Part shown: in pieces, positions 1-64,000 of the stretch
How the letters are laid out: each line of letters begins with the position of its first letter
How positions within the stretch are numbered: position 1 is the stretch's first letter
Source of the DNA: an uncultured Eudoraea sp.
GTDB taxonomy: Bacteria; Bacteroidota; Bacteroidia; Flavobacteriales; Flavobacteriaceae
Length of the DNA stretch: 64,000 bases
Direction of reading: 5' to 3'
NCBI GenBank assembly: GCA_964636005.1
Contig: CAZWPZ010000044.1
Span: forward strand, 9,694 to 73,693
Made by a program: the position numbers and the translations under genes
Notes under the pieces: model-generated
What the model saw: only the letters and a program-made list of their open reading frames with translations
What the model was told of the DNA's origin: nothing
Databases searched by the model: none

Positions 1-696
1 ATTCCACAATACCTCATGGATGGCGTTGTAGACGTTGCCATTATTGGTGAAAATGTTTTGCTCGAAAAAGGAGGTGACATTCGCATCAGTGAAAAGCTAG
101 GTTTTTCAGGATGCAGGGTTTCTTTGGCTGTCCCAAAATCTTTTGAATACAACTCGATTAAGGATTTAGACGGGAAGAAAATTGCTACCTCATATCCAAA
201 TACGCTAAAGAAGTACTTAGAAAAACAAGAGGTCCAAGCAGATTTACATATAATAAATGGCTCCGTTGAGATTGCACCAAATATCGGACTTGCAGATGCT
301 ATCTGCGATATAGTTTCAAGTGGCAGCACTTTATTTAAAAATAATCTCAAAGAAGTTGAGGTTATGTACAAGAGTGAGGCAGTTTTAGCGATTTCACCCA
401 AAATTGACAAAGAAACAACCGAGATTTTGGAAGAAATAAAATTCCGAATTAAGGCCGTGCTTCGAGGAAGAAATTCTAAATACGTCCTGATGAATGTACC
501 TGATGCAAGCTTGAAAAATGTTATTGAAATATTACCCGGGATGAGAAGTCCAACGGTACTTCCACTTGCGGAAGAAGGCTGGAACTCAGTGCATACGGTG
601 ATTAATCGAGATAAGTTTTGGGAGGTAATTAATGAATTAAAACAAGCTGGTGCAGAAGGAATTTTGGTTTGTCCTATTGAGAAGATGGTATTATGA
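1..696 (+). CDS. hisG: ATP phosphoribosyltransferase, 3-prime part (gene starts upstream of window)
   Basis: The frame is open from base 1 (IPQYLMDGVVDVAIIGENVL). HisG signature EIAPNIGLADAICDIVSSGSTL is present. It is followed directly by hisD. Confidence 0.9.
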   Translation: MPQYLMDGVVDVAIIGENVLLEKGGDIRISEKLGFSGCRVSLAVPKSFEYNSIKDLDGKKIATSYPNTLKKYLEKQEVQADLHIINGSVEIAPNIGLADAICDIVSSGSTLFKNNLKEVEVMYKSEAVLAISPKIDKETTEILEEIKFRIKAVLRGRNSKYVLMNVPDASLKNVIEILPGMRSPTVLPLAEEGWNSVHTVINRDKFWEVINELKQAGAEGILVCPIEKMVL

Positions 697-1994
697 AAAA
701 GTATATTAATCCACCTAAAGAAGAGTGGAACGACATTTTAAAACGCCCTGTCACTGAGCTTTTGGATATAGAAGATACCGTGCTATCCGTTTTTGCAGAG
801 GTAAACGAAAATGGCGATGCTGCTATTGCTAAATATACAATGCAATTTGACGGCGTTAACCTAACCAGTAATTCTGTATCTTCTGAGGAAATTAAAAACG
901 CAGAAATCCTTGTTTCTGACGAGCTAAAGATGGCTATTAAACAGGCCAAGTCTAATATTGAAAAATTTCACGGCGGTCAACAAACAGCCCGCCTGGAAAT
1001 GGAAACCTCAGAAGGTGTACAATGCTGGCAAGAAAAAAGACCAATTCAAAAAGTAGGATTGTATATTCCAGGAGGTACAGCGCCATTGTTTTCTACAATT
1101 TTAATGTTAGCTGTTCCAGCTACTATAGCAGGTTGCTCTGAAATAGTCCTTTGTACACCACCAAACAAAGAAGGGACCGTAGATCCTATTATTCTATATA
1201 CAGCGCATTTGTGTGGGGTAAGTAAAATCTTTAAAGTTGGAGGTATACAGGCAATTGCAGCATTGACTTTTGGTACAGAAACAATACCTCAGGTATATAA
1301 AATATTTGGTCCGGGAAATCAATATGTAACGGTTGCAAAACAATTGGCAACCAAATATGGCGTGGCAATAGACATGCCTGCCGGTCCAAGTGAGCTACTG
1401 GTTATGGCAGACAATACCGCTGTACCATCCTATGTAGCGGCAGATCTGTTAAGTCAGGCAGAACACGGGGCAGACAGTCAGGTAATCTTAGTAACCACTT
1501 CCAAGGATATGTTAGAATCAGTCAGAAAAGAAGTATTTGCACAAATGCCGCAATTACCCCGGAAAGAGATCGCTGAAAAAGCCATAGAGAATAGCAAGTT
1601 AATCTATGTTGAAAAGGATAAGGAGGCCATAGAATTGATAAATGAATACGGACCAGAACATTTTATAGTTTGTACAGAAAAGGAAGATTTTTATGTAAAA
1701 AATATTGTAAATGCAGGTTCTGTCTTTTTAGGTAATTATACCCCGGAGAGTGCAGGAGATTATGCTTCAGGGACCAACCATACCTTACCAACAAATGGCT
1801 ATGCCAAACAATATAGTGGCGTGAATCTAGATAGTTTTATGAAAAGCATGACCTTCCAGAAAATTAGCCAGACGGGTATAATAAACCTAGGTAAGACAAT
1901 AGAATTAATGGCAGAAGCCGAAGGATTATTTGCCCATAAAAACGCGGTATCCATTCGACTTAAAGATATAGAAAACTCTAACGGCAGAAATTAA
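693..1994 (+). CDS. hisD: histidinol dehydrogenase
   Basis: 433 aa. Motifs GPGNQYV, AGPSE and SQAEHGADSQ. ATGA overlap with the hisG stop. Confidence 0.95.
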   Translation: MKKYINPPKEEWNDILKRPVTELLDIEDTVLSVFAEVNENGDAAIAKYTMQFDGVNLTSNSVSSEEIKNAEILVSDELKMAIKQAKSNIEKFHGGQQTARLEMETSEGVQCWQEKRPIQKVGLYIPGGTAPLFSTILMLAVPATIAGCSEIVLCTPPNKEGTVDPIILYTAHLCGVSKIFKVGGIQAIAALTFGTETIPQVYKIFGPGNQYVTVAKQLATKYGVAIDMPAGPSELLVMADNTAVPSYVAADLLSQAEHGADSQVILVTTSKDMLESVRKEVFAQMPQLPRKEIAEKAIENSKLIYVEKDKEAIELINEYGPEHFIVCTEKEDFYVKNIVNAGSVFLGNYTPESAGDYASGTNHTLPTNGYAKQYSGVNLDSFMKSMTFQKISQTGIINLGKTIELMAEAEGLFAHKNAVSIRLKDIENSNGRN

Positions 1995-1995
1995 G

Positions 1996-3051
1996 GTGGA
2001 AAACACAAAGATGAAGTTTAATATAGACCTACTGGTTCGGGATAGTATTAAAGGCTTAGAACCGTATTCTTCGGCTCGGGATGAATATACTTCTGGTGGA
2101 GGGGAGATGGTCTTTTTGGATGCAAACGAAAGCCCATATCCCAATGGTGTAAATAGATATCCGGACCCACAACAGAGATCGTTAAAGTCTGAAATAAGTA
2201 AAAAATTCGATGTTGTCGAAAGTTCTATTTTGCTAGGAAATGGCAGTGACGAGGTGCTGGATTTGCTCTATCGTGCGTTTTGCGAGCCCAATGTAGACAA
2301 TATCCTTACCATGCCCCCGACATATGGCATGTACAAAGTTCTTGCAGGAATCAACGCAATTGAAAATAGAGAAATACTTCTGACAAAAGACTTTCAATTG
2401 GATGTATCAAAAATCTTGGAAGTTGCAGATAGTAATTCCAAACTCTTGCTATTGTGTTCTCCTAATAATCCCACTGCCAATAGTTTTGATCGCGCTGCCT
2501 TGTTGAGTCTTGTGGAACAGTTTAAAGGTATAGTTGTTGTAGATGAGGCCTATATAGATTTTGCAGAACAAGAAAGTCTATTGAGGATTCTCCACAAATA
2601 TCCAAATCTGGTCATTACCAGAACGTTTTCTAAGGCGTATGGTTTGGCTGGTGTGCGACTAGGAGTCTGTTTTGCTTCTAAGGATGTCATAGAGGTTTTA
2701 AATAGAATAAAACCTCCATATAATGTAAACGAATTAACGCAAGTTCGAGCGTTGCAGGAAATAATAAATGCAGAAATAACGGAGGAGAGAATATCAGAAA
2801 TTAAAAAAGAAAGAGAACGCCTCATCGAAGCTCTTGAGGGTATAGATTATATAAAGAAAATCTACCCATCGGATGCCAATTTTATTCTTGCCAAAGTAGA
2901 CAATGCAGGAAACAGATACCAACAGCTCATAGACAAAGGTATTGTCGTTCGAAACAGATCATCTCAACCCTTATGTGAAAACTGCCTGCGTTTTAGCGTA
3001 GGTCTCCCAATAGAAAATAATATGCTCTTAAGGGCATTAGAAGAATTATAA
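1996..3051 (+). CDS. hisC: histidinol-phosphate aminotransferase
   Basis: Motifs SPNNPT and [15 protein letters not shown] (PLP lysine). GTG start at 1996, one nt after the hisD stop; an alternative ATG lies at 2011. Confidence 0.92.
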
Positions 3052-4202
3052 TGGAAATAGGAAGTACCAAGAAGAAAGTTTTGTTTATCGACAGGGATGG
3101 CACCCTCATTTTAGAGCCAGAAGATGAACAAATAGATAGTTATGAAAAGCTAAGGTTTTACCCAAAAGTTTTTAGTCAATTATTTAGAATTGTAAAAGAA
3201 CTAGATTACGAATTGGTCATGATAACGAACCAGGATGGATTAGGCACTGCCTCTTTTCCTGAAAATACGTTTTGGCCAGTACATAATTTTATTGTTAAAA
3301 CCTTCGAAGATGAAGGAATTGTTTTTTCCGAAATACTGATAGACAAGACCTTTCCACATGAAAATGCAAATACCCGAAAGCCCGGCACGGGAATGCTAAC
3401 TAAGTATTTTTCGGAGTTATACGACTTAAAAAATTCCCTAGTAATTGGAGATCGATTAACAGATATGGAGTTGGCAATTAACTTAGGTGCCAAAGGAATC
3501 TATTTAAATAATTCCGAGGGGTTGGGAGAAGATGAAGTAAGGGCCTCTGATGATGCTTTAAAAGAAGTTATAGTATTGGAAACAGGAAAATGGACGGATA
3601 TTTATAATTTCCTTCGATTGAAAGATCGATTTGCAGAAATTGTACGTAAGACCAAAGAGACCGACATCTATATCAAAATAGGCCTGGATGGAACAGGAGA
3701 ATCTGAAATCAATACAGGAATACCATTTTTTGATCATATGTTAGAGCAAATCTCCAGACATGGAACTATCGATTTAAAAATTGACGTTAAGGGCGATCTG
3801 GAGGTAGACGAACATCACACCATAGAAGATACAGCTATTGCCTTAGGTGAAGCTTTTCAAAAAGCGTTGCAGGATAAAATGGGCATGGAGCGTTATGGCT
3901 TCTGTCTTCCAATGGACGATTGTCTTGCTCAGGTAGCTATCGACTTTGGAGGCCGCAATTGGCTGGTATGGGAGGCAGAATTTAACCGGGAAATGATAGG
4001 GAAGATGCCAACAGAAATGTTTTATCATTTCTTTAAGTCCTTTTCGGATGGTGCGAGAGCTAATTTGAATATAAAAGCCGAAGGCACCAACGAACATCAC
4101 AAAATCGAGGCTATTTTTAAATCATTCGCTAAAGCGATAAAAATGGCATTAAAAAGAGATCCAGACAAGATGTTTCTTCCATCAACTAAGGGAATGCTTT
4201 AG
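3051..4202 (+). CDS. hisB: bifunctional histidinol-phosphatase / imidazoleglycerol-phosphate dehydratase
   Basis: N-terminal HAD motif FIDRDGT. IGPD motifs [14 protein letters not shown] and [15 protein letters not shown] overlap with hisC. Confidence 0.95.
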
Positions 4203-4236
4203 TGTTTAATAAATTTTGGAAACCGAGTAGTAGCGT

Positions 4237-4818
4237 ATGAAAACGGTAATAATAGATTATGGTGCAGGTAATATTCAAAGTATTAAGTTTGCCTTCGAAA
4301 GATTAGGCGTTACTGCAAACCTGTCCAGTAATTGGGAAGAAATCGAAAAAGCAGATCGTGTAATTTTTCCAGGGGTGGGTGAAGCTAGCAGTGCGATGGA
4401 TAAATTACAAAGGAGTAACTTAGATCGATACATCCCAAGCTTAAAGCAACCAGTACTGGGAATTTGCTTGGGGATGCAGCTTATGTGTAACTCTTCTGAA
4501 GAAGGGAAAACCAAGGGGTTAGGAATTTTTGATACCGATGTTGTACGCTTTACGAATAGGGTTAAAGTTCCACAAATAGGCTGGAATCAGATTACACAAC
4601 TAAAGTCCTCTTTATTCCAGTCGATTCCGGACAAGGAATATATCTATTTAGTGCATAGTTATTACGCTCCAATATGTGCCAATACCATTGCTGTTTCAGA
4701 ATATGATAAACCCTACAGCAGTGCCCTGCAAAAGGAGAATTTTTATGGTGTTCAGTTTCATCCGGAAAAGAGTAGTGAAGCTGGCGCAAAAATTTTAAAA
4801 AACTTCTTAGAGTTATAA
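4237..4818 (+). CDS. hisH: imidazole glycerol phosphate synthase, glutaminase subunit
   Basis: Catalytic Cys motif GICLGMQL and the GVQFHPEKS His/Glu motif. Confidence 0.95.
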   Translation: MKTVIIDYGAGNIQSIKFAFERLGVTANLSSNWEEIEKADRVIFPGVGEASSAMDKLQRSNLDRYIPSLKQPVLGICLGMQLMCNSSEEGKTKGLGIFDTDVVRFTNRVKVPQIGWNQITQLKSSLFQSIPDKEYIYLVHSYYAPICANTIAVSEYDKPYSSALQKENFYGVQFHPEKSSEAGAKILKNFLEL

Positions 4819-4822
4819 ACAA

Positions 4823-5233
4823 ATGTCTAAGATTAGAATAAGTACAGATAAAACAGAATTAGACGTTGAAAGGATTTATCAATTTCTCTCACAAAGTTCG
4901 TATTGGGCAAAAGAACGGACTAAAGAAGAGCTATTGTGCTCTATACAAAACTCGATGTGTTTCGGTGCATTTAGAGGTGTAGATCAAATTGGATTTGCCA
5001 GAATAGTTACTGATACGGTAGTATTTGGATGGGTAATGGATTTTTTTGTTTTAGAATCGGAACAGAAAAAAGGAGTCGGACAACTTTTAATGGACACCAT
5101 TTTGAAAACACCGGAGATCAAAAATGTAACAAGTGTAGCTTTACGAACGAGAGACGCCCATAGATTTTATAATAAATTCGACTTTGAAGAAATACCAGAA
5201 CCTAATACATGGATGTTAAAACGAAAAAAATGA
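4823..5233 (+). CDS. GNAT family N-acetyltransferase embedded in the his operon
   Basis: 136 aa. Acetyl-CoA loop QKKGVGQLL. The stop overlaps the hisA ATG (ATGA at 5230-5233). Confidence 0.75.
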
Positions 5234-6006
5234 GACTTATACCTGCAATTGACATCATTGATGGTAAATGTGTACGACTTTCACAGGGCGATTATAACAC
5301 AAAGATTGTCTATAACGAAAATCCCCTGGAGGTAGCTAAAGCATATGAAAATCATGGTATAGAGCATTTGCATTTAGTCGATTTAGATGGGGCAAAAGCC
5401 AATCATATTGTCAATTATAAGATATTAGAGAACATAGCCAGTAGAACAAATCTTTTGGTCGATTTTGGTGGCGGACTAAAGACGGATGAAGATCTGCGTA
5501 TTGCTTTCAATTCTGGTGCCTCACAAATTACTGGCGGAAGCATAGCTGTAAAGGACCCGGATACTTTTATCAATTGGATCGAGCTTTATGGAGCTAATAA
5601 AATTATCCTCGGAGCAGACGTACATCAGCGTAAAATTGCCATTTCGGGATGGGAAGAAGAAACCGATATAGAGCTTCTCCCATTTGTAAAGAAATTCGTA
5701 AAAAAAGGAATATCGTACATCATCTGCACGGACATACAAAAAGATGGTATGCTAGAAGGTCCGTCCTTTGCTCTGTATAAGCAATTATTGGCAAATACTA
5801 TGGTGCATAAAACAGAGGTTACCGGGAGTGGGGTAGAAGATTGGGATGAATTTGGGATTAAATTAATTGCCAGTGGTGGAGTAAGCTCCTTAAAAGACCT
5901 TGAAGGCTTAAAGGATATAGGCTGCGAGGGAGCAATTATTGGTAAAGCTATTTACGAAAATAGAATTTCACTTGCGGAAATAGAGGATTTTATATTAAAC
6001 AGATGA
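5230..6006 (+). CDS. hisA: 1-(5-phosphoribosyl)-5-[(5-phosphoribosylamino)methylideneamino]imidazole-4-carboxamide isomerase
   Basis: Motifs [22 protein letters not shown] and ASGGVSS. I prefer the ATG at 5230 (coupled to the GNAT stop) over the track start at 5209. Confidence 0.9.
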
Positions 6007-6527
6007 AAAAGAAAGAAGTTAGTTGGGAGAGTGAAATAATTGAAAATGCATGTTTTCGGTTAGATGAAAGTACCCGAATGCTAAAGAAATGTCTTCCCCT
6101 TTGGAAAGAAGAAGAAATATGGATAAAACCGAATGAAGTTGCTAATAGTATCGGAAATTTAATCCTTCATATATGTGGTAATATGACCCAGTATATTATT
6201 GCTTCATTAGGAGAAAATAGAGATACGCGTAATCGAAAAGAAGAGTTTAGAATTCAACAAGGTCCTGAAATTTCTGCATTAGTTAAAAAACTCGAGGGCA
6301 CGGTTGCTAAGGCTAAAGCCATACTAAGAGCTAGCTCAAAGGAAGACTTATTGAAATATCGAAAAGTACAAGGATTTAGTTTCTCTGGAATAGGAGTGGT
6401 TTTACATGCCGTAGAACACTATTCCTATCATACAGGTCAAATTGCAATTTGGACCAAAATGATAAAGAATAAAGATCTTGGATTTTACAAGGGTTTAGAC
6501 TTGGATAAAAAAAACGAAAAAGCATAA
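6003..6527 (+). CDS. DinB-like (DUF1572-type) four-helix-bundle protein embedded in the his operon
   Basis: 174 aa. His-rich motifs LILHICGNM and [13 protein letters not shown] are typical of the DinB/YfiT fold. ATGA overlap with hisA and TAATG overlap with hisF. Confidence 0.65.
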
Positions 6528-7282
6528 TGTTGACAAAGAGAATAATTCCTTGCTTGGACATAAAAGACGGAAGAACTGTTAAAGGAGTCAACTTTGTGGC
6601 GCTTAGAGACGCTGGAGATCCTGTGGAACTTGCAGAAATCTATGCTAAGGAAGGTGCTGATGAATTGGTGTTTTTGGATATATCTGCAACAGAAGAAAAA
6701 AGAAAGACCTTAGCAAAATTAGTACGTAATGTTGCATCCAAGGTAAATATACCCTTTACTGTGGGTGGTGGAATATCCTCGATTGAGGATGTCGATGTAT
6801 TACTACAAAATGGTGCAGATAAGGTCTCCATTAACTCCTCAGCAGTGAAAAATCCTGAACTAATAAATGAGTTAGTACAAAAATTTGGATCGCAGTGTAT
6901 AGTTGTGGCAATTGATGCCAAAAAGGTAGAAGGAGAATGGTTAGTTCATTTAGTAGGTGGAAAGGTACCGACGGAAATAGAACTTTTTTCATGGTCAGAA
7001 GAAGTAGAAAGGAGAGGGGCAGGCGAAATATTATTTACCTCTATGGATCATGATGGAACAAAGAATGGTTTTGCGAATGAGACATTAGCGAAACTCTCAT
7101 CGGAGCGGAATATACCTATAATTGCTTCTGGGGGAGCTGGTAAAATAGATCATTTCTTAGATGCATTTGTAAAGGGAAAAGCAGATGCGGCACTAGCTGC
7201 CAGTGTTTTCCACTTTAAAGAAATAAGTTTTAAGGAATTAAAAACTTCTCTAAGAGAAAATCATATTCCAGTTCGTCTTTAA
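6527..7282 (+). CDS. hisF: imidazole glycerol phosphate synthase, cyclase subunit
   Basis: Motifs [24 protein letters not shown] and ASGGAG. Confidence 0.95.
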
Positions 7283-7304
7283 GTTCGATCTTTAATCTAA
7301 ACGT

Positions 7305-7913
7305 ATGAAAAAAATAGCATTTGATAAAAATCCGGATGGTCTAGTACCAGCCATAGTTCAAGATAACACGACCAAGGTGGTTCTGATGTTGGGGTATATG
7401 AATGAGGAGGCATTGGATAAGACTTTGGAACTTAAGAAAGTTACATTTTTTAGTAGAAGCAAAAATCGATTGTGGACCAAGGGCGAAGAAAGTGGAAATT
7501 ATTTGGAATTGGTGAGCTTACAAGTGGATTGTGACAAGGATACCGTTTTGCTTAAAGTTAATCCAATGGGACCAACTTGCCATAAAGGCACCGATACCTG
7601 CTGGAATGAAAAAAATATAGCTACTTATGGTTTCCTTTCGCAACTAGAAACAATTATCGAAAGTCGAAAAGCACAAAAAGATAAAGGGAAGAGTTATGTA
7701 AGTTCTTTGTTTACAGCCGGAATAAATAAAGTAGCACAAAAGGTGGGTGAAGAAGCTGTTGAAACGGTGATCGAAGCAATGGACAATAAAGATCATTTAT
7801 TCCTGGAAGAAAGTGCCGATCTATTATTTCATTACCTCATTTTACTTCAGGCAAAGGGTTTTTCTCTGAAAGACATCGAAAGTGTATTGCAAAAGCGCCA
7901 CGCAAATTCCTGA
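7305..7913 (+). CDS. hisIE: bifunctional phosphoribosyl-AMP cyclohydrolase / phosphoribosyl-ATP pyrophosphatase
   Basis: Motif DCDKDTVLLKVNPMGPTCHKGTDTCW (HisI). C-terminal HisE helix EEAVETVIEA...ESADLLFHYLILL. Confidence 0.92.
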   Translation: MKKIAFDKNPDGLVPAIVQDNTTKVVLMLGYMNEEALDKTLELKKVTFFSRSKNRLWTKGEESGNYLELVSLQVDCDKDTVLLKVNPMGPTCHKGTDTCWNEKNIATYGFLSQLETIIESRKAQKDKGKSYVSSLFTAGINKVAQKVGEEAVETVIEAMDNKDHLFLEESADLLFHYLILLQAKGFSLKDIESVLQKRHANS

Positions 7914-7975
7914 AGGATATAGTTAAGATTTCTTAAAAAAGGTTCCTTTTTTCCTAAATGTAGTATTTTTAGTAA

Positions 7976-9112
7976 ATGACTATGAAAACAGGAAAAGGGT
8001 TTCATTTTAGTACCTATAATGCACCCAATTTAACACCTTTTGAGAAACTCTTTGAAATATTTCAGGAGTTGATAACCCATACCTCCGGAGACGTGGATGA
8101 GGCTTTAGACTGGTTGAGAGAACTGGACAAGGAATACGAGCTGACCGATGAGGACTACACTATTGAAGATTTTATAGAAGATCTTAAAAACAAAGGCTAC
8201 TTAAGAGAAGAAGTTGAAGCAAAAGAAGATGGTGAAGGAGATGGCAATAGTGGACTTTCCATTACTGCAAAAATGGAACGTATACTTCGAGAACGTGCTT
8301 TGGAACAGCTTTTTGGCAAATTAAAACGAAGTGGTAGAGGCAACCATAGAACTGGAAAAGCTGGTTTAGGCGATGAGCATACCGGCGATTTCCGTGAATA
8401 TCGCTATGGGGATTCGTTAGAAAGCATTTCTATTACGGAGAGTTTAAAAAATGCTCAGATTAATCATGGTATGGACAGTTTTATCTTGTCTGAAGAAGAT
8501 TTGGTCGTCGAAGAGACCCATCACAAGGCACAAATGAGTACAGTTCTCATGATAGATATAAGCCATTCGATGATTCTTTATGGTGAAGACAGAATTACAC
8601 CAGCAAAAAAAGTAGCGATGGCTTTGTCCGAATTCATCACTACAAGGTACCCAAAGGATAGTTTGGATATATTGGTGTTTGGCAATGACGCCTGGCCCAT
8701 ACCCATTAAAGACTTACCCTATCTAAAGGTAGGGCCATATCATACGAATACGGTAGCCGGTCTGCAACTTGCGATGGATATGCTACGAAGAAAGCGGAAT
8801 ACCAATAAACAGATTTTTATGATAACAGATGGCAAGCCCAGCTGCTTGCGAATGCCAGACGGAAGTTATTATAAAAATAGCGTTGGATTAGATGATTTTA
8901 TTGTAGAGAAGTGCTACAATACGGCACGTCAGGCAAGAAAACTACACATTCCTATCACTACCTTTATGATTGCCGAAGATCCTTATCTCAGACAGTTTGT
9001 TAGACATTTTACAGAAGCAAATAAAGGCAAAGCTTTTTATACAGGGCTAGATGGATTAGGGGAAATGATTTTAGAAGACTACGAAAAAAATAGAAAAAGA
9101 AAGATTAAATAA
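7976..9112 (+). CDS. VWA domain-containing protein
   Basis: 378 aa. MIDAS motif VLMIDISHSM, then MITDGKPS. Paired with the downstream AAA+ gene. Confidence 0.8.
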   Translation: MTMKTGKGFHFSTYNAPNLTPFEKLFEIFQELITHTSGDVDEALDWLRELDKEYELTDEDYTIEDFIEDLKNKGYLREEVEAKEDGEGDGNSGLSITAKMERILRERALEQLFGKLKRSGRGNHRTGKAGLGDEHTGDFREYRYGDSLESISITESLKNAQINHGMDSFILSEEDLVVEETHHKAQMSTVLMIDISHSMILYGEDRITPAKKVAMALSEFITTRYPKDSLDILVFGNDAWPIPIKDLPYLKVGPYHTNTVAGLQLAMDMLRRKRNTNKQIFMITDGKPSCLRMPDGSYYKNSVGLDDFIVEKCYNTARQARKLHIPITTFMIAEDPYLRQFVRHFTEANKGKAFYTGLDGLGEMILEDYEKNRKRKIK

Positions 9113-9145
9113 TATTGCTTAAAGTAACTATTGACAAAAATAACT

Positions 9146-10609
9146 ATGAATTATAAGAAAATTAAAAGCTTAGGAGAATTGAAGGCTGCCGGATATTCTT
9201 CTAAAAGCGTGAAAGACGAATTGAGAAACAATCTCATTACCAAAATTAAGGAAGGGGAAGAGACTTTTAAAGGTATCTGGGGCTATGAAGATTCCGTGGT
9301 TCCAGAATTAGAAAGAGCTATTCTTTCTAAACACAATATTAATCTACTTGGTCTTCGGGGACAGGCTAAAACGCGCCTGGCGCGAATGATGGTAGAACTA
9401 TTGGATGAGTGGGTGCCAGTTGTTGAAGGATCTGAAATAAACGATGACCCTCTACAACCAATTTCTCGATACAGTATGGAATTGATAAAAGAGCATGGCG
9501 ATGACACCCCAATAAGTTGGCTTCACAGAGACGAACGGTTCTATGAAAAATTAGCAACCCCGGATGTCACTGTTGCAGACCTAATTGGTGATGTGGATCC
9601 AATTAAGGCCGCCACTCTAAAACTGTCTTATGCCGATGATAGAGTGATACATTTTGGGATGATTCCAAGAGCCAACCGATGCATATTTGTGATCAATGAG
9701 TTACCCGATCTGCAATCCAGAATACAAGTGTCTTTATTTAATATTTTACAGGAGGGCGACATTCAAATAAGAGGCTTCAAACTCAGACTGGCCTTAGATA
9801 TACAGTTTGTATTTACAGCCAACCCGGAAGATTATACCAATAGAGGTAGTATCGTTACCCCCCTAAAGGATAGGATAGGGTCACAAATCCTGACGCACTA
9901 TCCGGATACTATAGCTATTGCCAAAAAAATCACTGCTCAGGAGGCAGAACTGACCACTAGACAATCTGGTACCATACATGTTCCGGAATTGGCAAAAGAT
10001 CTATTGGAACAGATTAGTTTTGAAGCGAGAACTAGTGAGTATGTGGATTCAAAGAGTGGTGTAAGTGCACGTACCAGCATTACCGGATATGAAAATCTAT
10101 TGAGTACCGCCGAACGAAGAGCACTATTAGCTGGAGATACAAATACGAATATAAGACTGTCTGACTTTATGGGAGTAATTCCTTCCATAACAGGGAAAAT
10201 AGAGCTTGTGTACGAAGGAGAGCAGGAAGGTGCAGACAAGGTTGCTTTGCGCTTAATAGAAGAGGCTATTAAAACCCTATTCCCCCAGTATTTCCCAGAA
10301 ATAAAGAAGTTAGAGAGTAAAGACGCCATATCTCCCTATGATGAAGTAATTCAATGGTTTTTTGAAAGTGAAGGTATGGAATTAATGGACAATATGTCTG
10401 ATAGTCAATACAAAGAAATGCTAGACAATATTCCTGCCTTAAATAATCTGCTCCGCACCTATCATGAAAAGATTGAGAAACGAGACTCCTATTTTTTAAA
10501 GGAATTTTTATTATGGGGTCTGGTAGTGCATAATAAACTTAGCAAAAAAAGAGTCCAGAAAGGATATCAATTTAAGGATCTATACGGGAGTTACATCAGT
10601 AGACTATAA
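9146..10609 (+). CDS. ChlI/BchI-like AAA+ ATPase family protein
   Basis: Motifs LGLRGQAKTRLAR (P-loop variant), CIFVINELPDL (Walker B variant), FTANPEDY and PLKDRIG. I prefer the ATG at 9146 over the TTG at 9131. Confidence 0.78.
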   Translation: MNYKKIKSLGELKAAGYSSKSVKDELRNNLITKIKEGEETFKGIWGYEDSVVPELERAILSKHNINLLGLRGQAKTRLARMMVELLDEWVPVVEGSEINDDPLQPISRYSMELIKEHGDDTPISWLHRDERFYEKLATPDVTVADLIGDVDPIKAATLKLSYADDRVIHFGMIPRANRCIFVINELPDLQSRIQVSLFNILQEGDIQIRGFKLRLALDIQFVFTANPEDYTNRGSIVTPLKDRIGSQILTHYPDTIAIAKKITAQEAELTTRQSGTIHVPELAKDLLEQISFEARTSEYVDSKSGVSARTSITGYENLLSTAERRALLAGDTNTNIRLSDFMGVIPSITGKIELVYEGEQEGADKVALRLIEEAIKTLFPQYFPEIKKLESKDAISPYDEVIQWFFESEGMELMDNMSDSQYKEMLDNIPALNNLLRTYHEKIEKRDSYFLKEFLLWGLVVHNKLSKKRVQKGYQFKDLYGSYISRL

Positions 10610-10640
10610 CAGGAATACTTTCTTTAACGGCGCATTTGTT

Positions 10641-11123
10641 TTAAGTCCAAGAATCAATATTCTCATTGATACGGTCAAAAGCGTATGGCCCAATGGACTT
10701 AATTCTGTGAAGAATGGCTAGTAATGTTAGGAATATAAGCAGCACCTGTAATCCTAAAATAGTAAAACCAAAAGGTATAAATGTCGTTGGCATTATGTGA
10801 TCCTGATATTGCTCATAACTCATTAAAATGTATAAGGTGTCCATCATTTTAAAAATATATACCAAGAAGATGCCATAAAGGGTATATTCTAAATTTCTCA
10901 TCTGTGGATCCGTATACTCCCCTTCAATAATTTTAAATCGTAAAACATACAAATACACCAAATGGACACCAACTAAAATTGGAAAAATATAATTATCTAT
11001 TTTAAAAAAGTAGAATTTATTGGTGTATAAACCATAAAAGTTGAAGATGATTAGTATCATTAGCGTAGTGATACTAAAGGCTATACATCGTTTCCAGTTG
11101 ATAAGTTTTAAAAGTCCGTTCAT
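10641..11123 (-). CDS. hypothetical polytopic membrane protein
   Basis: 160 aa with several long hydrophobic stretches. No recognisable motif. Confidence 0.55.
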   Translation of the reverse strand: MNGLLKLINWKRCIAFSITTLMILIIFNFYGLYTNKFYFFKIDNYIFPILVGVHLVYLYVLRFKIIEGEYTDPQMRNLEYTLYGIFLVYIFKMMDTLYILMSYEQYQDHIMPTTFIPFGFTILGLQVLLIFLTLLAILHRIKSIGPYAFDRINENIDSWT

Positions 11124-11363
11124 AATATGTAAATTATTAAGAGTTGGGCGTTCTCTTGCACAAAGTAACGGAAGGGAATATTCTTTATTTTAAAAATTTC
11201 GATGAAGGGTAAACAATGTTGGGTAAGTATAAAAATATGATGTAAAGCACTTAACAACTTCCAAACCACCCAACGGACGAAAGGGCATAGCTATTCGATG
11301 AATAACATTTTAAAATGCTAAATAAGTAAAAATCAAATCGCGGCTGAGGTTCTTTTCAGACTT

Positions 11364-11804
11364 CTAGGATAGCCAGCCTTTTTTAATAGAAAATCTCGAG
11401 AATTGGACAAGTGCGCCACCGATTATTATTACAAATATAGGAGTAACAATACCTTGAACGGTTCCATATACCTCTGCTGCATTGGTCATAAAAAAAGAGT
11501 AAGCCATTTGTATGACTATAGCGACAAAAGACAAAATTAATACTGGCTTAGACCATCTTTTTCTAATGATAAGTGCTATACATCCCAATAATCCTCCCCA
11601 AACTGCTATAGCAAATACGGCCGTAATCCAGGCAGGTGTACTTTCCATAAGACTTAGTTGCTCTGCAGTATAATTAGATTTCATCTCTTCGGTCATATAA
11701 GCCTGACCCAGATAAGCCATTACGCCCATCAAATTCCATAAAAGGGCTACTATGCTCACAAGCCAAAACCAGATAGGTGGTTTTGTTTTAGTTAATTCTG
11801 TCAT
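11364..11804 (-). CDS. hypothetical membrane protein (about 4 TM)
   Basis: 146 aa. Four hydrophobic segments (for example WFWLVSIVALLWNLMGVMAYL). Confidence 0.55.
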   Translation of the reverse strand: MTELTKTKPPIWFWLVSIVALLWNLMGVMAYLGQAYMTEEMKSNYTAEQLSLMESTPAWITAVFAIAVWGGLLGCIALIIRKRWSKPVLILSFVAIVIQMAYSFFMTNAAEVYGTVQGIVTPIFVIIIGGALVQFSRFSIKKGWLS

Positions 11805-11920
11805 AATTAGTTAGTTTAGTTATTGTCCTAAACAAAATACAAAAAATATCACTTGCTTTAAAAACATCCCAAAAAAGGACTTCTAGCATAAATTTAAACT
11901 AAGCCACAATACGGTTCTCC

Positions 11921-12706
11921 ATGAGAAATAGACAATTTTACTTTATTCGTTTACAATATTTAGGTTTTCGATATAGCGGATGGCAAAAGCAACCCAATCA
12001 GAAAACCATAGAAGGGATGCTCCTAAAGACTTTAAAGTATATTCTCCCCAAAAGAACATTGAAGATTGTGGGAGCGGGACGTACCGATGCAAAAGTTTCG
12101 GCCATAGATGCCGCTTGCTCCTTAATTTTGGATGGGTCACCTATTGAAAATGAAATAGAGTTTCTTGCATTGTTTAATGCCAATCTACCCCCAGATATTC
12201 GGATTATTTCGATGCAGAAATCGGATAACTCATTTAACATAATTCAGGATAGTAAGCTTAAAGAGTATCACTATTACTTTTCGTATGGCCAGAAAAATCA
12301 TCCGTTTTGTGCACCTCTTATGGCAAATTTTGTAGAATTATTAGATATTAAACAAATGATTGCCGCTGCCCAATTATTTGAAGGAACCCATAATTTTTAT
12401 AACTATACCGCAAAAAAAACACCCGATAAGTCCTATACACGAACCGTGACCAGATGCCGTTTAGAAATAAATAAGGAGATAGAAGCTTCTTTCTTTCCGC
12501 AGGTAAGCTATGTTCTCAAGATTAAAAGTAAGGGCTTTGGCCGGTATCAAGTACGAATGATCATGGGCGCTCTTTTGTCCGCAGGTAGAAACGAATTGTC
12601 CCTGGATGACATAGCCAATTCCCTCAAAGAAAACGTCGACTTTCCTCTCTCGAATATCGTACCAGGTTCTGGACTAGTGCTGCATAGACTTAGCTATGAA
12701 ATGTAA
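11921..12706 (+). CDS. truA: tRNA pseudouridine synthase A family
   Basis: Motifs YLGFRYSGWQKQ and GAGRTDAKVSA (catalytic Asp). Confidence 0.8.
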   Translation: MRNRQFYFIRLQYLGFRYSGWQKQPNQKTIEGMLLKTLKYILPKRTLKIVGAGRTDAKVSAIDAACSLILDGSPIENEIEFLALFNANLPPDIRIISMQKSDNSFNIIQDSKLKEYHYYFSYGQKNHPFCAPLMANFVELLDIKQMIAAAQLFEGTHNFYNYTAKKTPDKSYTRTVTRCRLEINKEIEASFFPQVSYVLKIKSKGFGRYQVRMIMGALLSAGRNELSLDDIANSLKENVDFPLSNIVPGSGLVLHRLSYEM

Positions 12707-12707
12707 T

Positions 12708-13592
12708 TTAATCGAATAAGTCAGAAGATAAATATCTATCCCCGCGATCACAGATAATGGATACAATGGTACCTGAAGATAAAGTTGATGCAAGTTTCAA
12801 TGCTGCAACTGTGGCACCTCCACTACTCATTCCAGCAAATATTCCTTCTTCTTTTGCAAGCCGTTTCGCCATATTTCTTGCTTCTTCTTCACTTACTTCT
12901 ATAATTTGGTCTACTTTGTCTCGATTAAAGATTTTTGGCAAGTAGGCCTCGGGCCACTTCCGAATTCCCGGAATTTTAGAATTATCGGTGGGTTGTACTC
13001 CTACAATAGAGATTTGGGAATTTTTCTCCTTCAAATAGGTAGAGGTACCCATAATTGTACCAGTAGTACCCATGGACGACACAAAATGCGTAACTCCTTC
13101 TTTGGTATCCCTCCAAATTTCTGGCCCCGTGCTTTCATAGTGTGCCTTCCAATTATCCTCATTGGAAAATTGATTAATCATATAATATCCCTCTTCTTTC
13201 ACTTTTTTTTCCGCATAATCTCTGGCACCTTCAATACCTATTTCGGATGAAGTGAGGGTTACAATAGCACCGTAGGCACGCATGGTTTGAACGCGCTCTT
13301 TTGTCGAATTCTCTGGCATCACAAGCTCAATATTGAGGCCATATAAACTCGCAATCATAGCCAGGGCTATACCTGTATTACCACTTGTCGCTTCAATTAA
13401 TCGGGTGCTACGATCAAAATCTCCTCTTTCTAACCCTTTAACTATCATGTTATAAGCGGCCCTGTCCTTTACACTGCCACCTGGATTATGTCCTTCTAAT
13501 TTAAAATATAGAGACACATTAGGGTTCGTATTTAGGGTTTTGGACAGTACAAGTGGTGTGTTACCAATTAAATCCGTAAGTCTATTAGACAT
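12708..13592 (-). CDS. cysK: cysteine synthase (O-acetylserine sulfhydrylase)
   Basis: Motifs KLEGHNPGGSVKDR (PLP lysine), TSGNTGIALA and SSMGTTGTIMG. I could not decide between CysK and CysM. Confidence 0.9.
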   Translation of the reverse strand: MSNRLTDLIGNTPLVLSKTLNTNPNVSLYFKLEGHNPGGSVKDRAAYNMIVKGLERGDFDRSTRLIEATSGNTGIALAMIASLYGLNIELVMPENSTKERVQTMRAYGAIVTLTSSEIGIEGARDYAEKKVKEEGYYMINQFSNEDNWKAHYESTGPEIWRDTKEGVTHFVSSMGTTGTIMGTSTYLKEKNSQISIVGVQPTDNSKIPGIRKWPEAYLPKIFNRDKVDQIIEVSEEEARNMAKRLAKEEGIFAGMSSGGATVAALKLASTLSSGTIVSIICDRGDRYLSSDLFD

Positions 13593-14382
13593 TAGGTAAG
13601 GTTTTTATTTTAATATCTGGCTTGTGAAAAACAGTTGAATTTGGTGGTACAGAAGAGGTTATCCATGCATTTCCACCTATTACAGAATTTTCGCCAACTA
13701 CAGTTTCTCCACCTAATATAGTAGCATTTGCATAGATGGTGACATTGTTTTCTATGGTGGGATGTCTTTTCGTTTTTTGTAGGCTTTTTGCAACATATAA
13801 GGCCCCCAGTGTTACGCCTTGATATATCTTAACATTATCCTTAATTATAGCAGTTTCACCAATAACCACCCCCGTAGCATGATCAATAAAAAAAGATTTT
13901 CCAATCGTTGCGCCAGGGTTAATGTCGACTCCAGTTTGCCTATGTGCATACTCTGTCATTAAACGAGGAACCAACGGAAAGCCTTTATTGTAAAGTTCAT
14001 GAGCCAGTCTATAGATAGCAATTGCATAAAAACCAGGATAGGCCATATACACCTCTTCTAAAGAAAGGGAGGCAGGATCACAATTTGCAATAGTATTGGC
14101 GTCTAAGTTGAGTTTTTCGAGGACATCAGGGAGCTTTTCCAAGTAATTTTCCCAAATTTTTGAACATGGCTTTTCAACATCCCAACAGGCTAATTTTACT
14201 AGTCCATCAAACTTACTTTCTAAAATATCTATGTTAGATTCCACTGGAGTCTCAATATCAAAAAGAGTAAGAAAGAGTAAGTCTGTAAATTCTTCTGCGG
14301 CACGTTTTAGACTATAGCGTAGATTGGGTTGTATTTTATGGTTTTTTATCTTTTGAACGATGATATCTTTATTCATAATCAA
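13585..14382 (-). CDS. cysE: serine O-acetyltransferase
   Basis: Motif DINPGATIGKSFFIDHATGVVIGETAII and hexapeptide repeats. It overlaps the cysK start by 8 nt. Confidence 0.88.
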   Translation of the reverse strand: MIMNKDIIVQKIKNHKIQPNLRYSLKRAAEEFTDLLFLTLFDIETPVESNIDILESKFDGLVKLACWDVEKPCSKIWENYLEKLPDVLEKLNLDANTIANCDPASLSLEEVYMAYPGFYAIAIYRLAHELYNKGFPLVPRLMTEYAHRQTGVDINPGATIGKSFFIDHATGVVIGETAIIKDNVKIYQGVTLGALYVAKSLQKTKRHPTIENNVTIYANATILGGETVVGENSVIGGNAWITSSVPPNSTVFHKPDIKIKTLPNV

Positions 14383-14478
14383 GGGTTGATGATCAAATTT
14401 AACTATTAATTAAAAAGGCCTACTTTAAAAAGGTTAACTTTAGCATAATTTTAATAATGACAATAATATTCCAAATTC

Positions 14479-15150
14479 ATGAAGCTTTCTAAAGATATTT
14501 TACTCTTTTTATCAACCTTAGAGAAGAACAATAACAGAGAATGGTTTACAGAAAATAAAGCGCATTTTAAGGAGATTGAGGGGAAGGTTAAAAGTTTTTA
14601 TAACTATTTGGCCGAAAATATGAAGGAACATGATGATATAGAGAAGTTAAAGATGTTTCGAATCTACAGGGACGTTAGGTTCTCTAAAGACAAAACACCT
14701 TATAAAGCCCATTTTGCTGGTTCCATGTCTCGTAATGGTGCACAATTGAGAGGTGGTTATTACCTACAAATAAAGCCAAAAGCAACCTTTATTGCCGCTG
14801 GCTTTTGGCAGCCCAACAAAGAGGATCTCTTTAGAATCAGAAAGGAATTAGAATTAGATGCCTCTGATTTTAAAGCTGTTATTGAGGACTCTGCCTTTAA
14901 AAAAATCTGGGGTACTCTTGAAGGGGAGGAAGTAAAAACTGCGCCTAAAGGTTTTAATAAGCTAGATCCCAATATCGCTTTAATACGTAAAAAAGGATAT
15001 ATTTTTACAAAACACTACAGCGATAAGGAAGTTTTAGATCCAGGTTTTGCACAGGAAGTAAGTTCGGCTTTTCGCAAGATGAGACCCTTTTTTGATCTCA
15101 TGAGTGAAATTTTGACCACTAACTTAAATGGAGAGTCCCTATTGGACTAG
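14479..15150 (+). CDS. DUF2461 (TIGR02453) family protein
   Basis: Hallmark motif FRIYRDVRFSKDKTPYK. Confidence 0.72.
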   Translation: MKLSKDILLFLSTLEKNNNREWFTENKAHFKEIEGKVKSFYNYLAENMKEHDDIEKLKMFRIYRDVRFSKDKTPYKAHFAGSMSRNGAQLRGGYYLQIKPKATFIAAGFWQPNKEDLFRIRKELELDASDFKAVIEDSAFKKIWGTLEGEEVKTAPKGFNKLDPNIALIRKKGYIFTKHYSDKEVLDPGFAQEVSSAFRKMRPFFDLMSEILTTNLNGESLLD

Positions 15151-15549
15151 TGCAACGGTGTCAAAAACCTGGACCTGATCTTTTAATCTATCAATTACCA
15201 TGGCCATCATCCTTTTATTTAAGGCAGAAGAATTCATTATATAAGTTGCATACTCTTCTACTGTAAATTGACCAATAATGATACCCTTTAGTGCATTTCT
15301 AAATTTGATATCCTTCTGGATAGCATTTTCAATGTACTTTAATTTAAGATCTATCCTCAGTTCATAAAAAGCATTCTTGTGCTTGGAAATATAGTTTCTG
15401 AATACTTCGATTAAGAGGCTATTTTGTAACTTAATTATTGGTCTTAGAGTCGCATTCTGAAACCTTTCATCAGGCGACATGTTGGGGAATATTTTTGCTT
15501 TTGCCAAATTGGGTCGTATTCTCAGAAGTTGTGAGCTGCGTTCTTCCAT
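15139..15549 (-). CDS. hypothetical protein
   Basis: 136-aa ORF with normal composition. Convergent 12-nt overlap with the previous gene. No motif recognised. Confidence 0.45.
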   Translation of the reverse strand: MEERSSQLLRIRPNLAKAKIFPNMSPDERFQNATLRPIIKLQNSLLIEVFRNYISKHKNAFYELRIDLKLKYIENAIQKDIKFRNALKGIIIGQFTVEEYATYIMNSSALNKRMMAMVIDRLKDQVQVFDTVALVQ

Positions 15550-15861
15550 ATTGGTAGTTTTTATAAAATTAGAGAATAAGACAAGGATTCGATTAGGGAT
15601 ACAAATTACTTGTCAACTGGGTTATAAACATTTTTTGAGCATGCCAACTCTATTGACGCAGTGAAATAGTTCGACCTGTATTTGGGGAATTATATGTCTA
15701 AGACAGACCCCTGCAGAAGGCCTTGTGGAGCTCACTTATTCTGGAAATAAAGAATAATTAAAAGCTTTCATACAAGGTAGAATACAGACTTTTTCCCTCA
15801 ACAATCCGCTATTTTAATTTATTTTTACTCTCTGATTAACAGCGGCTTATAGTGTTTTATC

Positions 15862-16719
15862 TTAATACGTCGTTCCAACCTCTACAAAAGAGTTTAAGCC
15901 GTGAAGCCTTGGGCCTATTGGTGCAGCCATACAGCAAGTAGATCCTAAATAGAAAATACTAATCTCCTCTAATTTATTTAACTCATGACCAACCTTAATC
16001 TGTTCGGGTAATTTTATGGTACCTACTGCGGGACCACCGACTATAGATAAAAACCAGGTTTGGCCGTCACTATCCTGAATATCTATATTATACCTTTCAT
16101 TTCGAAAGGCTGGAAGGGACGGATTTTGTTTGTAAATCCATGGACGAAGAATAACTAAGTCTCCCGGAACATGCTGAATTCTCGTAATCGTACCATTAAT
16201 CGGGGAATGAATTCGATGATAGTTTTTATTATGAAGAAAGACATTAGTAAATACATAGTCTTTTGGTATGTCATTTTCTCCAACACCGAATATGGTCCAA
16301 ATATTTCTTTTGTCTGCCTTAACAGAAGTTTCTTTTTTATCACTTACGTTGCTAATATCGCACAGCAATCCCTCGCACGGCCAGACCCATGGACTAGAGT
16401 TTTGTGGAATCGACTTAAACTTTCGTATAAAAAAATCTTGGAAACTCTCAAAGGCCTCTTTACCCTCTGGTGGTCTAAACTTAGACAAATAGTCCGAGTC
16501 CTTGTAATAAACACTAACATAGGGCTTAATTACCCATTTTGTAAAGGATAAATTGTAAACAGATGCATACAATGAGGAGATGGCCCTTTGTATGTTTCCG
16601 GGAACGTTTCCCCAGAAATCAACTGCAACAAATTTATACAATCTGGCACGCCATGCAGGCACCTGGAATACCTTGAAATACGGATCAGAGTATTCTAGTA
16701 CATTCTTAACAGCCTCCAT
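15862..16719 (-). CDS. phosphatidylserine decarboxylase family protein
   Basis: LGSTC self-cleavage motif near the C-terminus, plus HRIHSPINGTI. I prefer the ATG at 16719 (MEAVKNV). Confidence 0.78.
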   Translation of the reverse strand: MEAVKNVLEYSDPYFKVFQVPAWRARLYKFVAVDFWGNVPGNIQRAISSLYASVYNLSFTKWVIKPYVSVYYKDSDYLSKFRPPEGKEAFESFQDFFIRKFKSIPQNSSPWVWPCEGLLCDISNVSDKKETSVKADKRNIWTIFGVGENDIPKDYVFTNVFLHNKNYHRIHSPINGTITRIQHVPGDLVILRPWIYKQNPSLPAFRNERYNIDIQDSDGQTWFLSIVGGPAVGTIKLPEQIKVGHELNKLEEISIFYLGSTCCMAAPIGPRLHGLNSFVEVGTTY

Positions 16720-16723
16720 ATGT

Positions 16724-16900
16724 TTAACTGTAATTATAAGTATCACTTGAAATCCCTGAAGGGCACTTCCAAGTCTTTTTTATTTTAATCGATTCTACAG
16801 GAATTGCAGCCTGTTCTTTCTCTTTGGAGGTAAGTTCTTCAATGTAGTTTGAAGACAATAGCATTAGGAAAGCTATCACATATTTACTGATCGTTTGCAT
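16724..16900 (-). CDS. small hypothetical protein (58 aa) with hydrophobic N-terminus
   Basis: Hand-translated: MQTISKYVIAFLMLLSSNYIEELTSKEKEQAAIPVESIKIKKTWKCPSGISSDTYNYS. The stop lies 4 nt before the psd-like ATG. It is below the 60-aa cutoff of the ORF track. Confidence 0.3.
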   Translation of the reverse strand: MQTISKYVIAFLMLLSSNYIEELTSKEKEQAAIPVESIKIKKTWKCPSGISSDTYNYS

Positions 16901-17070
16901 GATGAAATTGGTTTAGTATTACTAAAGCTATTCAATTTCATTTGGGCGATTAAAAAATTTAAGAAAATTTTATTGATACCTTAACAAACTTTAAAAGATA
17001 CCCCGGAATTATTGTTAATACCGTTATAAAGTTTTAATTACTTTCTTAAAAAAACGGCTTCTTTTATCCG

Positions 17071-18354
17071 TTATTTTTGATTGCTTGCATATTTCTGAAC
17101 CTCGTCCAATACCCGAAGCAGGTTTTCCCCCCAGAGTTTGGCTATCTGTTTTTCAGTATAGCCTCTGCTAACCAATTCTTTGGTAATATTAAGTGTTTCT
17201 GATGCATCATTCCAACCTAAAATCCCTCCGCCACCGTCAAAGTCCGAACTAATGCCAACATGATCAATCCCGATTAGTTCGACCATATAGTCAATATGGT
17301 TTACAAAATCAGCCACATCCACTTCTACTGGGGTTCCCGGCTTTCCATCATAAAGCTCATGTGCCTGCTTCCTAATAATTTCGCGATTCTCTATAAAAGC
17401 TTGCTTTTCACTTGCATCTAAAGCAGTAAGCTCCGTATTGTTGTACCACTTAAAACCAAGCGAATCGGCAATTTTTTTATACTTCTCTAAATAAAACTCC
17501 TTGCGATTTTCTGCTTTTTCTTTATTCAAATAAGCGTCTAAAGCAACGGTCTGTACAACGCCACCATTCTCTTTAATAAGCTGTAGTTGCTCATCTGTCA
17601 AGTTTCGGCTGTGGTCGCAGAGTGCTCTGGCTGAGGAATGCGAGGCAATTATAGGTGCTTTAGACAAGCTTATAATATCCTTCATGGAGGCATAGGAAAT
17701 ATGAGAAACGTCTATCATTATTCCAAGTTTATTCATCTCAATTACAGCTTTTTTACCTAGCTCACTTAAACCATTATGCAAATACTTATTATCAGCCTCT
17801 CCAGTATGGGAATCACAAAACTGACTGTGTCCATTATGCGACAGAGATACATACCGCGCACCTTTATCGTGGTATAAGGCGAAAGCAGATATATCTTCAC
17901 CCATAGGATAAGCGTTTTCCACTCCAATCATTGCGACTTTCTTACCACTACTGTGAATTCTTCTAACATCTTCAGAAGTCAGGGCCAATTCAATCTGATC
18001 TGGTGCAATCTCGGAACACAAGCGATGAATGGCATCAAACTTGGCCATAGCATTTGCCTTTGCCTCCTCATAGCCTTTTGGTGTTAACGAGTCTTGTCTG
18101 GTATAAACAATAAACCATGCAACATCTAAACCACCTTCTTGCATCTTGGGCAGATTCACTTGGTTATCAAGGCGTTGTGTATAATTAATACTATCAGTAA
18201 AATTTAAAACATTAATGTCGTCATGCGTGTCAATGGTTATCACATTAGCATGAATTTTTTTAGCTTTTTCTAGCATAGAAACCTCATTTTTAGAATTAGT
18301 TGTATCACAGGAAAAAACGATTAATAGTAAAAATATACTGTTGAAATGACGCAT
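17071..18354 (-). CDS. membrane dipeptidase (peptidase M19 family), exported
   Basis: Motifs IDTHDD, SLSHNGHS, IDVSH, ASHSSARALCDHSRNLTDEQL and DFDGGGG. N-terminal signal with LIVFSC. Confidence 0.88.
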   Translation of the reverse strand: MRHFNSIFLLLIVFSCDTTNSKNEVSMLEKAKKIHANVITIDTHDDINVLNFTDSINYTQRLDNQVNLPKMQEGGLDVAWFIVYTRQDSLTPKGYEEAKANAMAKFDAIHRLCSEIAPDQIELALTSEDVRRIHSSGKKVAMIGVENAYPMGEDISAFALYHDKGARYVSLSHNGHSQFCDSHTGEADNKYLHNGLSELGKKAVIEMNKLGIMIDVSHISYASMKDIISLSKAPIIASHSSARALCDHSRNLTDEQLQLIKENGGVVQTVALDAYLNKEKAENRKEFYLEKYKKIADSLGFKWYNNTELTALDASEKQAFIENREIIRKQAHELYDGKPGTPVEVDVADFVNHIDYMVELIGIDHVGISSDFDGGGGILGWNDASETLNITKELVSRGYTEKQIAKLWGENLLRVLDEVQKYASNQK

Positions 18355-18538
18355 TTGTAAGAATTTATACCTACAAATAAAGCCTTTTTACAACAGTATA
18401 TCAACTGTAGGTAACATTTAATTGTTTAAGGAGCACCTAAGCCTGATTTTTAAACTGTATAAATTAATATATGTCAAGTTTTAAAGGCTCTCATCGATAA
18501 AACGATCCTTTTCTAACCCTACTTAAGCAAGCATTCTT

Positions 18539-20281
18539 TTGAAGTCAAAAAATCTACTTTCCCAACTAACCCAACTAGAAACTTCTTTAAATAGCTTCTC
18601 TTTCGAGGAGCTATCAGCAAAAGAAGCAAGTAGTTTAAAAAAGTCCTATGATAAATTCAAAAGACAATTGGAATTGCGAATTTGGGGTGAAAACCCTCCT
18701 GAAGAGTGGACTAAGAAAACAGAATACCCAGCTATCACAGACGCCAAGTATATAGAAAATATAATAGCAAAGGTAAGTCATGAAATGCGTACACCGCTTA
18801 CAGGAATAATGGGCTTTACGGAGTTATTACGCCAAGGCAACCTAGACAAGAATGAATTGTTTCAAGTAAATGCAATTGCCTCTTCGTCCAGACAATTGCT
18901 CGCTGTTCTCAATGAGCTATTAGAGCATTCCAAGCTTGTTATGAATAAATCAGAGGTTGAAATTATAGATTTCAATTTTTACGAACTTATTCAGGATGCT
19001 ATTCATCTTAGCCAAACCCTTTTGATAGGGAAAGAGGTGCGGTTGCAAGTTGATGTCGACAAAAATATACCCGAAGTTCTAAAAGGCAGCCCATCCAAAC
19101 TTTCTCAAATCCTTTTGAACCTCTTGAGTAATTCCATAAAGTTTACTAAGCATGGAAGCGTCAGAATTCTTGTAAAGCTTTTAAACAGAAGTTCGAATAG
19201 AATAAAATTACGAATTGTAGTATCCGATTCCGGGATAGGAATTGCTAGGAACGACTTAGACAGGATATTTGAGTCTTTTGAACAGGTTTATCCAAAAGAA
19301 TCTGGAAACTACGGAGGTATCGGTTTAGGTCTAAGTATTGTAAAACAGATAGTGGAACAACTAAATGGGGTGATCTCTGTAGAAAGTAAAGTAGGGGTGG
19401 GGACCTCTATTGCAACAGAACTTGACCTAGAAGTAGGATCATCCTCTGGCAGACAACCTTCTACAGTTAAAAATAGCTCTTCAATCAAAGGAGCACAAAT
19501 ATTGATATTAGAAGACAATCCCTTAACCAGGCAATTACTAGAGCAACGCCTTAAACTATGGGGATGCAAAGCACACCTTGCCGATAACGCCATTTTTGGA
19601 TTAAAAAAATTGGATACAACTTCGATTGATGTAATCCTCCTCGATTTAAAAATGCCATTGCTTTCTGGCTATGAGGTTGTAGGTAAAATTAGGAATCACC
19701 CGAATAAGTCCGTACGGAAAATCCCCATTATAGCGATAACTGCGGACGACTCAGCACAACTGCAGAAATTGTTGCAATCAAATTCTATTAACGACTTTAT
19801 TCTCAAACCATTTGACCATGCAGAGCTACACCTAAAGATTGAGAATCAATTAAGAGATATAGAGGCATCTGGTAATGTCGCGATTTCATCAATAGGTTCT
19901 GTACATAAAGTGGACACCAAATCTATATACGAGAATCTGGAAAACACTTTTATTTCTTGCGAAGGCGATATGGAGGTATTAAAAGAAATTGTAGCCATTC
20001 ATAAAAGAAATATTCTTGAATTTATTGGTAGGGTTAGGTTAGGAATAAAAACAAATGATTTTGATTGTATTCTGGATGCCATACACAAAATTAGATCCGG
20101 TCTCTCCATGATGGCTTCTCAAGATCTTCAAAATCTGGTATCCAATATTCATGCAGTGGCTAAGACAATAAAAGACATTAATAAAGTTCAATTTCTCTAT
20201 GATAGATTTCTTATGGAATATCCCAAAGAAGAACGGGCATTAGACATGGCCGTGAAGGACTTAGAAAACAAATTAAAGTAA
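18539..20281 (+). CDS. hybrid sensor histidine kinase / response regulator with C-terminal HPt
   Basis: H-box SHEMRTPL, G-boxes DSGIGI and GGIGLGLSI, receiver LLDLKMPLLSG, HPt-like AIHKIRSGLSM. TTG start. No TM or sensory domain is visible. Confidence 0.87.
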   Translation: MKSKNLLSQLTQLETSLNSFSFEELSAKEASSLKKSYDKFKRQLELRIWGENPPEEWTKKTEYPAITDAKYIENIIAKVSHEMRTPLTGIMGFTELLRQGNLDKNELFQVNAIASSSRQLLAVLNELLEHSKLVMNKSEVEIIDFNFYELIQDAIHLSQTLLIGKEVRLQVDVDKNIPEVLKGSPSKLSQILLNLLSNSIKFTKHGSVRILVKLLNRSSNRIKLRIVVSDSGIGIARNDLDRIFESFEQVYPKESGNYGGIGLGLSIVKQIVEQLNGVISVESKVGVGTSIATELDLEVGSSSGRQPSTVKNSSSIKGAQILILEDNPLTRQLLEQRLKLWGCKAHLADNAIFGLKKLDTTSIDVILLDLKMPLLSGYEVVGKIRNHPNKSVRKIPIIAITADDSAQLQKLLQSNSINDFILKPFDHAELHLKIENQLRDIEASGNVAISSIGSVHKVDTKSIYENLENTFISCEGDMEVLKEIVAIHKRNILEFIGRVRLGIKTNDFDCILDAIHKIRSGLSMMASQDLQNLVSNIHAVAKTIKDINKVQFLYDRFLMEYPKEERALDMAVKDLENKLK

Positions 20282-20285
20282 TTCA

Positions 20286-20657
20286 ATGGAGCAGAAGGAT
20301 GTTGTACTGGCAGAAGATGATGAACTCTTGGGAGCGTTACTGAGCTATCGCCTGGAGAAGGCAGGTTATAATGTTTCCTTGTTGGTTGATGGAAAAGAAG
20401 TTAGAGAACATTTGCAGAACAACAAACCAGACATCATAGTAACCGATATAATGATGCCTTATTATTCAGGTATTGAATTGATAGATTATGTGCGTCAGGA
20501 AATAGGACTATCCACCCCTATAATAGTAATATCTACCGCAGACAATGAGGTAAACGTATTGAACGCTTTTCAATTAGGAGCGGATGACTTTTTACCTAAG
20601 CCCATACGTCCGGCTGAACTTTTGGTAAGAATGGAAAGAATATTGTGTAGTGAATAA
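20286..20657 (+). CDS. single-domain response regulator (receiver only)
   Basis: 123 aa. Motifs AEDDE, DIIVTDIMMPYYSG, VISTAD and LPKP. Confidence 0.88.
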   Translation: MEQKDVVLAEDDELLGALLSYRLEKAGYNVSLLVDGKEVREHLQNNKPDIIVTDIMMPYYSGIELIDYVRQEIGLSTPIIVISTADNEVNVLNAFQLGADDFLPKPIRPAELLVRMERILCSE

Positions 20658-23060
20658 ATGGTACTAAAAAGTCTAACGACATATCACCTTACATGGCTCT
20701 TAGATGTGCCAAAGATTCATACAGATCTACTGTGGGATTTTACCTTCTTGTTTGCAGGCTTTGGGCTCTTATACTTCTTTGGTATTTTTTTCTATAAACG
20801 TAAAATCAGGAAGACAGCAGAACTAATTGCTATTCGAAAAAAGGATGTTGCTCCAATGATTTCTACCTTTCTTTTCTATGATTCTAAGGATAGTAAAGAA
20901 GAAAAAAGAAACTACGTTGAACTAAAAATTGCTATTCGGGAACTATTGAAGGATGCCCGTAACAAGCAAGTAATAGCAGAAGTGCTATTGGATCTTCAAA
21001 AGGATGTATCCGGGGATGCTAGGAAAAAAGTGTATGCACTTTACCAGGAACTGGAGTTACATATTGAAGCGATAAAGATGCTTAAAAGCTGGCGATGGGA
21101 AATCGTCTCTAAAGGTATTCTGGAGCTAACACAAATGAGGGTAACCAGTTCTTATGGCTTTATCAAGAAATTTATTAACGACAAAAGGGGTATAATAAGA
21201 AAACAAGCGCAAATTGCTGCGGTAAGCCTTACGCACGAAGGCATTACTTTTTTTCTGGATTCTGCTCGCTATAAAATTTCGGAATGGCAGCAATTAAAAA
21301 TCCTGGAGGTACTACAAAATCTAGAAGGATTTAAACCACCTAGCTTTAAAGCATGGTTAACTTCTGCTAATCGGGATGTTGTTTTGTTTGCCCTCAGGCT
21401 CATAAAACATTACAGTCAAATGGATGCAGGAATGGCAATCATTCCTTTGGTCAGACATAAGAATGATCATATTAAGTCAGAAGCCTTGTTCTGTCTTAAA
21501 GAGTTTCGCATCGTAGAAGCAAAAAAAGTGGTAAAATCCATTTTTCCTAAATGTAAGGTCGAAATTAAAATAATGATACTTGATCTAATTGCACATCTGG
21601 GAGATCAAGACGACCTGAACTTTCTCAATACTCAAAAAAGAAAACAAAACAGTTTTATTGTTAAAAACAAAATTGACAGCGCAATAAATACCATCCAACC
21701 AGGAACAATAGAACCAACAGCAGAAATGGATAAAACTTTAGACGAAGAAACTTATTCCGAGAATGAGCCTAAAGACATTTTGGAAAACCCTGAAGTTATG
21801 AAAGAAACGTCTCCATCAAATCAGAACAATAACTCTAATCCAGATCCAGAGTTCGAGAATACTCAGGAAGAAAATGTAATAAACTCCGAAGAGGTAGAAG
21901 ATGAAGAAATATTTAATCTGTGTTTTAAGGAAGAGCTCGAAGATATTCTCAACGATTATCGTTCAGAATCGGAATCTTATGAGATACTCCCCTTAGACTT
22001 TCTTCCCGTAGTTACGGAAGAGAATGAGCTAATTGTAGAAGAGAGAGACCTTGCTGCAGAAGTGGAGAATGAAACACGTCTCCATTCCGAAAACGAGATG
22101 GAAGATACCCTAGAAGAGGTCCATTTTCAGCTGCAATTGGAAGATCTTTTGGAAGGAATAAAAGGGGAGATAAACGAAGAGGACCTAGTTACAACAGAGG
22201 ATAGGGTTGATGCCTCATTTTTACCGCTTATAACAGAGGAAGAGAGTGAAGAGGTGTCCGAAGACAACATCTGTCTGGAAGATCTATTCGAGTACGAAGT
22301 CTCTTATGAAACCATCGCCCTGGAGGAAGACTATTTTGAAATTTATAAAGACCTTTTAAAGGTAGAATGGGTTCGGAAAGATGAAGATATTTTACCATTT
22401 TCAGATGCACCCATCGACTGGAATGATCTCACACAAAGTGACCAAAGCATAATTAGCAATAAACCACCAATATCAAGTTCAAATATGATGATCACAGAAG
22501 AAAAACCAAAGACAGTTGTTCCCGAATCTACTGAGGAAACTTCTCTTAACTGCTTTAGCATCTTTGCCGAAATGTTCAGAGATAGCGACAAGGAATCAAA
22601 ATTAATTCTACTCGACGAAATTCTCGCAGTGGGAGAAAAAAAAGAATTGGAATTCCTTAAAATCGTCAAGAGAGATAAAGAAAAATCTGTTCGAATAAAA
22701 GCAAATAAAATATTTCTGGAACTGGAGAGAAAACTTAACAAAGAAGAATCAAAAAATGCGGTAAGCGCTGATCAAGTAATCATTACACCATCCCAAACTA
22801 CCATAGACAATACAGCAGTATTGAATAACTCAACTATAGATCAAAGTGTGAATGAACAAGAACAATCGCTTCAGGATTTCTTGGAAATAGAATTTGATCT
22901 GAGTATGGTAGACAAGGAGCTTCCTCATAGTGAAAACACGACTACGGCTGATAAAAATTCCCCGGATAAGACCCCAAATGAAATCAAAAGCAAAACCGAC
23001 AACACACTGCTAGGGAGTATCAAAAGCATTACCCGTAAACTTTTCGATAAAACATCTTAA
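20658..23060 (+). CDS. membrane-anchored HEAT-repeat protein with long acidic disordered region
   Basis: One N-terminal TM (WDFTFLFAGFGLLYFFGIFFY). Helical repeat region at aa 90-340, E/D-rich segment at about aa 355-590, and a second HEAT-like unit at aa 630-690. The start abuts the REC stop. Confidence 0.7.
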   Translation: MVLKSLTTYHLTWLLDVPKIHTDLLWDFTFLFAGFGLLYFFGIFFYKRKIRKTAELIAIRKKDVAPMISTFLFYDSKDSKEEKRNYVELKIAIRELLKDARNKQVIAEVLLDLQKDVSGDARKKVYALYQELELHIEAIKMLKSWRWEIVSKGILELTQMRVTSSYGFIKKFINDKRGIIRKQAQIAAVSLTHEGITFFLDSARYKISEWQQLKILEVLQNLEGFKPPSFKAWLTSANRDVVLFALRLIKHYSQMDAGMAIIPLVRHKNDHIKSEALFCLKEFRIVEAKKVVKSIFPKCKVEIKIMILDLIAHLGDQDDLNFLNTQKRKQNSFIVKNKIDSAINTIQPGTIEPTAEMDKTLDEETYSENEPKDILENPEVMKETSPSNQNNNSNPDPEFENTQEENVINSEEVEDEEIFNLCFKEELEDILNDYRSESESYEILPLDFLPVVTEENELIVEERDLAAEVENETRLHSENEMEDTLEEVHFQLQLEDLLEGIKGEINEEDLVTTEDRVDASFLPLITEEESEEVSEDNICLEDLFEYEVSYETIALEEDYFEIYKDLLKVEWVRKDEDILPFSDAPIDWNDLTQSDQSIISNKPPISSSNMMITEEKPKTVVPESTEETSLNCFSIFAEMFRDSDKESKLILLDEILAVGEKKELEFLKIVKRDKEKSVRIKANKIFLELERKLNKEESKNAVSADQVIITPSQTTIDNTAVLNNSTIDQSVNEQEQSLQDFLEIEFDLSMVDKELPHSENTTTADKNSPDKTPNEIKSKTDNTLLGSIKSITRKLFDKTS

Positions 23061-24487
23061 TGGATAGTGGTGTACTCCATATAATAATAGAGTATCTAAA
23101 CGTAATATTTTTACTGTTTACCACTATACTATTTACCATGTTTAGTGTAATGGCCTATTTATCTACTCGCAACTCCTTACATTATAAACATAAAAATAGT
23201 TTTGTAGATCTGTCTAAAGTCATGGCTTCTCCTATGGCTCCCGGAATTACCATAATAGCACCAGCATTTAATGAGGGGCTAACCATTGTAGAAAATATAA
23301 GGTCCTTGCTTTCTCTGCAATATGTCAACTATGAGGTCATGGTAGTAAACGACGGGAGCAAAGATGATACCCTGGCGAAGATGATTGAGGCATATGACCT
23401 GGTTCCAATAGAGTATACACCCGATCCGGATTGGCGTTCGAAGCCCATACGAGGTGTTTATAAATCTAAACATCGATCTTTTGATAAACTAACCGTAATT
23501 GATAAAGAAAATGGAGGGAAATCGGATGCCCTTAACACAGGTATCCATCTTTCCAGAAATCAATATGTTGGTTGTATTGATGTAGATTGTCTTTTACTTC
23601 CAGACGCATTGTTACACGTGGTAAAATCATTTTACCAAAGAGCAGAGAAAAAAGTTATTGCCGTTGGTGGAGTTATACGTATTGCTAATTCGTGCAGAAT
23701 TGAAGGCGGCATGTTAAAGGAAATTCGACTTCCCAAAAACTGGCTGGCAAAGTTTCAACTTCTAGAATATACCCGATCGTTTCTTCTGGGAAGAATGGCT
23801 TGGGGCAGAATAGACAGTCTCTTAATCATTTCAGGAGCTTTTGGATTCTTCGACAGAGAAATTGCTTTGGAAGTTGGTGGCTATGACACCAATACCGTTG
23901 GAGAAGATATGGAAATCATCTTTAGGATGAGACGTTATATGCACGAAAAAAAGGAGCCTTATACGGTGGAATACATTCCCGATCCCTTGTGTTGGACAGA
24001 AGTTCCAGAAAGTACAAAAATCCTGATAAATCAAAGAGATAGATGGGCTAGGGGGAATCTGGAAACACTGTATAAGCACAAGGACATGTTTTTTAATCCC
24101 AAGTTTGGGAGACTAGGTATGTTGAGCTATCCCTATTGGTTTTTTTATGAATGGATGGCGCCAATATTAGAATTTTTAGGATTCTTTTCGATCATAGCTT
24201 TCTATTTTTTGGGAATATTAAACATTGAATTTTTTATAGCTATAACCTTTATGGTTTATGCCTTTTCTATAATGTTTTCACTATACGCGATATTATGGGA
24301 TGTCTACTCTTACAACCAATATACAAAGACAAAAGACATCCTTATTCTGATTTTCTGTGCATTAATTGAACCCATTAGTTTTCATCCTCTTGTAGTTTGG
24401 TCGGCTATTCGCGGTAATTACAAAAAGCTTTTTAAGATTCAATCCGGCTGGGGTTCTCAGGTGCGAAAAGGATTTGCAAAGACCTAA
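23060..24487 (+). CDS. processive family-2 glycosyltransferase (PgaC/IcaA/BcsA-like polysaccharide synthase)
   Basis: Motifs VNDGSKDD, GCIDVDC, TVGEDME and QRDRWARG (QxxRW). TM helices flank the catalytic domain. TAATG overlap with the upstream gene. Confidence 0.87.
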   Translation: MDSGVLHIIIEYLNVIFLLFTTILFTMFSVMAYLSTRNSLHYKHKNSFVDLSKVMASPMAPGITIIAPAFNEGLTIVENIRSLLSLQYVNYEVMVVNDGSKDDTLAKMIEAYDLVPIEYTPDPDWRSKPIRGVYKSKHRSFDKLTVIDKENGGKSDALNTGIHLSRNQYVGCIDVDCLLLPDALLHVVKSFYQRAEKKVIAVGGVIRIANSCRIEGGMLKEIRLPKNWLAKFQLLEYTRSFLLGRMAWGRIDSLLIISGAFGFFDREIALEVGGYDTNTVGEDMEIIFRMRRYMHEKKEPYTVEYIPDPLCWTEVPESTKILINQRDRWARGNLETLYKHKDMFFNPKFGRLGMLSYPYWFFYEWMAPILEFLGFFSIIAFYFLGILNIEFFIAITFMVYAFSIMFSLYAILWDVYSYNQYTKTKDILILIFCALIEPISFHPLVVWSAIRGNYKKLFKIQSGWGSQVRKGFAKT

Positions 24488-24492
24488 TAAAA

Positions 24493-26856
24493 ATGGAGAA
24501 TAATAGTCAAATAGAAGAAGTAATGCCTCGTAAAACCCTCAAGGATTTTATAAGGCTCATTTTATCCTTTTATGTGGGCTTAATTGCAATTGCTTTATAT
24601 CAAAACACCTATTTATTCTTTAAAGGGGTCTTGTCTGGGATAATAAACAAATCGTTCTTTCTTCTTCTCCTGCACCATAGTGGATTCACCGCATTAATTG
24701 GACTTTTTTTAGCTTTTTTATTTAACTATCTGGAACGAAAGAAGCCAACTTGGGGCTTTAAAGTATGTGGAATTGTATTTTTAGTTATACTTCTTGTGGA
24801 ATGCCTTTTGAGCGACTATTATATCCGAGAATATGATATTTTGGGATCTGGTTTTGTGTCCAGTTATTTTGATCAAACCACGGTTTTGTACTTTATATCG
24901 GCCACCATTATTATTGGCACCCTATCCTATGCAATACTACACTTCTCGTACAAATTTTCTAAGTCGCTCTATCGAACTATCAGTAGAATGTACCCTTTTA
25001 CAATCATATTACTAAGTTTATTTTTAGCTACACTCACCAGTCCGAAAAGACCAGTAAATGAAAATAAAACCCAATATTTGGTAACACATCTGATAAAGGA
25101 GGCTATTGATTTTAATAAGTACAAAGGGACTGTAGAATATCCTTTGCTAAGAGAAAATGTACCAGATTCTAGCCTTGTACCATACTTTAATCTAAAACAA
25201 GAAAAACCAAATATTGTTTTAATTTTGGTTGACGGACTGGGGAATAATTTTTTAGGAAAACAAGCTAAGTATCCGGGATTTACCCCATTTTTAGATTCCC
25301 TGTCTAATAAATCCCTTTACTGGGACCATTTCTTGAGTAATGTCCGGGATAACTATGCTTCCATACCTGGCGTATTGGGTTCTTTACCTTTTGGGAAACA
25401 AGGGCTGACCAATGCAGACAAACTACCTAGAGGGCAAAGTTTAATTAGTATATTAAAAGGGAACGGGTATAAAACAAGTTTTAATTTCGGTGGGAATAGT
25501 GCTTTAAACAAACTTGATAGGTTTTTATTTGATCAGAACGTAGACCATCTTCTTGACGATAAAGGTTTTGGTTCCTCTTACGTAAAACAAGAGGCCGACG
25601 CTGCTGGAATTTCGCTGGGCTATCCAGACAAGGCTCTTTTTTCAAAATGGCTGAAAAACACTTTGCCAGGGAACACCCCACGTTTGGATATTTTTTTAAC
25701 ACTTAGTGGGCACAAACCTTATTTAATACCAGATAAGGCGGTTTATGAGAAGCGTGTAGCATTGCATGTATCTACTGAACTGAAGAATCATTCGCAAAGT
25801 AAATTAATCGCGAATAATAAGGGTCTATTTGGAAGTATGCTATATACCGACGAAGCACTACGCGATTTTTTTAAGGCCTACAAAAAAGATTCCAGTTATC
25901 AGAATACCATCTTTATTATTTCAGGGAGTCATAATACTACAGAACTTCCCGCATCCGATGATATTGAACGATATAGAGTGCCTTTGATTATAAGCAGTCC
26001 TCTTTTAAAAGAATCAGAACATTTTAGTAGTCTAACTTCACATATGGATATTGCCCCATCTCTACTAGGGTTACTGGATATTACTTATGAGGATATAAAT
26101 GTACCTGACGAAATTTCTTGGTTAGGTACTGGCTTAGTACACAAAGACATTTTTAAAACTTCCAAAAAGATTCCCTTATTAAGGAAGAAAAACACGCATA
26201 TTGATTTTATTTCTGGTCACTACTTTATAGGAGACGGGGATTCCTATGAACTATCACCACAATTGGCACAAAATGCTTCTGAAATTCCCGATAAGGTAGA
26301 ACAAGACTTTAATTACTTTAAATCGGTCAATACCTATGTTATAACAAATAATAGAATAATACCACCAGACCCAGGTAGGAATACTGCTATGACAAGCCCA
26401 ACTCCAAGCAAAGAAGAAATCATTTGGATCAATAGTGTATTCAGCGGCAGTAACTACGACAATGCTTACCTAACTGCTAAGGCCTTAGCTTTTGATGGTA
26501 GCAGGGACAAGGCACTTATTCTGGCCAATTATATTCTATCGCAAGTACCCGGACATGTAGACACGGAAATACTCATTGGAAGAATACAAGCATGGGAAGG
26601 TAATTTTAATCAATCCGAAACTATTCTACAAAATGTAATACGCAAATATCCAGTGTATGCCGATGCCTATGCCGCATTACTCGATACGTATTTCTGGTCC
26701 GATCAATTCGATCAATTAAACGAAATAAGACAGCAGTTGTTACGGAATGGAATTGACCATGCAGAAATTTGGGAGAAGCTAGAACGAGCACAGTCAAGGC
26801 AAAAGCAACTACAAAACGAACTAAATAAGGAAGATTCTCAAACACAAACCAGATAA
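24493..26856 (+). CDS. polytopic alkaline-phosphatase-superfamily (sulfatase / LTA-synthase-like) protein with C-terminal TPR
   Basis: About 5 N-terminal TM helices. Sulfatase-type core starts at PNIVLILVDGLGNNFLG. TPR-like tail from about aa 654. Confidence 0.78.
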   Translation: MENNSQIEEVMPRKTLKDFIRLILSFYVGLIAIALYQNTYLFFKGVLSGIINKSFFLLLLHHSGFTALIGLFLAFLFNYLERKKPTWGFKVCGIVFLVILLVECLLSDYYIREYDILGSGFVSSYFDQTTVLYFISATIIIGTLSYAILHFSYKFSKSLYRTISRMYPFTIILLSLFLATLTSPKRPVNENKTQYLVTHLIKEAIDFNKYKGTVEYPLLRENVPDSSLVPYFNLKQEKPNIVLILVDGLGNNFLGKQAKYPGFTPFLDSLSNKSLYWDHFLSNVRDNYASIPGVLGSLPFGKQGLTNADKLPRGQSLISILKGNGYKTSFNFGGNSALNKLDRFLFDQNVDHLLDDKGFGSSYVKQEADAAGISLGYPDKALFSKWLKNTLPGNTPRLDIFLTLSGHKPYLIPDKAVYEKRVALHVSTELKNHSQSKLIANNKGLFGSMLYTDEALRDFFKAYKKDSSYQNTIFIISGSHNTTELPASDDIERYRVPLIISSPLLKESEHFSSLTSHMDIAPSLLGLLDITYEDINVPDEISWLGTGLVHKDIFKTSKKIPLLRKKNTHIDFISGHYFIGDGDSYELSPQLAQNASEIPDKVEQDFNYFKSVNTYVITNNRIIPPDPGRNTAMTSPTPSKEEIIWINSVFSGSNYDNAYLTAKALAFDGSRDKALILANYILSQVPGHVDTEILIGRIQAWEGNFNQSETILQNVIRKYPVYADAYAALLDTYFWSDQFDQLNEIRQQLLRNGIDHAEIWEKLERAQSRQKQLQNELNKEDSQTQTR

Positions 26857-26876
26857 ACAATCAAAAGGGAAGTATA

Positions 26877-28106
26877 GTGATAAAACAATCTGTATTAATG
26901 GTAGTTATATGCTGGATTAACTGCGCCCTAATGGCGCAGGACATGGCCTATAATGGGAATCCGGATAATTCCTTTTTTATCGCTAGAGATTTAGCATTTA
27001 ATGGCGACCATGTTGCAGCGAGAGATACGCTCTCTTTAGTACTCACCAAATACCCAAATTACACAGATGTAAGAAGTCTTTTAGCAAAGACCCATAGCTG
27101 GGATGGCCATTACGACAGGGCGAGAAAAGAGTTTAACAGAATACTTTCCTCGGACAAAAACAATAAAGAGGTTTGGGTAGCGGCAATAAAGAATGAAATC
27201 TATGCAGAAGACTACTATATCGCACTCGGATTAGCCAATAAGAGCCTTATCTATATTAAAAACGATCAGGAATTGAGCGACCTCCAACAACTGGCCTACG
27301 ACAAAATATATAAAAAGCTGGAAGAGGCCGATCTTATCGAATTGTCTAAAAATGAGAAAGAAATAGGAGTCACAAGAAACAAGTTGGGAGTAATCAACTC
27401 ATTAGATGTTTTTGATATAGTGTATGACCCCATGTTTTTTTCTACATTAGAATATACACGGACAACGGAATTGGGAAAGATTATACCAAGAGTTACCTAT
27501 GCCAATAGATTCAATACCAATGGCTTACAATTTGAGGTAGACTTGTATCCAAAAATATCAAAACGCTTATATGCCTACGCTAATTATGGTTACTCAAATC
27601 ATCCAATATTTCCAAAGCACCGTGCGGGCCTAGAACTATATGCCAATTTACCTAATGCCTATGAGGCATCCTTAGGACTTCGGTATTTAGATTTTCAAAC
27701 GAGTGCAGCAACCATACTAACAGGATCTGCAGGTATGTATACCGGCAATTATTATTTTTCCTTAAGACCTTATCTGACTCCGCGAAAGAATGGACCTCTC
27801 GGTGTTTCGGGCAATGTTCTCGCAAGAAAATATCTCAAGACAAAATATAACTATTTAGGAATAAATCTTACCTATGGCTTTACGCCAGAAATAATTCAAC
27901 TTATTTCAAACAGCGATGTGCTATTATCGGAAACACTGCTTTTTGTAGAATCGCAACAGGTATTTGCGGAATACGCATTTCAGGGGAAGCGAAAACTGAA
28001 TCAATATAGGGCCATGCTAGGGCTAACCAGGCAAGAATTTGTTTTTGAAGCAGGAGAGTTTTTCTACGCAATTTCAGCTGGAATTAGGTATGAAACTAAT
28101 TTTTAA
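26877..28106 (+). CDS. TPR + YaiO-like outer-membrane beta-barrel protein
   Basis: Signal peptide, N-terminal TPR, then alternating-hydrophobicity strands. Ends in the aromatic C-terminus RYETNF. GTG start at 26877. Confidence 0.68.
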   Translation: MIKQSVLMVVICWINCALMAQDMAYNGNPDNSFFIARDLAFNGDHVAARDTLSLVLTKYPNYTDVRSLLAKTHSWDGHYDRARKEFNRILSSDKNNKEVWVAAIKNEIYAEDYYIALGLANKSLIYIKNDQELSDLQQLAYDKIYKKLEEADLIELSKNEKEIGVTRNKLGVINSLDVFDIVYDPMFFSTLEYTRTTELGKIIPRVTYANRFNTNGLQFEVDLYPKISKRLYAYANYGYSNHPIFPKHRAGLELYANLPNAYEASLGLRYLDFQTSAATILTGSAGMYTGNYYFSLRPYLTPRKNGPLGVSGNVLARKYLKTKYNYLGINLTYGFTPEIIQLISNSDVLLSETLLFVESQQVFAEYAFQGKRKLNQYRAMLGLTRQEFVFEAGEFFYAISAGIRYETNF

Positions 28107-28250
28107 AGAGCCTTATACCTCCTAAAGAATAGTTTACACAACAAAAAATAAGCGATACACCACAATTTGTTGGAAATGGGTTTCTTAAGAAATATGTTTA
28201 CTAAAGCAATTATTGAAGCCCAAATCTCAATAACGAAAACCAAACTTACC

Positions 28251-28349
28251 ATGTTATACGACACCTACGGGGAGGAATATTTAAACTTCCTTCAAGAATT
28301 AAATGAAATTTTAAGTTTAAACGAATTAGCCGAGGTGGATTATTTATAG
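28251..28349 (+). CDS. small acidic peptide, paralogue 1 (32 aa from ATG 28251; the track gives a 60-aa TTG version from 28167)
   Basis: MLYDTYGEEYLNFLQELNEILSLNELAEVDYL. It shares the Y[LM]NFL[QE][ED]LNEILS core with the next ORF despite many synonymous codon differences. Confidence 0.5.
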   Translation: MLYDTYGEEYLNFLQELNEILSLNELAEVDYL

Positions 28350-28385
28350 TCCATCCGGCTTTTGTTTTATTTAAACCCCTACATT

Positions 28386-28487
28386 ATGGCAAATCAAAAT
28401 CAAGACAACGCGGCGTACATGAATTTTTTGGAAGATCTCAATGAAATTCTTTCAGATTACGAAATCAGCAGACTTAACTGTTCTTAA
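28386..28487 (+). CDS. small acidic peptide, paralogue 2 (33 aa)
   Basis: Hand-translated: MANQNQDNAAYMNFLEDLNEILSDYEISRLNCS. Below the ORF-track cutoff. Confidence 0.5.
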   Translation: MANQNQDNAAYMNFLEDLNEILSDYEISRLNCS

Positions 28488-28501
28488 GAATAAGACATCC
28501 T

Positions 28502-28540
28502 AAAAAGTAAAAACTCGGAAATTATCCGAGTTTTTTTTTT
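28502..28540. terminator. bidirectional rho-independent terminator
   Basis: Stem CTCGGA / TCCGAG (28514-28530) with loop AATTA. An A-rich run lies upstream and a T10 run at 28531-28540. It serves both the plus-strand EPS/peptide operon and minus-strand rpoD. Confidence 0.75.
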
Positions 28541-29402
28541 AACCTAAATAAGTCTTCAAAAGTTTACTTCTTGAATTATGCCTAAGCTTGCGAATTGCTT
28601 TTTCTCTGATCTGCCGAACACGTTCCCGTGTAAGATCAAAAGTCTGCCCAATTTCTGCCAAGGTCATAGATTGTTGGTCTCCAATCCCATAATACAGTTT
28701 TACGACATCTGCCTCTCTTGGGGACAAGGTGTCTAGTGCCCTATTAATTTCTGTATTCAAGGACTGACGCATCAAATCTTTATCTGGTTTGGGTGACTCT
28801 CCAGAGCGCATGACGTCGTATAAATTAGAATCCTCGCCTTCTTTCAGAGGTGCGTCCATAGAAACATGTCTACCAGAGTTTTTTATTGACTGCTTTACTT
28901 CACTAACACTCATTTCTAATTCTTTTGCAATCTCTTCAGCAGAAGGAGGTCTTTCGTGTGCTTGTTCTAGATAGGAAAAAGTCTTCTTAATTTTATTGAT
29001 CGATCCAATCTTATTAAGCGGTAGGCGAACTACTCTGGACTGTTCTGCTAGTGCTTGAAGAATAGACTGCCGAATCCACCAAACGGCATAGGATATAAAT
29101 TTAAACCCTCTTGTCTCGTCAAATCTTTTTGCAGCTTTAACCAAACCTACATTTCCTTCATTTATTAAATCTGGCAATTTTAAACCTTGATTCTGGTATT
29201 GTTTTGCTACGGAGACCACAAATCTCAAATTAGCATTTGTTAGTTTCTCTAGAGCGGCCTGATCACCGGCTCTTATTTTCTGTGCTAATTCTACTTCCTC
29301 ATTTGCAGTAATTAACTCTATTTTGCTGATATCTTGTAGGTATTTGTCCAACGATTTCGATTCTCTGTTGGTTACCTGCTTGATAATCTTAAGTTGCCTC
29401 AT
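28539..29402 (-). CDS. rpoD: RNA polymerase primary sigma factor (Bacteroidota sigma-A type)
   Basis: Region 2 motif [13 protein letters not shown] and region 4.2 motif [27 protein letters not shown]. The start at MRQLKIIKQ (29402) gives 287 aa. Confidence 0.9.
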
Positions 29403-29604
29403 ATAGGATGAATAGGTTTTTAGTTTATAAGTTCTCAGTATAACGCTTTCTCTCGTCTTTTCCAAACCTATTGGTGTATTGTTTTACATAAATTATTAGA
29501 ATATAGATGGATTAACCAGACCGGTTATCTATGGCTTGGAATCTAGATAATATCCTTTTTTCGTGTTCCCATTGGCAGAACAATACTATCTTTAAAACCT
29601 AATT

Positions 29605-30114
29605 ATGAGTAAAAGAGCATTAAGAAACTATCTAAAGGAAATTAAGAAGTCCGATTTGGAAGACCAAATAATGGATCTTTACAATCGATTCCCTGCGGTA
29701 AAGCAATATTTTGATTTTGTTTTTAACCCAAAAGAAGAAAAGCTCGTACAGGAAGCTAAAATGAAAATTTCTAATGAATACTTTCCACTAAAACGGAAAA
29801 GGGCAAGGGCCAGAAGGTCTGTGGCTCAGAAATATATTAAACTGTTTCTCAAACTAGAAATGGATCCTGTTTTAACAGCCGATGTAATGCTTTATAATCA
29901 AGAGATAGCTCAGACATTTTCTGCGGACCACCGTGTTCCTGAAGCTTTTTATAAGAGTATGCTCAATTCATTTAAAGAATCTATACAGTTTATTAGCAGA
30001 CACAAATTGCGCTCTGAGTTTCAAGAACGAATCGATTGCATTTTTGCGTCCTGTCAAAGTCAGGCTTGGCCAAATGAAGAGGATTTTGCACAAGCTTTAG
30101 ATATTATGAACTAA
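29605..30114 (+). CDS. hypothetical protein
   Basis: 169-aa ORF with helical, basic composition. No motif recognised. Confidence 0.5.
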   Translation: MSKRALRNYLKEIKKSDLEDQIMDLYNRFPAVKQYFDFVFNPKEEKLVQEAKMKISNEYFPLKRKRARARRSVAQKYIKLFLKLEMDPVLTADVMLYNQEIAQTFSADHRVPEAFYKSMLNSFKESIQFISRHKLRSEFQERIDCIFASCQSQAWPNEEDFAQALDIMN

Positions 30115-30125
30115 AAGTAAAAAGT

Positions 30126-31055
30126 ATGTCCATAGTTATAATCAGACAAGATGGAAAAATAAATGCCTGGAAAGAAGCCTTAATTGCAAAAGATCCAAGT
30201 CTTTCCATCTATAATTATCTGGAACCGCATCCAAAAGAAGAAATAGAAGTAGCTTTTGTTTGGAAACATCCTAGGGGCATCTTTAAAGAATATCCGAAAC
30301 TCCAATATATTGCTTCTTTTGGTGCAGGTGTAGATTTTTTGTTAGAAGATAAGACGATACCGGAAAACATTCCTATTACCAGAGTAGTCGATCCAATCCT
30401 GGCAAGTGATATGTCCGAATTTGTTCTGGCCACCATTTTAGATGAACTGAAAAAACTCAGACATTACAAGGTGGATCAATTAAATTCAGAATGGCGACCA
30501 TTAGAATATCGCAGGATTAGTGATGTCAAAGTTGGTATTATGGGTATGGGAGCATTGGGGTCCGATTTAGCAAAACTATTATCTTCTCTTGGCTTTATGG
30601 TGATGGGTTGGGCTAGATCTCCAAAGCCAGACGCAACAGTGGATATGTTCTATGGAGAGGCAGAACGTGGCAACTTTCTTAAAAATTCTTCCATACTGGT
30701 ATGCCTATTGCCTCTGACACCCGAAACAGAAGGTATACTCAATAGAGAAGTCTTTAAGGCCTTACCAAAAGGAAGTTATATTATAAACGTAGCCAGAGGT
30801 GGTCATCTGGAAGATGAGGATTTGCTTACTTATCTAGACAACGGTCATTTGTCAGGCGCTAGTCTCGATGTTTTTCACAACGAACCACTATTACCTGATC
30901 ATCCCTTCTGGAAGCATCCCAAAATTAATATAACACCACATATAGCTAGTGTTTCCGATATCACCTCTGTGATACCCCAACTGCTGGAAAATTACAGTTC
31001 TTTTAAAAAAGATTTACCACTTAAGAATCTGGTGCTTAGACAGAAAGGATATTGA
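30126..31055 (+). CDS. D-2-hydroxyacid dehydrogenase family (glyoxylate/hydroxypyruvate reductase A-like)
   Basis: NAD motif GIMGMGALGSDLA; also NVARGGHL and TPHIAS. Confidence 0.85.
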   Translation: MSIVIIRQDGKINAWKEALIAKDPSLSIYNYLEPHPKEEIEVAFVWKHPRGIFKEYPKLQYIASFGAGVDFLLEDKTIPENIPITRVVDPILASDMSEFVLATILDELKKLRHYKVDQLNSEWRPLEYRRISDVKVGIMGMGALGSDLAKLLSSLGFMVMGWARSPKPDATVDMFYGEAERGNFLKNSSILVCLLPLTPETEGILNREVFKALPKGSYIINVARGGHLEDEDLLTYLDNGHLSGASLDVFHNEPLLPDHPFWKHPKINITPHIASVSDITSVIPQLLENYSSFKKDLPLKNLVLRQKGY

Positions 31056-31165
31056 TTTTTATATTTTATTCATATCGTTTCGTTTAAGCACTATTTTCTA
31101 TTAATTTTGTAAAATTGTGATTTACACAAATCCAATTAGTTCAATTCTACAAATTACGTTGGCTT

Positions 31166-32677
31166 TTGAGAATACAAACGGATCAGACAGAAAAACAACT
31201 CTACGATTATCAATTACAGGATCTAACTACGATTTTTTCAGAGCTCGAGAAGTCTGCTAATGATGTAAACCTTCTATATCAACTTCCAACTGGAGGGGGT
31301 AAAACCGTTGTATTCTCTGAAATTGCAAAAAGATATATAAAAAAGCACAACAAAAAAGTAGTTGTTCTTACCCATAGAATTGAACTCAGTATACAAACTT
31401 CAAAAATGTTAATGGGTTTTGGAGTTAATAATAAGATAATAAATAGTGAGGTAAAAGATTTTAAAGATCAGGATGAGTACATGTGCTTTGTAGCCATGGT
31501 CGAAACGCTAAACAATCGCTTACAAGAAGACCTTATAGAATTGCATAATGTTGGGTTGGTGATTATTGATGAAGCGCACTACAACTCCTTCCGAAAGCTT
31601 TTTAAATACTTTGAAAAATCTATCATATTGGGGGTTACTGCAACACCATTAAGCTCGAATATAAAGCTTCCCATGAAAGACAACTACAGTAAACTTATTG
31701 TAGGGGAGTCCATAGAGTCTTTGATAAAGAAAAAGTTTTTGGCCAAGGCCAATATGTACAGTTATGACGTAAGTCTTCGATCTTTAAAACTTGGTATTAA
31801 CGGAGACTATACTGTAAAATCTTCTGATGAACTCTACAGTAATCAAAACATGCTCGGAAAGCTCTTGACTGCTTATGAAGACATAGGCAAGGGTAGTAAA
31901 ACGCTTATTTTTAATAATGGTATCAACACTTCCCGATATGTCTATGAGATTTTCAAAAAGAAAGGATACCCAATTAGACACTTGGACAACAAAAATAGTG
32001 CCTCGGAGAGGAGGGAAATCCTAGATTGGTTCTCACAGACAAAAGACGCAATTCTTACCTCTGTGAGTATATTAACCACTGGTTTCGATGAACCCGGTGT
32101 CGAAACCGTAATTCTAAATAGAGCAACCCGATCTCTTACCCTGTATTTTCAGATGATTGGTAGAGGCTCTAGAATTCTACCAAATAAAAGTAGTTTTACT
32201 GTAGTCGATTTAGGAAATAATATCTCACGATTTGGCATGTGGGATGCTCCAATAGACTGGCAAGAAATATTTTACTTTCCCGATTTTTATCTGGAGAATA
32301 TTAAAAATGATGAAGAAATAGAGCGCGACTTTGTCTATGTGATGCCTCCTGAATTACAGGCAGAATTCAAAAATTCCAAAAACATAACTTTTGATATTAA
32401 GGCGGAATACAAGAAGGTATTTGCTCAGGGTCTTAAATCTAAAACAGTTCTCGAACGAAGTATAGAGCAGCACGCTGAAATTTGTGTTGAAAATAGCGAA
32501 GATGTATTCGATGCGAGAATATTGGCGAAAAAGTTAAAAGAAGAGATTGCGTATAGGGTAAGGCAATATTCTTACTGTATTATGAACAACACAAAGAATT
32601 ATAAGGAGTGGTTGGAAGAGGACTACGAACGAAAACTTCGGCTTAGTATTTCGCAAAAATTTGCCTCCAGGTTATAA
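31166..32677 (+). CDS. superfamily-2 DEAD/DEAH-box helicase (type III restriction Res-like core)
   Basis: Motifs QLPTGGGKT, VIIDEAHY, GVTATP and QMIGRGSR. TTG start; there is no ATG upstream of the Walker A motif. Confidence 0.8.
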   Translation: MRIQTDQTEKQLYDYQLQDLTTIFSELEKSANDVNLLYQLPTGGGKTVVFSEIAKRYIKKHNKKVVVLTHRIELSIQTSKMLMGFGVNNKIINSEVKDFKDQDEYMCFVAMVETLNNRLQEDLIELHNVGLVIIDEAHYNSFRKLFKYFEKSIILGVTATPLSSNIKLPMKDNYSKLIVGESIESLIKKKFLAKANMYSYDVSLRSLKLGINGDYTVKSSDELYSNQNMLGKLLTAYEDIGKGSKTLIFNNGINTSRYVYEIFKKKGYPIRHLDNKNSASERREILDWFSQTKDAILTSVSILTTGFDEPGVETVILNRATRSLTLYFQMIGRGSRILPNKSSFTVVDLGNNISRFGMWDAPIDWQEIFYFPDFYLENIKNDEEIERDFVYVMPPELQAEFKNSKNITFDIKAEYKKVFAQGLKSKTVLERSIEQHAEICVENSEDVFDARILAKKLKEEIAYRVRQYSYCIMNNTKNYKEWLEEDYERKLRLSISQKFASRL

Positions 32678-32750
32678 GGTGCATTTTGCCTTTTCCATAT
32701 CCCATAATTCTGAAAAGCGTAATTTTAAAAAAGATAGTTTAGCTTCTTCC

Positions 32751-34010
32751 ATGCCTCAAGAAATACTATTTATAGGTCATACTTGGCCAGAACCGCATGC
32801 CACAGCTGCAGGGAGACGAACTGTGGAGCTTCTTCAATTCTTTACAAATAAAAAAGACAAGGTGACCTTCGCCACAGCTGCCGACAATAGTCTTGAGGGT
32901 TCGATTAAAGAACTGAATTTAGTAGATTGGGTGAAAATTGAATTAAATTCTGATTCCTTCGATAGTTTTATTTTAAAATTAAAGCCTGATATTGTGCTTT
33001 ATGATCGCTTTTTGACCGAGGAACAATTTGGATCTAGAGTCAAGGAAAATTGCCCAGACGCCCTTAGTATCTTAGACACACAAGATCTTCATTCCTTGCG
33101 TATAGCCCGAAAAGAGGCATATCAACAAAACAAAAAATTTATAGTTGTCAACTGGCTTGTTCACGATACTACAAAACGAGAAATCGCCAGTATATTGAGG
33201 GTTGATCTTGCTTTAATCATATCAAAATACGAGTTAAAGTTTTTAAAAAAATGGCTCAAATTACGTTCAAAAAAACTCCTTTACTTACCTTTTTCTACAA
33301 CTAAAAGCACCGAAAAACATCTCGAGAAAAACCAAAATACTTATAGCAATCGGAGAGACTTTATGTTTGTTGGAAATGGGAGGCATTCGCCAAATGTCGA
33401 TGCCGTAATCTGGCTGGTTAAAGAAATCTGGCCGCTAATTGAAGAGGCCATCCCAGAAACTACCCTCCATATATACGGAAAGTATTTTCCTCAAAAAATA
33501 ACGGACTTAATCCGACCGTATAAGAATATCCATATAAGGGGTTGGGCTCCAGACCTACAAAAGACAATGAACCACCATCGGTTAAACCTAATTCCAATAA
33601 CCTATGGGGCAGGTCTTAAAGGTAAAGTATTAGAAAGCATGGAACTAGGTATTCCATTTGTAACAACAGCAATGGGAATCGAAGGCTTTGAAGGCTCTAA
33701 GTATGTAAAAAACCAAGTTTCTGTAGACCCAGCGGGCTTTGCACAAATAGCAGTAGATCTGTATTCCGATGAAGTAAAATGGAGCGAAGCCTTTCTAAAT
33801 GGAGAACGTATGCTTGCCTGTTTACCATCAAAATCTAAATGGGAGCAATGGTTGAATTCCAAGATTTTACGTTTGCAAAAAAACCTGGACAAGCATAGAG
33901 CGCATAATATTCTCGGTAATATCCTTTACCGGCAAGAGTTCTACAGTACTAAATATATGTCTAAGTGGATTCAACTAAAGGAAAAAGGCATACCAAAAGA
34001 CCCATTGTAG
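32751..34010 (+). CDS. family-1 (GT-B) glycosyltransferase
   Basis: Motif GLKGKVLESMELGIPFVTT (EX7E-like). I prefer the ATG at 32751 (MPQEILFIGH); the track start at 32661 would overlap the helicase. Confidence 0.72.
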   Translation: MPQEILFIGHTWPEPHATAAGRRTVELLQFFTNKKDKVTFATAADNSLEGSIKELNLVDWVKIELNSDSFDSFILKLKPDIVLYDRFLTEEQFGSRVKENCPDALSILDTQDLHSLRIARKEAYQQNKKFIVVNWLVHDTTKREIASILRVDLALIISKYELKFLKKWLKLRSKKLLYLPFSTTKSTEKHLEKNQNTYSNRRDFMFVGNGRHSPNVDAVIWLVKEIWPLIEEAIPETTLHIYGKYFPQKITDLIRPYKNIHIRGWAPDLQKTMNHHRLNLIPITYGAGLKGKVLESMELGIPFVTTAMGIEGFEGSKYVKNQVSVDPAGFAQIAVDLYSDEVKWSEAFLNGERMLACLPSKSKWEQWLNSKILRLQKNLDKHRAHNILGNILYRQEFYSTKYMSKWIQLKEKGIPKDPL

Positions 34011-34066
34011 TTCAACTAGTAAAATTGAGTTACAAAACGTATCTTAGATATTAAAATAACATCTGC

Positions 34067-34906
34067 ATGAATTCAAAATGGACAACGGTAAAAGAGTTTG
34101 AAGATATTACCTACAGAAAGAGAAACGGAGTAGCACGGATTGCGTTTAACAGACCAGAAGTTAGAAATGCTTTCCGGCCTAAAACCACCAGCGAATTATA
34201 CGAAGCCTTTTATGATGCTCAGGAAGATACTTCCATTGGGGTGGTCTTACTTACCGGAGAGGGACCTTCGCCCAAAGATGGTGTATATTCCTTTTGTAGC
34301 GGGGGTGATCAGAAAGCCAGAGGCCACAAAGGGTATGTTGGAGAAGACGGCATGCACAGACTAAATATCTTAGAAGTACAACGACTTATCAGATTTATGC
34401 CCAAAGTTGTGATAGCAGTTGTTCCCGGATGGGCTGTTGGAGGAGGTCATAGTCTACATGTGGTATGTGATCTTACTTTGGCCAGTAAGGAATATGCCTT
34501 ATTTAAGCAAACGGATGCAAACGTTACCAGTTTTGATGGGGGTTATGGATCTGCCTATCTTGCGAAAATGGTGGGACAAAAAAAGGCCAGAGAAATCTTT
34601 TTTTTAGGTAGGAGCTATACAGCCCAAGCAGCCTATGAAATGGGTATGGTGAATGCCGTAATACCACATGAAGAACTAGAAGATACGGCCTATGAGTGGG
34701 CCCAGGAAATACTATCTAAATCTCCTATCTCCATAAAAATGTTGAAGTTTGCTATGAACCTGACCGATGATGGCATGACAGGGCAACAGGTATTTGCCGG
34801 CGAAGCCACGAGACTAGCCTATATGACGGATGAAGCGAAAGAAGGAAGAAACGCATTTCTTGAGAAAAGAGAACCAAACTTTGGGAAAAACAAATGGATT
34901 CCCTAA
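34067..34906 (+). CDS. menB: 1,4-dihydroxy-2-naphthoyl-CoA synthase
   Basis: Crotonase motifs FCSGGDQKARG and GWAVGGGHSLHVVCDLT. MenB-type C-terminus. Confidence 0.92.
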   Translation: MNSKWTTVKEFEDITYRKRNGVARIAFNRPEVRNAFRPKTTSELYEAFYDAQEDTSIGVVLLTGEGPSPKDGVYSFCSGGDQKARGHKGYVGEDGMHRLNILEVQRLIRFMPKVVIAVVPGWAVGGGHSLHVVCDLTLASKEYALFKQTDANVTSFDGGYGSAYLAKMVGQKKAREIFFLGRSYTAQAAYEMGMVNAVIPHEELEDTAYEWAQEILSKSPISIKMLKFAMNLTDDGMTGQQVFAGEATRLAYMTDEAKEGRNAFLEKREPNFGKNKWIP

Positions 34907-36045
34907 AATTTTGACTTCCATTTATGGTAATGTCGGACTATAATATTCTTGGTTCTCCAAAGAAAGTGATAGCACATCGGCAATGGATCTGCTATGACGA
35001 ATCGTAGAGAGGTATTGTTCCAAATAAACTTTGTTTGAAAGATGGTCCGGGGATTCTTTTTTAAGAGTAAATATAGACCTCTTAAATTTACATAGTTCTC
35101 AAGTCGATGGTGAGGGTTTAAGATAGGTTTTCCCATACCCAAACAAACGTATTGATAAGCAAAGTTAACACCCGCTAACGCGGATGCGTCTACACTTAAC
35201 CAGAATCTTGGATTTATCTCCAAAATTTTCATTTCTCCGGACTCCGCATTGTATATCATGTCAATATTCGCCACCCCATTCCAATTTAGCGAATTCATAA
35301 GCTCTTCGATAACTAGCCTAATGTCTTCATTCTCAAAAAACTTCAGACCAAGTTGTGGAGAAAATGGCTTTTTATCGTAGATACAGCCTACTTGGAGCGT
35401 AGATGCCAAAACTTCTCCTTCCTTGCACAGAACATTACAACCAATGGATTCCCCAACGATATATTCTTGCAACATCACAGGTTCTTTAATGTTTAAATCA
35501 CTCAGGTATTTCCTAAGCGCATCCTCGGAGTTAAACTTTACAATTCCCTCTCCACCACCAGAATCTACCATTGGTTTTAAAAGACAAGGAAATTTCATGT
35601 CGCATGTATCATCTGAATATGCATATAATACAGTTGTAGGTACAGGGAGGTTATGATTTTTCAGGTGCTTGGCAAGCAACCATTTATCCGAGGCAATCCG
35701 AAAAGGGTCCGACTTGGGTAGTGGGACTATTTCAACAATTTCACTAACGTCTAAATGAAGTTTATTTAGTAAAGGAATACTGTCCATATCTATGGGTAAA
35801 ACAACATCGATACCTTTATCCTTTACAATTTCGATTATTTTATGAATCCATTCTTCTTTATCCGAATAAGAGTATACAGAAAAACTTCTAAGGTGTTTGG
35901 AATATCTCGCTGCTATAAATCTTTTTGTTGACAGTAAGTGGATTTGAACATCTTTAGCAAGAGACAGACTATTTAGCACCAGCATGGTATACTTACTTTG
36001 TGCATCAGGTATTAGAACAGAGATTGTCTTTTTCGTTGTCAACAT
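34903..36045 (-). CDS. ATP-grasp domain protein
   Basis: Motifs PCLLKPMVDSGGGEGIV, VMLQEYI and MKILEINPRFW. Its stop codon overlaps the menB stop. Confidence 0.75.
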   Translation of the reverse strand: MLTTKKTISVLIPDAQSKYTMLVLNSLSLAKDVQIHLLSTKRFIAARYSKHLRSFSVYSYSDKEEWIHKIIEIVKDKGIDVVLPIDMDSIPLLNKLHLDVSEIVEIVPLPKSDPFRIASDKWLLAKHLKNHNLPVPTTVLYAYSDDTCDMKFPCLLKPMVDSGGGEGIVKFNSEDALRKYLSDLNIKEPVMLQEYIVGESIGCNVLCKEGEVLASTLQVGCIYDKKPFSPQLGLKFFENEDIRLVIEELMNSLNWNGVANIDMIYNAESGEMKILEINPRFWLSVDASALAGVNFAYQYVCLGMGKPILNPHHRLENYVNLRGLYLLLKKNPRTIFQTKFIWNNTSLRFVIADPLPMCYHFLWRTKNIIVRHYHKWKSKF

Positions 36046-36342
36046 TTATGGGACCGATAAGGAATTTACTAACATTCTAAATTTTCATTAGATAACATGT
36101 TAGAAAAGGTAGCGAATAAACTAAAAAGAGCCCCATCTAAAAAGACTAGGACTCTTTTACGAGAACACTATATGAAAATGAAAAAATTAACTTATAAATT
36201 ATTTACACTATAAACTTAACAGACCTATTGGGCTTTCCATAATTATTGTTGTGACTTAAAGGATATTTGTTGTGAAAGCTCGGTTTTTAGTAATTCTCCA
36301 TAAAAAAACGGTAAAACCTGTATCTTAGGACTAAAAAAGAAT

Positions 36343-37221
36343 ATGTCTAGTGTTGGATTAATCATTGAAGAGAGAAGTAGAGATATTGGTGACTTTTTGG
36401 TCGGAAGACTTATTCCTTTTCGAAAGAAAAGAATGATAGGACCATTTATATTCATCGATCATATGGGTCCTACTACCTTAGGGCCCAATAAATATCTGGA
36501 TGTAGACCAACATCCTCATATTGGATTAGCAACCCTTACGTATTTGATAGAGGGAGAAATTATGCATCGAGATAGCATTGGAACCGAGCAACGTATAACA
36601 CCCGGTTCTGTAAATTTAATGGTTGCCGGTAGTGGAGTGTCACACACGGAACGGACACCTCAGGATCTGAGAAACGGTCGAACTTTTGCAACCCATGGCT
36701 ATCAGATTTGGATAGCACTTCCTATGATTCACGAAGAAATTCTACCTGAGTTTCATCATATCCAAGAAAGTCGTCTACCTCAATGGGAAGATGGCAATGC
36801 CAATTTTAAACTCATAGCGGGTAAAGGGTTTGACCGGGTTTCTCCGGTTCCCGTTTTTTCGAATTTGTTTATGGTAGAAGTAAAAACTACGGGAGGCTAT
36901 CAACTAAATGTGCTTGGGAAATTGTTTGGCGAAATTGGGATATGTATAGTAGAAGGAAGTATATTGGCCTGTGATCGTAAGATTGAAAAAGGAAATATTC
37001 TCGTCTCCAAAGTAGATGATAGTTGCAATATTGGAATATCCCCTAATACCCACTTACTATTATTCGGAGGAGAACCATTGGAGGAAGAAAGACATATTTA
37101 TTGGAATTTTGTTTCTCACAGTAAAGAGCGTATTGAAACGGCAAAAAAACAATGGAGAGAAAAGGACTTTCCCATGATGTCGGATGACAAGAGCTATATC
37201 TCATTACCAGGTCAAAAATAA
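36343..37221 (+). CDS. pirin family protein
   Basis: Cupin metal motif HPHIGLATLTYLIEGEIMHRDS. Confidence 0.87.
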   Translation: MSSVGLIIEERSRDIGDFLVGRLIPFRKKRMIGPFIFIDHMGPTTLGPNKYLDVDQHPHIGLATLTYLIEGEIMHRDSIGTEQRITPGSVNLMVAGSGVSHTERTPQDLRNGRTFATHGYQIWIALPMIHEEILPEFHHIQESRLPQWEDGNANFKLIAGKGFDRVSPVPVFSNLFMVEVKTTGGYQLNVLGKLFGEIGICIVEGSILACDRKIEKGNILVSKVDDSCNIGISPNTHLLLFGGEPLEEERHIYWNFVSHSKERIETAKKQWREKDFPMMSDDKSYISLPGQK

Positions 37222-37267
37222 ATCGTTTGGGATATAAAGGACCAAATAGCATTCGAAATATACGAAA

Positions 37268-37684
37268 ATGAAAACGTGCTCTATTTTAGGTTTGTTGATG
37301 CTTGTAGTGTCCTGTGCGCAATGTAAGGACAGTAAACAAGCAGAAGAGATTGTATGGAAGTCCATAGATGTAACTGCTACGGCCTATAATTCCGTCCAAA
37401 ATCAGACTTCGAATACGCCTAACATAGGTGCTTGGGGCGATACGCTACGATCGGATTTAAAATGCATTGCAGTCTCAAGAGACCTAATAGCTCTGGGTAT
37501 TAAACATAATACTAAGGTAAAAATTTCTGGTTTGGAAGGTGTCTATTTGGTAAAGGACAAAATGAATAAGAAGTGGAAAAAAAAGATTGATATTTTTATG
37601 GGTACTAACATTCAGAAAGCAAAAGAATGGGGCGTGAAAAAAGTAGTTTTGTCCTATGAAGAAGAAAAGACCCTTATACAGTAA
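37268..37684 (+). CDS. 3D-domain lipoprotein (MltA/RlpA-like barrel)
   Basis: Lipobox LVVSCAQ. Motifs VTATAYNS, IAVSRDL and IDIFMG. Confidence 0.68.
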   Translation: MKTCSILGLLMLVVSCAQCKDSKQAEEIVWKSIDVTATAYNSVQNQTSNTPNIGAWGDTLRSDLKCIAVSRDLIALGIKHNTKVKISGLEGVYLVKDKMNKKWKKKIDIFMGTNIQKAKEWGVKKVVLSYEEEKTLIQ

Positions 37685-37704
37685 CCTGCAAAAAAGAAGA
37701 TTCT

Positions 37705-38376
37705 ATGAGTTTAAGAAGTACGCTATGTCTGGCTTTAATTAGTTTTTGTGTTTTTTTTCAGGCCTGCTCTGGGACAAATAAAATCGTAGACAAACCGATA
37801 GTATTTGATGAGCAGAGGGCCCAGCTCACCAAAGAATATTTACGGGATAGGTATGGATTGGGTCAGGAAGATGTACAGATTACGCCAAGAATGATTGTAC
37901 TTCATTGGACCGTGATACCAACCATGCAAGAAACCTTTGAAGTCTTTAATTCTCCTACCTTACCCGATTGGAGACCAGATATTAATTCGGTAAGTGGCCT
38001 TAATGTTTCCTCACAATTTCTCGTAGATCAGGATGGAACAATATACCAATTGATGCCAGAAACAACTATGGCGAGACATGTTATTGGCCTTAATCATTGC
38101 GCAATAGGAATAGAAAATGTTGGTGGCACAGAAAACCTACCACTTACTGAGGCGCAAGTTAAATCGAATATCTGGCTGGTAAAATACCTGTCCAAAAAGT
38201 ATCCCATAGACTATCTAATTGGTCATTATGAATATACGCGTTTTACAGAGCACCCACTGTGGTTAGAGAAAGATGATAGCTATCGGACAAAAAAAGAAGA
38301 TCCCGGTAAAGATTTTATGGAAAAAGTTCGTAATGCCACGAAAAAACTTAATTTTAAACCCTTACCAATGAATTGA
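37705..38376 (+). CDS. N-acetylmuramoyl-L-alanine amidase (Amidase_2 / AmpD-PGRP fold), exported
   Basis: Signal/lipobox FFQACS. Motifs MIVLHWTV, HVIGLNHCAIGIENVG and IGHYE. Confidence 0.8.
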   Translation: MSLRSTLCLALISFCVFFQACSGTNKIVDKPIVFDEQRAQLTKEYLRDRYGLGQEDVQITPRMIVLHWTVIPTMQETFEVFNSPTLPDWRPDINSVSGLNVSSQFLVDQDGTIYQLMPETTMARHVIGLNHCAIGIENVGGTENLPLTEAQVKSNIWLVKYLSKKYPIDYLIGHYEYTRFTEHPLWLEKDDSYRTKKEDPGKDFMEKVRNATKKLNFKPLPMN

Positions 38377-38383
38377 TAATATT

Positions 38384-39856
38384 ATGTTTAAGAAGTACCT
38401 ATTTCCAGTAATCGTCTTATGTTTTTCTTTCACTGCGATTGCGCAAGAGTCCGACTTAACATCTTCCTTATACGAAACCTATGAAAAGTATAAAGAAGGT
38501 AGTCTAAAACACAGAAGAATTAAATATACGGATATTCTTCCTTTAATAGAGACCTACCGAACCAATCCAAAATTTGAAGTGCGCAAAGTGGGTACTTCTA
38601 TAGAAGGAAGGTCGCTCAACTTGATTTCTATTGGCGAAGGAAGCATTGATGTTTTCCTATGGTCGCAAATGCATGGGGATGAACCAACTGCTACACAGGC
38701 GATTTTTGACATTCTTCATTTTTTAAATAGTGACGACTTTAAAGATGAAAAAGCAGCTATTCTTACAAAGGCAAAATTACATTTTCTTCCTATGTTGAAT
38801 CCAGATGGGGCAGAAGTTTATCAAAGAAGAAACGTACTAGGAGTAGATATAAATAGAGATGCCTTAAGACTACAATCCCCAGAGAGTAGAACCCTTAAAA
38901 GAGTGAGAGATAGTCTGGAAGCCGATTTCGGATTTAATCTTCACGATCAAAGCAGGTACTACAACGCAGAAAGAACCGAAAAGCCTGCGACCATATCTTA
39001 TTTGGCACCTCCCTTTAACTATGAAAGGGATATAAATAAAACCAGGGCAGATGCTATGAAAGTCATTGCCTTTATGAATGCTATTATTCAAAAATATGCG
39101 CCCGGACAGGTTGGAAGGTATAGTGATGATTTTGAGCCAAGGGCCTTTGGTGATAACATTCAGAAATGGGGCACCAGTACCATTTTAATTGAATCTGGCG
39201 GATATCCAAATGATTTGGAGAAACAAGAAATTAGAAAATTAAACTATGTCTCCATACTATCGGCGATATATACAATTGCCACTAAAAACTATGAAAATAT
39301 CCCTCTGTCTGAATATGAAAAAATCCCTAAGAACGACCGAAAACTCTTTGATTTAAAAATTGAAAAAGTAACGTATAATCTCCATGGTAACGACTATGTA
39401 ATCGACATTGGGATACAAAGACCAGAAGTAGATTTGGAAGGGCATATGGATTTCTGGAATAGCAGTAGAGTTATGGATCAGGGAGACCTGTCTACCTATT
39501 ACGGGTTCGACACAATGGATGCGCAGGAATATCAAATTATTCCAGGGAAAATATATCCAGACCTAATTAAAAATACCAAAGAACTAGACACTCTCGATCC
39601 ATATCAATTATTGTCAGAAGGATATACTGCGGTCCGAGTTGAAAAGCTTAAAAAAGAAGATATTTATTCTCCTGTTCCTCTAAACTTGGTTAGTAAATCG
39701 TATCAGGAACCACCATTTATTATAAAACCTGGGATTAATCCTTCCTTTTTATTGAGTAAGAATGGTACAATTGAAAAAGCGATTATTAATGGCTTTTTAA
39801 TTGACTTAAAGACAAAAGAGTCGCCTCATTTCAAGAATGCGATGATATTTAGGTAA
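38384..39856 (+). CDS. M14 family zinc carboxypeptidase, exported
   Basis: Motifs WSQMHGDEPT (HxxE), LNPDG and DINRD. Signal peptide present. Confidence 0.82.
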   Translation: MFKKYLFPVIVLCFSFTAIAQESDLTSSLYETYEKYKEGSLKHRRIKYTDILPLIETYRTNPKFEVRKVGTSIEGRSLNLISIGEGSIDVFLWSQMHGDEPTATQAIFDILHFLNSDDFKDEKAAILTKAKLHFLPMLNPDGAEVYQRRNVLGVDINRDALRLQSPESRTLKRVRDSLEADFGFNLHDQSRYYNAERTEKPATISYLAPPFNYERDINKTRADAMKVIAFMNAIIQKYAPGQVGRYSDDFEPRAFGDNIQKWGTSTILIESGGYPNDLEKQEIRKLNYVSILSAIYTIATKNYENIPLSEYEKIPKNDRKLFDLKIEKVTYNLHGNDYVIDIGIQRPEVDLEGHMDFWNSSRVMDQGDLSTYYGFDTMDAQEYQIIPGKIYPDLIKNTKELDTLDPYQLLSEGYTAVRVEKLKKEDIYSPVPLNLVSKSYQEPPFIIKPGINPSFLLSKNGTIEKAIINGFLIDLKTKESPHFKNAMIFR

Positions 39857-39861
39857 GCCGT

Positions 39862-40047
39862 TTAATGAATTGTTGAGAAGAGATAGCCGTAGCTCCCTTG
39901 ATGAGGTGAACCTGAGATAAATAAGACTATCAGCATGGTCAAAAGAATAGTCACAATGGTCGCGAACAGGATTAAGACTAAAATTCTGTATAGTGGGGAT
40001 AGCTCGCCCAACGGTCCCTGTTCCATTATTTCGTTTACTACCTCCAT
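39862..40047 (-). CDS. small single-TM hypothetical protein
   Basis: 61 aa with one hydrophobic helix (ILVLILFATIVTILLTMLIVLFI). It has no support beyond the ORF and the TM. Confidence 0.35.
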   Translation of the reverse strand: MEVVNEIMEQGPLGELSPLYRILVLILFATIVTILLTMLIVLFISGSPHQGSYGYLFSTIH

Positions 40048-40149
40048 ATGAATTGAATTTAAAATTTCCCTAATCCCAAAATAGGATTAATGGCTTGTTT
40101 AGGTAGTTTATATAAATAACAATTGAATAAGAACAAACCCTACCAAAAT

Positions 40150-40177
40150 AAAAAAAGTGCCTCATAGGGCACTTTTA
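40150..40177 (-). terminator. rho-independent terminator after the VWA lipoprotein gene
   Basis: Stem AGTGCC / GGCACT (40156-40173). On the minus strand it is followed by T7 (plus-strand A-run at 40150-40156). Confidence 0.65.
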
Positions 40178-40201
40178 AACTATTTCTAGGGAAAACGAGA
40201 G

Positions 40202-41299
40202 CTATTCGCATCCACCAACAAAACCATCCGCACTAAACGAGGTTTGAACCGCTCCCTGTAAGCTACCGTTAACTACTTGAATGGCTAAATTATTCTCGCC
40301 ACTACCATCACGCTTTGGGCTACAATACTCAAAAAGGTAGTAACTGTTTGCCTGTTCGTTAACTCGAAGTGAAATTGCGTTAAAATTAGCCTCTAATTCC
40401 TCCTTATTCTCTGCAAAGACACTAAATGTTTTGCCAAATTCCATTAAAATCTGGGTATCGATTTCAGAACCTAATCCTATAGTAAAAAAGCTAATATTTG
40501 GATTGGCATCTCTAACCTTGGTAATAGCTTCCTCTTCGGTATAACGGGATGCCTGATCAGTTCCGTCTGTGAATACTACGATGGATGCAGCGGCGATAAC
40601 ACTTTCTTCCGCACTCTGATTTAACAGAGTAGTAGCGATATCCGTGGACTTTAATACTGCCCCGTATAAATCGGTAGAGGGATCGCTACTAATATTGGCG
40701 TCAATACCCTCTATGGCCGTAATAAGAGTTTCTTTTGAAGTCGATAGAGGATTCAACAAATGTAACTGGTCCTCCCCATCAAACCAATAAATGGCCATTC
40801 TAAAGGAAGGATCTTCTACGTCGGGCATTACGTTATTAATAAAACCTATGGATGCGGATTGTAGTTCTTCTAAACTCGAACTGAGTACACTATTACTTAA
40901 ATCGAGTACCAGGAGCGTGTTGTTATTGAATATTTGCGAATTAGGAGAAATTCGCGCAAAGGACTCCGAGGAGGAAATAGTATTAAAGCACTCATCATTC
41001 CTCCCTTGTTCATAAATGGTAAACTGACTAGCCCTAAGTTCCGATACGGGATTTCCATCGGTATCCGTAACTTTAAAAAACACGGATACTTTTCCTGGTA
41101 GGGTTGTAAACTGATCCTGAATGGACAAGATAAGATCGTTATCTCCCAATTCCAAGCAGTCATCCACATTGGATCCTTGCCCTAAATCACCTTCTGGTAT
41201 TATGGTAAAATCTATGTCGTCATCTGCATTTCCACAAGAAAAAAGGAGCAAAAGTGCACTTAAAATTGATAGTCTGGTAAAAAGATATTTCATAATCAT
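40202..41299 (-). CDS. VWA domain-containing lipoprotein
   Basis: Lipobox LLLFSCGN. MIDAS motif LLVLDLSNSV, then VVFTDGTD. Confidence 0.75.
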   Translation of the reverse strand: MIMKYLFTRLSILSALLLLFSCGNADDDIDFTIIPEGDLGQGSNVDDCLELGDNDLILSIQDQFTTLPGKVSVFFKVTDTDGNPVSELRASQFTIYEQGRNDECFNTISSSESFARISPNSQIFNNNTLLVLDLSNSVLSSSLEELQSASIGFINNVMPDVEDPSFRMAIYWFDGEDQLHLLNPLSTSKETLITAIEGIDANISSDPSTDLYGAVLKSTDIATTLLNQSAEESVIAAASIVVFTDGTDQASRYTEEEAITKVRDANPNISFFTIGLGSEIDTQILMEFGKTFSVFAENKEELEANFNAISLRVNEQANSYYLFEYCSPKRDGSGENNLAIQVVNGSLQGAVQTSFSADGFVGGCE

Positions 41300-41420
41300 G
41301 GTTTTGTTCTTCCCCCCAACAACGTAGAAAATGAATTAAAATTATAGGGATTACAAAATTTGGTGTTAAATAATGTTAATAAAATTAGTTAGATTAGTCT
41401 TATAATCTAATTATTTAATT

Positions 41421-42368
41421 ATGAGCATACCAATAAGGCAATATCTAATTTTCCTGATTTTTTCGGTGCTGTTAACTCTTACAGTTGCTGCACAAGACCA
41501 ATCCATCGCGGAAAGATTGGGGTATCCCAGAGAGGCCAAACTACTTATCATTCACGCAGATGATTTGGGGGTTTCCAATTCCGAAAATACTGCCAGTATT
41601 TACGCATTGGAGAATACGGCCGTAAATTCTGCAAGTATTATGGTGCCCTGTCCTTGGTTTCCTCAAATAGCGTCTTATGCGAGAGAGCATAAAAAGATGG
41701 ATTTTGGAGTTCATCTAACCCTCAATAGTGAGTGGAAGCATTATAAATGGGGTCCTGTTAGTTCAACTGAACAAGTAAAAAGCTTGGTGAATCAAAAGGG
41801 ATATTTTTTTAGCAGTGTAGATAGCTTAGTAAGTTCAGCGGATCCTAAAGAGGTTGAAGTAGAACTGAGAAATCAAGTGAAAATGGCTTTAGATACTGGA
41901 ATTGATGTCACCCATCTGGATACACACATGGGTTCTGCAGCAAGTACTCCAGAAATAGGCTTAGTATACATCCGCTTAGGCAACGAGTTTAAGGTACCTG
42001 TCCTTTTAGACAGGAGAATTATGGAAACTCCTTTCCCTGGGTTGGATACCTTAATCACGAAGAATACTGTAATAGTAGATAAAATCCATATGGCCTATCC
42101 GAATAATTGGGAAGAGGGTCTGGATATCTACTATAAGCGTTTGTTTAAAAACCTGTCTTCCGGTTTAAATTGTTTACTTATTCACCCTGCTTTCAACAAT
42201 GCTGAAATGAAAGCAATTACTATAGATCATCCGGAATATGGATCTGCCTGGAGACAAGAGGACTTTGATTTCTTTACCACTCCGGAATACACACAAATTC
42301 TTCAGGACGAAGGTGTCATATTGGTCACATGGAAAGAACTTCGTGATAAAATTACTCGCTCAGAATAA
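41421..42368 (+). CDS. YdjC/ChbG-like carbohydrate deacetylase family, exported
   Basis: Motifs LIIHADDLGVSNSEN, GVHLTL and THLDTHMG. Signal peptide present. Confidence 0.77.
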   Translation: MSIPIRQYLIFLIFSVLLTLTVAAQDQSIAERLGYPREAKLLIIHADDLGVSNSENTASIYALENTAVNSASIMVPCPWFPQIASYAREHKKMDFGVHLTLNSEWKHYKWGPVSSTEQVKSLVNQKGYFFSSVDSLVSSADPKEVEVELRNQVKMALDTGIDVTHLDTHMGSAASTPEIGLVYIRLGNEFKVPVLLDRRIMETPFPGLDTLITKNTVIVDKIHMAYPNNWEEGLDIYYKRLFKNLSSGLNCLLIHPAFNNAEMKAITIDHPEYGSAWRQEDFDFFTTPEYTQILQDEGVILVTWKELRDKITRSE

Positions 42369-42460
42369 GTTTTAACATGTAACAAATTGTTAAAGAGTTC
42401 TTAGATGCTGTTTTTTTTGATACCTTAACTTAGAAATCACCTAAAACATCAAGAAACATT

Positions 42461-42922
42461 ATGCCAACGTACCAATTAAACGTAAACGGAGAGTCCAAAA
42501 CCGTAAACGTAAGTGCAGACACTCCTTTATTATGGGTCCTTAGAGATCATTTAGATTTAGTGGGAACCAAATACGGATGTGGCATCTCCCAATGCGGAGC
42601 ATGCACGGTTCATTTAGATGGAAATGCCGTCCGAAGTTGTTCTATAACTATAGATGCAATAGAAGGAAAAGGAATTACTACAATCGAAGGTCTTTCAGAG
42701 AATGGAGATCATCCTGTTCAGCAGGCTTGGAAAGAGGTCGATGTACCCCAGTGCGGATATTGTCAGGCAGGTCAAATTATGACAGCCTCTGCCTTCTTAT
42801 CTAAAAATTCGGCTCCAACCGAAGGAGAAATTAAAGACGCTATGCACGGTAATATATGCCGTTGTGCCTCTTACACCAGAATTTACAAAGCAGTAGAAAT
42901 TGCTGCAACAAAACTTTCCTAA
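42461..42922 (+). CDS. (2Fe-2S)-binding small subunit of a molybdo-hydroxylase (IorA-like)
   Basis: Motifs GCGISQCGACTV, CGYCQAGQIM and NICRCASY. Confidence 0.9.
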   Translation: MPTYQLNVNGESKTVNVSADTPLLWVLRDHLDLVGTKYGCGISQCGACTVHLDGNAVRSCSITIDAIEGKGITTIEGLSENGDHPVQQAWKEVDVPQCGYCQAGQIMTASAFLSKNSAPTEGEIKDAMHGNICRCASYTRIYKAVEIAATKLS

Positions 42923-45114
42923 TGGACTCTAACGCAAACAATATGTCACACAATAAAAAATCTAAGGGATTGAGTAGAAGATCCTTTATGAAAGCTAGTT
43001 CCCTGGCCAGCGGAGGGATGCTAATTGGATTCAACCTCTTTAATGCCTGTAAACCGGATGCAAAACCTCCGGTAAACTTAGCAGATTTGAATTACAACGA
43101 TTTTAATGCCTTTATTCAAATTGCAGACAACGGTGCGGTGACCATATATTCCCCAAACCCTGAAATAGGGCAAGGTGTTAAAACAGCAATGCCAATGATT
43201 ATCGCAGAAGAGCTAGATGTTGCTTGGAAGGATGTCTATGTAAAACAAGGTATTTTAGATACCCAAAACTATACGCGTCAGGTAGCTGGTGGTAGCCAGT
43301 CCATTCGCTTTGGGTGGGATCCGCTCAGAAAGACTGGAGCTACAGCACGCCAAATGTTGGTAAATGCGGCGGCTGCAAGATGGGGTGTAGACCCAGCAGA
43401 GTGTTCGACTTCAGAAGGAATTATCACCAATGCCAATGGAGATAAACTAGGCTATGGTGAAGTTGTAAAAGAGGCAGCAGCATTGGAGGTTCCAGAAGAT
43501 GTAAGCCTTAAAAAAATGAAGGATTATACCATTATAGGAAAAGATACTCCTAATGTGGATATAGATGAAATAATTACTGGTAAGCCTCTCTATGGTTTGG
43601 ATTATAAAAAAGAGAATATGCTTATTGCATCTGTCTTAAGGCCACCTGCATTTGGACAAAAGTTAGACAGTTTTGATGATACGGGGGCTAAAGCCGTGGA
43701 AGGGGTAGTTGATGTTATTCGATTTGAGAATAAAATTGCCGTTTTAGCCAAGGATACCTGGACTGCAATGAAAGGAAAAAAAGCCTTAAAGGCTACTTGG
43801 GTAGAAGACACAAAACTCGAAAGCACCGCTGACCACGATAAATTTCTTACAGGATTGCTAGATGGGAATAAATTTGAAACACTGCGATCCGACGGAGATA
43901 TTAAGAAAGCTTTTGCCAAGGCAGATTTAGTCCTAGAGAAAACGTATGAGTCTCCTTTTCTTCCGCACAACTGTTTAGAACCAATGAACTTTTATGCAGA
44001 CGTAACCGATACAAAAATACATCTGGTGGGTCCCATTCAAACTCCTGAGGGAACAGCCAAACATGTCGCTGGCTTACTAGAAAGAGAAGAAAACGAGGTA
44101 CACCTGGAAATGACCCGAATGGGTGGTGGTTTCGGCCGAAGATTATATGGAGATTTTGTGGTAGAAGCTGCCCAAATTTCCAATTTAGCTAAAAAACCAG
44201 TAAAGGTTGTTTTCTCCCGAGAAGACGATATGGCCGATGGTATTTACAGGCCTTCCATAAAATATAGAATAAAAGCGGCTGTTAAGGATGGGGAACTAAT
44301 TGGTTATCACTTAAAAGAAGCGTCCATTAATTCCAACATGTACGGTCTTATTCCCAATTTCTTTCCGGCAGGTGCCGTAGAGAATTATCAGGTAGATGTT
44401 GCCAAATACGATAGTAACATTACTACAGGAGCATGGAGAGCACCTTATACCAACTTTCTTGCTTTTGCAGAACAAAGTTTCTTCGATGAATTAGCTGAAG
44501 CAATGGAAGTAGATAAAATTAAACTTCGGTTGGATTTATTGCAAAAAGTTAAAGGAACCACAGACGAGCGCATACAGTACTCCCCTGAACGCATGGAAGA
44601 AGTAATTAAGGTCGCTGTGGAAAAGTCGGGCTGGGGTAAACAGCCAGAAGGAGTTTATCAAGGTTTCGTTAACTACTACTGTCACAACAGTCATGTGGCA
44701 GAAGTTGCAGATGTAGTTTTAGAAAAAGGGTCTCCCGTTGTTAAAAAAATTACTTGCGTGGTAGACTGTGGTATTTTAGTAAACCCTTTAGGAGCTAAAA
44801 ATCAGATAGAAGGTGGTGTGATTGATGGGGTAGGGCACTCTATGTTCGGAGATTTTGGGTTCGAAAATGGAAAGCCAACTGCACATAATTTTGATAAATA
44901 TAGACTTATCAGAATGAAGGAAGCCCCTTTGGTTGAAACACATATAATTCGAAATACACATAGCCCGACAGGTTTAGGTGAGCCCACACTTCCACCAGCA
45001 GGTGGCGCAATTGCCAATGCCTTTAAGGCGGCTACCGGGAAGAGGTTATACAAGCAACCATTTAGTAAATATCCAGAATTGTTAAAAGCTCCGGAACGAG
45101 AAATTATCGGCTAA
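42922..45114 (+). CDS. molybdopterin-binding large subunit of aldehyde/isoquinoline oxidoreductase type (IorB-like), Tat-exported
   Basis: Twin-arginine signal SRRSFMKASS. Large xanthine-dehydrogenase-family body. ATG at 42922 in a TAATG overlap with the small subunit. Confidence 0.86.
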   Translation: MDSNANNMSHNKKSKGLSRRSFMKASSLASGGMLIGFNLFNACKPDAKPPVNLADLNYNDFNAFIQIADNGAVTIYSPNPEIGQGVKTAMPMIIAEELDVAWKDVYVKQGILDTQNYTRQVAGGSQSIRFGWDPLRKTGATARQMLVNAAAARWGVDPAECSTSEGIITNANGDKLGYGEVVKEAAALEVPEDVSLKKMKDYTIIGKDTPNVDIDEIITGKPLYGLDYKKENMLIASVLRPPAFGQKLDSFDDTGAKAVEGVVDVIRFENKIAVLAKDTWTAMKGKKALKATWVEDTKLESTADHDKFLTGLLDGNKFETLRSDGDIKKAFAKADLVLEKTYESPFLPHNCLEPMNFYADVTDTKIHLVGPIQTPEGTAKHVAGLLEREENEVHLEMTRMGGGFGRRLYGDFVVEAAQISNLAKKPVKVVFSREDDMADGIYRPSIKYRIKAAVKDGELIGYHLKEASINSNMYGLIPNFFPAGAVENYQVDVAKYDSNITTGAWRAPYTNFLAFAEQSFFDELAEAMEVDKIKLRLDLLQKVKGTTDERIQYSPERMEEVIKVAVEKSGWGKQPEGVYQGFVNYYCHNSHVAEVADVVLEKGSPVVKKITCVVDCGILVNPLGAKNQIEGGVIDGVGHSMFGDFGFENGKPTAHNFDKYRLIRMKEAPLVETHIIRNTHSPTGLGEPTLPPAGGAIANAFKAATGKRLYKQPFSKYPELLKAPEREIIG

Positions 45115-45115
45115 T

Positions 45116-45361
45116 ATGAACGTATTATTATTTGGAATAACCCAAGATATAGTTGGCTCTGCTTCCTTATCCATACCTATTTCAAAAAGCAGTAAACTCA
45201 AATCAGTTTCGGATTTAAAGGTGTTTTTAGGGGAGAATTATCCACAGCTTAATACCTTGAGTTCACTTGCAGTTGCGGTAAATAAAAAATATGCCAAAGA
45301 CGAAGACAGTATCAGTAATTTTGACGAGATTGCACTTATTCCACCGGTTAGCGGTGGCTAG
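45116..45361 (+). CDS. moaD: molybdopterin synthase sulfur-carrier subunit
   Basis: 81 aa, ubiquitin-like size. C-terminal PPVSGG. Confidence 0.75.
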   Translation: MNVLLFGITQDIVGSASLSIPISKSSKLKSVSDLKVFLGENYPQLNTLSSLAVAVNKKYAKDEDSISNFDEIALIPPVSGG

Positions 45362-45390
45362 GTGTCTTTGTAAGCCTTAAATGATATTTT

Positions 45391-46374
45391 ATGCTTGTTG
45401 ATAATCACGGGAGAAGAATTAATTATTTGCGATTGGCCGTAACCGATAGGTGCAACCTTCGCTGCAATTACTGCATGCCGTCAGAGGGAATTAATTTTGC
45501 CAAAAAAGAAAAGCTATTGTCTATCCAAGAACTGTCGAAAACCGCAGGTTTATTGGTAGATATGGGAATCGATAAGATAAGGATTACTGGAGGAGAACCC
45601 TTTGTAAGAAAAGATCTTATGGTGCTTCTGGAGGACCTCAGTAATATGTCGAAACTAAAAGACATATCCATCACAACGAATGCCACCCTGATCGGACCGC
45701 ATATTTCTACGCTAAAAAAGTTGTCTATACAAAACATCAATGTGAGTATGGACGCTATAAACAGGGAAACCTTTGAGAAAATCACAAGAAGGGATCAATA
45801 TGATTTGGTACAGGAAAATTTGATCCGATTGATTTCGGATGGGTTTAACGTCCGGATTAATTTTATTGTTTTAGATGGTCAGAATATTGGCGATATCATA
45901 CCAATTTTAGACCTACAGAAGTACTATCCTGTTGAGGTGCGTTTTTTGGAAGAAATGCCCTTTAATGGAGGATCAAAAGAATTCAATGCTATCCAATGGA
46001 ACTATAAAAAGATTTATGAGCATATAAGTGCTGTCTATCCAAAGATTTCAAAGTTACAGTCTCCTGAAACCTCCACATCTATTAATTATAAAATAGATGG
46101 TCATAAGGGAAGTTTTGGCATAATTCCCTCTTTTAGCCGCACTTTTTGCGGCAGTTGTAATAGGTTGCGAATAACGGCATTAGGCGATGTGATTACCTGT
46201 CTCTATGGACCGCCAAAAACCAACATCCGAGACCTCATAAGGGGCAATAATTCGGATATTGAAATTGAAAAAGCTATTAAAGACGTTATCGGTAAACGAT
46301 CTAAAACTGGATTTGAAGCTCAACAAGAACACCAAAATGTGTTTCAAAATTCGATGACGTCAATTGGAGGATAA
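45391..46374 (+). CDS. moaA: GTP 3',8-cyclase (radical SAM)
   Basis: Motifs CNLRCNYCMP and CGSCNRLRITALG. Confidence 0.92.
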   Translation: MLVDNHGRRINYLRLAVTDRCNLRCNYCMPSEGINFAKKEKLLSIQELSKTAGLLVDMGIDKIRITGGEPFVRKDLMVLLEDLSNMSKLKDISITTNATLIGPHISTLKKLSIQNINVSMDAINRETFEKITRRDQYDLVQENLIRLISDGFNVRINFIVLDGQNIGDIIPILDLQKYYPVEVRFLEEMPFNGGSKEFNAIQWNYKKIYEHISAVYPKISKLQSPETSTSINYKIDGHKGSFGIIPSFSRTFCGSCNRLRITALGDVITCLYGPPKTNIRDLIRGNNSDIEIEKAIKDVIGKRSKTGFEAQQEHQNVFQNSMTSIGG

Positions 46375-46410
46375 AAAGGAACTATTTGTTAAATCGAAAG
46401 TGTTTCCCAA

Positions 46411-47022
46411 ATGCTAAATCAAGCTAAACATAATATATCTAAAGTATACGGATTGGTACTTTCTGGAGGAAAAAGTACGCGAATGGGAAGAGATAAAGGA
46501 GAAATTCATTATCACAATAAACCACAAAGAGAATACTTGTACGAACTATTGTCCCAAGTATGTGATAAAACGTTCCTAAGTCTTCGAAAGGACCAATTGA
46601 CTGCCATCCCTCCGAATATGGAATTTATTGTAGATCGTAATGAATTCAAAGGTCCTTTTAATGGTATTCTATCTGCTCATCATTATCATTCGGATGTAGC
46701 CTGGCTAGTTGTCGCCTGTGATTTACCATTACTAGATTTGGCAAGTATAAAACAACTTCTTCGTGCAAGACAAAGTACGAAGACAGCTACAGCATATAGC
46801 ACCTCCACACAGAATCTTCCCGAACCTTTGGCAGCCATATGGGAACCCGAAGGATTGGCAAAGGCTAAAAGTCATATGGAGTCTTCCGAAAGCAGCTGCC
46901 CTCGAAAATTCTTAATTAATTCTGATATTTCTCTAGTGTATCCTGAAAAAGATGCGCTACTTACAAATGCAAATTCTTTACAGGATTACGAGGAAGTTCT
47001 AATAAAACTGCAATCTAAGTGA
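46411..47022 (+). CDS. mobA: MobA-like molybdenum cofactor guanylyltransferase
   Basis: N-terminal motif GLVLSGGKSTRMGRDKG. Confidence 0.72.
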   Translation: MLNQAKHNISKVYGLVLSGGKSTRMGRDKGEIHYHNKPQREYLYELLSQVCDKTFLSLRKDQLTAIPPNMEFIVDRNEFKGPFNGILSAHHYHSDVAWLVVACDLPLLDLASIKQLLRARQSTKTATAYSTSTQNLPEPLAAIWEPEGLAKAKSHMESSESSCPRKFLINSDISLVYPEKDALLTNANSLQDYEEVLIKLQSK

Positions 47023-48086
47023 AGTCAAATAGGTATCTACGGCATACTACCCTAAAAGGATTTGGCGATAAGGCTCAAGTAAAATTAAAACAATCGAAAG
47101 TCTTGGTAGTCGGTGGTGGTGGTTTGGGTATCCCTGTTCTTCAATACCTCAACGCCATGGGTGTAGGAACTCTGGGAATAGTGGAGGGAGATACTATAGA
47201 TTTAACTAATCTGCAACGTCAGGTTATTTATTCAGAAGATGAAATCGGATTAGAAAAGGCTTCCGTCCTCAAAAAAAAATTAGGCTTGCAAAATTCTGAG
47301 ACTAACTTACAAGTCTTTTCTACCTATCTTCGAGAATCAAATGCTTTGGAGATAATACAGAATTTTGATGTAGTCGTAGATGCATCAGACAACTTTCCTA
47401 CCAGATATCTAATTAATGACGCATGTGTAATTCTCAAAAAACCATTTGTTTATGGAGCTTTACATGGATATGAAGCACAGTTGAGTGTTTTTAATTACAA
47501 AAATGGTCCGACCTATCGATGCCTCTATCCACAAATGCCCAGTGCTTCCGAAATTCCAGATTGTAATATAAATGGAGTCTTAGGAGTATTACCAGGAATA
47601 GTGGGCAATTTACAAGCGCTGGAAACAGTAAAGCTATTGACCGAAATAGGGGAGGTGTTATCGGGTAAGCTCTTACTCTACAATGGTCTCAAACAGCGCA
47701 TAGATCATATTATCTTCGAAGGGATAGCACAAAACAAAAATATCTCCCATCTCGCCAAAGACTATCAATTTCCAAAAGACTTGTCGACACATAGTATTTC
47801 AGCAAATAGCTTTAGAGAAGCCATGGTTGCCAATGATTCGCTACAAATTGTTGATGTAAGAACAGAAAAAGAATATCGTGCAAATCATTTAGAAAACGCA
47901 AAGAATATTCCTTTGTCTGATTTACAAAATTACAATGACTCTTTCGATAGAAATAAAAAGCTATTTTTAATTTGTAAAACAGGAACAAGAAGTAACATCG
48001 GTTGTGAAATACTAACAAAAAAGTATCAAAATCTGCAGGTATATTCTGTAGAAGGAGGTATGAATGCTTTAGAAATGGACAACTAG
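47019..48086 (+). CDS. moeB: molybdopterin-synthase adenylyltransferase with C-terminal rhodanese domain
   Basis: Motif VLVVGGGGLGIPVLQYL, Cys pairs YRCLYP...IPDC, and rhodanese loop LICKTGTRS. GTG start overlaps the mobA stop. Confidence 0.84.
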   Translation: MKSNRYLRHTTLKGFGDKAQVKLKQSKVLVVGGGGLGIPVLQYLNAMGVGTLGIVEGDTIDLTNLQRQVIYSEDEIGLEKASVLKKKLGLQNSETNLQVFSTYLRESNALEIIQNFDVVVDASDNFPTRYLINDACVILKKPFVYGALHGYEAQLSVFNYKNGPTYRCLYPQMPSASEIPDCNINGVLGVLPGIVGNLQALETVKLLTEIGEVLSGKLLLYNGLKQRIDHIIFEGIAQNKNISHLAKDYQFPKDLSTHSISANSFREAMVANDSLQIVDVRTEKEYRANHLENAKNIPLSDLQNYNDSFDRNKKLFLICKTGTRSNIGCEILTKKYQNLQVYSVEGGMNALEMDN

Positions 48087-48128
48087 ATATACCAAATACT
48101 TTTCATGACTTTAAAAGCCAAAAATTAA

Positions 48129-49334
48129 ATGACCTTAATAACCAGTGAAGAAGCTTATACGCACGTATTAAACACTTGCTATTCCTTTAAGGTAGAGTCT
48201 GTTAGCATAAAAAATGCTGTTGGAAGAGTTTTGGCAGAAGATATTTATGCCGATAGAGATTTTCCCCCCTACAATCGGTCTACAAAAGACGGTATCGCTG
48301 TTATTTATGATGCAGTAGAACAAGGCCGACGAGAATTTGATGTTATGGGAATTGTTTCGGCTGGTCAAAAAACCTACCCTTTTTTAAAGGAGGCAGAATG
48401 TGTTGAAATTATGACTGGAGCAATGGTTCCGTATGAAGCAGATGCTGTAATAATGTATGAGGACATCCAAATTGAAAAAGGTGTTGCCTCCACTTCGAAA
48501 GAAGTTCTTCGTGGGCAAAACATTCATAAGAGAGGAAGCGATTTAAAGAAAGGTGACCTTATTCTCAAGAAGAATACGAAAATATCTGCTGCAGAAATAG
48601 GGGTTCTTGCCACCGTAGGTAAATCCAAAATACTGGTAAAAGAACTACCCTCCGTCGCCATAATTTCGACTGGGAACGAGTTGGTCCCTATTGATGAACA
48701 GCCCAAAATCCATCAAATAAGAAAGTCCAATTCCTATACCCTTTATGCGGCCCTAAAAGAGTTTGGCATAGAGCCACTTCTTCTTCATCTTCCGGATGAT
48801 GAAGATATTATCAGACAAAGACTGCATATTGCAATTCAGGAAATGGATATACTTCTTCTAAGTGGTGGGGTTTCTAAGGGGAAGTTCGATTTTATTCCTA
48901 AAGTATTGGAACAGCTGGGTGTAAAAAAGTTTTTTCACGGTGTCAGACAAAGACCTGGCAAGCCCTTTTGGTTTGGAAGAAGCAAAAACAATCATGCGAT
49001 AGTTTTTTCCTTTCCAGGTAACCCAGTATCCACTTTTGCTAATTTTCACATCTATTTTGTTCCTTGGTTGAATACTTCACTTGGTCTAGAAATAAATGAA
49101 TTAAGGGCCGAACTTCTACAGAGTATAAGTAATAAGAGTACGTTTACGAGGTTTTACAATGTAAAGCTAATTGTAGACAGGGGCCGAATTAAGGCAGAAT
49201 TGATTGATTCGAATACTTCCGGAGATTTACAGAGTTTGACAAAATCGGATGGCTTTATTAAATTGATCCCTAGAGAAGAGCCCTATACACCAGAAGAATT
49301 AGTACCTTTAGTTTTATATCGATTACCATTATAA
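48129..49334 (+). CDS. moeA: molybdopterin molybdenumtransferase
   Basis: Motifs STKDGIAV, LLLSGGVSKGKFDF, PGKPFWFG and PGNPVS. Confidence 0.88.
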   Translation: MTLITSEEAYTHVLNTCYSFKVESVSIKNAVGRVLAEDIYADRDFPPYNRSTKDGIAVIYDAVEQGRREFDVMGIVSAGQKTYPFLKEAECVEIMTGAMVPYEADAVIMYEDIQIEKGVASTSKEVLRGQNIHKRGSDLKKGDLILKKNTKISAAEIGVLATVGKSKILVKELPSVAIISTGNELVPIDEQPKIHQIRKSNSYTLYAALKEFGIEPLLLHLPDDEDIIRQRLHIAIQEMDILLLSGGVSKGKFDFIPKVLEQLGVKKFFHGVRQRPGKPFWFGRSKNNHAIVFSFPGNPVSTFANFHIYFVPWLNTSLGLEINELRAELLQSISNKSTFTRFYNVKLIVDRGRIKAELIDSNTSGDLQSLTKSDGFIKLIPREEPYTPEELVPLVLYRLPL

Positions 49335-50348
49335 ATGACGCATGAAATCCTCCAAATATTCCAAAGCTATGCTACCAATAAAAAATTGGGTCTAAAAGCG
49401 GTTATGGCTTCTGTAGTGCATTTAGAAGGCTCTTCTTACCGAAAACCAGGTGTAAGAATGCTACTTTTCGACAATAATGTCATGGTAGGGGCTGTAAGCG
49501 GAGGTTGTGTTGAAAAGGAAATTAAGAGACAAGCTCAATCAGTTTTTAAAACAAATACGCCAAAGTTAATGACCTATGACGGTCGATACCGTCTTGGGTG
49601 TGAAGGGGTTTTATATATTCTAATAGAACCATTTAATCCCAATCAGCAATTAACTAAAGCCTTTGAATCCTGTGTTGAAAATAGATGGGAGTTTGAAATC
49701 TACTCCCAATATTCGCTTTCCGAGAAGGAAAATGAATTATTCGGTTCCTTTATTCGCATTAAAGGTGAATCCTTTCCATTGAGCGAACAACTTACAGAAA
49801 ATACAGATCTGGATATATTTACGCAGCAATTGAAACCCCGACTCAAATTATTAATTATCGGAGCAGAACACGATGCTGTGCAACTTACCAAATATGCAAG
49901 TTTATCGGGTTGGGAAATAGATGTTGTGGCAGCTCCAACAGAGGAAAAAAAGCTAAATGATTTTCCAGGTGCAAGTGCTATATTTTATATACCACCAGAA
50001 GATATAGCCAAATTGGTCAAGGATTCTGAAACGGCTATTGTTTTAATGACGCATAGTTATGTCAAAGATCTGCAGTTTCTTTTGCATCTTGCCAATTGTA
50101 AAGTACCTTATATTGGACTTCTGGGACCTGCAGCCAGACGAGACAGGTTGCTGAATGAGTTGATAGAACTTAAAGACGATATATTTATCGATTTTATGGA
50201 TTCGATATACGGTCCGGCCGGATTGGATATTGGTGCCATTACACCTCAGGAAATTGCGGTATCTATTGTTGCGGAAATATTGGCAATTACCAGAGTACGC
50301 ACTCCGGATTTCCTAAAGAATAAGACAGGAACCATTCACTCCTTATAG
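49335..50348 (+). CDS. XdhC family molybdoenzyme maturation chaperone
   Basis: Motif GAVSGGCVE. C-terminal Rossmann-like motif LLIIGAEHDA. Confidence 0.8.
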   Translation: MTHEILQIFQSYATNKKLGLKAVMASVVHLEGSSYRKPGVRMLLFDNNVMVGAVSGGCVEKEIKRQAQSVFKTNTPKLMTYDGRYRLGCEGVLYILIEPFNPNQQLTKAFESCVENRWEFEIYSQYSLSEKENELFGSFIRIKGESFPLSEQLTENTDLDIFTQQLKPRLKLLIIGAEHDAVQLTKYASLSGWEIDVVAAPTEEKKLNDFPGASAIFYIPPEDIAKLVKDSETAIVLMTHSYVKDLQFLLHLANCKVPYIGLLGPAARRDRLLNELIELKDDIFIDFMDSIYGPAGLDIGAITPQEIAVSIVAEILAITRVRTPDFLKNKTGTIHSL

Positions 50349-50350
50349 CA

Positions 50351-50944
50351 ATGGAAACATCCATACTTATTATGGCTGCGGGTAGCGCCAAGAGAATGGG
50401 AGCAACAAAACAACTCTTGCCTTGGGGAAATACAACACTTGTTGAGCATTGTATTAACAAAGCCATCGCTTCAAATGCAACAAATGTGGTAGTAGTCTTA
50501 GGTGCAAATGCCAAAAAAATTGAAAAGTCTATTGAAACCTCCGAGGTGGATTTATTAATAAACGAAAACTGGTATAGTGGTATTGGATCGTCAATTTCCG
50601 CAGGAGTTGGTTATATTATGTCCAACTTTTCAAACACCAAAGGCATTTTAATTGTCCTTGCAGACCAACCCTTTATAACTATTGAAAATTTAAACAACTT
50701 TTTTAAAACGGCAGATGTAAATGAAGACTTCATAATTGCTTCCAAATATTCTTCGAGCTTCGGTGTACCTGCCTTTTTTCCGAAGGTATACTTTAAAGAA
50801 CTATTGCAACTTAATGAGGACCAAGGAGCGAAAAGTATATTAGAAAAGCTAAAAAAAAGCATCCTACCACTAGCGGATACTTTAGACTTGACAGATTTAG
50901 ATAGTCCGGAAAGCTATCAAAGACATATAAATAAAGTAAAATAA
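50351..50944 (+). CDS. MocA-like molybdenum cofactor cytidylyltransferase
   Basis: Motif ILIMAAGSAKRMGATKQLLPW. It directly follows xdhC. Confidence 0.73.
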   Translation: METSILIMAAGSAKRMGATKQLLPWGNTTLVEHCINKAIASNATNVVVVLGANAKKIEKSIETSEVDLLINENWYSGIGSSISAGVGYIMSNFSNTKGILIVLADQPFITIENLNNFFKTADVNEDFIIASKYSSSFGVPAFFPKVYFKELLQLNEDQGAKSILEKLKKSILPLADTLDLTDLDSPESYQRHINKVK

Positions 50945-50993
50945 GAATTGAAGAAAATTTGCCAAATGTATTAACCGTAAAACGTACTTATTC

Positions 50994-52085
50994 ATGATAA
51001 GACAAAGCGCAGCCTGCCTGATTTTGACAACTATCTTTGCGACTAGCCAAGCGCATGCTCAAGAGATGAGTTTTGAAGAATACAATCCAACCTCCACCTT
51101 GGTAGTGGAAGAGAACCCTGTTGAACGCGCAAAATATCCATTTATCGATATCCATAGCCATCATTTTAATATGGCAAGTCAAAACCTTCAGGAACTTGTT
51201 CAGTCAATGGATGATCTCAATATGGCAGTTTTGGTCAATTTGAGTGGAGGATCCGGAGAAGGATTGAACAATATGCTGCAGCATGTAAATAAACATTACC
51301 CAAATCGCATAGTAATATTTGCTAACGTCAATTTTGAGGGGGTTGGAGAAAAAGATTGGGGACTCAAGGCAGCAAAACAGCTGGAAAAAGACATAGAAAA
51401 CGGTGCCAAAGGCCTAAAAATTTATAAAAGCTTAGGGCTTCGCTATAAAGATATAGATAACAATCGGGTAGCTGTAGATGACCCAAGGCTAGATCCCATT
51501 TGGGCTAAATGTGCAGAATTAAATATTCCTGTTCTTATCCACTCTGCAGACCCTAAATCGTTTTGGGACCCAATAGATAATAAAAACGAGAGATGGTTAG
51601 AGCTAAAAACCAGACCAAGGAGAAAGAGGTCTGCTAATAACCCAGCTCCTTGGGAACAGATAATTGCAGAACAACATACTATGTTTAAGCGCCATCCGAA
51701 TACCAAGTTCATCAATGCACATATGGGTTGGTATGCCAATGACTTAAAGAAATTAGGTACTTTGTTGGACGAAATACCCAATATGTACGTTGGTATTGGT
51801 GCTATTATTGCCGAGTTAGGACGGCAACCTAAAACCGCCAGAGAATTCTTTATAAAATATCAGGATCGCATATTATTTGGCAAGGATAGTTATAAACCAG
51901 AAGAATTTCCAACTTACTTTAGAGTGCTAGAAACTTCGGATGAATATTTTCCATATTATAAAAAGTATCATGCTTTTTGGGCAATGTATGGATTAGATTT
52001 GCCTGATGAAGTTTTGCAAAAGGTTTATTTTAAAAATGCCTTTTCTTTATTGAAGGGTTTAGATAAATCGCTTTTTGACTTCTAA
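50994..52085 (+). CDS. amidohydrolase family protein, exported
   Basis: Signal peptide. Metal motif FIDIHSHHF, then VLIHSADP. Confidence 0.74.
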   Translation: MIRQSAACLILTTIFATSQAHAQEMSFEEYNPTSTLVVEENPVERAKYPFIDIHSHHFNMASQNLQELVQSMDDLNMAVLVNLSGGSGEGLNNMLQHVNKHYPNRIVIFANVNFEGVGEKDWGLKAAKQLEKDIENGAKGLKIYKSLGLRYKDIDNNRVAVDDPRLDPIWAKCAELNIPVLIHSADPKSFWDPIDNKNERWLELKTRPRRKRSANNPAPWEQIIAEQHTMFKRHPNTKFINAHMGWYANDLKKLGTLLDEIPNMYVGIGAIIAELGRQPKTAREFFIKYQDRILFGKDSYKPEEFPTYFRVLETSDEYFPYYKKYHAFWAMYGLDLPDEVLQKVYFKNAFSLLKGLDKSLFDF

Positions 52086-54274
52086 TGCAAATACCGACTA
52101 AACCATGCCTTTTACTCTTGATTTTGAGTCTTAGTTGTACACCTATTTTTGCGCAAAAAAAGAATAGCGCGTTTAAGTATTATATTAAAAAAACAAGTCA
52201 TCCCATTCAAATTGACGGGATTGCAGATGATATAGCCTGGGAAAACGCAGAGGTGGCTAAGGATTTTTATATGGTCTTGCCTATGGATGTAGATAAGGCA
52301 AACGATAAAAGTGAAATCAGAATGACCTATGACGACACTCACATTTATCTAGTTGCAACCTTCTACAATAGTATCCCCGGAGAATATTTTGTCGAATCGC
52401 TACGAAGAGATTTTTCTTTCGGAAAGAACGATAATTTCCTTTTTTTCTTAGATCCTTTCAACAATCAAACCACTGGTTTCACTTTTGGTTCGAACGCAGC
52501 CGGAGCGCAATGGGATGGTACCATGTTTGCAGGGGGAAGTGTTGATTTAAACTGGGACAGTAAATGGATTTCTGCCGTAAATCAAGAAGAGGACAAATGG
52601 GTTTTTGAAATGGCCTTGCCTTTTAAATCAATTCGTTACAAAGATGGGGTTAAAGAATGGGGCATAAATTTTAGTCGTTTACACCTTGCAACCAGTGAGA
52701 AATCTAGTTGGACGCCAATACCGAGACAGTTCCCAACGGCTTCCCTGGCCTATACCGGAACGCTGGTATGGGACGAAGCACCACCTTCACCTCGTTTTAA
52801 TTATTCTCTTATTCCTTATGTTTTGGGAAGGACCGTTTACGACTCAAAAGAGGGTACCACTTACGAGACCAAGATAGGTGGGGATGTGAAAATTGGCTTG
52901 AGTTCCTCTTTAAATCTGGACCTGACAATTAATCCGGATTTTTCTCAGGTAGAAGTAGACAGACAAGTTACCAATCTGGACCGATTTGAACTCTTTTTTC
53001 CCGAGCGCAGACAATTCTTTTTAGAGAATGCGGATCTATTTGCGAGCTTTGGTTATGCTAGTATCCGACCTTTTTTTTCCAGAAGGATAGGCCTTGGTGT
53101 TCCCATTAATGCTGGTCTTCGTCTAAGTGGAAATCTGGATAAAAATTGGCGGATCGGGCTTATGGATATACAAACTGCACAAGAGAAAACTACTGGTCTT
53201 CCTAGTCAGAATTTCGCCGTATTAAGTGTACAACGTCAGGTATTTAAACGCTCTTCTATAGGACTTTTGGTAGTTAATAAACAATCTATCAATTATCCTA
53301 ATAAAACAGACTCGATTACCAATATATACTCAGAATACAACCGCAATATCGGGTTAGAGTATAACCTGGCTTCGGCCGACAATATCTGGAACGGCAAGGC
53401 CTTTGTACTCAAATCTTTTAGTCCGGACAGTCTAGGCAATGGTTTTACCCAGGCTGCAAACATAGAATACAAATCGCGCCAATGGAATTGGGGCCTTAAG
53501 GAAGAATACGTCCCAGCAGACTACAATGCAGAAGTTGGTTTTGTACCACGAAAATCGTATATCAATTTAAACGCCTTTGCGGGCTATCTTTTCTTTCCAG
53601 ATGAGAGTAAAGAGACGGCAGTGGTAAGTCATGGTCCATTAGTAGACTTCAATTATTACTTCAGCGAAAAACTCAGGGAAACAGATCACAGGATATCCTA
53701 TAGGTATCGTATTAACTTTAGAAATAGAAGCGACCTGTCTGTTGCCGGAGTAAATGAATATGTAGAATTATTGGATCCCTTTGATCCTACTGGTTCGGGT
53801 AAAGACTCTTTAATGACGGGCACGAAACATCGGTGGAATGCTGTTGAATTGGAATATAATTCCAAACCGCAAAGCATGATTAGATACAGTCTCTTTGGAA
53901 GGTATGGCGGCTATTATCAAAATGGTAAGCTAGGAAGTATTGGAACACAAGTCGGATATAGATTTCAGCCTTATGTAAGCCTGAATGCAACGGTTAATTA
54001 CAACAATATTTATTTGCCCTTTCCATGGAACACTACCGATTTTTGGTTGTTTGGCCCTCAGGTGGATATAACGTTTACCAATAAACTCTTTTTCTCTACC
54101 CTTTTTCAATACAATGAACAAAATAATACTTTTAACCTAAACTCCAGACTCCAATGGCGTTATGCCCCGGCCTCGGATATCTTTCTTGTATATAACGACG
54201 CGGAACTCTTGTCTCCTTTAGAAGGAAGAATTTGGTCCTTAACTATAAAGGCCACCTATTGGTTTAATAAATAA
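52085..54274 (+). CDS. CBM9-like + DUF5916-type outer-membrane protein
   Basis: Signal peptide. N-terminal motif IDGIADDIAWENAEVAKDFYM. Long beta-rich C-terminal region ending YWFNK. TAATG overlap with the amidohydrolase. Confidence 0.62.
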   Translation: MQIPTKPCLLLLILSLSCTPIFAQKKNSAFKYYIKKTSHPIQIDGIADDIAWENAEVAKDFYMVLPMDVDKANDKSEIRMTYDDTHIYLVATFYNSIPGEYFVESLRRDFSFGKNDNFLFFLDPFNNQTTGFTFGSNAAGAQWDGTMFAGGSVDLNWDSKWISAVNQEEDKWVFEMALPFKSIRYKDGVKEWGINFSRLHLATSEKSSWTPIPRQFPTASLAYTGTLVWDEAPPSPRFNYSLIPYVLGRTVYDSKEGTTYETKIGGDVKIGLSSSLNLDLTINPDFSQVEVDRQVTNLDRFELFFPERRQFFLENADLFASFGYASIRPFFSRRIGLGVPINAGLRLSGNLDKNWRIGLMDIQTAQEKTTGLPSQNFAVLSVQRQVFKRSSIGLLVVNKQSINYPNKTDSITNIYSEYNRNIGLEYNLASADNIWNGKAFVLKSFSPDSLGNGFTQAANIEYKSRQWNWGLKEEYVPADYNAEVGFVPRKSYINLNAFAGYLFFPDESKETAVVSHGPLVDFNYYFSEKLRETDHRISYRYRINFRNRSDLSVAGVNEYVELLDPFDPTGSGKDSLMTGTKHRWNAVELEYNSKPQSMIRYSLFGRYGGYYQNGKLGSIGTQVGYRFQPYVSLNATVNYNNIYLPFPWNTTDFWLFGPQVDITFTNKLFFSTLFQYNEQNNTFNLNSRLQWRYAPASDIFLVYNDAELLSPLEGRIWSLTIKATYWFNK

Positions 54275-54380
54275 TTTCTTCTTTTTTGTGTTGCGTTGTT
54301 CTCAAGAGGATAAAGAGGAATTTATGCTTGCCTCATTTGAATGTTTTTTAGTACTTTAAAGAAGTAAAAAAACAACATCT

Positions 54381-55718
54381 ATGCAGCGCAAAGTCACTAA
54401 ACTTCCAAAAAAAGAAGACAAAATTAAAAACCAATCGAGAAGGAGTTTTATTAAACGTTCGGCTCTAGCTGTAAGTGCCTTTTCAATTGTTCCCCGGCAT
54501 GTTTTAGGAAGAGGGTTTGTAGCTCCAAATGATAAAATTCAGTTAGGATTTATCGGTTTAGGTAAGCAGAGCAGAGGACTTGCCTCCCGATTTGTTGAGA
54601 ATACCAAAGCGCAAATAATTGCTGGCTCTGATGTATGGAGCACTAAAATGGATTGGTTTAGCAGTCATGTAGAACAATTGTATTCCAAACACAGAGGGGT
54701 AACCAATTACAAAGGTATTCAGAGTTATTTGGATTACAAGGAATTACTCGAACTTAGAGAAGTTGATGCCGTAATAGTGGCAAGTCCCGATCATTGGCAC
54801 GCCCTGCATTCTATAGACGCTATGGAGGTAGGCAAGGATGTCTTTTGTGAAAAACCTCTTTCCCATACCCTTCAAGAAGGAATTGATATGGTAAAAGTGG
54901 CTAAAAGCACAGGAAGTATAGTGCAAACGGGAAGTATGCAAAGATCCTGGGATACTTTCCGAAGAGCTTCAGAACTAGTACGAAATGGTTATATAGGAGA
55001 TATAAAACAAGTTTTAGTCAATGTAGGAGATCCTGCCAAGCCGTATGACCTGAAAGAAGAAACTATGCCAGCGGAAGTCGACTGGAATCTTTGGTGTGGC
55101 CCGGCACCACTACTGGCCTATAATCATCGACTAGCCCCTTCAAATAACGATGTGAAGTTTTGGCCGGATTGGCGATTATATGAGGAAGTTGGTGGTGGTA
55201 TTTTATGTGATTGGGGTGCCCATATGTTCGATATCGTCCAATGGGCTTTGGGGATGGATTCAACTGGTCCTGTACGTTACCTGCCACCAAAAGACAAAGA
55301 AGCTGTTAGAGGGCTGCGAATGTTCTATGAGAATGGTATTGAGGTGATCCATCAGGATTTTGACAGAGGCTGGGGAGTGCGGTTTATTGGCTCCGAAGGT
55401 AGTCTGGACATTAGTAGAAATTATTTTGAAACTACTCCAGCTAATTTGGCTACTGCACAACTTAAACAAACAGATACCCCGTTGTATAAGGTCAAACAAG
55501 ATCATTATCAGGATTGGTTAGACGCCATTACTACTCGGACGCAACCCATATGTAACGTTGAAGTAGGGCATAGGTCTGCCAGTGTATGTAATATTGCTAA
55601 CATAGCCTATCGTCTGGGAGAAGAATTGGAATGGGATCCTAAGGCGGAAAAATTTATTGGAAATAAAGAAGCAAATAAACTTCGACAATCTAAAAGTCGA
55701 AAGTACCAAAAGCAGTAA
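54381..55718 (+). CDS. Gfo/Idh/MocA family oxidoreductase with Tat signal
   Basis: Motifs SRRSFIKRSALA, LGFIGLGKQS and VFCEKPLS. Confidence 0.85.
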   Translation: MQRKVTKLPKKEDKIKNQSRRSFIKRSALAVSAFSIVPRHVLGRGFVAPNDKIQLGFIGLGKQSRGLASRFVENTKAQIIAGSDVWSTKMDWFSSHVEQLYSKHRGVTNYKGIQSYLDYKELLELREVDAVIVASPDHWHALHSIDAMEVGKDVFCEKPLSHTLQEGIDMVKVAKSTGSIVQTGSMQRSWDTFRRASELVRNGYIGDIKQVLVNVGDPAKPYDLKEETMPAEVDWNLWCGPAPLLAYNHRLAPSNNDVKFWPDWRLYEEVGGGILCDWGAHMFDIVQWALGMDSTGPVRYLPPKDKEAVRGLRMFYENGIEVIHQDFDRGWGVRFIGSEGSLDISRNYFETTPANLATAQLKQTDTPLYKVKQDHYQDWLDAITTRTQPICNVEVGHRSASVCNIANIAYRLGEELEWDPKAEKFIGNKEANKLRQSKSRKYQKQ

Positions 55719-55826
55719 AGAATAGGAAACAATTGGATTAATCAGGTCTTCTTTACCTATATCGATAACTTCTAGTCGTTTACAGTTATTTAGTGCATAT
55801 TCTTCATAATTGCATTATCTTTAATA

Positions 55827-57386
55827 ATGTTTATTTCTTACTTAAACAAAGTTGGCATAAAACACCTTTGGACCTTAAGGACCTTATTTTTAATTATGGT
55901 CCTGATTGTTTCTAACGAAAGTATTGGGCAAACTCTTCCAGACTGCACGGTACTTTCTTCTCCAACAAATGGGGAAAATAACGTTTCAGTAAATACGAAT
56001 ATTCAATGGGAGTCCATACCAAATATCACGCAGTATTTTGTTTTTATTGGTACCGAATCAGGAAATTACAATATAGCCAATGGAGTCTCGAATAGTAGTT
56101 CTACCATTTACACTCCTTCGGCTTCTTTGGAACCTAACACTACCTACTTCGTACTAATCGTACCCAGTAACAATGTTGGAGATGCCCGAAATTGTGTAGA
56201 AGAACAATTTACCACTGGGGAAGCAAGTACTATTCCTGCTTGCGCTACTCTCCTGAATCCCGCTTTCAGAGCAAATGGTGTACCTCCCAGTACCAGCATT
56301 AGTTGGGTGGGGCAGCCACAGGCCGCAGGGTACAGAATATCTTTGGGTACCCGTTCCGGGGAAAGTGATCTTTTGGATAATTTTGATGTAGGAAATGCTA
56401 CCACCTATGATCCGCCCATGGACCTGCCAGGAGCACAAAGAATTTACGTGACTATTACCCCATACAATAACTTAGATGAATCTCCCCAATGTTCGGAGCT
56501 AAATTTTAGGACCAGAGGAAACTCTCCTCCAGCTTGTACCGAAATAATTGATCCGATGAACGACGCTGATTTTGTTCCAGTTACGGCTAATATTACGTGG
56601 ATTAGAAACTTTAACGCATCGGGATATTTAATGACGATAGAAAAAGGTGCAATAGGAGGTACAAGAATTTTAGATAATTTTGATGTCGGAGGGGGAACCA
56701 ATTTTAAGCCACCAGACTTTGAACCGAATACCACCTATTATGTAACGCTTACTCCTTACAATGATTTGGGAGCTGCAGCAGACTGCGAACCCATTGTTTT
56801 TACTACAGGGGATGGTCCTGATCCCCCTAGCTGTACTGTATTGACAAGTCCGAGACCTGGTGATGTTAATGTTCCACTGGACACAAGTTTAGGATGGTCA
56901 GCTGTAGAAGATGCACTGGGTTATATTATAAATGTTGGTACAACCCCAGATGGCTCTGAATTGGTAGATAGTCTGGATGTAGGATCGAATACATTTTATA
57001 ATTTTCCATCCGAATTACCAGAAGCCAGTACCATATATGTTACCATTTACCCGTATAGTCCCAGCGTAATCGAAGAGAATTGTCCCAGACAGACGTTTAG
57101 CACATTTGGATCGGTTTTGTCAGCAGAAGACCTCCCGGTACCCGCATTCTTTACACCAAACAACGACGGGTTTAATGACTTTTGGATTGTAGAATCTACA
57201 GAAAACATAGAAATCACAGCTATATTCGTTTTTAATAAATACGGCCAGTTGTTAAAGCAACTATTTCCCAATCAGGGATGGGATGGGACCTATAATGGCA
57301 AACCAATGGTTGCTGATTCGTACTGGTATAAAATAGCTACCAACAATGCCGGAACCAAAGCAGGATATTTTGCCTTGAAGCGATAG
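55827..57386 (+). CDS. T9SS type-B sorting-domain (gliding-motility-associated C-terminal domain) secreted protein
   Basis: C-terminal motif [13 protein letters not shown]...GWDGTYNGK...YWY. Four internal repeats. Confidence 0.82.
55944..57104 (+). repeat. four tandem repeats of about 91-99 aa inside the T9SS substrate
   Basis: Each unit starts with Cys (CTVLSSP / CATLLNP / CTEIIDP / CTVLTSP). Each has a W near position 22, GY near position 30, a TxxP(Y/S) strand, and a second Cys about 84 residues in. Confidence 0.75.
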
Positions 57387-57478
57387 CCCGGCATTTACAA
57401 CTACCCTTAACCGGATTTAATGATGGTCAAAAAATAGTGCAATTATCGCTACTTTTACCAGATCACAATTACATTTAT

Positions 57479-59374
57479 ATGAAAGATAAGTACCCTACCT
57501 TCAGAAAAACAATATGCACAGCACTTATAATGCTCTTTTCTATTAGCAGCATTTTATCTCAAAACAATGTTTTTGATCAGCTCAAAGAAATAGCAATAAT
57601 TGATCAGAAAGTAATGATGCCCATGCGAGACGGGGTACGGCTGGCAACGGATATATACCGACCTAAAGGGGATGCCAAAGTACCTATTATATTTTCAAGA
57701 ACGCCTTACAACTTTAATAGTTGGGGAGATGGAGAACAAAGGCTACGGACAGCAACAAAAGCCCTGGAGGTTGTACAAAAAGGGTATGCCTATGTTGTAC
57801 AAAACGAACGTGGCAGATACTATTCTGAAGGTGAGTGGGATATTTTGGGGGTACCCTTAACAGATGGATATGATGCCTTCACCTGGATGAAAGAACAACC
57901 GTGGTCTAACGGTAAAATTGGAACCTTAGGTTGTTCTTCAACGGCGGAATGGCAAATGGCAGTTGCCGCATTGGATCATCCTTCATTCGCTGCAATGGTT
58001 CCACAAGGTTTTGGTGCAGGTGTAGGAAGAGTTGGGGATTTTTATGAACAGGGCAATTGGTATAGAGGCGGAGTGGAACAGATGCTTTTTATCGCATGGC
58101 TCTATGGTGTGGAACATGATAAGTTTAAACCAAGGATTCCAGAAGGCGCTACACAAGAAGATTTAATACGAATATCAAGATTTTATGATCTGGCCCCCGA
58201 AAATCCACCTGTAGATATGGCAGAGGCCCTTAGCCATCTCCCAATTGAGGATATCCTTGTAAATATTAATGGCAAAAGAGAAATTTTTGATAAAATGATC
58301 AGACGTACTCCCAATCATCCTGATTGGTACGAAGGAGGGCTCTATCACGACAACATGGAACTAAAGGTGCCCGGGTTTTGGTTTACTTCCTGGTACGACG
58401 TTTCCATTAGTCCCAATTTAGCATTATTCAATCATTTAAGAAATAGTACGGATTCACAAATTCGAGACAACCAATACTTAGTAATTGCACCCACCTTACA
58501 CTGTGCTTATACTCGAGCCACAGAAAATACTATTGTCGGTGAACGAAACATTGGAGATGCCAGACTAAACTACAATGAACAGATCTATGCCTGGTTCGAC
58601 CTTTGGTTAAAAGGGGAACAAAACGATTTTAAAGAAAACACTCCTAGAATTCAGTATTATACCATGGGTAGTAATGAATGGCAGGCAGCCGATAGCTGGC
58701 CACCAAAAGCTGCAGAGATGACTACCTTTTATTTATCAAGTGCCGGGCAAGCAAATAGCTTATACGGCAATGGGGTTTTAGTTGGTAACAAGAATAAGAT
58801 TGAGGACAATTCCGATTCTTTTGTTTATGATCCGATGAACCCAGTGCAATCTTACGGCGGTAATGTTTGTTGTACAGGAAATGCTGTTAAGGGTGGGGCC
58901 TTTGATCAGCGTACAATGGAAACAAGACAGGACATTTTGGTATATACCTCGGAACCCCTCGAAGAAGGTGTTGAGGTGAGTGGTTTTATTGAAAGTACGC
59001 TTTATGTTTCTTCAGACGCAAAAGACACAGATTTTACAATTAAACTTATTGATGTTTATCCTGATGGTACAGCTTATAATTTGGATGAAACGATTCAAAG
59101 AGCACGATATCGCGATGGTTATGACCAAGAAGTGTTTATGGAGAAGGGAAAGGTTTATAAAATAGAACTAAGTCCCATGGCAACAAGTAACTACTTTAAA
59201 AAAGGACATCAAATAAGAATTGAGGTATCGAGTAGTAATTTTCCGCGTTTTGCCCGGAATCTGAATACTGGAGGCGCGAATTACAATGAAAAAGAAGGCG
59301 TTGTAGCAACAAATACAATTCACCATTCCGAAGACTACCCCTCACAAATAACGCTACCGATGATTAAAAAATAA
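57479..59374 (+). CDS. CocE/NonD family hydrolase (S15 X-Pro dipeptidyl-peptidase-like), exported
   Basis: Motifs [27 protein letters not shown] and [13 protein letters not shown] prefer the ATG at 57479 with its signal peptide over the GTG at 57437. Confidence 0.84.
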
Positions 59375-59424
59375 TTGAGTTTTAAGAGAAAATTAAGGTA
59401 TTGTAAGAATTTATTGACTAATTT

Positions 59425-60084
59425 ATGGGTATGCGAAAGATTGGTCTATATTCTTTGGTTTTCTTACTAAATATGAGCGTTATAACTGCTCAATACAAGG
59501 AAAAAGATTGGGACAACAGAGATAGTTGGATGAACGTCCAACATATTTTTGACCTTGCAGGTATAGAATCAGGGGACTCGGTTGCAGATTTAGGTTGTCA
59601 TGAGGGATATATTAGTTTTCATCTTTCGAAACGCGTTGGTGATCAAGGCAACGTTCTGGCCATTGATGTGAGAGAGGATAGACTTGAAACATTAAATACC
59701 ATAGCCAAGAGAAAGGGAACGACAAATATTGAAACTATATTGGGCGAGTATGACAATCCTCACTTGGCTAAAAAATCGGTCGATGTTGTATTACTAATAG
59801 ATGTGTTTCACGAGATTAGAAACTATAAAAAAGTACTGTCGCACCTGAAAGAAGCTTTAAAACCAAATGGCAGAATCCTAATTTTAGAAAAACTAAAAAG
59901 TGAAATAATTGGCAAGTCCAGGGCAGAACAAACTGCTGCACACAGTCTGTCGGAAGGCTATGTACGGGAAGACCTAACAGAAGCAGGCTTCGTCGAATTA
60001 AAAAGTTATACTAATTTAGGGTATTGGGAAAATAATAAAGAAAAAGAAATTTGGATTATGGTTGGTAATCTTCCATCTTCCTAG
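59425..60084 (+). CDS. class I SAM-dependent methyltransferase with N-terminal signal-like sequence
   Basis: Motif I VADLGCHEGYIS. Post-I acidic motif VLAIDV. Also LKPNGRILILE. Confidence 0.78.
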   Translation: MGMRKIGLYSLVFLLNMSVITAQYKEKDWDNRDSWMNVQHIFDLAGIESGDSVADLGCHEGYISFHLSKRVGDQGNVLAIDVREDRLETLNTIAKRKGTTNIETILGEYDNPHLAKKSVDVVLLIDVFHEIRNYKKVLSHLKEALKPNGRILILEKLKSEIIGKSRAEQTAAHSLSEGYVREDLTEAGFVELKSYTNLGYWENNKEKEIWIMVGNLPSS

Positions 60085-60111
60085 AATGAAATAACATAAA
60101 AAAGAGAAATT

Positions 60112-60657
60112 ATGATCAGGTATTTACTATTGGCTTTACTTGCTTTTTCTATGAACTACGGAACAGCCCAAACAAAAGAAGAAAAACAAAAAGCAAAAGA
60201 AGAAAAGAGACAGGCGAAGAAAGCTATTGGTGATGAGCAATACGCCAACATGAAAAAATTGATTGAGTCCAAAAATTTTGTTTTTGAGGCAAACAGGGTA
60301 TTGCCTGCTGGGGGAGGTAGTATAACAATGGCTACAAATCCAAATAAAATATTAGTAAATCAGGACGAAGTAGATATAGACATGCCTTATTTTGGTGTAG
60401 TCAGATCTGGTGGTGGTTATAGTGACACACCAGGGATTACTTTTCAGGGAGTTCCAGACTCTTATGAGGTATCTTATGTCGAAAACAAAAGGCAGATCGT
60501 CGTTCGTATTAAATTTAAAGGAGGAAGCGAGAGTCACAATGCTAAATTAACCATCGGGAAAGAAGGGCAAACCACCGTGCTCATTATAAGTAGCGGCCGA
60601 AATAATATTTCCTACAATGGTTTAACGACCACAATAGAGCAAAAAGGATTTCATTAA
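60112..60657 (+). CDS. DUF4251-like exported protein
   Basis: Signal peptide, a K/E-rich linker, then a beta-rich body with IDMPYFG. The family assignment is from memory. Confidence 0.6.
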   Translation: MIRYLLLALLAFSMNYGTAQTKEEKQKAKEEKRQAKKAIGDEQYANMKKLIESKNFVFEANRVLPAGGGSITMATNPNKILVNQDEVDIDMPYFGVVRSGGGYSDTPGITFQGVPDSYEVSYVENKRQIVVRIKFKGGSESHNAKLTIGKEGQTTVLIISSGRNNISYNGLTTTIEQKGFH

Positions 60658-60693
60658 AAATTAAGGCATAGTTTTAGGACCATTTTTTAAAAC

Positions 60694-60731
60694 AAAAAAA
60701 GGAAGTAAACTGTTGTAGTACTTCCTTTTTT
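60694..60731. terminator. bidirectional rho-independent terminator
   Basis: Stem GGAAGTA / TACTTCC (60701-60725), flanked by A7 (60694-60700) and T6 (60726-60731). It closes the plus-strand gene and the minus-strand small-ORF cluster. Confidence 0.72.
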
Positions 60732-60769
60732 ATGCAGTGTTGGCCCCTGAGTTCCTTGTGGGGTCTGGT

Positions 60770-60883
60770 CTAGGAAACATAGTTCCTGCTTTCCGTCCAA
60801 CGTACTCTTTTACTATCCTTTAAGGATGAGAAATAAGAAAATCTTCTTGATTCTGTTGGTGAATGGTGCATTGTTGTTTTCAT
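60770..60883 (-). CDS. basic 37-aa peptide, tandem paralogue A
   Basis: Hand-translated: MKTTMHHSPTESRRFSYFSSLKDSKRVRWTESRNYVS. Conserved with B and C through synonymous changes, including switches between serine codon families. Confidence 0.55.
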   Translation of the reverse strand: MKTTMHHSPTESRRFSYFSSLKDSKRVRWTESRNYVS

Positions 60884-60917
60884 GATGTTGATTTTAAATT
60901 GATGAATAGTTTACTGT

Positions 60918-61031
60918 TTAAATGGTGTAATGTCTAGATTCTGACCAGCGTACTCTTTTACTGTTTTTTAAATTAGAAAAATAAGCGTGTCTTTTGGACT
61001 CTGTTGGTGTTTGTTGTACTAAATAGTTCAT
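60918..61031 (-). CDS. basic 37-aa peptide, tandem paralogue B
   Basis: Hand-translated: MNYLVQQTPTESKRHAYFSNLKNSKRVRWSESRHYTI. Confidence 0.55.
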   Translation of the reverse strand: MNYLVQQTPTESKRHAYFSNLKNSKRVRWSESRHYTI

Positions 61032-61072
61032 GACTTGTTTGTTTTATTGATGTGAATGAATACTTTTTTATC

Positions 61073-61186
61073 CTAATGAATGTAGTTTCTAGATTCTGAC
61101 CAGCGTACTCTTTTTGAATTTCTGAAATTAGAAAAGACTGAGTTTCTTCTAGATTCTGTTGGCGATGTTTGTTTTTGATGGCTCAT
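61073..61186 (-). CDS. basic 37-aa peptide, tandem paralogue C
   Basis: Hand-translated: MSHQKQTSPTESRRNSVFSNFRNSKRVRWSESRNYIH. An A-rich leader precedes the ATG. Confidence 0.55.
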   Translation of the reverse strand: MSHQKQTSPTESRRNSVFSNFRNSKRVRWSESRNYIH

Positions 61187-61575
61187 AATTTTAAATTTTG
61201 TTATTACTATTGTTTTTTTTTGACTCGTTCTTAACGAACTACAACTAATAGACGAGAGAAAAATAAAATTGTTACAGTACTATGTTATAACAAGTACCGT
61301 TTTATGCAATTTTTAACAAGTACATTTCATTAAAATAGGAGTTAAGTATCTGTTTTTCTGTTTTTTATGTAAATTTTCGGACTCTTAATAAACTAGAAAG
61401 AAAAATTTCGATTCTTTAGAATGTTAGGTCAATAGCACAAAAAAGAGAGGGAATACTTCTTAAAGAGCCAAGAATCTCTTATCTTGTATAGAGCACATTT
61501 TCCCAAACCTAACATAAGTCATAAACTGCGTTATAATAACTGACTAGCTTGGTTAGATATTCTAAATAAACGATT

Positions 61576-63681
61576 ATGAAAGTATATGACGACAAGCACA
61601 TTAAAAATGTGGTTTTTGTAGGTGCCCACAATAGCGGCAAAACTACCCTGGCAGAAACTATGGTATTTGAAGCCGGATTAATTAATAGAAGAGGAAGCGT
61701 AGAATTAAGGAATACGGTTTCCGACTACCATGAAATTGAGCATGAAAGGGGTACTTCCGTATTTGCAACTCCTTTACATACAGAGTGGCGAAATTATAAA
61801 ATTAATATCATTGACACTCCTGGGCTCGACGATTTCGTAGGAGAAATAATCTCTTCTATACGGGTTGCCGATACTATAGTAACGGTTATTAATGCGCAAC
61901 ATGGCGTTGAAATAGGTACAGAGATCATATGGAACTATGTTAGCAATTACTCCAAACCAACCTTATTTGTCGTTAACCAAATAGATCATATTAATGCTAA
62001 TTATGAAAATACCCTCAAAGGAATTCACGCCTTAGTGGGTAACAATGGTGTGCTTGTTCAGTATCCTACAACCATTGAAGGGGCACAATGTATCATAGAT
62101 GTCCTAAAGATGAAGTGCTATAAATTTTCTAAGAACGGAGGAAAGCCAGAAAAACTGGCTATTCCAGAAGACCATCAGGAAAGAGCCAATAAGCTTCATA
62201 ACGAATTGGTAGAGAAAGCTGCCGAAAATGACGAGGAATTAATGGAGCTTTTTTTCGATAAAGGCACGCTCAATGAAAATGAAATGAGACAGGGCATAAA
62301 AGCAGGTATGCTAAATCATGAGCTATTTCCAATTTTCTGTGTCTCGGCATTACAGGATATGGGTAGTGGCAGACTTATGGGTTTCATCGATAATGTAGCG
62401 CCTGCTGCAGCCGATCTCACTCCTGAACAGACCACCGAAGGAGAAGTACTTGTAAGGAAAAAAGAAGCCGCAACGGTACTCTTTGTTTTTAAAACGGTCT
62501 ACCAGCCTAATCTAGGACAAATATCCTTTTTTAAGGTTAAATCGGGATCTATATCTACTAATGATAAATTACAAAACTCAAGAACTGGGGAAATAGAAGT
62601 ACTTAACCACCTCTATATCATGGATGGCAAAAAGCGAGAACCTGTTTCGAAATTGGAGGTTGGGGATATCGGTGCGACTCTTAAATTAAAAAATACCGAG
62701 ACAAACGATACACTTCATGAAATAAATTCAAGGATTACTATAAAACCAATAAACTATCCATCGCCCAGAACCAGAAAGGCAGTTTCGGCTGTCCACAAAA
62801 ATGAAGAGGAAAAACTAAGCGATGCCTTGAAAAAAATTCATTCGCAAGACCCCACCGTAGAACTAGAATATTTTAAAGAATTAAAACAACAAATATTAGG
62901 TTGTCAGGGAGAGTTACACTTGGCAACAATAAATTGGACCTTAAAAAACATTTATGGAATTGAGGCAAAATTTGAAAGACCCAAAATAGCTTATAGAGAA
63001 ACTATTCAACGTGCATCAAATGCAAACTATAGACACAAGAAGCAGTCGGGAGGTGCCGGACAATTTGCTCAGGTACACCTAAAAATAGAACCTTGGTACG
63101 AGGGCATACCAGAACCAGAAGGTTTTAATATTAGAGGTAAAGAAGAAATAGATCTAGTCTGGGGAGGTAAACTTGTATTTTATAATTGCATTGTAGGTGG
63201 GGTTATTGATTTGCGATACCTTCCATCTATTAAGAAAGGAATTCTGGAGGTTATGGAGTCCGGACCTCTTACAGGATCTTATATCCGGGATATCAGAGTT
63301 ATGGTCTACGACGGTAAAATGCATTCGGTAGACTCCAATGATATTGCTTTTAAAATTGCAGGGGCTCATGCTTTTAAGGAAGCCTTTTTAAATGCAAAAC
63401 CAAAACTTTTAGAACCGATTCAGGAGCTAACTGTAAAAGTTCCGGAAGATATGGTAGGAAGTGTAATGACCGACCTTCAGTCCAGGCGATCCATAATTCA
63501 GGGAATAGACAGTGAAGACCATTATCAAATTCTAAAATGTATGGTGCCTCAAGCAGAATTACACGGTTATTCTACCAACTTACGATCCTTGACACAAGGC
63601 AAAGCTACCTTCAATGCTTCCTTCGCAACCTTCAAGGCCGTACCCAACAACCTGCAGGCATCCTTGGTAAATGTAGACTAG
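61576..63681 (+). CDS. elongation factor G family GTPase, divergent paralogue
   Basis: 701 aa with full five-domain EF-G length. Motifs GAHNSGKT, RGTS, DTPGLDDF, NQID and KKQSGGAGQFAQV. It is not in an rpsL-rpsG-fusA context. Confidence 0.85.
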   Translation: MKVYDDKHIKNVVFVGAHNSGKTTLAETMVFEAGLINRRGSVELRNTVSDYHEIEHERGTSVFATPLHTEWRNYKINIIDTPGLDDFVGEIISSIRVADTIVTVINAQHGVEIGTEIIWNYVSNYSKPTLFVVNQIDHINANYENTLKGIHALVGNNGVLVQYPTTIEGAQCIIDVLKMKCYKFSKNGGKPEKLAIPEDHQERANKLHNELVEKAAENDEELMELFFDKGTLNENEMRQGIKAGMLNHELFPIFCVSALQDMGSGRLMGFIDNVAPAAADLTPEQTTEGEVLVRKKEAATVLFVFKTVYQPNLGQISFFKVKSGSISTNDKLQNSRTGEIEVLNHLYIMDGKKREPVSKLEVGDIGATLKLKNTETNDTLHEINSRITIKPINYPSPRTRKAVSAVHKNEEEKLSDALKKIHSQDPTVELEYFKELKQQILGCQGELHLATINWTLKNIYGIEAKFERPKIAYRETIQRASNANYRHKKQSGGAGQFAQVHLKIEPWYEGIPEPEGFNIRGKEEIDLVWGGKLVFYNCIVGGVIDLRYLPSIKKGILEVMESGPLTGSYIRDIRVMVYDGKMHSVDSNDIAFKIAGAHAFKEAFLNAKPKLLEPIQELTVKVPEDMVGSVMTDLQSRRSIIQGIDSEDHYQILKCMVPQAELHGYSTNLRSLTQGKATFNASFATFKAVPNNLQASLVNVD

Positions 63682-63798
63682 AGAAATCCTAAAACATATT
63701 CCTTAGGTATTTTCTAATTACTACCGATGAAATACACGATAACAAGAATAGAAAGTTCTAATATTTGTAGTATTTTTCTGTAAATTAACCATACCCTG

Positions 63799-64000
63799 AT
63801 GAAGCCGTTTTTTCATTATATCGATCTGCACTGTCATCCTTCTCTAAAGCCTTTTGGCAAGAGTTTTAATAAACTTCCTGTTGGCAGGCAAAACGCACGT
63901 AAAAACAGCAATAAAAATTTATGGCATTACGATCCACCAACGGGAATGGATAAGCTTTTGAATATTACTACTGGTCTTACCAAATTTTCGCAGTCTAACT
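63799..64000 (+). CDS. hypothetical metal-dependent hydrolase-like protein, 5-prime part (runs off window)
   Basis: Open frame from ATG 63799 to the window end: MKPFFHYIDLHCHPSLKPF... The DLHCH motif resembles amidohydrolase/dipeptidase N-termini. Confidence 0.45.
   Translation, partial: MKPFFHYIDLHCHPSLKPFGKSFNKLPVGRQNARKNSNKNLWHYDPPTGMDKLLNITTGLTKFSQSN

Follow-up and report, generated by a model that had tools for sequence, protein, structure and literature searches.

A block of six closely spaced genes in the genome of a marine flavobacterium raises the question of what such a locus makes, how its product would leave the cell, and what controls its synthesis. The block lies in a window of 64,000 nucleotides (the whole stretch of DNA analyzed here), occupies positions 18539-28106, and has all its genes on the same strand, never more than 20 nt apart (Table 1). 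We checked the junctions of the ORF list in the sequence itself. The kinase and receiver (REC) genes are separated by 4 nt, the TAA stop of the receiver gene stands immediately 5' of the ATG of the HEAT-repeat gene, the latter overlaps the glycosyltransferase (GT2) gene in a TAATG at 23058-23062, and gaps of 5 nt and 20 nt precede the sulfatase-family and YaiO genes. Coordinates and junctions given in a first-pass annotation of this DNA match exactly, and HMM annotation recovered the domains it had assigned to the kinase, receiver, GT2, sulfatase-family, and TPR/YaiO proteins. The genes appear to be packed like an operon, with coupled start and stop codons. A scan of the block sequence found no strong terminator-like hairpin within it, and the bidirectional one located downstream, with T-runs on both strands, is likely the 3' end of the transcription unit, common to the convergent sigma-70 gene. 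Housekeeping genes on the minus strand border the block on both sides, with an M19 dipeptidase gene upstream and this sigma-70 gene downstream.

Table 1. Features of the six-gene block and of its downstream border (positions in the window).
Feature	Positions	Strand	Evidence
Soluble hybrid histidine kinase, 580 aa	18539..20281	+	Pfam HisKA, HATPase_c, Response_reg; probable C-terminal HPt
Stand-alone CheY-like receiver, 123 aa	20286..20657	+	Pfam Response_reg 3e-26
Membrane-anchored HEAT-repeat protein, 800 aa	20658..23060	+	N-terminal TM; HEAT via homologues
Membrane-integrated GT2 synthase, 475 aa	23060..24487	+	Pfam Glycos_transf_2, Glyco_tranf_2_3, Chitin_synth_2
Polytopic alkaline-phosphatase/sulfatase-superfamily protein, 787 aa	24493..26856	+	Pfam Sulfatase 1.7e-21 and C-terminal TPR
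Outer-membrane TPR-barrel protein, 409 aa	26877..28106	+	Pfam TPR, YaiO 1.5e-66; TIGR04390 3.3e-55
Bidirectional terminator-like hairpin	28509-28535	.	11-bp stem, T-runs on both strands; consensus match only

Motifs, topology, and predicted fold all mark the GT2 as a membrane-embedded enzyme of the processive type, in agreement with the first-pass annotation. It consists of an N-terminal TM helix, a cytoplasmic GT-A domain, four C-terminal helices (347-457), and a flexible tail, with hydrophobic segments on both sides of the catalytic domain. The GT-A domain carries D98, D174xD176, E282-D283, and Q325-R-x-R-W329, with the motifs VNDGSKDD, IDVDC, GEDME, and QRDRWARG, whose columns are invariant across 31 diverse relatives. 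The AF2 model (pLDDT 90.8, pTM 0.90) has hyaluronan synthases, the cellulose synthase BcsA, and chitin synthases as top Foldseek matches, and the match continues through the TM region to the channel-forming HAS, BcsA, and Chs. The best structural matches are CvHAS and XlHAS1 (E about 1e-15, TM 0.5-0.63). Class I hyaluronan synthases, chitin synthases, and NodC are GlcNAc-polymerizing membrane GT2s of similar size and helix count, and the Chitin_synth_2 profile matches over the QxxRW region of the window GT2. However, their sequence identity to it is only 14-17%, and they work singly or as dimers, with no HEAT partner, no control by a REC, and no outer-membrane porin. Among NCBIfam families the best relatives are PgaC/IcaA, NodC, and CelA; the top one is TIGR03937 (PgaC), at a score far short of the family cut-off (147.6 vs 422.3 bits). 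NodC and polyprenyl-phosphate GT2s are among the weaker matches. In the flexible tail, W464 and R469 are invariant and G465 nearly so among the 31 relatives. This element recalls the WGTRG gating loop that is essential in CvHAS (PMC11750622), in that both have a Trp-Gly...Arg in a flexible loop or tail, but its WG-x3-R spacing and C-terminal position differ.

The gene that precedes the GT2 encodes a protein with a basic stretch just after its single N-terminal TM segment (about 25-46), which suggests that the HEAT domain (about 60-345) is cytoplasmic. Residues 346-640 are acidic and of low complexity (30% Asp+Glu by composition); beyond them, another short stretch (about 641-715) is HEAT-like, and the tail is enriched in Ser, Thr, Asn, Gln, and Pro. 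The assignment to HEAT repeats by the first-pass annotation holds by way of homologues: Pfam HEAT_2 matches 21 of 22 positional homologues upstream of the GT2 (best 3.4e-37), whereas the window protein itself stays below threshold (E = 0.008, 16.9 bits vs a cut-off of 27.7). Orthologues in Flavobacterium and Pedobacter have 355-367 aa and lack the low-complexity part.

We then compared the 32 loci whose GT2 is at least 30% identical to that of the window with a set of 48 loci carrying more distant GT2s. Using a profile built from the window HEAT protein, HEAT and GT2 were found adjacent or fused in 31 of the 32 loci and in only 1 of the 48. The profile is specific (36 matches among 4957 ORFs), and in 31/32 loci the gene that it matches is the one immediately 5' of the GT2. 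These loci come from about 10 phyla, including Bacteroidota, Gemmatimonadota, Verrucomicrobiota, Actinomycetota, Bacillota, Pseudomonadota, Myxococcota, and Fibrobacterota. HEAT::GT2 fusions account for 33 of the best 150 GT2 relatives, and GT2::sulfatase fusions were found in Sphingobacterium and Sediminibacterium; such natural fusions point to physical and functional coupling. The complete six-gene order, which the first-pass annotation treated as one locus, is kept in five further genera (Cellulophaga, Ulvibacterium, other Eudoraea, Robiginitalea, and Croceitalea), whereas across the wider phyla it is the HEAT and GT2 core, usually with a REC, that is found, the other genes occurring only in some lineages. 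Judged from these sequence comparisons, HEAT and GT2, usually with REC, form a conserved unit to which the kinase, the sulfatase-family protein, and the YaiO barrel are lineage-specific additions. Could the six genes nevertheless be neighbors by chance or by local gene order? The flanking genes (M19 peptidase, sigma-70, DUF6155, and helicase) are also syntenic in the closest genera, and synteny within Flavobacteriaceae alone is therefore not decisive. However, about 10 phyla carry the REC-HEAT-GT2 core, in some cases accompanied by sulfatase and YaiO, between unrelated flanks, and together with the fusions this co-occurrence effectively refutes such an explanation, to which we assign almost no probability.

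The two remaining cytoplasmic components suggest a phosphorelay. The kinase comprises a short N-terminal helical region, HisKA (with its His in SHEMRTPL), HATPase_c, REC, and a probable HPt; searches for hydrophobic segments and domains revealed neither a TM segment nor a recognizable sensor domain. We infer the HPt because the NCBIfam alignments to ArcB and TorS reach residue ~568 (as does that to BarA), because an HKIRSG motif is present, and because the Croceitalea orthologue matches Pfam Hpt. The receiver has a complete phospho-acceptor site (D11, D12, D54, T84, and K105) and, in Pfam searches, Response_reg as its sole domain, with no DNA-binding or enzymatic output. The kinase would pass phosphate to the receiver much as in the unorthodox kinases ArcB, BarA, and TorS, where HisKA-HATPase-REC-HPt and a separate receiver form a four-step relay. 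It differs from these in lacking a membrane or sensor domain, and the terminal regulator here, which has no DNA-binding output, is encoded inside a biosynthetic operon. A REC lies upstream of HEAT-GT2 in 19 of the 32 loci; since it was undetected in the other 13, several of which have no upstream DNA, it does not seem obligatory. The RECs that adjoin HEAT-GT2 in other phyla are, by sequence, the closest ones to the window REC (1e-11 to 1e-47, compared with 1e-4 to 1e-13 for the remaining RECs within the same loci). A kinase was found in 5/32 loci, and the sensors of nearby kinases vary (for example, CHASE3-PAS-HK-REC-HPt in a Bacteroidales locus), which fits a module fed by different signals.

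In the sulfatase-family protein, about five TM segments at the N-terminus are followed by a periplasmic LtaS/OpgB-like domain (about 235-535) and then by a TPR region (about 640-787). Its nearest PDB sequences are VP1736 (3lxq) and LtaS (2w8d), with a weak match to OpgB, and it shares with these proteins the five N-terminal TM segments and the extracytoplasmic sulfatase-fold domain. Relative to LtaS, it has the additional C-terminal TPR and a degenerate active site: it reads VDGLG, Asn occupies the position of the Thr nucleophile, and GSH replaces GDH at the metal site, with Ser for the metal-binding Asp. The loss of the nucleophile and of a metal ligand makes polymer decoration in this genome doubtful, and the phosphotransferase activity that had been proposed on first reading is probably absent here. 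The protein is nonetheless kept at full length. The non-enzymatic relative YejM/PbgA, which is also among its matches, has a degenerate site as well.

A signal peptide (with a GTG start) opens the last protein; seven TPR-like helices and then a long linker helix lead to a barrel whose C-terminus (...YETNF) ends in Phe. The terminal aromatic residue and the resemblance to YaiO noted earlier were both borne out. The barrels of PgaA, BcsC, and PelB have 16 strands, and known polysaccharide porins have 16 to 18. In the AF2 model (pLDDT 85.6, pTM only 0.55) we count 14 strands between residues 168 and 408, a predicted barrel smaller than these porins. Foldseek places BcsC first, PelBC seventh, and PgaA fourteenth, with low TM-scores throughout, and pairwise comparison revealed no sequence similarity to PgaA. 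The model therefore suggests the layout of PgaA, BcsC, and PelB (TPR and barrel), not their sequence, and the proposed analogy to PgaA or BcsC stands for the layout but extends neither to strand number nor to sequence. YaiO barrels accompany the GT2 in 11/32 loci, only in diderm lineages; all loci of monoderm lineages (Bacillota and Actinomycetota) lack them.

How does this locus compare with known systems? In PgaABCD of E. coli, which makes poly-beta-1,6-GlcNAc, synthesis is also synthase-dependent, the GT2 has flanking TM helices and the D/DxD/ED/QxxRW residues, the synthase depends on a membrane protein of small or medium size (PgaD in E. coli and, in the window, the HEAT protein), and the outer-membrane exporter is a TPR-plus-barrel protein. 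PgaC is the closest named family of the window GT2, with 29% identity over 333 aa, but the GT-A domain of the latter contains extra stretches of about 26 aa and about 14 aa. Moreover, the locus has neither PgaD nor the PgaB deacetylase, its barrel is of the YaiO family, and its linked regulator is a REC with a phosphorelay instead of c-di-GMP. The Bcs cellulose system, including the BcsG that makes pEtN-cellulose, shares the processive GT2 with a TM channel, the outer-membrane TPR-barrel, and a polytopic AlkP-family partner; the solved BcsA-BcsG complexes (9fmv and 9b8v) provide a known case of a synthase binding such a partner, to be set beside the GT2::sulfatase fusions. However, the window locus lacks a PilZ domain, BcsB, BcsZ, and BcsQ/E/R, and in sequence searches its AlkP-family domain groups with LtaS and VP1736, with no BcsG chain matched. 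In E. coli, as the first-pass annotation stated, yaiO is close to the GT2 gene yaiP, in the uncharacterized string yaiS-yaiP-yaiX-yaiO. YaiP has DAD, VED, and RWRRW motifs with flanking hydrophobic segments, but its identity to the window GT2 is only 27%, over the N-terminal half. The E. coli YaiO consists of the barrel alone, with no TPRs, and has no pairwise BLAST similarity to the window protein. The yai cluster encodes the deacetylase YaiS and the acyltransferase YaiX, whose gene is split by IS2 in K-12, and lacks HEAT, REC, kinase, and sulfatase-family genes.

Starting from the gene order, domains, motifs, predicted folds, co-occurrence, and fusions that we computed, we lean, slightly beyond even chances, towards an envelope-spanning machine for synthase-dependent polysaccharide secretion, with a HEAT partner and gated by a receiver through a phosphorelay. 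At the inner membrane, the GT2 would build a chain, possibly a homopolymer, from a nucleotide sugar (UDP-GlcNAc or a related hexose being the most likely, judging by the nearest GT2 families) and thread it through its own TM channel. The membrane-anchored cytoplasmic HEAT protein would be an obligate partner subunit of the synthase. The soluble kinase would feed a His-Asp-His relay to the stand-alone receiver which, once phosphorylated on Asp, would bind the HEAT subunit or the synthase and turn polymerization on, filling the role of c-di-GMP/PilZ for BcsA or of c-di-GMP for PgaCD. In the periplasm, the polytopic sulfatase-family protein, here probably a scaffold instead of a phosphotransferase given its lost catalytic residues, and the TPR domains would escort the chain to the 14-stranded YaiO-type barrel for export. 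No precursor gene was found within the six-gene cluster. The description of the locus as a compact one of the synthase-dependent type is supported; as a whole, the observation behind the first-pass annotation is confirmed and its interpretation partly supported.

The near-universal pairing of HEAT and GT2 (31/32), set against the lower frequencies of REC (19/32) and kinase (5/32), also suits a different arrangement, in which HEAT belongs to the synthase as a constitutive structural co-subunit (like PgaD for PgaC or BcsB for BcsA) and the kinase and receiver act indirectly, via a partner transcription factor, as a phosphate sink, or by controlling localization or turnover, without direct allosteric gating. 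No REC is fused to HEAT or GT2 among the best 150 relatives, and receivers outside Bacteroidota carry extra modules (REC-REC, REC-degenerate GGDEF-REC, or REC with about 220 unassigned residues), both in line with such an arrangement. Yet the window REC has no output of its own, its stop codon abuts the HEAT start, and a REC lies directly 5' of the HEAT gene in Verrucomicrobiota, Actinomycetota, and Bacillota as well, the pattern expected of the subunits of one complex; we regard indirect control as unlikely, though deserving serious weight. The product would, in another reading, be a glycan that is short, anchored in a membrane, or located in the periplasm, such as a glucan of the OPG type, an oligosaccharide like that of NodC, or a lipid-linked sugar, with the sulfatase-family protein acting like OpgB or LtaS and the barrel serving another purpose; this seems to us rather improbable. 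The LtaS, VP1736, and OpgB matches, the NodC and polyprenyl-phosphate GT2s among the weaker hits, and the 14 predicted strands, compared with at least 16 in known EPS porins, would fit such a product, but the QxxRW motif is invariant, the fold match spans the TM region of channel-forming synthases, TPR and barrel together are a hallmark of synthase-dependent export (with BcsC as best Foldseek match), YaiO accompanies the GT2 only in diderm lineages, and the sulfatase-family protein is retained despite its degenerate site.

The case for a nucleotide second messenger (c-di-GMP or other) as proximal activator, bound at a cryptic site on HEAT or at the GT2-HEAT interface with the phosphorelay secondary, starts from the fact that c-di-GMP sites can escape domain models, as does the one at the PgaCD interface. 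The 800-aa HEAT protein may contain cryptic nucleotide-binding sites, large parts of it having no assigned function, and one distant locus encodes a REC-GGDEF-REC protein next to a HEAT::GT2 fusion, with GGDEF above the Pfam cut-off, so that c-di-GMP-related domains may occur somewhere in the family. However, this GGDEF is degenerate (AGGEF) and has no RxxD at the usual I-site position just upstream, the unassigned part of HEAT is the low-complexity one that the shorter orthologues lack, and Pfam and NCBIfam gave no signal for PilZ, GGDEF, EAL, HD-GYP, or MshEN in the six proteins and ten neighbors. We give this activator little credence. The same searches of these proteins detected no deacetylase or Wzx/Wzy/Wza domains, consistent with what had been read from the sequence.

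For the receiver-gated secretion machine that we favor, no characterized representative of the architecture was found in the literature searched, as anticipated by the first-pass annotation. NfrB of E. coli binds c-di-GMP via a fused C-terminal domain, a type of domain absent from the window proteins in Pfam searches. By its description, the NfrB/NfrA/YbcH system, which makes the N4 receptor glycan, resembles the window locus in being synthase-dependent and in combining a GT2 with an outer-membrane component. Its recognition is recent, an indication that synthase-dependent systems were still being discovered in model organisms, and two reports describe NfrB in their titles as locally c-di-GMP-controlled (PMC8669469, PMC8669472). 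The HEAT-GT2 pairing, usually with a receiver, recurs uncharacterized across many phyla, whereas known systems use c-di-GMP sensors.

The six genes lie on the same strand at the positions claimed in the first-pass annotation, and the tight junctions that it described agree with the sequence, every spacing being 20 nt or less (see the table). Minus-strand housekeeping genes bound the block, with an M19 dipeptidase gene on its upstream side and a sigma-70 gene on the downstream side, and no hairpin comparable in strength to the terminator-like one listed in the table was found inside the block. Annotation of the proteins with Pfam and NCBIfam confirmed the domain claims: the kinase has HisKA, HATPase, and REC, the second gene encodes REC alone, the fourth matches GT2 models including Chitin_synth_2, the fifth Sulfatase and TPR, and the sixth TPR and YaiO. 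Overall, the observation behind the proposed phosphorelay-controlled exopolysaccharide locus stood, its interpretation was partly supported, and its comparative aspect was strengthened.

Two tandem paralogous mini-ORFs are located downstream of the YaiO gene, before the terminator-like hairpin. At least one copy, with a nearly unchanged protein, is found in Eudoraea, Robiginitalea, Croceitalea, Cellulophaga, and Ulvibacterium, and they are absent from Flavobacterium, Pedobacter, and other distant loci. The flanks include genes for a GT4-type glycosyltransferase and a hexapeptide-repeat acyltransferase, syntenic in Cellulophaga within the general gene order. The scan of distant loci covered the six cluster domains, and these two genes were not counted as parts of the system.

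Features of the exopolysaccharide locus and its surroundings (positions in the window)
Feature	Position	Strand	Description	Basis
Hexapeptide-repeat acyltransferase gene	13585-14382	-	flank	
Kinase gene	18539-20281	+		
Kinase/receiver junction		+	4-nt gap	read from sequence
REC gene	20286-20657	+		
Receiver/HEAT junction	ATG at 20658	+	TAA followed directly by ATG	read from sequence
HEAT gene	20658-23060	+		
Acidic insert of the HEAT protein	21693-22577	+	residues 346-640	
HEAT/GT2 junction	23058-23062	+	TAATG overlap	read from sequence
GT2 gene	23060-24487	+		
GT2/sulfatase-family junction		+	5-nt gap	read from sequence
Sulfatase-family gene	24493-26856	+		
Sulfatase-family/YaiO junction		+	20-nt gap	read from sequence
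TPR/YaiO barrel gene	26877-28106	+		
Start region of the YaiO gene (entry P0409 begins downstream)	26877-26945	+	22 codons	
Mini-ORF	28251-28349	+	32 aa, MLYDTYGEEYLNFLQELNEILSLNELAEVDYL	
Mini-ORF	28386-28487	+	33 aa, MANQNQDNAAYMNFLEDLNEILSDYEISRLNCS	
Terminator-like hairpin	28509-28535		bidirectional, strong	sequence match
GT4-type glycosyltransferase gene	32661-34010	+	flank	

A search of 1.84 billion cluster representatives returned 1230 relatives of the GT2 at E <= 1e-30. Among the best 150 of these, we found 33 natural gene fusions of the type HEAT::GT2 (one of them in Heliophilum fasciatum), 4 of the type GT2::sulfatase (Sphingobacterium thalpophilum and Sediminibacterium roseum are named carriers), and single fusions of the GT2 to a YaiO barrel, to TPRs, and to a SPOR domain. 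To study the gene neighbourhoods, we used 80 loci from the scan (L004-L083, one genome per species), which were annotated with a simple ORF finder, phmmer with the window domains, and an iterated HEAT profile. When the GT2 is at least 30% identical (32 loci), the HEAT gene is adjacent or fused in 31, the single negative locus being without upstream DNA, and a REC gene lies upstream in 19, with at least four of the REC-negative loci being truncated contigs. The kinase is nearby in 5 of these loci, the sulfatase-family gene is present in 6, and the YaiO barrel in 11, none of them from a monoderm lineage. The 48 loci with a more distant GT2 have one adjacent or fused HEAT gene, no upstream REC, one nearby kinase, no sulfatase-family gene, and one YaiO barrel. 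The iterated HEAT profile could drift, which was controlled by its positional specificity and by Pfam. The specificity is high, since only 36 of the 4957 ORFs match the profile and almost every one of these immediately precedes the GT2. Pfam HEAT_2 (PF13646) matches 21 of the 22 proteins found in this position (best 3.4e-37). The ORF finder produces spurious overlapping ORFs in high-GC loci.

The gene order is also syntenic in relatives: Cellulophaga, Ulvibacterium, other Eudoraea, Robiginitalea, and Croceitalea keep all six genes, and the HEAT-GT2 core spans phyla beyond Bacteroidota. Within the latter, it occurs in Flavobacterium, Pedobacter, Chitinophaga, Odoribacter, and Bacteroidales. Elsewhere, we found it in Gemmatimonadota, Verrucomicrobiota, Fibrobacterota, Myxococcota, Pseudomonadota, Actinomycetota (including a Bifidobacteriaceae genome), and Bacillota (Bacillus caseinilyticus and Sporosarcina). 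The family includes marine Flavobacteriaceae, gut Bacteroidales and Odoribacter, soil Chitinophaga, and Gram-positive lineages. Given the natural fusions and the recurrence of the core over the loci, we rejected the explanation that these genes are neighbours by chance. The conserved core is the HEAT protein and the GT2, usually with the REC before it.

Some loci depart from this arrangement. In L010 (Chitinophaga, 9968-15802) and L011 (Beijerinckiaceae, 8449-14664), two tandem paralogous GT2s follow REC-HEAT, and these are followed by a protein of about 1000 aa that combines numerous TPRs with a YaiO barrel at its C-terminus; such loci may represent a heteropolymer or two-synthase variant. 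Of the GT2 relatives P0271 (745 aa) and P0244 (860 aa), one is annotated as a GT2::YaiO-barrel fusion and the other has a C-terminal SPOR peptidoglycan-binding domain. The former arrangement would be unusual in an enzyme of the inner membrane and could result from read-through in gene calling.

The HEAT protein of the window has nothing above threshold in Pfam or NCBIfam (16.9 bits against HEAT_2 for a gathering cut-off of 27.7, E = 0.008), and its orthologues in the databases are annotated with PF13646. It has one N-terminal TM segment followed by a basic stretch, hence the HEAT domain should be cytoplasmic, which would place it beside the GT-A domain of the synthase, the soluble REC, and the kinase. 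The protein also carries a low-complexity, acidic insert (about 300 aa, of which 30% are Asp or Glu), after which comes a second short HEAT-like segment. This insert is present in the HEAT proteins of the marine clade (636-950 aa) and absent from the orthologues in Flavobacterium and Pedobacter (355-367 aa).

The four motifs from which the GT2 had been called a processive synthase are present in the protein, and both their conservation and the predicted fold favour this call. In an alignment with 31 relatives (34-51% identity), the residues D98, D174xD176, E282-D283, and Q325-R326-x-R328-W329 are invariant, which gives the window GT2 all the catalytic motifs of processive enzymes: D, DxD, (G/T)ED, and Q(Q/R)xRW. 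Sequence searches of the PDB mainly matched the N-terminal nucleotide-binding part, in soluble or small GT2 enzymes, and a fold search was therefore needed. The AlphaFold2 model (pLDDT 90.8, pTM 0.90) has a GT-A domain with one N-terminal and four C-terminal helices. Its best Foldseek matches in the PDB are led by the hyaluronan synthases of a Chlorella virus and Xenopus, followed by BcsA and chitin synthases, and all top matches are HAS, BcsA, or Chs, i.e., channel-forming enzymes. On this model, the GT2 is a processive-type, membrane-integrated synthase with a predicted channel-type helix bundle. Its closest relatives are from Eudoraea spp., which makes a marine Flavobacteriaceae genome the most likely source of the window. 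Across Flavobacteriaceae genera, it is 80-93% identical to its orthologues, compared with only 34-75% for the products of the other five genes. The catalytic subunit is much more strongly constrained than its five partners, and this constraint on the synthase is unusually strong.

The best named family of the GT2 in NCBIfam is PgaC/IcaA (TIGR03937), and it is 29% identical to E. coli PgaC, with two insertions. Yet, it scores 147.6 bits for an equivalog cut-off of 422.3, and we rejected its assignment as a PgaC/IcaA PNAG synthase. The locus also has no match to the Pga accessory proteins PgaD, the PgaB deacetylase, and PgaA: the six ORFs include none of the size of PgaD, NCBIfam reports no PgaD family, and Pfam finds no polysaccharide-deacetylase domain in the six proteins or their neighbours. 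BcsA differs from the window GT2 by its gating C-terminal PilZ domain, since the latter has no PilZ match at E <= 0.01 in Pfam and stops 18 residues past the last helix. In the flexible C-terminal tail, W464 and R469 are invariant and G465 nearly so. This WG...R pattern is similar to the WGTRG gating loop that is essential in CvHAS (PMC11750622), a likeness that is a lead rather than a demonstrated equivalence.

The regulatory genes are consistent with control by phosphorelay. The kinase has no TM segment and no sensor domain, but it retains an intact His box and ATP-binding boxes, the Asp of its internal receiver, and an HKIRSG motif like that of an HPt. Pfam identifies all domains except the HPt, which is below detection in the window kinase and is supported by alignments with ArcB and TorS, by the HKIRSG motif, and by a Pfam Hpt match in the Croceitalea orthologue. 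The protein has the hybrid (unorthodox) layout HisKA-HATPase-REC-HPt, with a predicted HPt. The stand-alone receiver (123 aa) has D11, D12, D54, T84, and K105, with Response_reg as its sole domain and no output domain, and is a single-domain, CheY-like protein. In the annotated loci, the RECs adjoining HEAT-GT2 are consistently the nearest to that of the window (1e-11 to 1e-47); other RECs of the same loci score 1e-4 to 1e-13. The cognate kinase of a Bacteroidales locus is CHASE3-PAS-HisKA-HATPase-REC-HPt, and receiver proteins elsewhere are REC-REC or REC-GGDEF-REC with a degenerate GGDEF (AGGEF). One of the latter is encoded upstream of a HEAT::GT2 fusion in a Longimicrobiales genome (L015, 7597-8880), and RxxD is absent from the usual I-site position just upstream of its AGGEF.

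The first-pass annotation had also claimed that PilZ, GGDEF, EAL, and deacetylase domains are absent, and this was borne out: using Pfam and NCBIfam, we detected no PilZ, GGDEF (I-site), EAL, MshEN, or GIL receptor in the six proteins and ten neighbours. The most economical reading is that the phosphorylated receiver would act on the HEAT-synthase complex. REC::HEAT or REC::GT2 fusions, which would have pointed to such a contact, were looked for and not found among the best 150 of the 1230 GT2 relatives, and the step is inferred. Direct gating of the synthase by the phosphorylated receiver, via the HEAT subunit, is a proposal that we consider nearly evenly balanced, leaning slightly towards doubt.

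The fifth protein has about five TM-like segments, matches the Pfam Sulfatase domain (1.7e-21) and the PDB entries 3lxq and 2w8d, and shows the layout of the LtaS/OpgB/BcsG-type lipid-headgroup phosphotransferases, i.e., a polytopic N-terminal TM domain and an extracytoplasmic sulfatase fold. The TM segments imply that the catalytic-fold domain and the C-terminal TPRs are in the periplasm. Its orthologues share four motifs, (E)GLG, GRT, T..H.P, and GDH. The family profile aligns the T of GRT to the nucleophile Thr of LtaS and GDH to the LtaS GDH motif, whose Asp and His we take to be metal ligands. The canonical residues are found in Cellulophaga, Flavobacterium, a Bacteroidales genome, and a proteobacterial genome. 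At the same alignment columns, the window protein has VDGLG / RDN / GHKP / GSH. The other variants are GES / (T or S)KKP / GSH in other Eudoraea, GES / TKSP / GTH in Ulvibacterium, RES / SKPP / GSH in Robiginitalea, and LDL / LQD / GNK in Croceitalea. Hence, the replacement of GRT by RDN and of GDH by GSH leaves the window protein without the catalytic Thr/Ser nucleophile and with an incomplete Asp-His metal site. The comparison of the window gene with L084, L085, L004, L086, and L087 shows a progressive loss of active-site elements, namely the nucleophile, the metal site at GDH, and the His of T..H.P, in Eudoraea, Ulvibacterium, Robiginitalea, and Croceitalea, with the protein still full-length.

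The site of the window protein is degenerate, and with the nucleophile missing we rejected an active LtaS/BcsG-type phosphotransferase in this genome. The decorating phospho-transferase that had been proposed is plausible for the family but doubtful here. Because the protein is retained at full length with its TM and TPR parts, a role as a scaffold is more likely, and YejM/PbgA offers an earlier case of a relative without enzymatic activity. The decay of the active site in this one clade provides a natural experiment on polymer decoration.

The sixth protein clearly matches the YaiO models (PF19413, 224.1 bits for a cut-off of 23.9, 1.5e-66; TIGR04390, 187.5 for a cut-off of 32). Its membership of the family rests on these profiles, since BLASTP found no similarity between the window barrel and E. 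coli YaiO, nor with PgaA. The GTG start is supported by the length of the homologues (403-418 aa), and its use gives the protein a signal peptide. The identical database entry P0409 (387 aa) begins 22 codons downstream and has no signal peptide. In the AlphaFold2 model, which was built from a shallow, Flavobacteriaceae-only alignment (pTM 0.55), helices span residues 29-158 and strands 168-408; seven helices are TPR-like, a long one forms the linker, and the beta-strands number 14. The top Foldseek match is BcsC (9b8a), whereas PelBC ranks 7th and PgaA (4y25) 14th, all at low TM-scores (0.31-0.40), and the barrel is best fitted by the 14-strand OmpG. The barrels of PgaA, BcsC, and PelB have 16 strands. 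The likeness to PgaA and BcsC drawn in the first-pass annotation therefore holds for the layout of TPRs plus barrel, but not for a homologous 16-strand barrel: what the protein shares with PgaA, BcsC, and PelB is architecture rather than homology.

Taken as a whole, the locus is probably a synthase-dependent glycan secretion machine, working like the Pga, Bcs, Pel, and Nfr exopolysaccharide pathways. Its YaiO barrel adjoins a membrane GT2, as in the uncharacterised yaiS-yaiP-yaiX-yaiO genes of E. coli, and the earlier remark that yaiO is near the GT2 gene yaiP is correct. In K-12 (L003, NC_000913.3, 380069-384616), these four genes form one same-strand string, encoding a deacetylase (yaiS), a GT2 (yaiP), an acyltransferase split by IS2 (yaiX), and the barrel (yaiO). 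In YaiP, the motifs DAD, VED, and RWRRW are present and hydrophobic segments flank the enzyme domain, and the string has the appearance of a cryptic synthase-dependent polysaccharide system. In the papers found, YaiO is mentioned almost exclusively as a PCR marker for E. coli. In agreement with the claim that the architecture has no characterised representative, our literature search found no description of a HEAT-GT2-REC module. The lipocone superfamily was considered as a published counterpart and rejected as not relevant to the architecture.

We tentatively suggest, with more doubt than confidence, that REC-HEAT-GT2 is an unrecognised, phylum-spanning class in which HEAT is an obligate co-synthase, the phosphorylated receiver rather than c-di-GMP is the switch, and YaiO is the porin in diderms. 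To our knowledge, the well-studied synthase-dependent systems (cellulose, PNAG, alginate, Pel, and Nfr) are switched post-translationally by c-di-GMP. If the suggestion is true, HEAT-coupled and usually REC-linked synthases would be a second way of gating polymer secretion, and the E. coli yaiS-yaiP-yaiX-yaiO genes would be what remains of another cryptic, synthase-dependent exopolysaccharide system. Gating without c-di-GMP would also be relevant to Bacteroidota, where c-di-GMP signalling may be sparse, a point that the literature search did not document and that carries no weight in the argument here. The HEAT-GT2-REC system is widely distributed and its regulatory logic is testable. Considering the size of the family (1230 cluster representatives), one characterised member would annotate thousands of genes, give the YaiO barrel family a function, and open a route to the matrix, adhesion, and particle-attachment polymers of abundant marine heterotrophs.

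Follow-up and report, generated by a model that had tools for sequence, protein, structure and literature searches.

Judged by their conservation, three tandem open reading frames (ORFs) on the minus strand of the window, i.e., the whole stretch of 64,000 nucleotides from an uncultured Eudoraea sp. that was analyzed, are genuine, strongly conserved protein-coding genes, and the peptides they encode form an undescribed family of tiny basic proteins from a clade of marine Flavobacteriaceae. We consider it likely that the locus as a whole is a three-gene mini-protein array, a single unit reaching from an ECF-type promoter to a terminator, whose products would be released as a burst under stress. 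The features are collected in Table 1. The conserved promoter and the larger superfamily of tiny ORFs behind it are new relative to the preliminary description of this DNA.

Table 1. Features of the mini-protein array, listed in the direction of transcription
Feature	Position	Strand	Remarks
Conserved upstream element and −35 region	61269-61290	minus	TTATAACATAGTACTGTAACAA; −35 hexamer TGTAAC at 61271-61276
−10 element CGTCT (predicted)	61250-61254	minus	16 nt past the −35 hexamer; CGTC at 61251-61254
Predicted ECF-type promoter, whole	61251-61284	minus	CATAGTACTGTAAC-N16-CGTC
Inferred 5′ UTR	61187-61244	minus	start assumed a few nt past the −10 element; begins TATTAGTTGTAG, conserved, then a small hairpin
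Mini-protein gene 1	61073-61186	minus	37 aa, MSHQKQTSPTESRRNSVFSNFRNSKRVRWSESRNYIH; 37 codons plus stop, 114 nt, ATG
Mini-protein gene 2	60918-61031	minus	37 aa, MNYLVQQTPTESKRHAYFSNLKNSKRVRWSESRHYTI; 37 codons plus stop, 114 nt, ATG
Mini-protein gene 3	60770-60883	minus	37 aa, MKTTMHHSPTESRRFSYFSSLKDSKRVRWTESRNYVS; 37 codons plus stop, 114 nt, ATG
Small hairpin CCCC-N12-GGGG	60744-60763	minus	directly 3′ of the gene 3 stop; from folding and conservation
Predicted intrinsic terminator	about 60692-60735	minus	stem GGAAGUA/UACUUCC between A-run and U-run

Re-reading of the sequence verified the coordinates of the three ORFs reported in the preliminary description and their spacers of 41 and 34 nt. 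The order of the peptides had to be reversed: the one starting with MKTTMHH had been placed at 61186-61073 and the one starting with MSHQKQ at 60883-60770. The codons quoted for the named peptides were right (Ser24, AGT/AGT/TCA; Ser32, AGC/TCT/TCT; Arg33, AGG/AGA/AGA; Arg28, CGT/CGC/CGC), the alignment again gave 18 invariant columns out of 37 among the three window peptides, and the composition, with a net charge of +5 to +6 and neither Cys nor Gly, was reproduced. A degenerate core pattern matches three times in the window compared to 0.00 expected matches, and the frames are intact in 82 other loci, so that the three ORFs are beyond chance. Neither the window peptides nor the related copies contain a hydrophobic stretch of five or more residues, and thus they lack the hydrophobic or transmembrane segment that marks type I toxins and membrane-active small proteins.

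Together with the window, 82 related loci contain 169 copies of the family, each of them an intact ORF of 35 to 39 codons beginning with ATG (exactly 37 codons in 136 to 140 copies). The stop codon follows 8 codons past the Trp residue in 154 of 165 copies and 7 to 9 codons past it in all. As the search pattern comprised a 9-residue core only, these start and stop positions are free of selection by the search. Across the copies, residues 2 to 8 are variable and residues 9 to 35 conserved. The entropy at the three codon positions of 138 distinct coding sequences is 0.72, 0.60, and 1.27, respectively, third positions being about twice as variable as first and second ones, and at invariant residues all synonymous codons are used (six for R26, four for V27, and both AGY and TCN for S24). 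Compared with the orthologs of Eudoraea chungangensis (locus L003), dN/dS is about 0.14 for gene 1, about 0.06 for gene 2, and below 0.03 for gene 3 (pN, 0.023; pS, 0.83), the synonymous sites of the latter being saturated. The preliminary description had regarded the ORFs as coding paralogs under purifying selection and had proposed dN/dS as a check; intact frames, codon-position variation, and ratios of 0.14 or lower for all three genes uphold this view. Two of the findings that it had named as speaking against coding genes were not encountered. Conserved DNA with broken frames was not seen, every copy being intact and indels being confined to the spacers (window versus L003 and L004) or, where they fall within the alignment of diverse copies, in frame; nor was a covarying sRNA repeat, since RNAalifold returned 0 base pairs for 23 diverse copies. 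Neither the window region nor any of 10 related loci gave an Rfam match. In a library of 1.84 billion proteins, 36 clusters match the family at E < 1e-3, and several of these proteins were called at exactly 37 aa.

Each ORF is equipped with a strong predicted translation start of its own, of the Bacteroidia type, in which positions −13 to −11 are A and position −3 is a purine. In Flavobacterium johnsoniae, adenines at −11 to −14, −6, and −3 are positive determinants of initiation, without a Shine-Dalgarno sequence (PMC6847099). The family leaders agree with this reference: among 168 copies, A occupies positions −13, −12, and −11 in 90, 96, and 96%, respectively, and position −6 in 64%, while position −3 is a purine in 99%. 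The leader of gene 1 has A at −13 to −11 and at −3. The A-rich leaders noted earlier hence correspond to true Bacteroidia initiation signals.

Motif logic places a promoter of the ECF sigma type at the start of the array. The motif TGTAAC-N16-CGTC occurs a single time in the 64 kb (0.04 expected); in 63 of 79 loci the first copy is preceded by it, and elsewhere in these loci it is rarely seen. In the other 16 loci the strict motif is absent, and some of the peptide genes there directly follow another gene (L045 and L203). A CGT box at −10 has been taken as an ECF signature in flavobacteria (PMC9723704), and the putative array promoter combines such a box with AAC in the −35 region, a 16-nt spacer between the two elements (about 16 to 17 nt being expected of an ECF promoter), and conservation ahead of the unit. 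Only TGTAAC-N16-CGTC had been required in the search, and CATAGTACTGTAACAA is nearly invariant in 65 distinct loci. The promoter element is among the most conserved that we have seen in the phylum. In 112 metagenome loci, among the matches listed, another 30 nt or so upstream of the promoter region are conserved as well. Conservation across the compared loci also includes TCGTCTATTAGTTGTA(A/G)G at the UTR start, and the fold of the 5′ UTR is weak (z = −0.43).

The invariant block of more than 14 nt, together with the 30 conserved nucleotides upstream, is longer than an ECF −35 region requires. An additional regulator site, or another reading of the invariant block, is possible. One such reading would be a 5′ leader, with transcription starting at a TAnnTTGY-like box farther upstream. 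It is less likely, because neither the window nor Eudoraea has this box in intact form and because sigma genes, too, carry TGTAAC-N16-CGTC 8 to 9 nt before their starts. These are ECF sigma genes of Bacteroidales in L112 and L207 to L212, where cTGTAAC-N16-CGTC precedes the ATG at this distance. Among the sigma genes found, that of L112, on a Bacteroidales contig, alone has the motif in its full extended form; its Bacteroidales orthologs in L207 to L212 carry the core motif. As the cognate factor of the array promoter, the L112-type sigma was rejected for its origin in Bacteroidales. The L045-type sigma, which is DUF6249-linked, widespread in Flavobacteriaceae, and encoded near a peptide gene, was rejected because its promoter variant differs (TGTAACC-N17-CGTC in L045, L203, and L206), and EcfO/Reo was set apart as a different, Dma-type system. 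No related ECF sigma gene is present within the window, and a literature search for the promoter string, ECF motifs in Bacteroidetes, and small ORFs in flavobacteria gave nothing specific.

Described ECF regulons of Bacteroidia, e.g., the sigma/anti-sigma/DUF4252 operons PG0214-0216 and PG0985-0987 of P. gingivalis and motif SM6 of Flavobacterium psychrophilum, resemble the array promoter in that the −35 region ends with AAC and is separated by 16 nt from a −10 CGTC, and the same core motif stands directly before the Bacteroidales ECF sigma genes. The Flavobacteriaceae arrays add the near-invariant CATAGTAC block and the approximately 30 conserved nucleotides upstream, and no described ECF regulon is known to have tandem arrays of 28- to 45-codon ORFs as its dominant output. 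The P. gingivalis operons of this sigma/anti-sigma/DUF4252 type are among the genes upregulated in the PG_0686 mutant FLL361, both anaerobically and under H2O2 stress (PMC10101095). Marine Flavobacteriaceae play a major part in breaking down algal biomass, and the array promoter offers a concrete, testable way into their ECF sigma signaling.

At the distal end, a simple terminator scan gave no match, the loop being longer than the limit of the scan. Folding supports the bidirectional terminator proposed there previously: the hairpin with its U-run folds at −21.4 kcal/mol (z = −2.2), and the 3′ stem arm and T-run are kept in L003 and L004, as is GACCCC...GGGGC of the hairpin downstream of gene 3. 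Since the stem lies between an A-run and a U-run, the terminator may act both ways; it would end the array transcript and also serve the convergent DUF4251 gene. We infer that the array is one transcription unit from promoter to terminator. Its neighbors, which are transcribed either away from it or toward it, vary from one locus type to the next, consistent with a stand-alone unit. Past the terminator the convergent DUF4251 gene follows, so that there is no co-oriented gene 3′ of the array, and no regulatory codon run is present; these are the features by which a leader peptide or attenuator uORF would be recognized. The short tandem units and the conserved 5′ region ahead of them would also suit repeats that act mainly as structured sRNA or as cis-regulatory leader ORFs, with the peptides being incidental. 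This is largely refuted and has a negligible probability in our judgment, given the lack of both a consensus pair and an Rfam match, the three-base periodicity of the variation with its saturated synonymous sites, and the arrangement downstream just described.

Hosts of the family include Eudoraea, Robiginitalea, Zeaxanthinibacter, Muriicola, Maribacter, Saonia, Pricia, and others, and the window array is most similar to those of Eudoraea. The three paralogs form separate orthologous groups across Eudoraea species and are not homogenized. Homologs recur in tandem across the related loci, as the preliminary description had asked to be checked, and its statement that the peptides are unassignable to any known family stands: profile searches of Pfam-A, NCBIfam, PHROGs, and PADLOC gave no match to the peptides save Pfam Duc1 at E = 0.15, far below the cutoff, and to Rfam there was none. 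A PDB profile search gave chance matches only (best E, 0.54 over 9 residues), and a homolog search with the concatenated peptides returned only four miscalled longer ORFs. Viral-contig scans yielded no peptide homolog and one chance promoter match inside a peptidase gene; the system is thus not phage-borne. KRVRW and RRxS resemble PP1-docking and kinase motifs of eukaryotes, a likeness that was considered and dropped.

The same promoter is found in marine metagenomes upstream of more than 100 other arrays of basic 28- to 45-codon ORFs, which contribute more than 200 tiny ORFs in addition to the 169 copies in the genome loci. An ORF of 50 aa or less lies 26 to 82 nt past the exact motif in 100 of 112 metagenome cases among the matches listed. 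Other genes behind this promoter encode secreted or membrane proteins and one sigma/anti-sigma pair, the exact motif preceding an ECF sigma/anti-sigma operon once among the listed metagenome matches. In this wider picture, the 37-aa family would be one branch of a larger set of tandem 28- to 45-codon basic ORFs, which share the promoter and a C-terminal signature, [ST]K-x3-W-x3-R-[RN]-[YF]. Alignment of the 37-aa with a 28-aa family by hhalign matched the expected C-terminal blocks, at only P = 0.007; their homology is plausible in view of intermediates such as ...STKRVQWGNYRRYSL. The other tiny-ORF families have no match in PADLOC, PHROGs, or NCBIfam either. Annotation thresholds are known to hide small proteins, and in the present case an entire superfamily escapes standard annotation.

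Recurrent neighbors of the loci are EF-G2, DUF4251, a methyltransferase, an SDR, lipoproteins, helicases, and a dipeptidase. The divergent neighbor in the window (61576-63681) encodes an EF-G2-type paralog, scoring 942.5 bits with NF058620 (EF-G2 of Bacteroidota; cutoff, 1000) and 851.6 bits with NF009381 (EF-G subfamily; cutoff, 583). The preliminary description had correctly recognized this divergent EF-G paralog; its suggestion of a link to the peptides was not borne out in that form. Such a link would make the peptides functional partners of EF-G2, e.g., cofactors of translation under starvation or stress, with the divergent orientation serving co-regulation. The peptides are basic enough for ribosome binding, and 40 of 82 genome loci have EF-G2 no more than 6 kb away. 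Loci of the Eudoraea type show it in divergent orientation, those of the Maribacter type in convergent orientation. However, the same genomes harbor further clusters away from EF-G2 (e.g., L004/L027 and L010/L045), the single ECF-type motif of the window points away from EF-G2, and the 37-aa family is restricted to a single Flavobacteriaceae clade, in contrast to EF-G2, which occurs widely in Bacteroidota. Recurrence next to EF-G paralogs, which had likewise been suggested as a check, failed in the metagenomes, where an EF-G homolog was near only 2 of 120 promoter-bearing loci among the matches listed, one of them being canonical fusA. A partnership with EF-G2 is therefore highly improbable, and the adjacency is lineage-specific synteny in two arrangements, not a defining feature.

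The same neighborhoods bear on the idea that the ORFs are precursors of RiPPs or bacteriocins whose modification and export enzymes are encoded elsewhere. The ORFs are small, tandem, and paralogous, with seven variable N-terminal residues. In other systems, RiPP precursor genes are known to lie at a distance from the genes of the modifying enzymes, prochlorosin-type RiPPs having scattered multicopy precursor genes, and the array resembles the latter in its tandem paralogous small ORFs away from enzyme genes. This origin is nonetheless very unlikely. Neither an enzyme among the locus neighbors nor a leader/core layout was found: in the surroundings of roughly 200 loci, radical-SAM enzymes, cyclases, proteases, and ABC exporters do not recur, and conservation of the C-terminal 29 residues behind seven variable ones reverses the layout of a RiPP precursor, in which the leader is conserved and the core hypervariable. 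Also, the peptides lack Cys and Gly as well as a double-Gly or any other known cleavage motif, and the low ortholog dN/dS indicates strong purifying selection over the C-terminal 29 residues.

For the mini-protein array, the following mode of action is proposed on sequence grounds. A stress signal would release an ECF sigma factor, which would then transcribe the array from the TGTAAC-N16-CGTC promoter. Assignment of the promoter to the ECF sigma type implies that the array would be silent before this release, with a burst of mini-proteins afterwards; the defined promoter and target set thus predict burst induction under some stress. Given that the peptides have no signal peptide and no hydrophobic segment, they would be expected to stay cytoplasmic, where the invariant SKRVRW-E-R-Y block could bind a polyanionic target, e.g., ribosomal or other RNA, or DNA. 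This cytoplasmic polyanion-binding role, drawn from charge and aromatic content, is put forward tentatively. Still broader, and unlikely in its full extent, is the proposal that marine Flavobacteriia possess a conserved ECF stress regulon, whose main output would be tandem arrays of basic mini-proteins of 28 to 45 residues, and that these would act as an as yet unrecognized class of abundant stress-induced ribosome- or RNA-binding factors (e.g., in hibernation or protection) in a phylum without RMF and with Shine-Dalgarno-independent initiation. If the peptides do bind ribosomes or RNA, they would represent a new class of stress or hibernation factors.

The alternating conservation W-x-E-x-R-x-Y is equally apt for a specific protein partner. 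With genes and operon as described, the mini-proteins might bind one such partner instead of nucleic acid, candidates being the anti-sigma factor or a protease of the same ECF pathway (in feedback), RNA polymerase, or an envelope-biogenesis enzyme; in that case they would make up a new family of regulatory small proteins. We regard this as rather doubtful. PTE, FS, SKRVRW, E31, R33, and Y35 are conserved far beyond the needs of nonspecific polyanion binding, the alternation W29-E31-R33-Y35 suggests one conserved face of an extended strand, the persistence of separate orthologous groups across Eudoraea argues for distinct specificities of the paralogs, and the promoter also serves secreted or membrane proteins and a sigma/anti-sigma pair. 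On the other hand, no conserved partner gene adjoins the arrays, and the very high charge and the multicopy arrays with maximal translation signals fit an abundant target, bound stoichiometrically, more readily than a regulatory one. An AF2 model of the peptide (20-sequence alignment), with two tentative helices at low confidence (pLDDT, 66), is uninformative in this respect.

Among known systems, the α/β-type small acid-soluble spore proteins (SASPs) of Bacillus are multicopy proteins that depend on a dedicated alternative sigma factor and saturate a nucleic acid target; they are 60 to 70 aa long and are encoded by monocistronic genes scattered in the genomes of spore formers. The likeness of the array is one of logic only, namely paralogous small proteins behind a specialized, here predicted, sigma promoter; there is no sequence similarity, and the array consists of tandem genes for 37-aa products in nonsporulating Flavobacteriaceae. 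In size (about 25 to 55 aa), positive charge, and aromatic plus Arg/Lys content, the peptides resemble bL34, bL36, bTHX, bS22, and RMF, from which they are set apart by having no match to Pfam or NCBIfam HMMs or to PDB chains, ribosome structures included. Since the peptides are multicopy, restricted to one clade, and driven by a predicted stress promoter, they are not core ribosomal components.

The three 37-codon ORFs on the minus strand of the window are genes. Both a reading of that strand and the ORF listing recovered them where the preliminary description had placed them (see the table), with spacers of 41 and 34 nt, and the degenerate back-translated core had three matches in the window compared with 0.00 expected. 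Alignment reproduced the 18 of 37 invariant columns reported for the three peptides, and the quoted synonymous codons, the net charge of +5 to +6, the absence of Cys and Gly, the terminator hairpin after the array, and the divergent neighbor of EF-G2 type (an atypical EF-G paralog) were likewise found as described; the peptide labels A and C, however, had been swapped relative to the coordinates, the true order being the reverse. Separate from the terminator, a CCCC-N12-GGGG hairpin lies directly 3' of the gene 3 stop codon (window 60744-60763, minus strand) and is kept in the Eudoraea chungangensis ortholog locus L003 and in the related locus L004.

Coordinates of the mini-protein genes and of the sigma factor features bearing related motifs
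Feature	Location	Strand	Description	Basis
Mini-protein gene 1	61073-61186	minus	ATG, 37 codons + stop, MSHQKQTSPTESRRNSVFSNFRNSKRVRWSESRNYIH	strand reading + ORF listing
Mini-protein gene 2	60918-61031	minus	ATG, 37 codons + stop, MNYLVQQTPTESKRHAYFSNLKNSKRVRWSESRHYTI	strand reading + ORF listing
Mini-protein gene 3	60770-60883	minus	ATG, 37 codons + stop, MKTTMHHSPTESRRFSYFSSLKDSKRVRWTESRNYVS	strand reading + ORF listing
Bacteroidales ECF sigma/anti-sigma/DUF4252 operon	L112 5881-7541; L207-L212 2468-4100		adjoins rpsL-rpsG-fusA	
Back-to-back TGTAACC-N17-CGTC promoters	L045 6150-6290; L203 and L206 ~2930-2990	both		

One genome per species was scanned with the core pattern [NDS]SKRVRW[STA]E, giving 91 confirmed places, from which 80 loci were kept. 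Without exception these belong to Flavobacteriaceae (Eudoraea, Robiginitalea, Zeaxanthinibacter, Muriicola, Maribacter, Saonia, Pricia, Poritiphilus, Sediminicola, and Aurantibacter), E. chungangensis being the closest match to the window. When the 80 loci were read in all six frames together with the window and two additional contigs, 169 copies of the 37-aa family were obtained; each locus holds one to four of them in tandem, most gaps measuring 23 to 82 nt. An ATG stands about 23 codons ahead of the core in all 169 copies and a stop codon 8 codons past the Trp in nearly all (range, 7 to 9), so that copies measure 35 to 39 codons, approximately 140 of them exactly 37; because start and stop positions lie outside the search pattern, their conservation is independent evidence. 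Among 138 distinct 37-codon sequences, the entropy at the three codon positions was 0.72, 0.60, and 1.27, and invariant residues use the full set of synonymous codons. The dN/dS estimates called for in the preliminary description, made against the E. chungangensis orthologs, were approximately 0.14, 0.06, and <0.03, with synonymous sites close to saturation. Indels were confined to the spacers in the three-way DNA alignment and were in frame only among 23 diverse copies, for which RNAalifold predicted zero consensus base pairs; Rfam gave no match for the array region or 10 related loci. Frame-breaking indels and sRNA covariation, either of which would by the preliminary description have counted against coding, were thus not observed. 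In the MAG locus L027, the middle copy of a three-gene array (~6094-6291) looks degenerate or frameshifted and the EF-G2 gene has gaps and just 71% identity; here a true pseudogene is a less likely cause than errors in the assembly.

A is found at positions -13, -12, and -11 in 90, 96, and 96% of the copies, respectively, and a purine at -3 in 99% (n = 168). The same positions experimentally drive initiation in Flavobacterium johnsoniae, where Shine-Dalgarno sequences are not used (PMC6847099); each ORF therefore has a strong start of its own.

Inspection of upstream regions provided a promoter-like motif, TGTAAC-N16-CGTC, that occurs once in the 64-kb window (61251-61276, minus strand; chance expectation, 0.04), 64 nt ahead of the first ATG. 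Of 79 loci at differing genomic locations, 63 have it ahead of their first copy; it is rare elsewhere across ~800 kb of loci and belongs to a conserved sequence exceeding the searched bases (TTTtATaCATAGTACTGTAACAA-N14-TCGTCTATTAGtTGTAAGTC, 65 distinct loci); reading by eye from motif to ATG in the window revealed no sigma-A box (TAnnTTTG). AAC in the putative -35 and CGT in the putative -10 element at 16-nt spacing is the signature of ECF sigma factors, and motif SM6 of F. psychrophilum was assigned by the same reasoning (PMC9723704). We infer with good support that the array transcript would be ECF-sigma-dependent, stress-inducible, and polycistronic, delivering a burst of three paralogous mini-proteins. 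Because signal peptides and hydrophobic segments are absent, these are predicted to stay in the cytoplasm. Conservation across the 112 listed metagenome loci reaches ~30 nt beyond the CATAGTAC block on its upstream side, and in the window, where the -35 region itself reads GTACTGTAAC, two extra GTACTTGTTA copies lie upstream of it (61288-61297 and 61314-61323, minus strand); this region may therefore be a candidate binding site of an additional regulator.

A metagenome scan with CATAGTACTGTAAC-N16-CGTC returned at least 120 stretches, 112 listed instances having enough downstream sequence. In 100 of these 112, an ORF of ≤50 aa follows within 26 to 82 nt, the others being followed by secreted repeat proteins (7), a 71-aa protein (3), a 107-aa secreted protein (1), and an ECF sigma/anti-sigma operon (1). 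The sigma factor of the last, on contig L112, is a member of the Bacteroidales sigma/anti-sigma/DUF4252 group, and all its orthologs (~60% identity) keep cTGTAAC-N16-CGTC, ending 8 to 9 nt before the ATG. The arrangement looks like an autoregulated ECF promoter, and the short distance implies an mRNA that would be leaderless or nearly so. A second ECF sigma/anti-sigma pair, widespread in Flavobacteriaceae, is transcribed divergently to a gene for a DUF6249 membrane protein (L045, L203, and L206), and its motif, TGTAACC-N17-CGTC, is related to, yet distinct from, that of the array. L045 and L203 each have one gene of the 37-aa family at a distance of 1.3 kb from this sigma gene, between genes for a Por_Secre_tail protein and a MOSC protein, without the strict promoter motif.

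Among the matches listed, metagenome loci with the array promoter carry 37-aa arrays as well as 28-, 29-, 33-, and 43-45-aa families, most of these tiny ORFs sharing a C-terminal [ST]K-x3-W-x3-R-[RN]-[YF] block. The basic, very regular 28-aa family (MRTLNNNQ.T..L..[ST]K...WN.KRR[YF][RK]) forms arrays of two to four copies, often followed by a 43-45-aa ORF (L091, L092, L093, L105, L108, L109, L113, L115, L176, and L200, among many others from metagenomes); its 86 distinct CDS display coding periodicity and share the A-rich start context of the 37-aa genes. Residues 21 to 35 of the 37-aa profile pair with residues 13 to 27 of the 28-aa profile in hhalign (P = 0.007), and there are intermediates, so that a common origin of the two families is plausible, short of proof. 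The two motifs are bridged by a 29-aa ORF (MTTSNKSTSTISFSSTKR[VAI]QWGNYRRYSL) arrayed in four copies in L100; nearby is a SAM-I/IV riboswitch (RF01725, 58.6 bits, 227-325, minus strand). Often first in an array, ~57 nt past the -35 element, is a further ORF of 37 to 42 aa, among them a 38-aa form, with an [IM]G[FS]GW motif (e.g., MKTIVSTTNNLNNYLVIGFGWSGLGEYKKEKNNKTIY and METLHQHQLRPRIYYQIGSGWITDRLY), present in genome loci L008, L010, L013, L025, L037, L039, and L049 and metagenome loci L095, L102, L116, and L199, absent from the window array, and without a match in any library. Signal-peptide proteins of ~95 to 200 aa with two to three repeats of EEEVELGFDT..YLPENFN follow the same promoter in L087, L094, L111, L139, L146, L171, and L175; they match neither Pfam nor NCBIfam and probably represent the regulon's envelope proteins.

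The tiny-ORF families matched no protein library searched and were not found in viral contigs by contig scans; the 37-aa peptides, the other families, and the promoter element are absent from curated families, structures, RNA families, and the searchable literature. Searching 1.84 billion representative proteins with an HMM of the 37-aa family gave 36 clusters at E < 1e-3, several annotated at exactly 37 aa, with "hypothetical protein" as the sole name. We regard both the 37-aa family and its combination of array and promoter as new; the observation is real, and its interest exceeds what the sequence-only reading could show. The closest known systems are analogies only: ECF regulons of Bacteroidia would have the promoter logic in common, SASPs, small proteins encoded in several copies and served by a sigma factor of their own, may be likened to the array, and very small basic ribosomal proteins to the peptides.

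The role of the mini-proteins we infer only weakly. Tentatively, they might bind nucleic acid or the ribosome, a polyanionic target (ribosome, RNA, or DNA) being favored because they are charged and contain aromatic residues alongside Arg and Lys. A specific protein partner, a slightly less likely alternative, is equally allowed by the way particular residues are conserved, by the alternation of W, E, R, and Y, and by the persistence of three distinct paralogs, each with its orthologs, across species. The AF2 model of the peptide displays two helices at low confidence. That the peptides are RiPP precursors is very improbable; no recurrent modification enzyme or exporter was found among the neighbors of array loci. 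Partnership with EF-G2 is similarly remote. Of the two recurrences that the preliminary description had asked to be tested, homologs do recur in tandem but not regularly next to EF-G paralogs: EF-G2 lies ≤6 kb away in 40 of 82 genome loci (the immediate divergent neighbor in 28 of the 40, convergent in the Maribacter type), several genomes have further 37-aa clusters elsewhere, and an EF-G homolog is nearby in just 2 of 120 listed promoter-bearing metagenome loci. The adjacency is probably incidental. The window EF-G paralog itself (61576-63681, plus strand) reaches 942.5 bits with NF058620, the EF-G2 model for Bacteroidota, just short of the cutoff of 1000, and is 80 to 91% identical to orthologs in related Flavobacteriaceae loci.

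Other neighbors are mixed (DUF4251, methyltransferase, SDR, lipoproteins, DEAD-box helicases, dipeptidase, PBP1A, and cold-shock-domain protein); the arrays thus stand as autonomous units, each delimited by a promoter and a terminator of its own. A gene for a PBP1A-type transglycosylase tends to follow closely downstream of the 33- and 43-aa arrays, 28-aa arrays often adjoin genes for DEAD-box helicases, and arrays of the Maribacter type have a cold-shock-domain protein gene nearby (L085, L165, L174, L194, and L202; L170 and others), associations that may be simple synteny.
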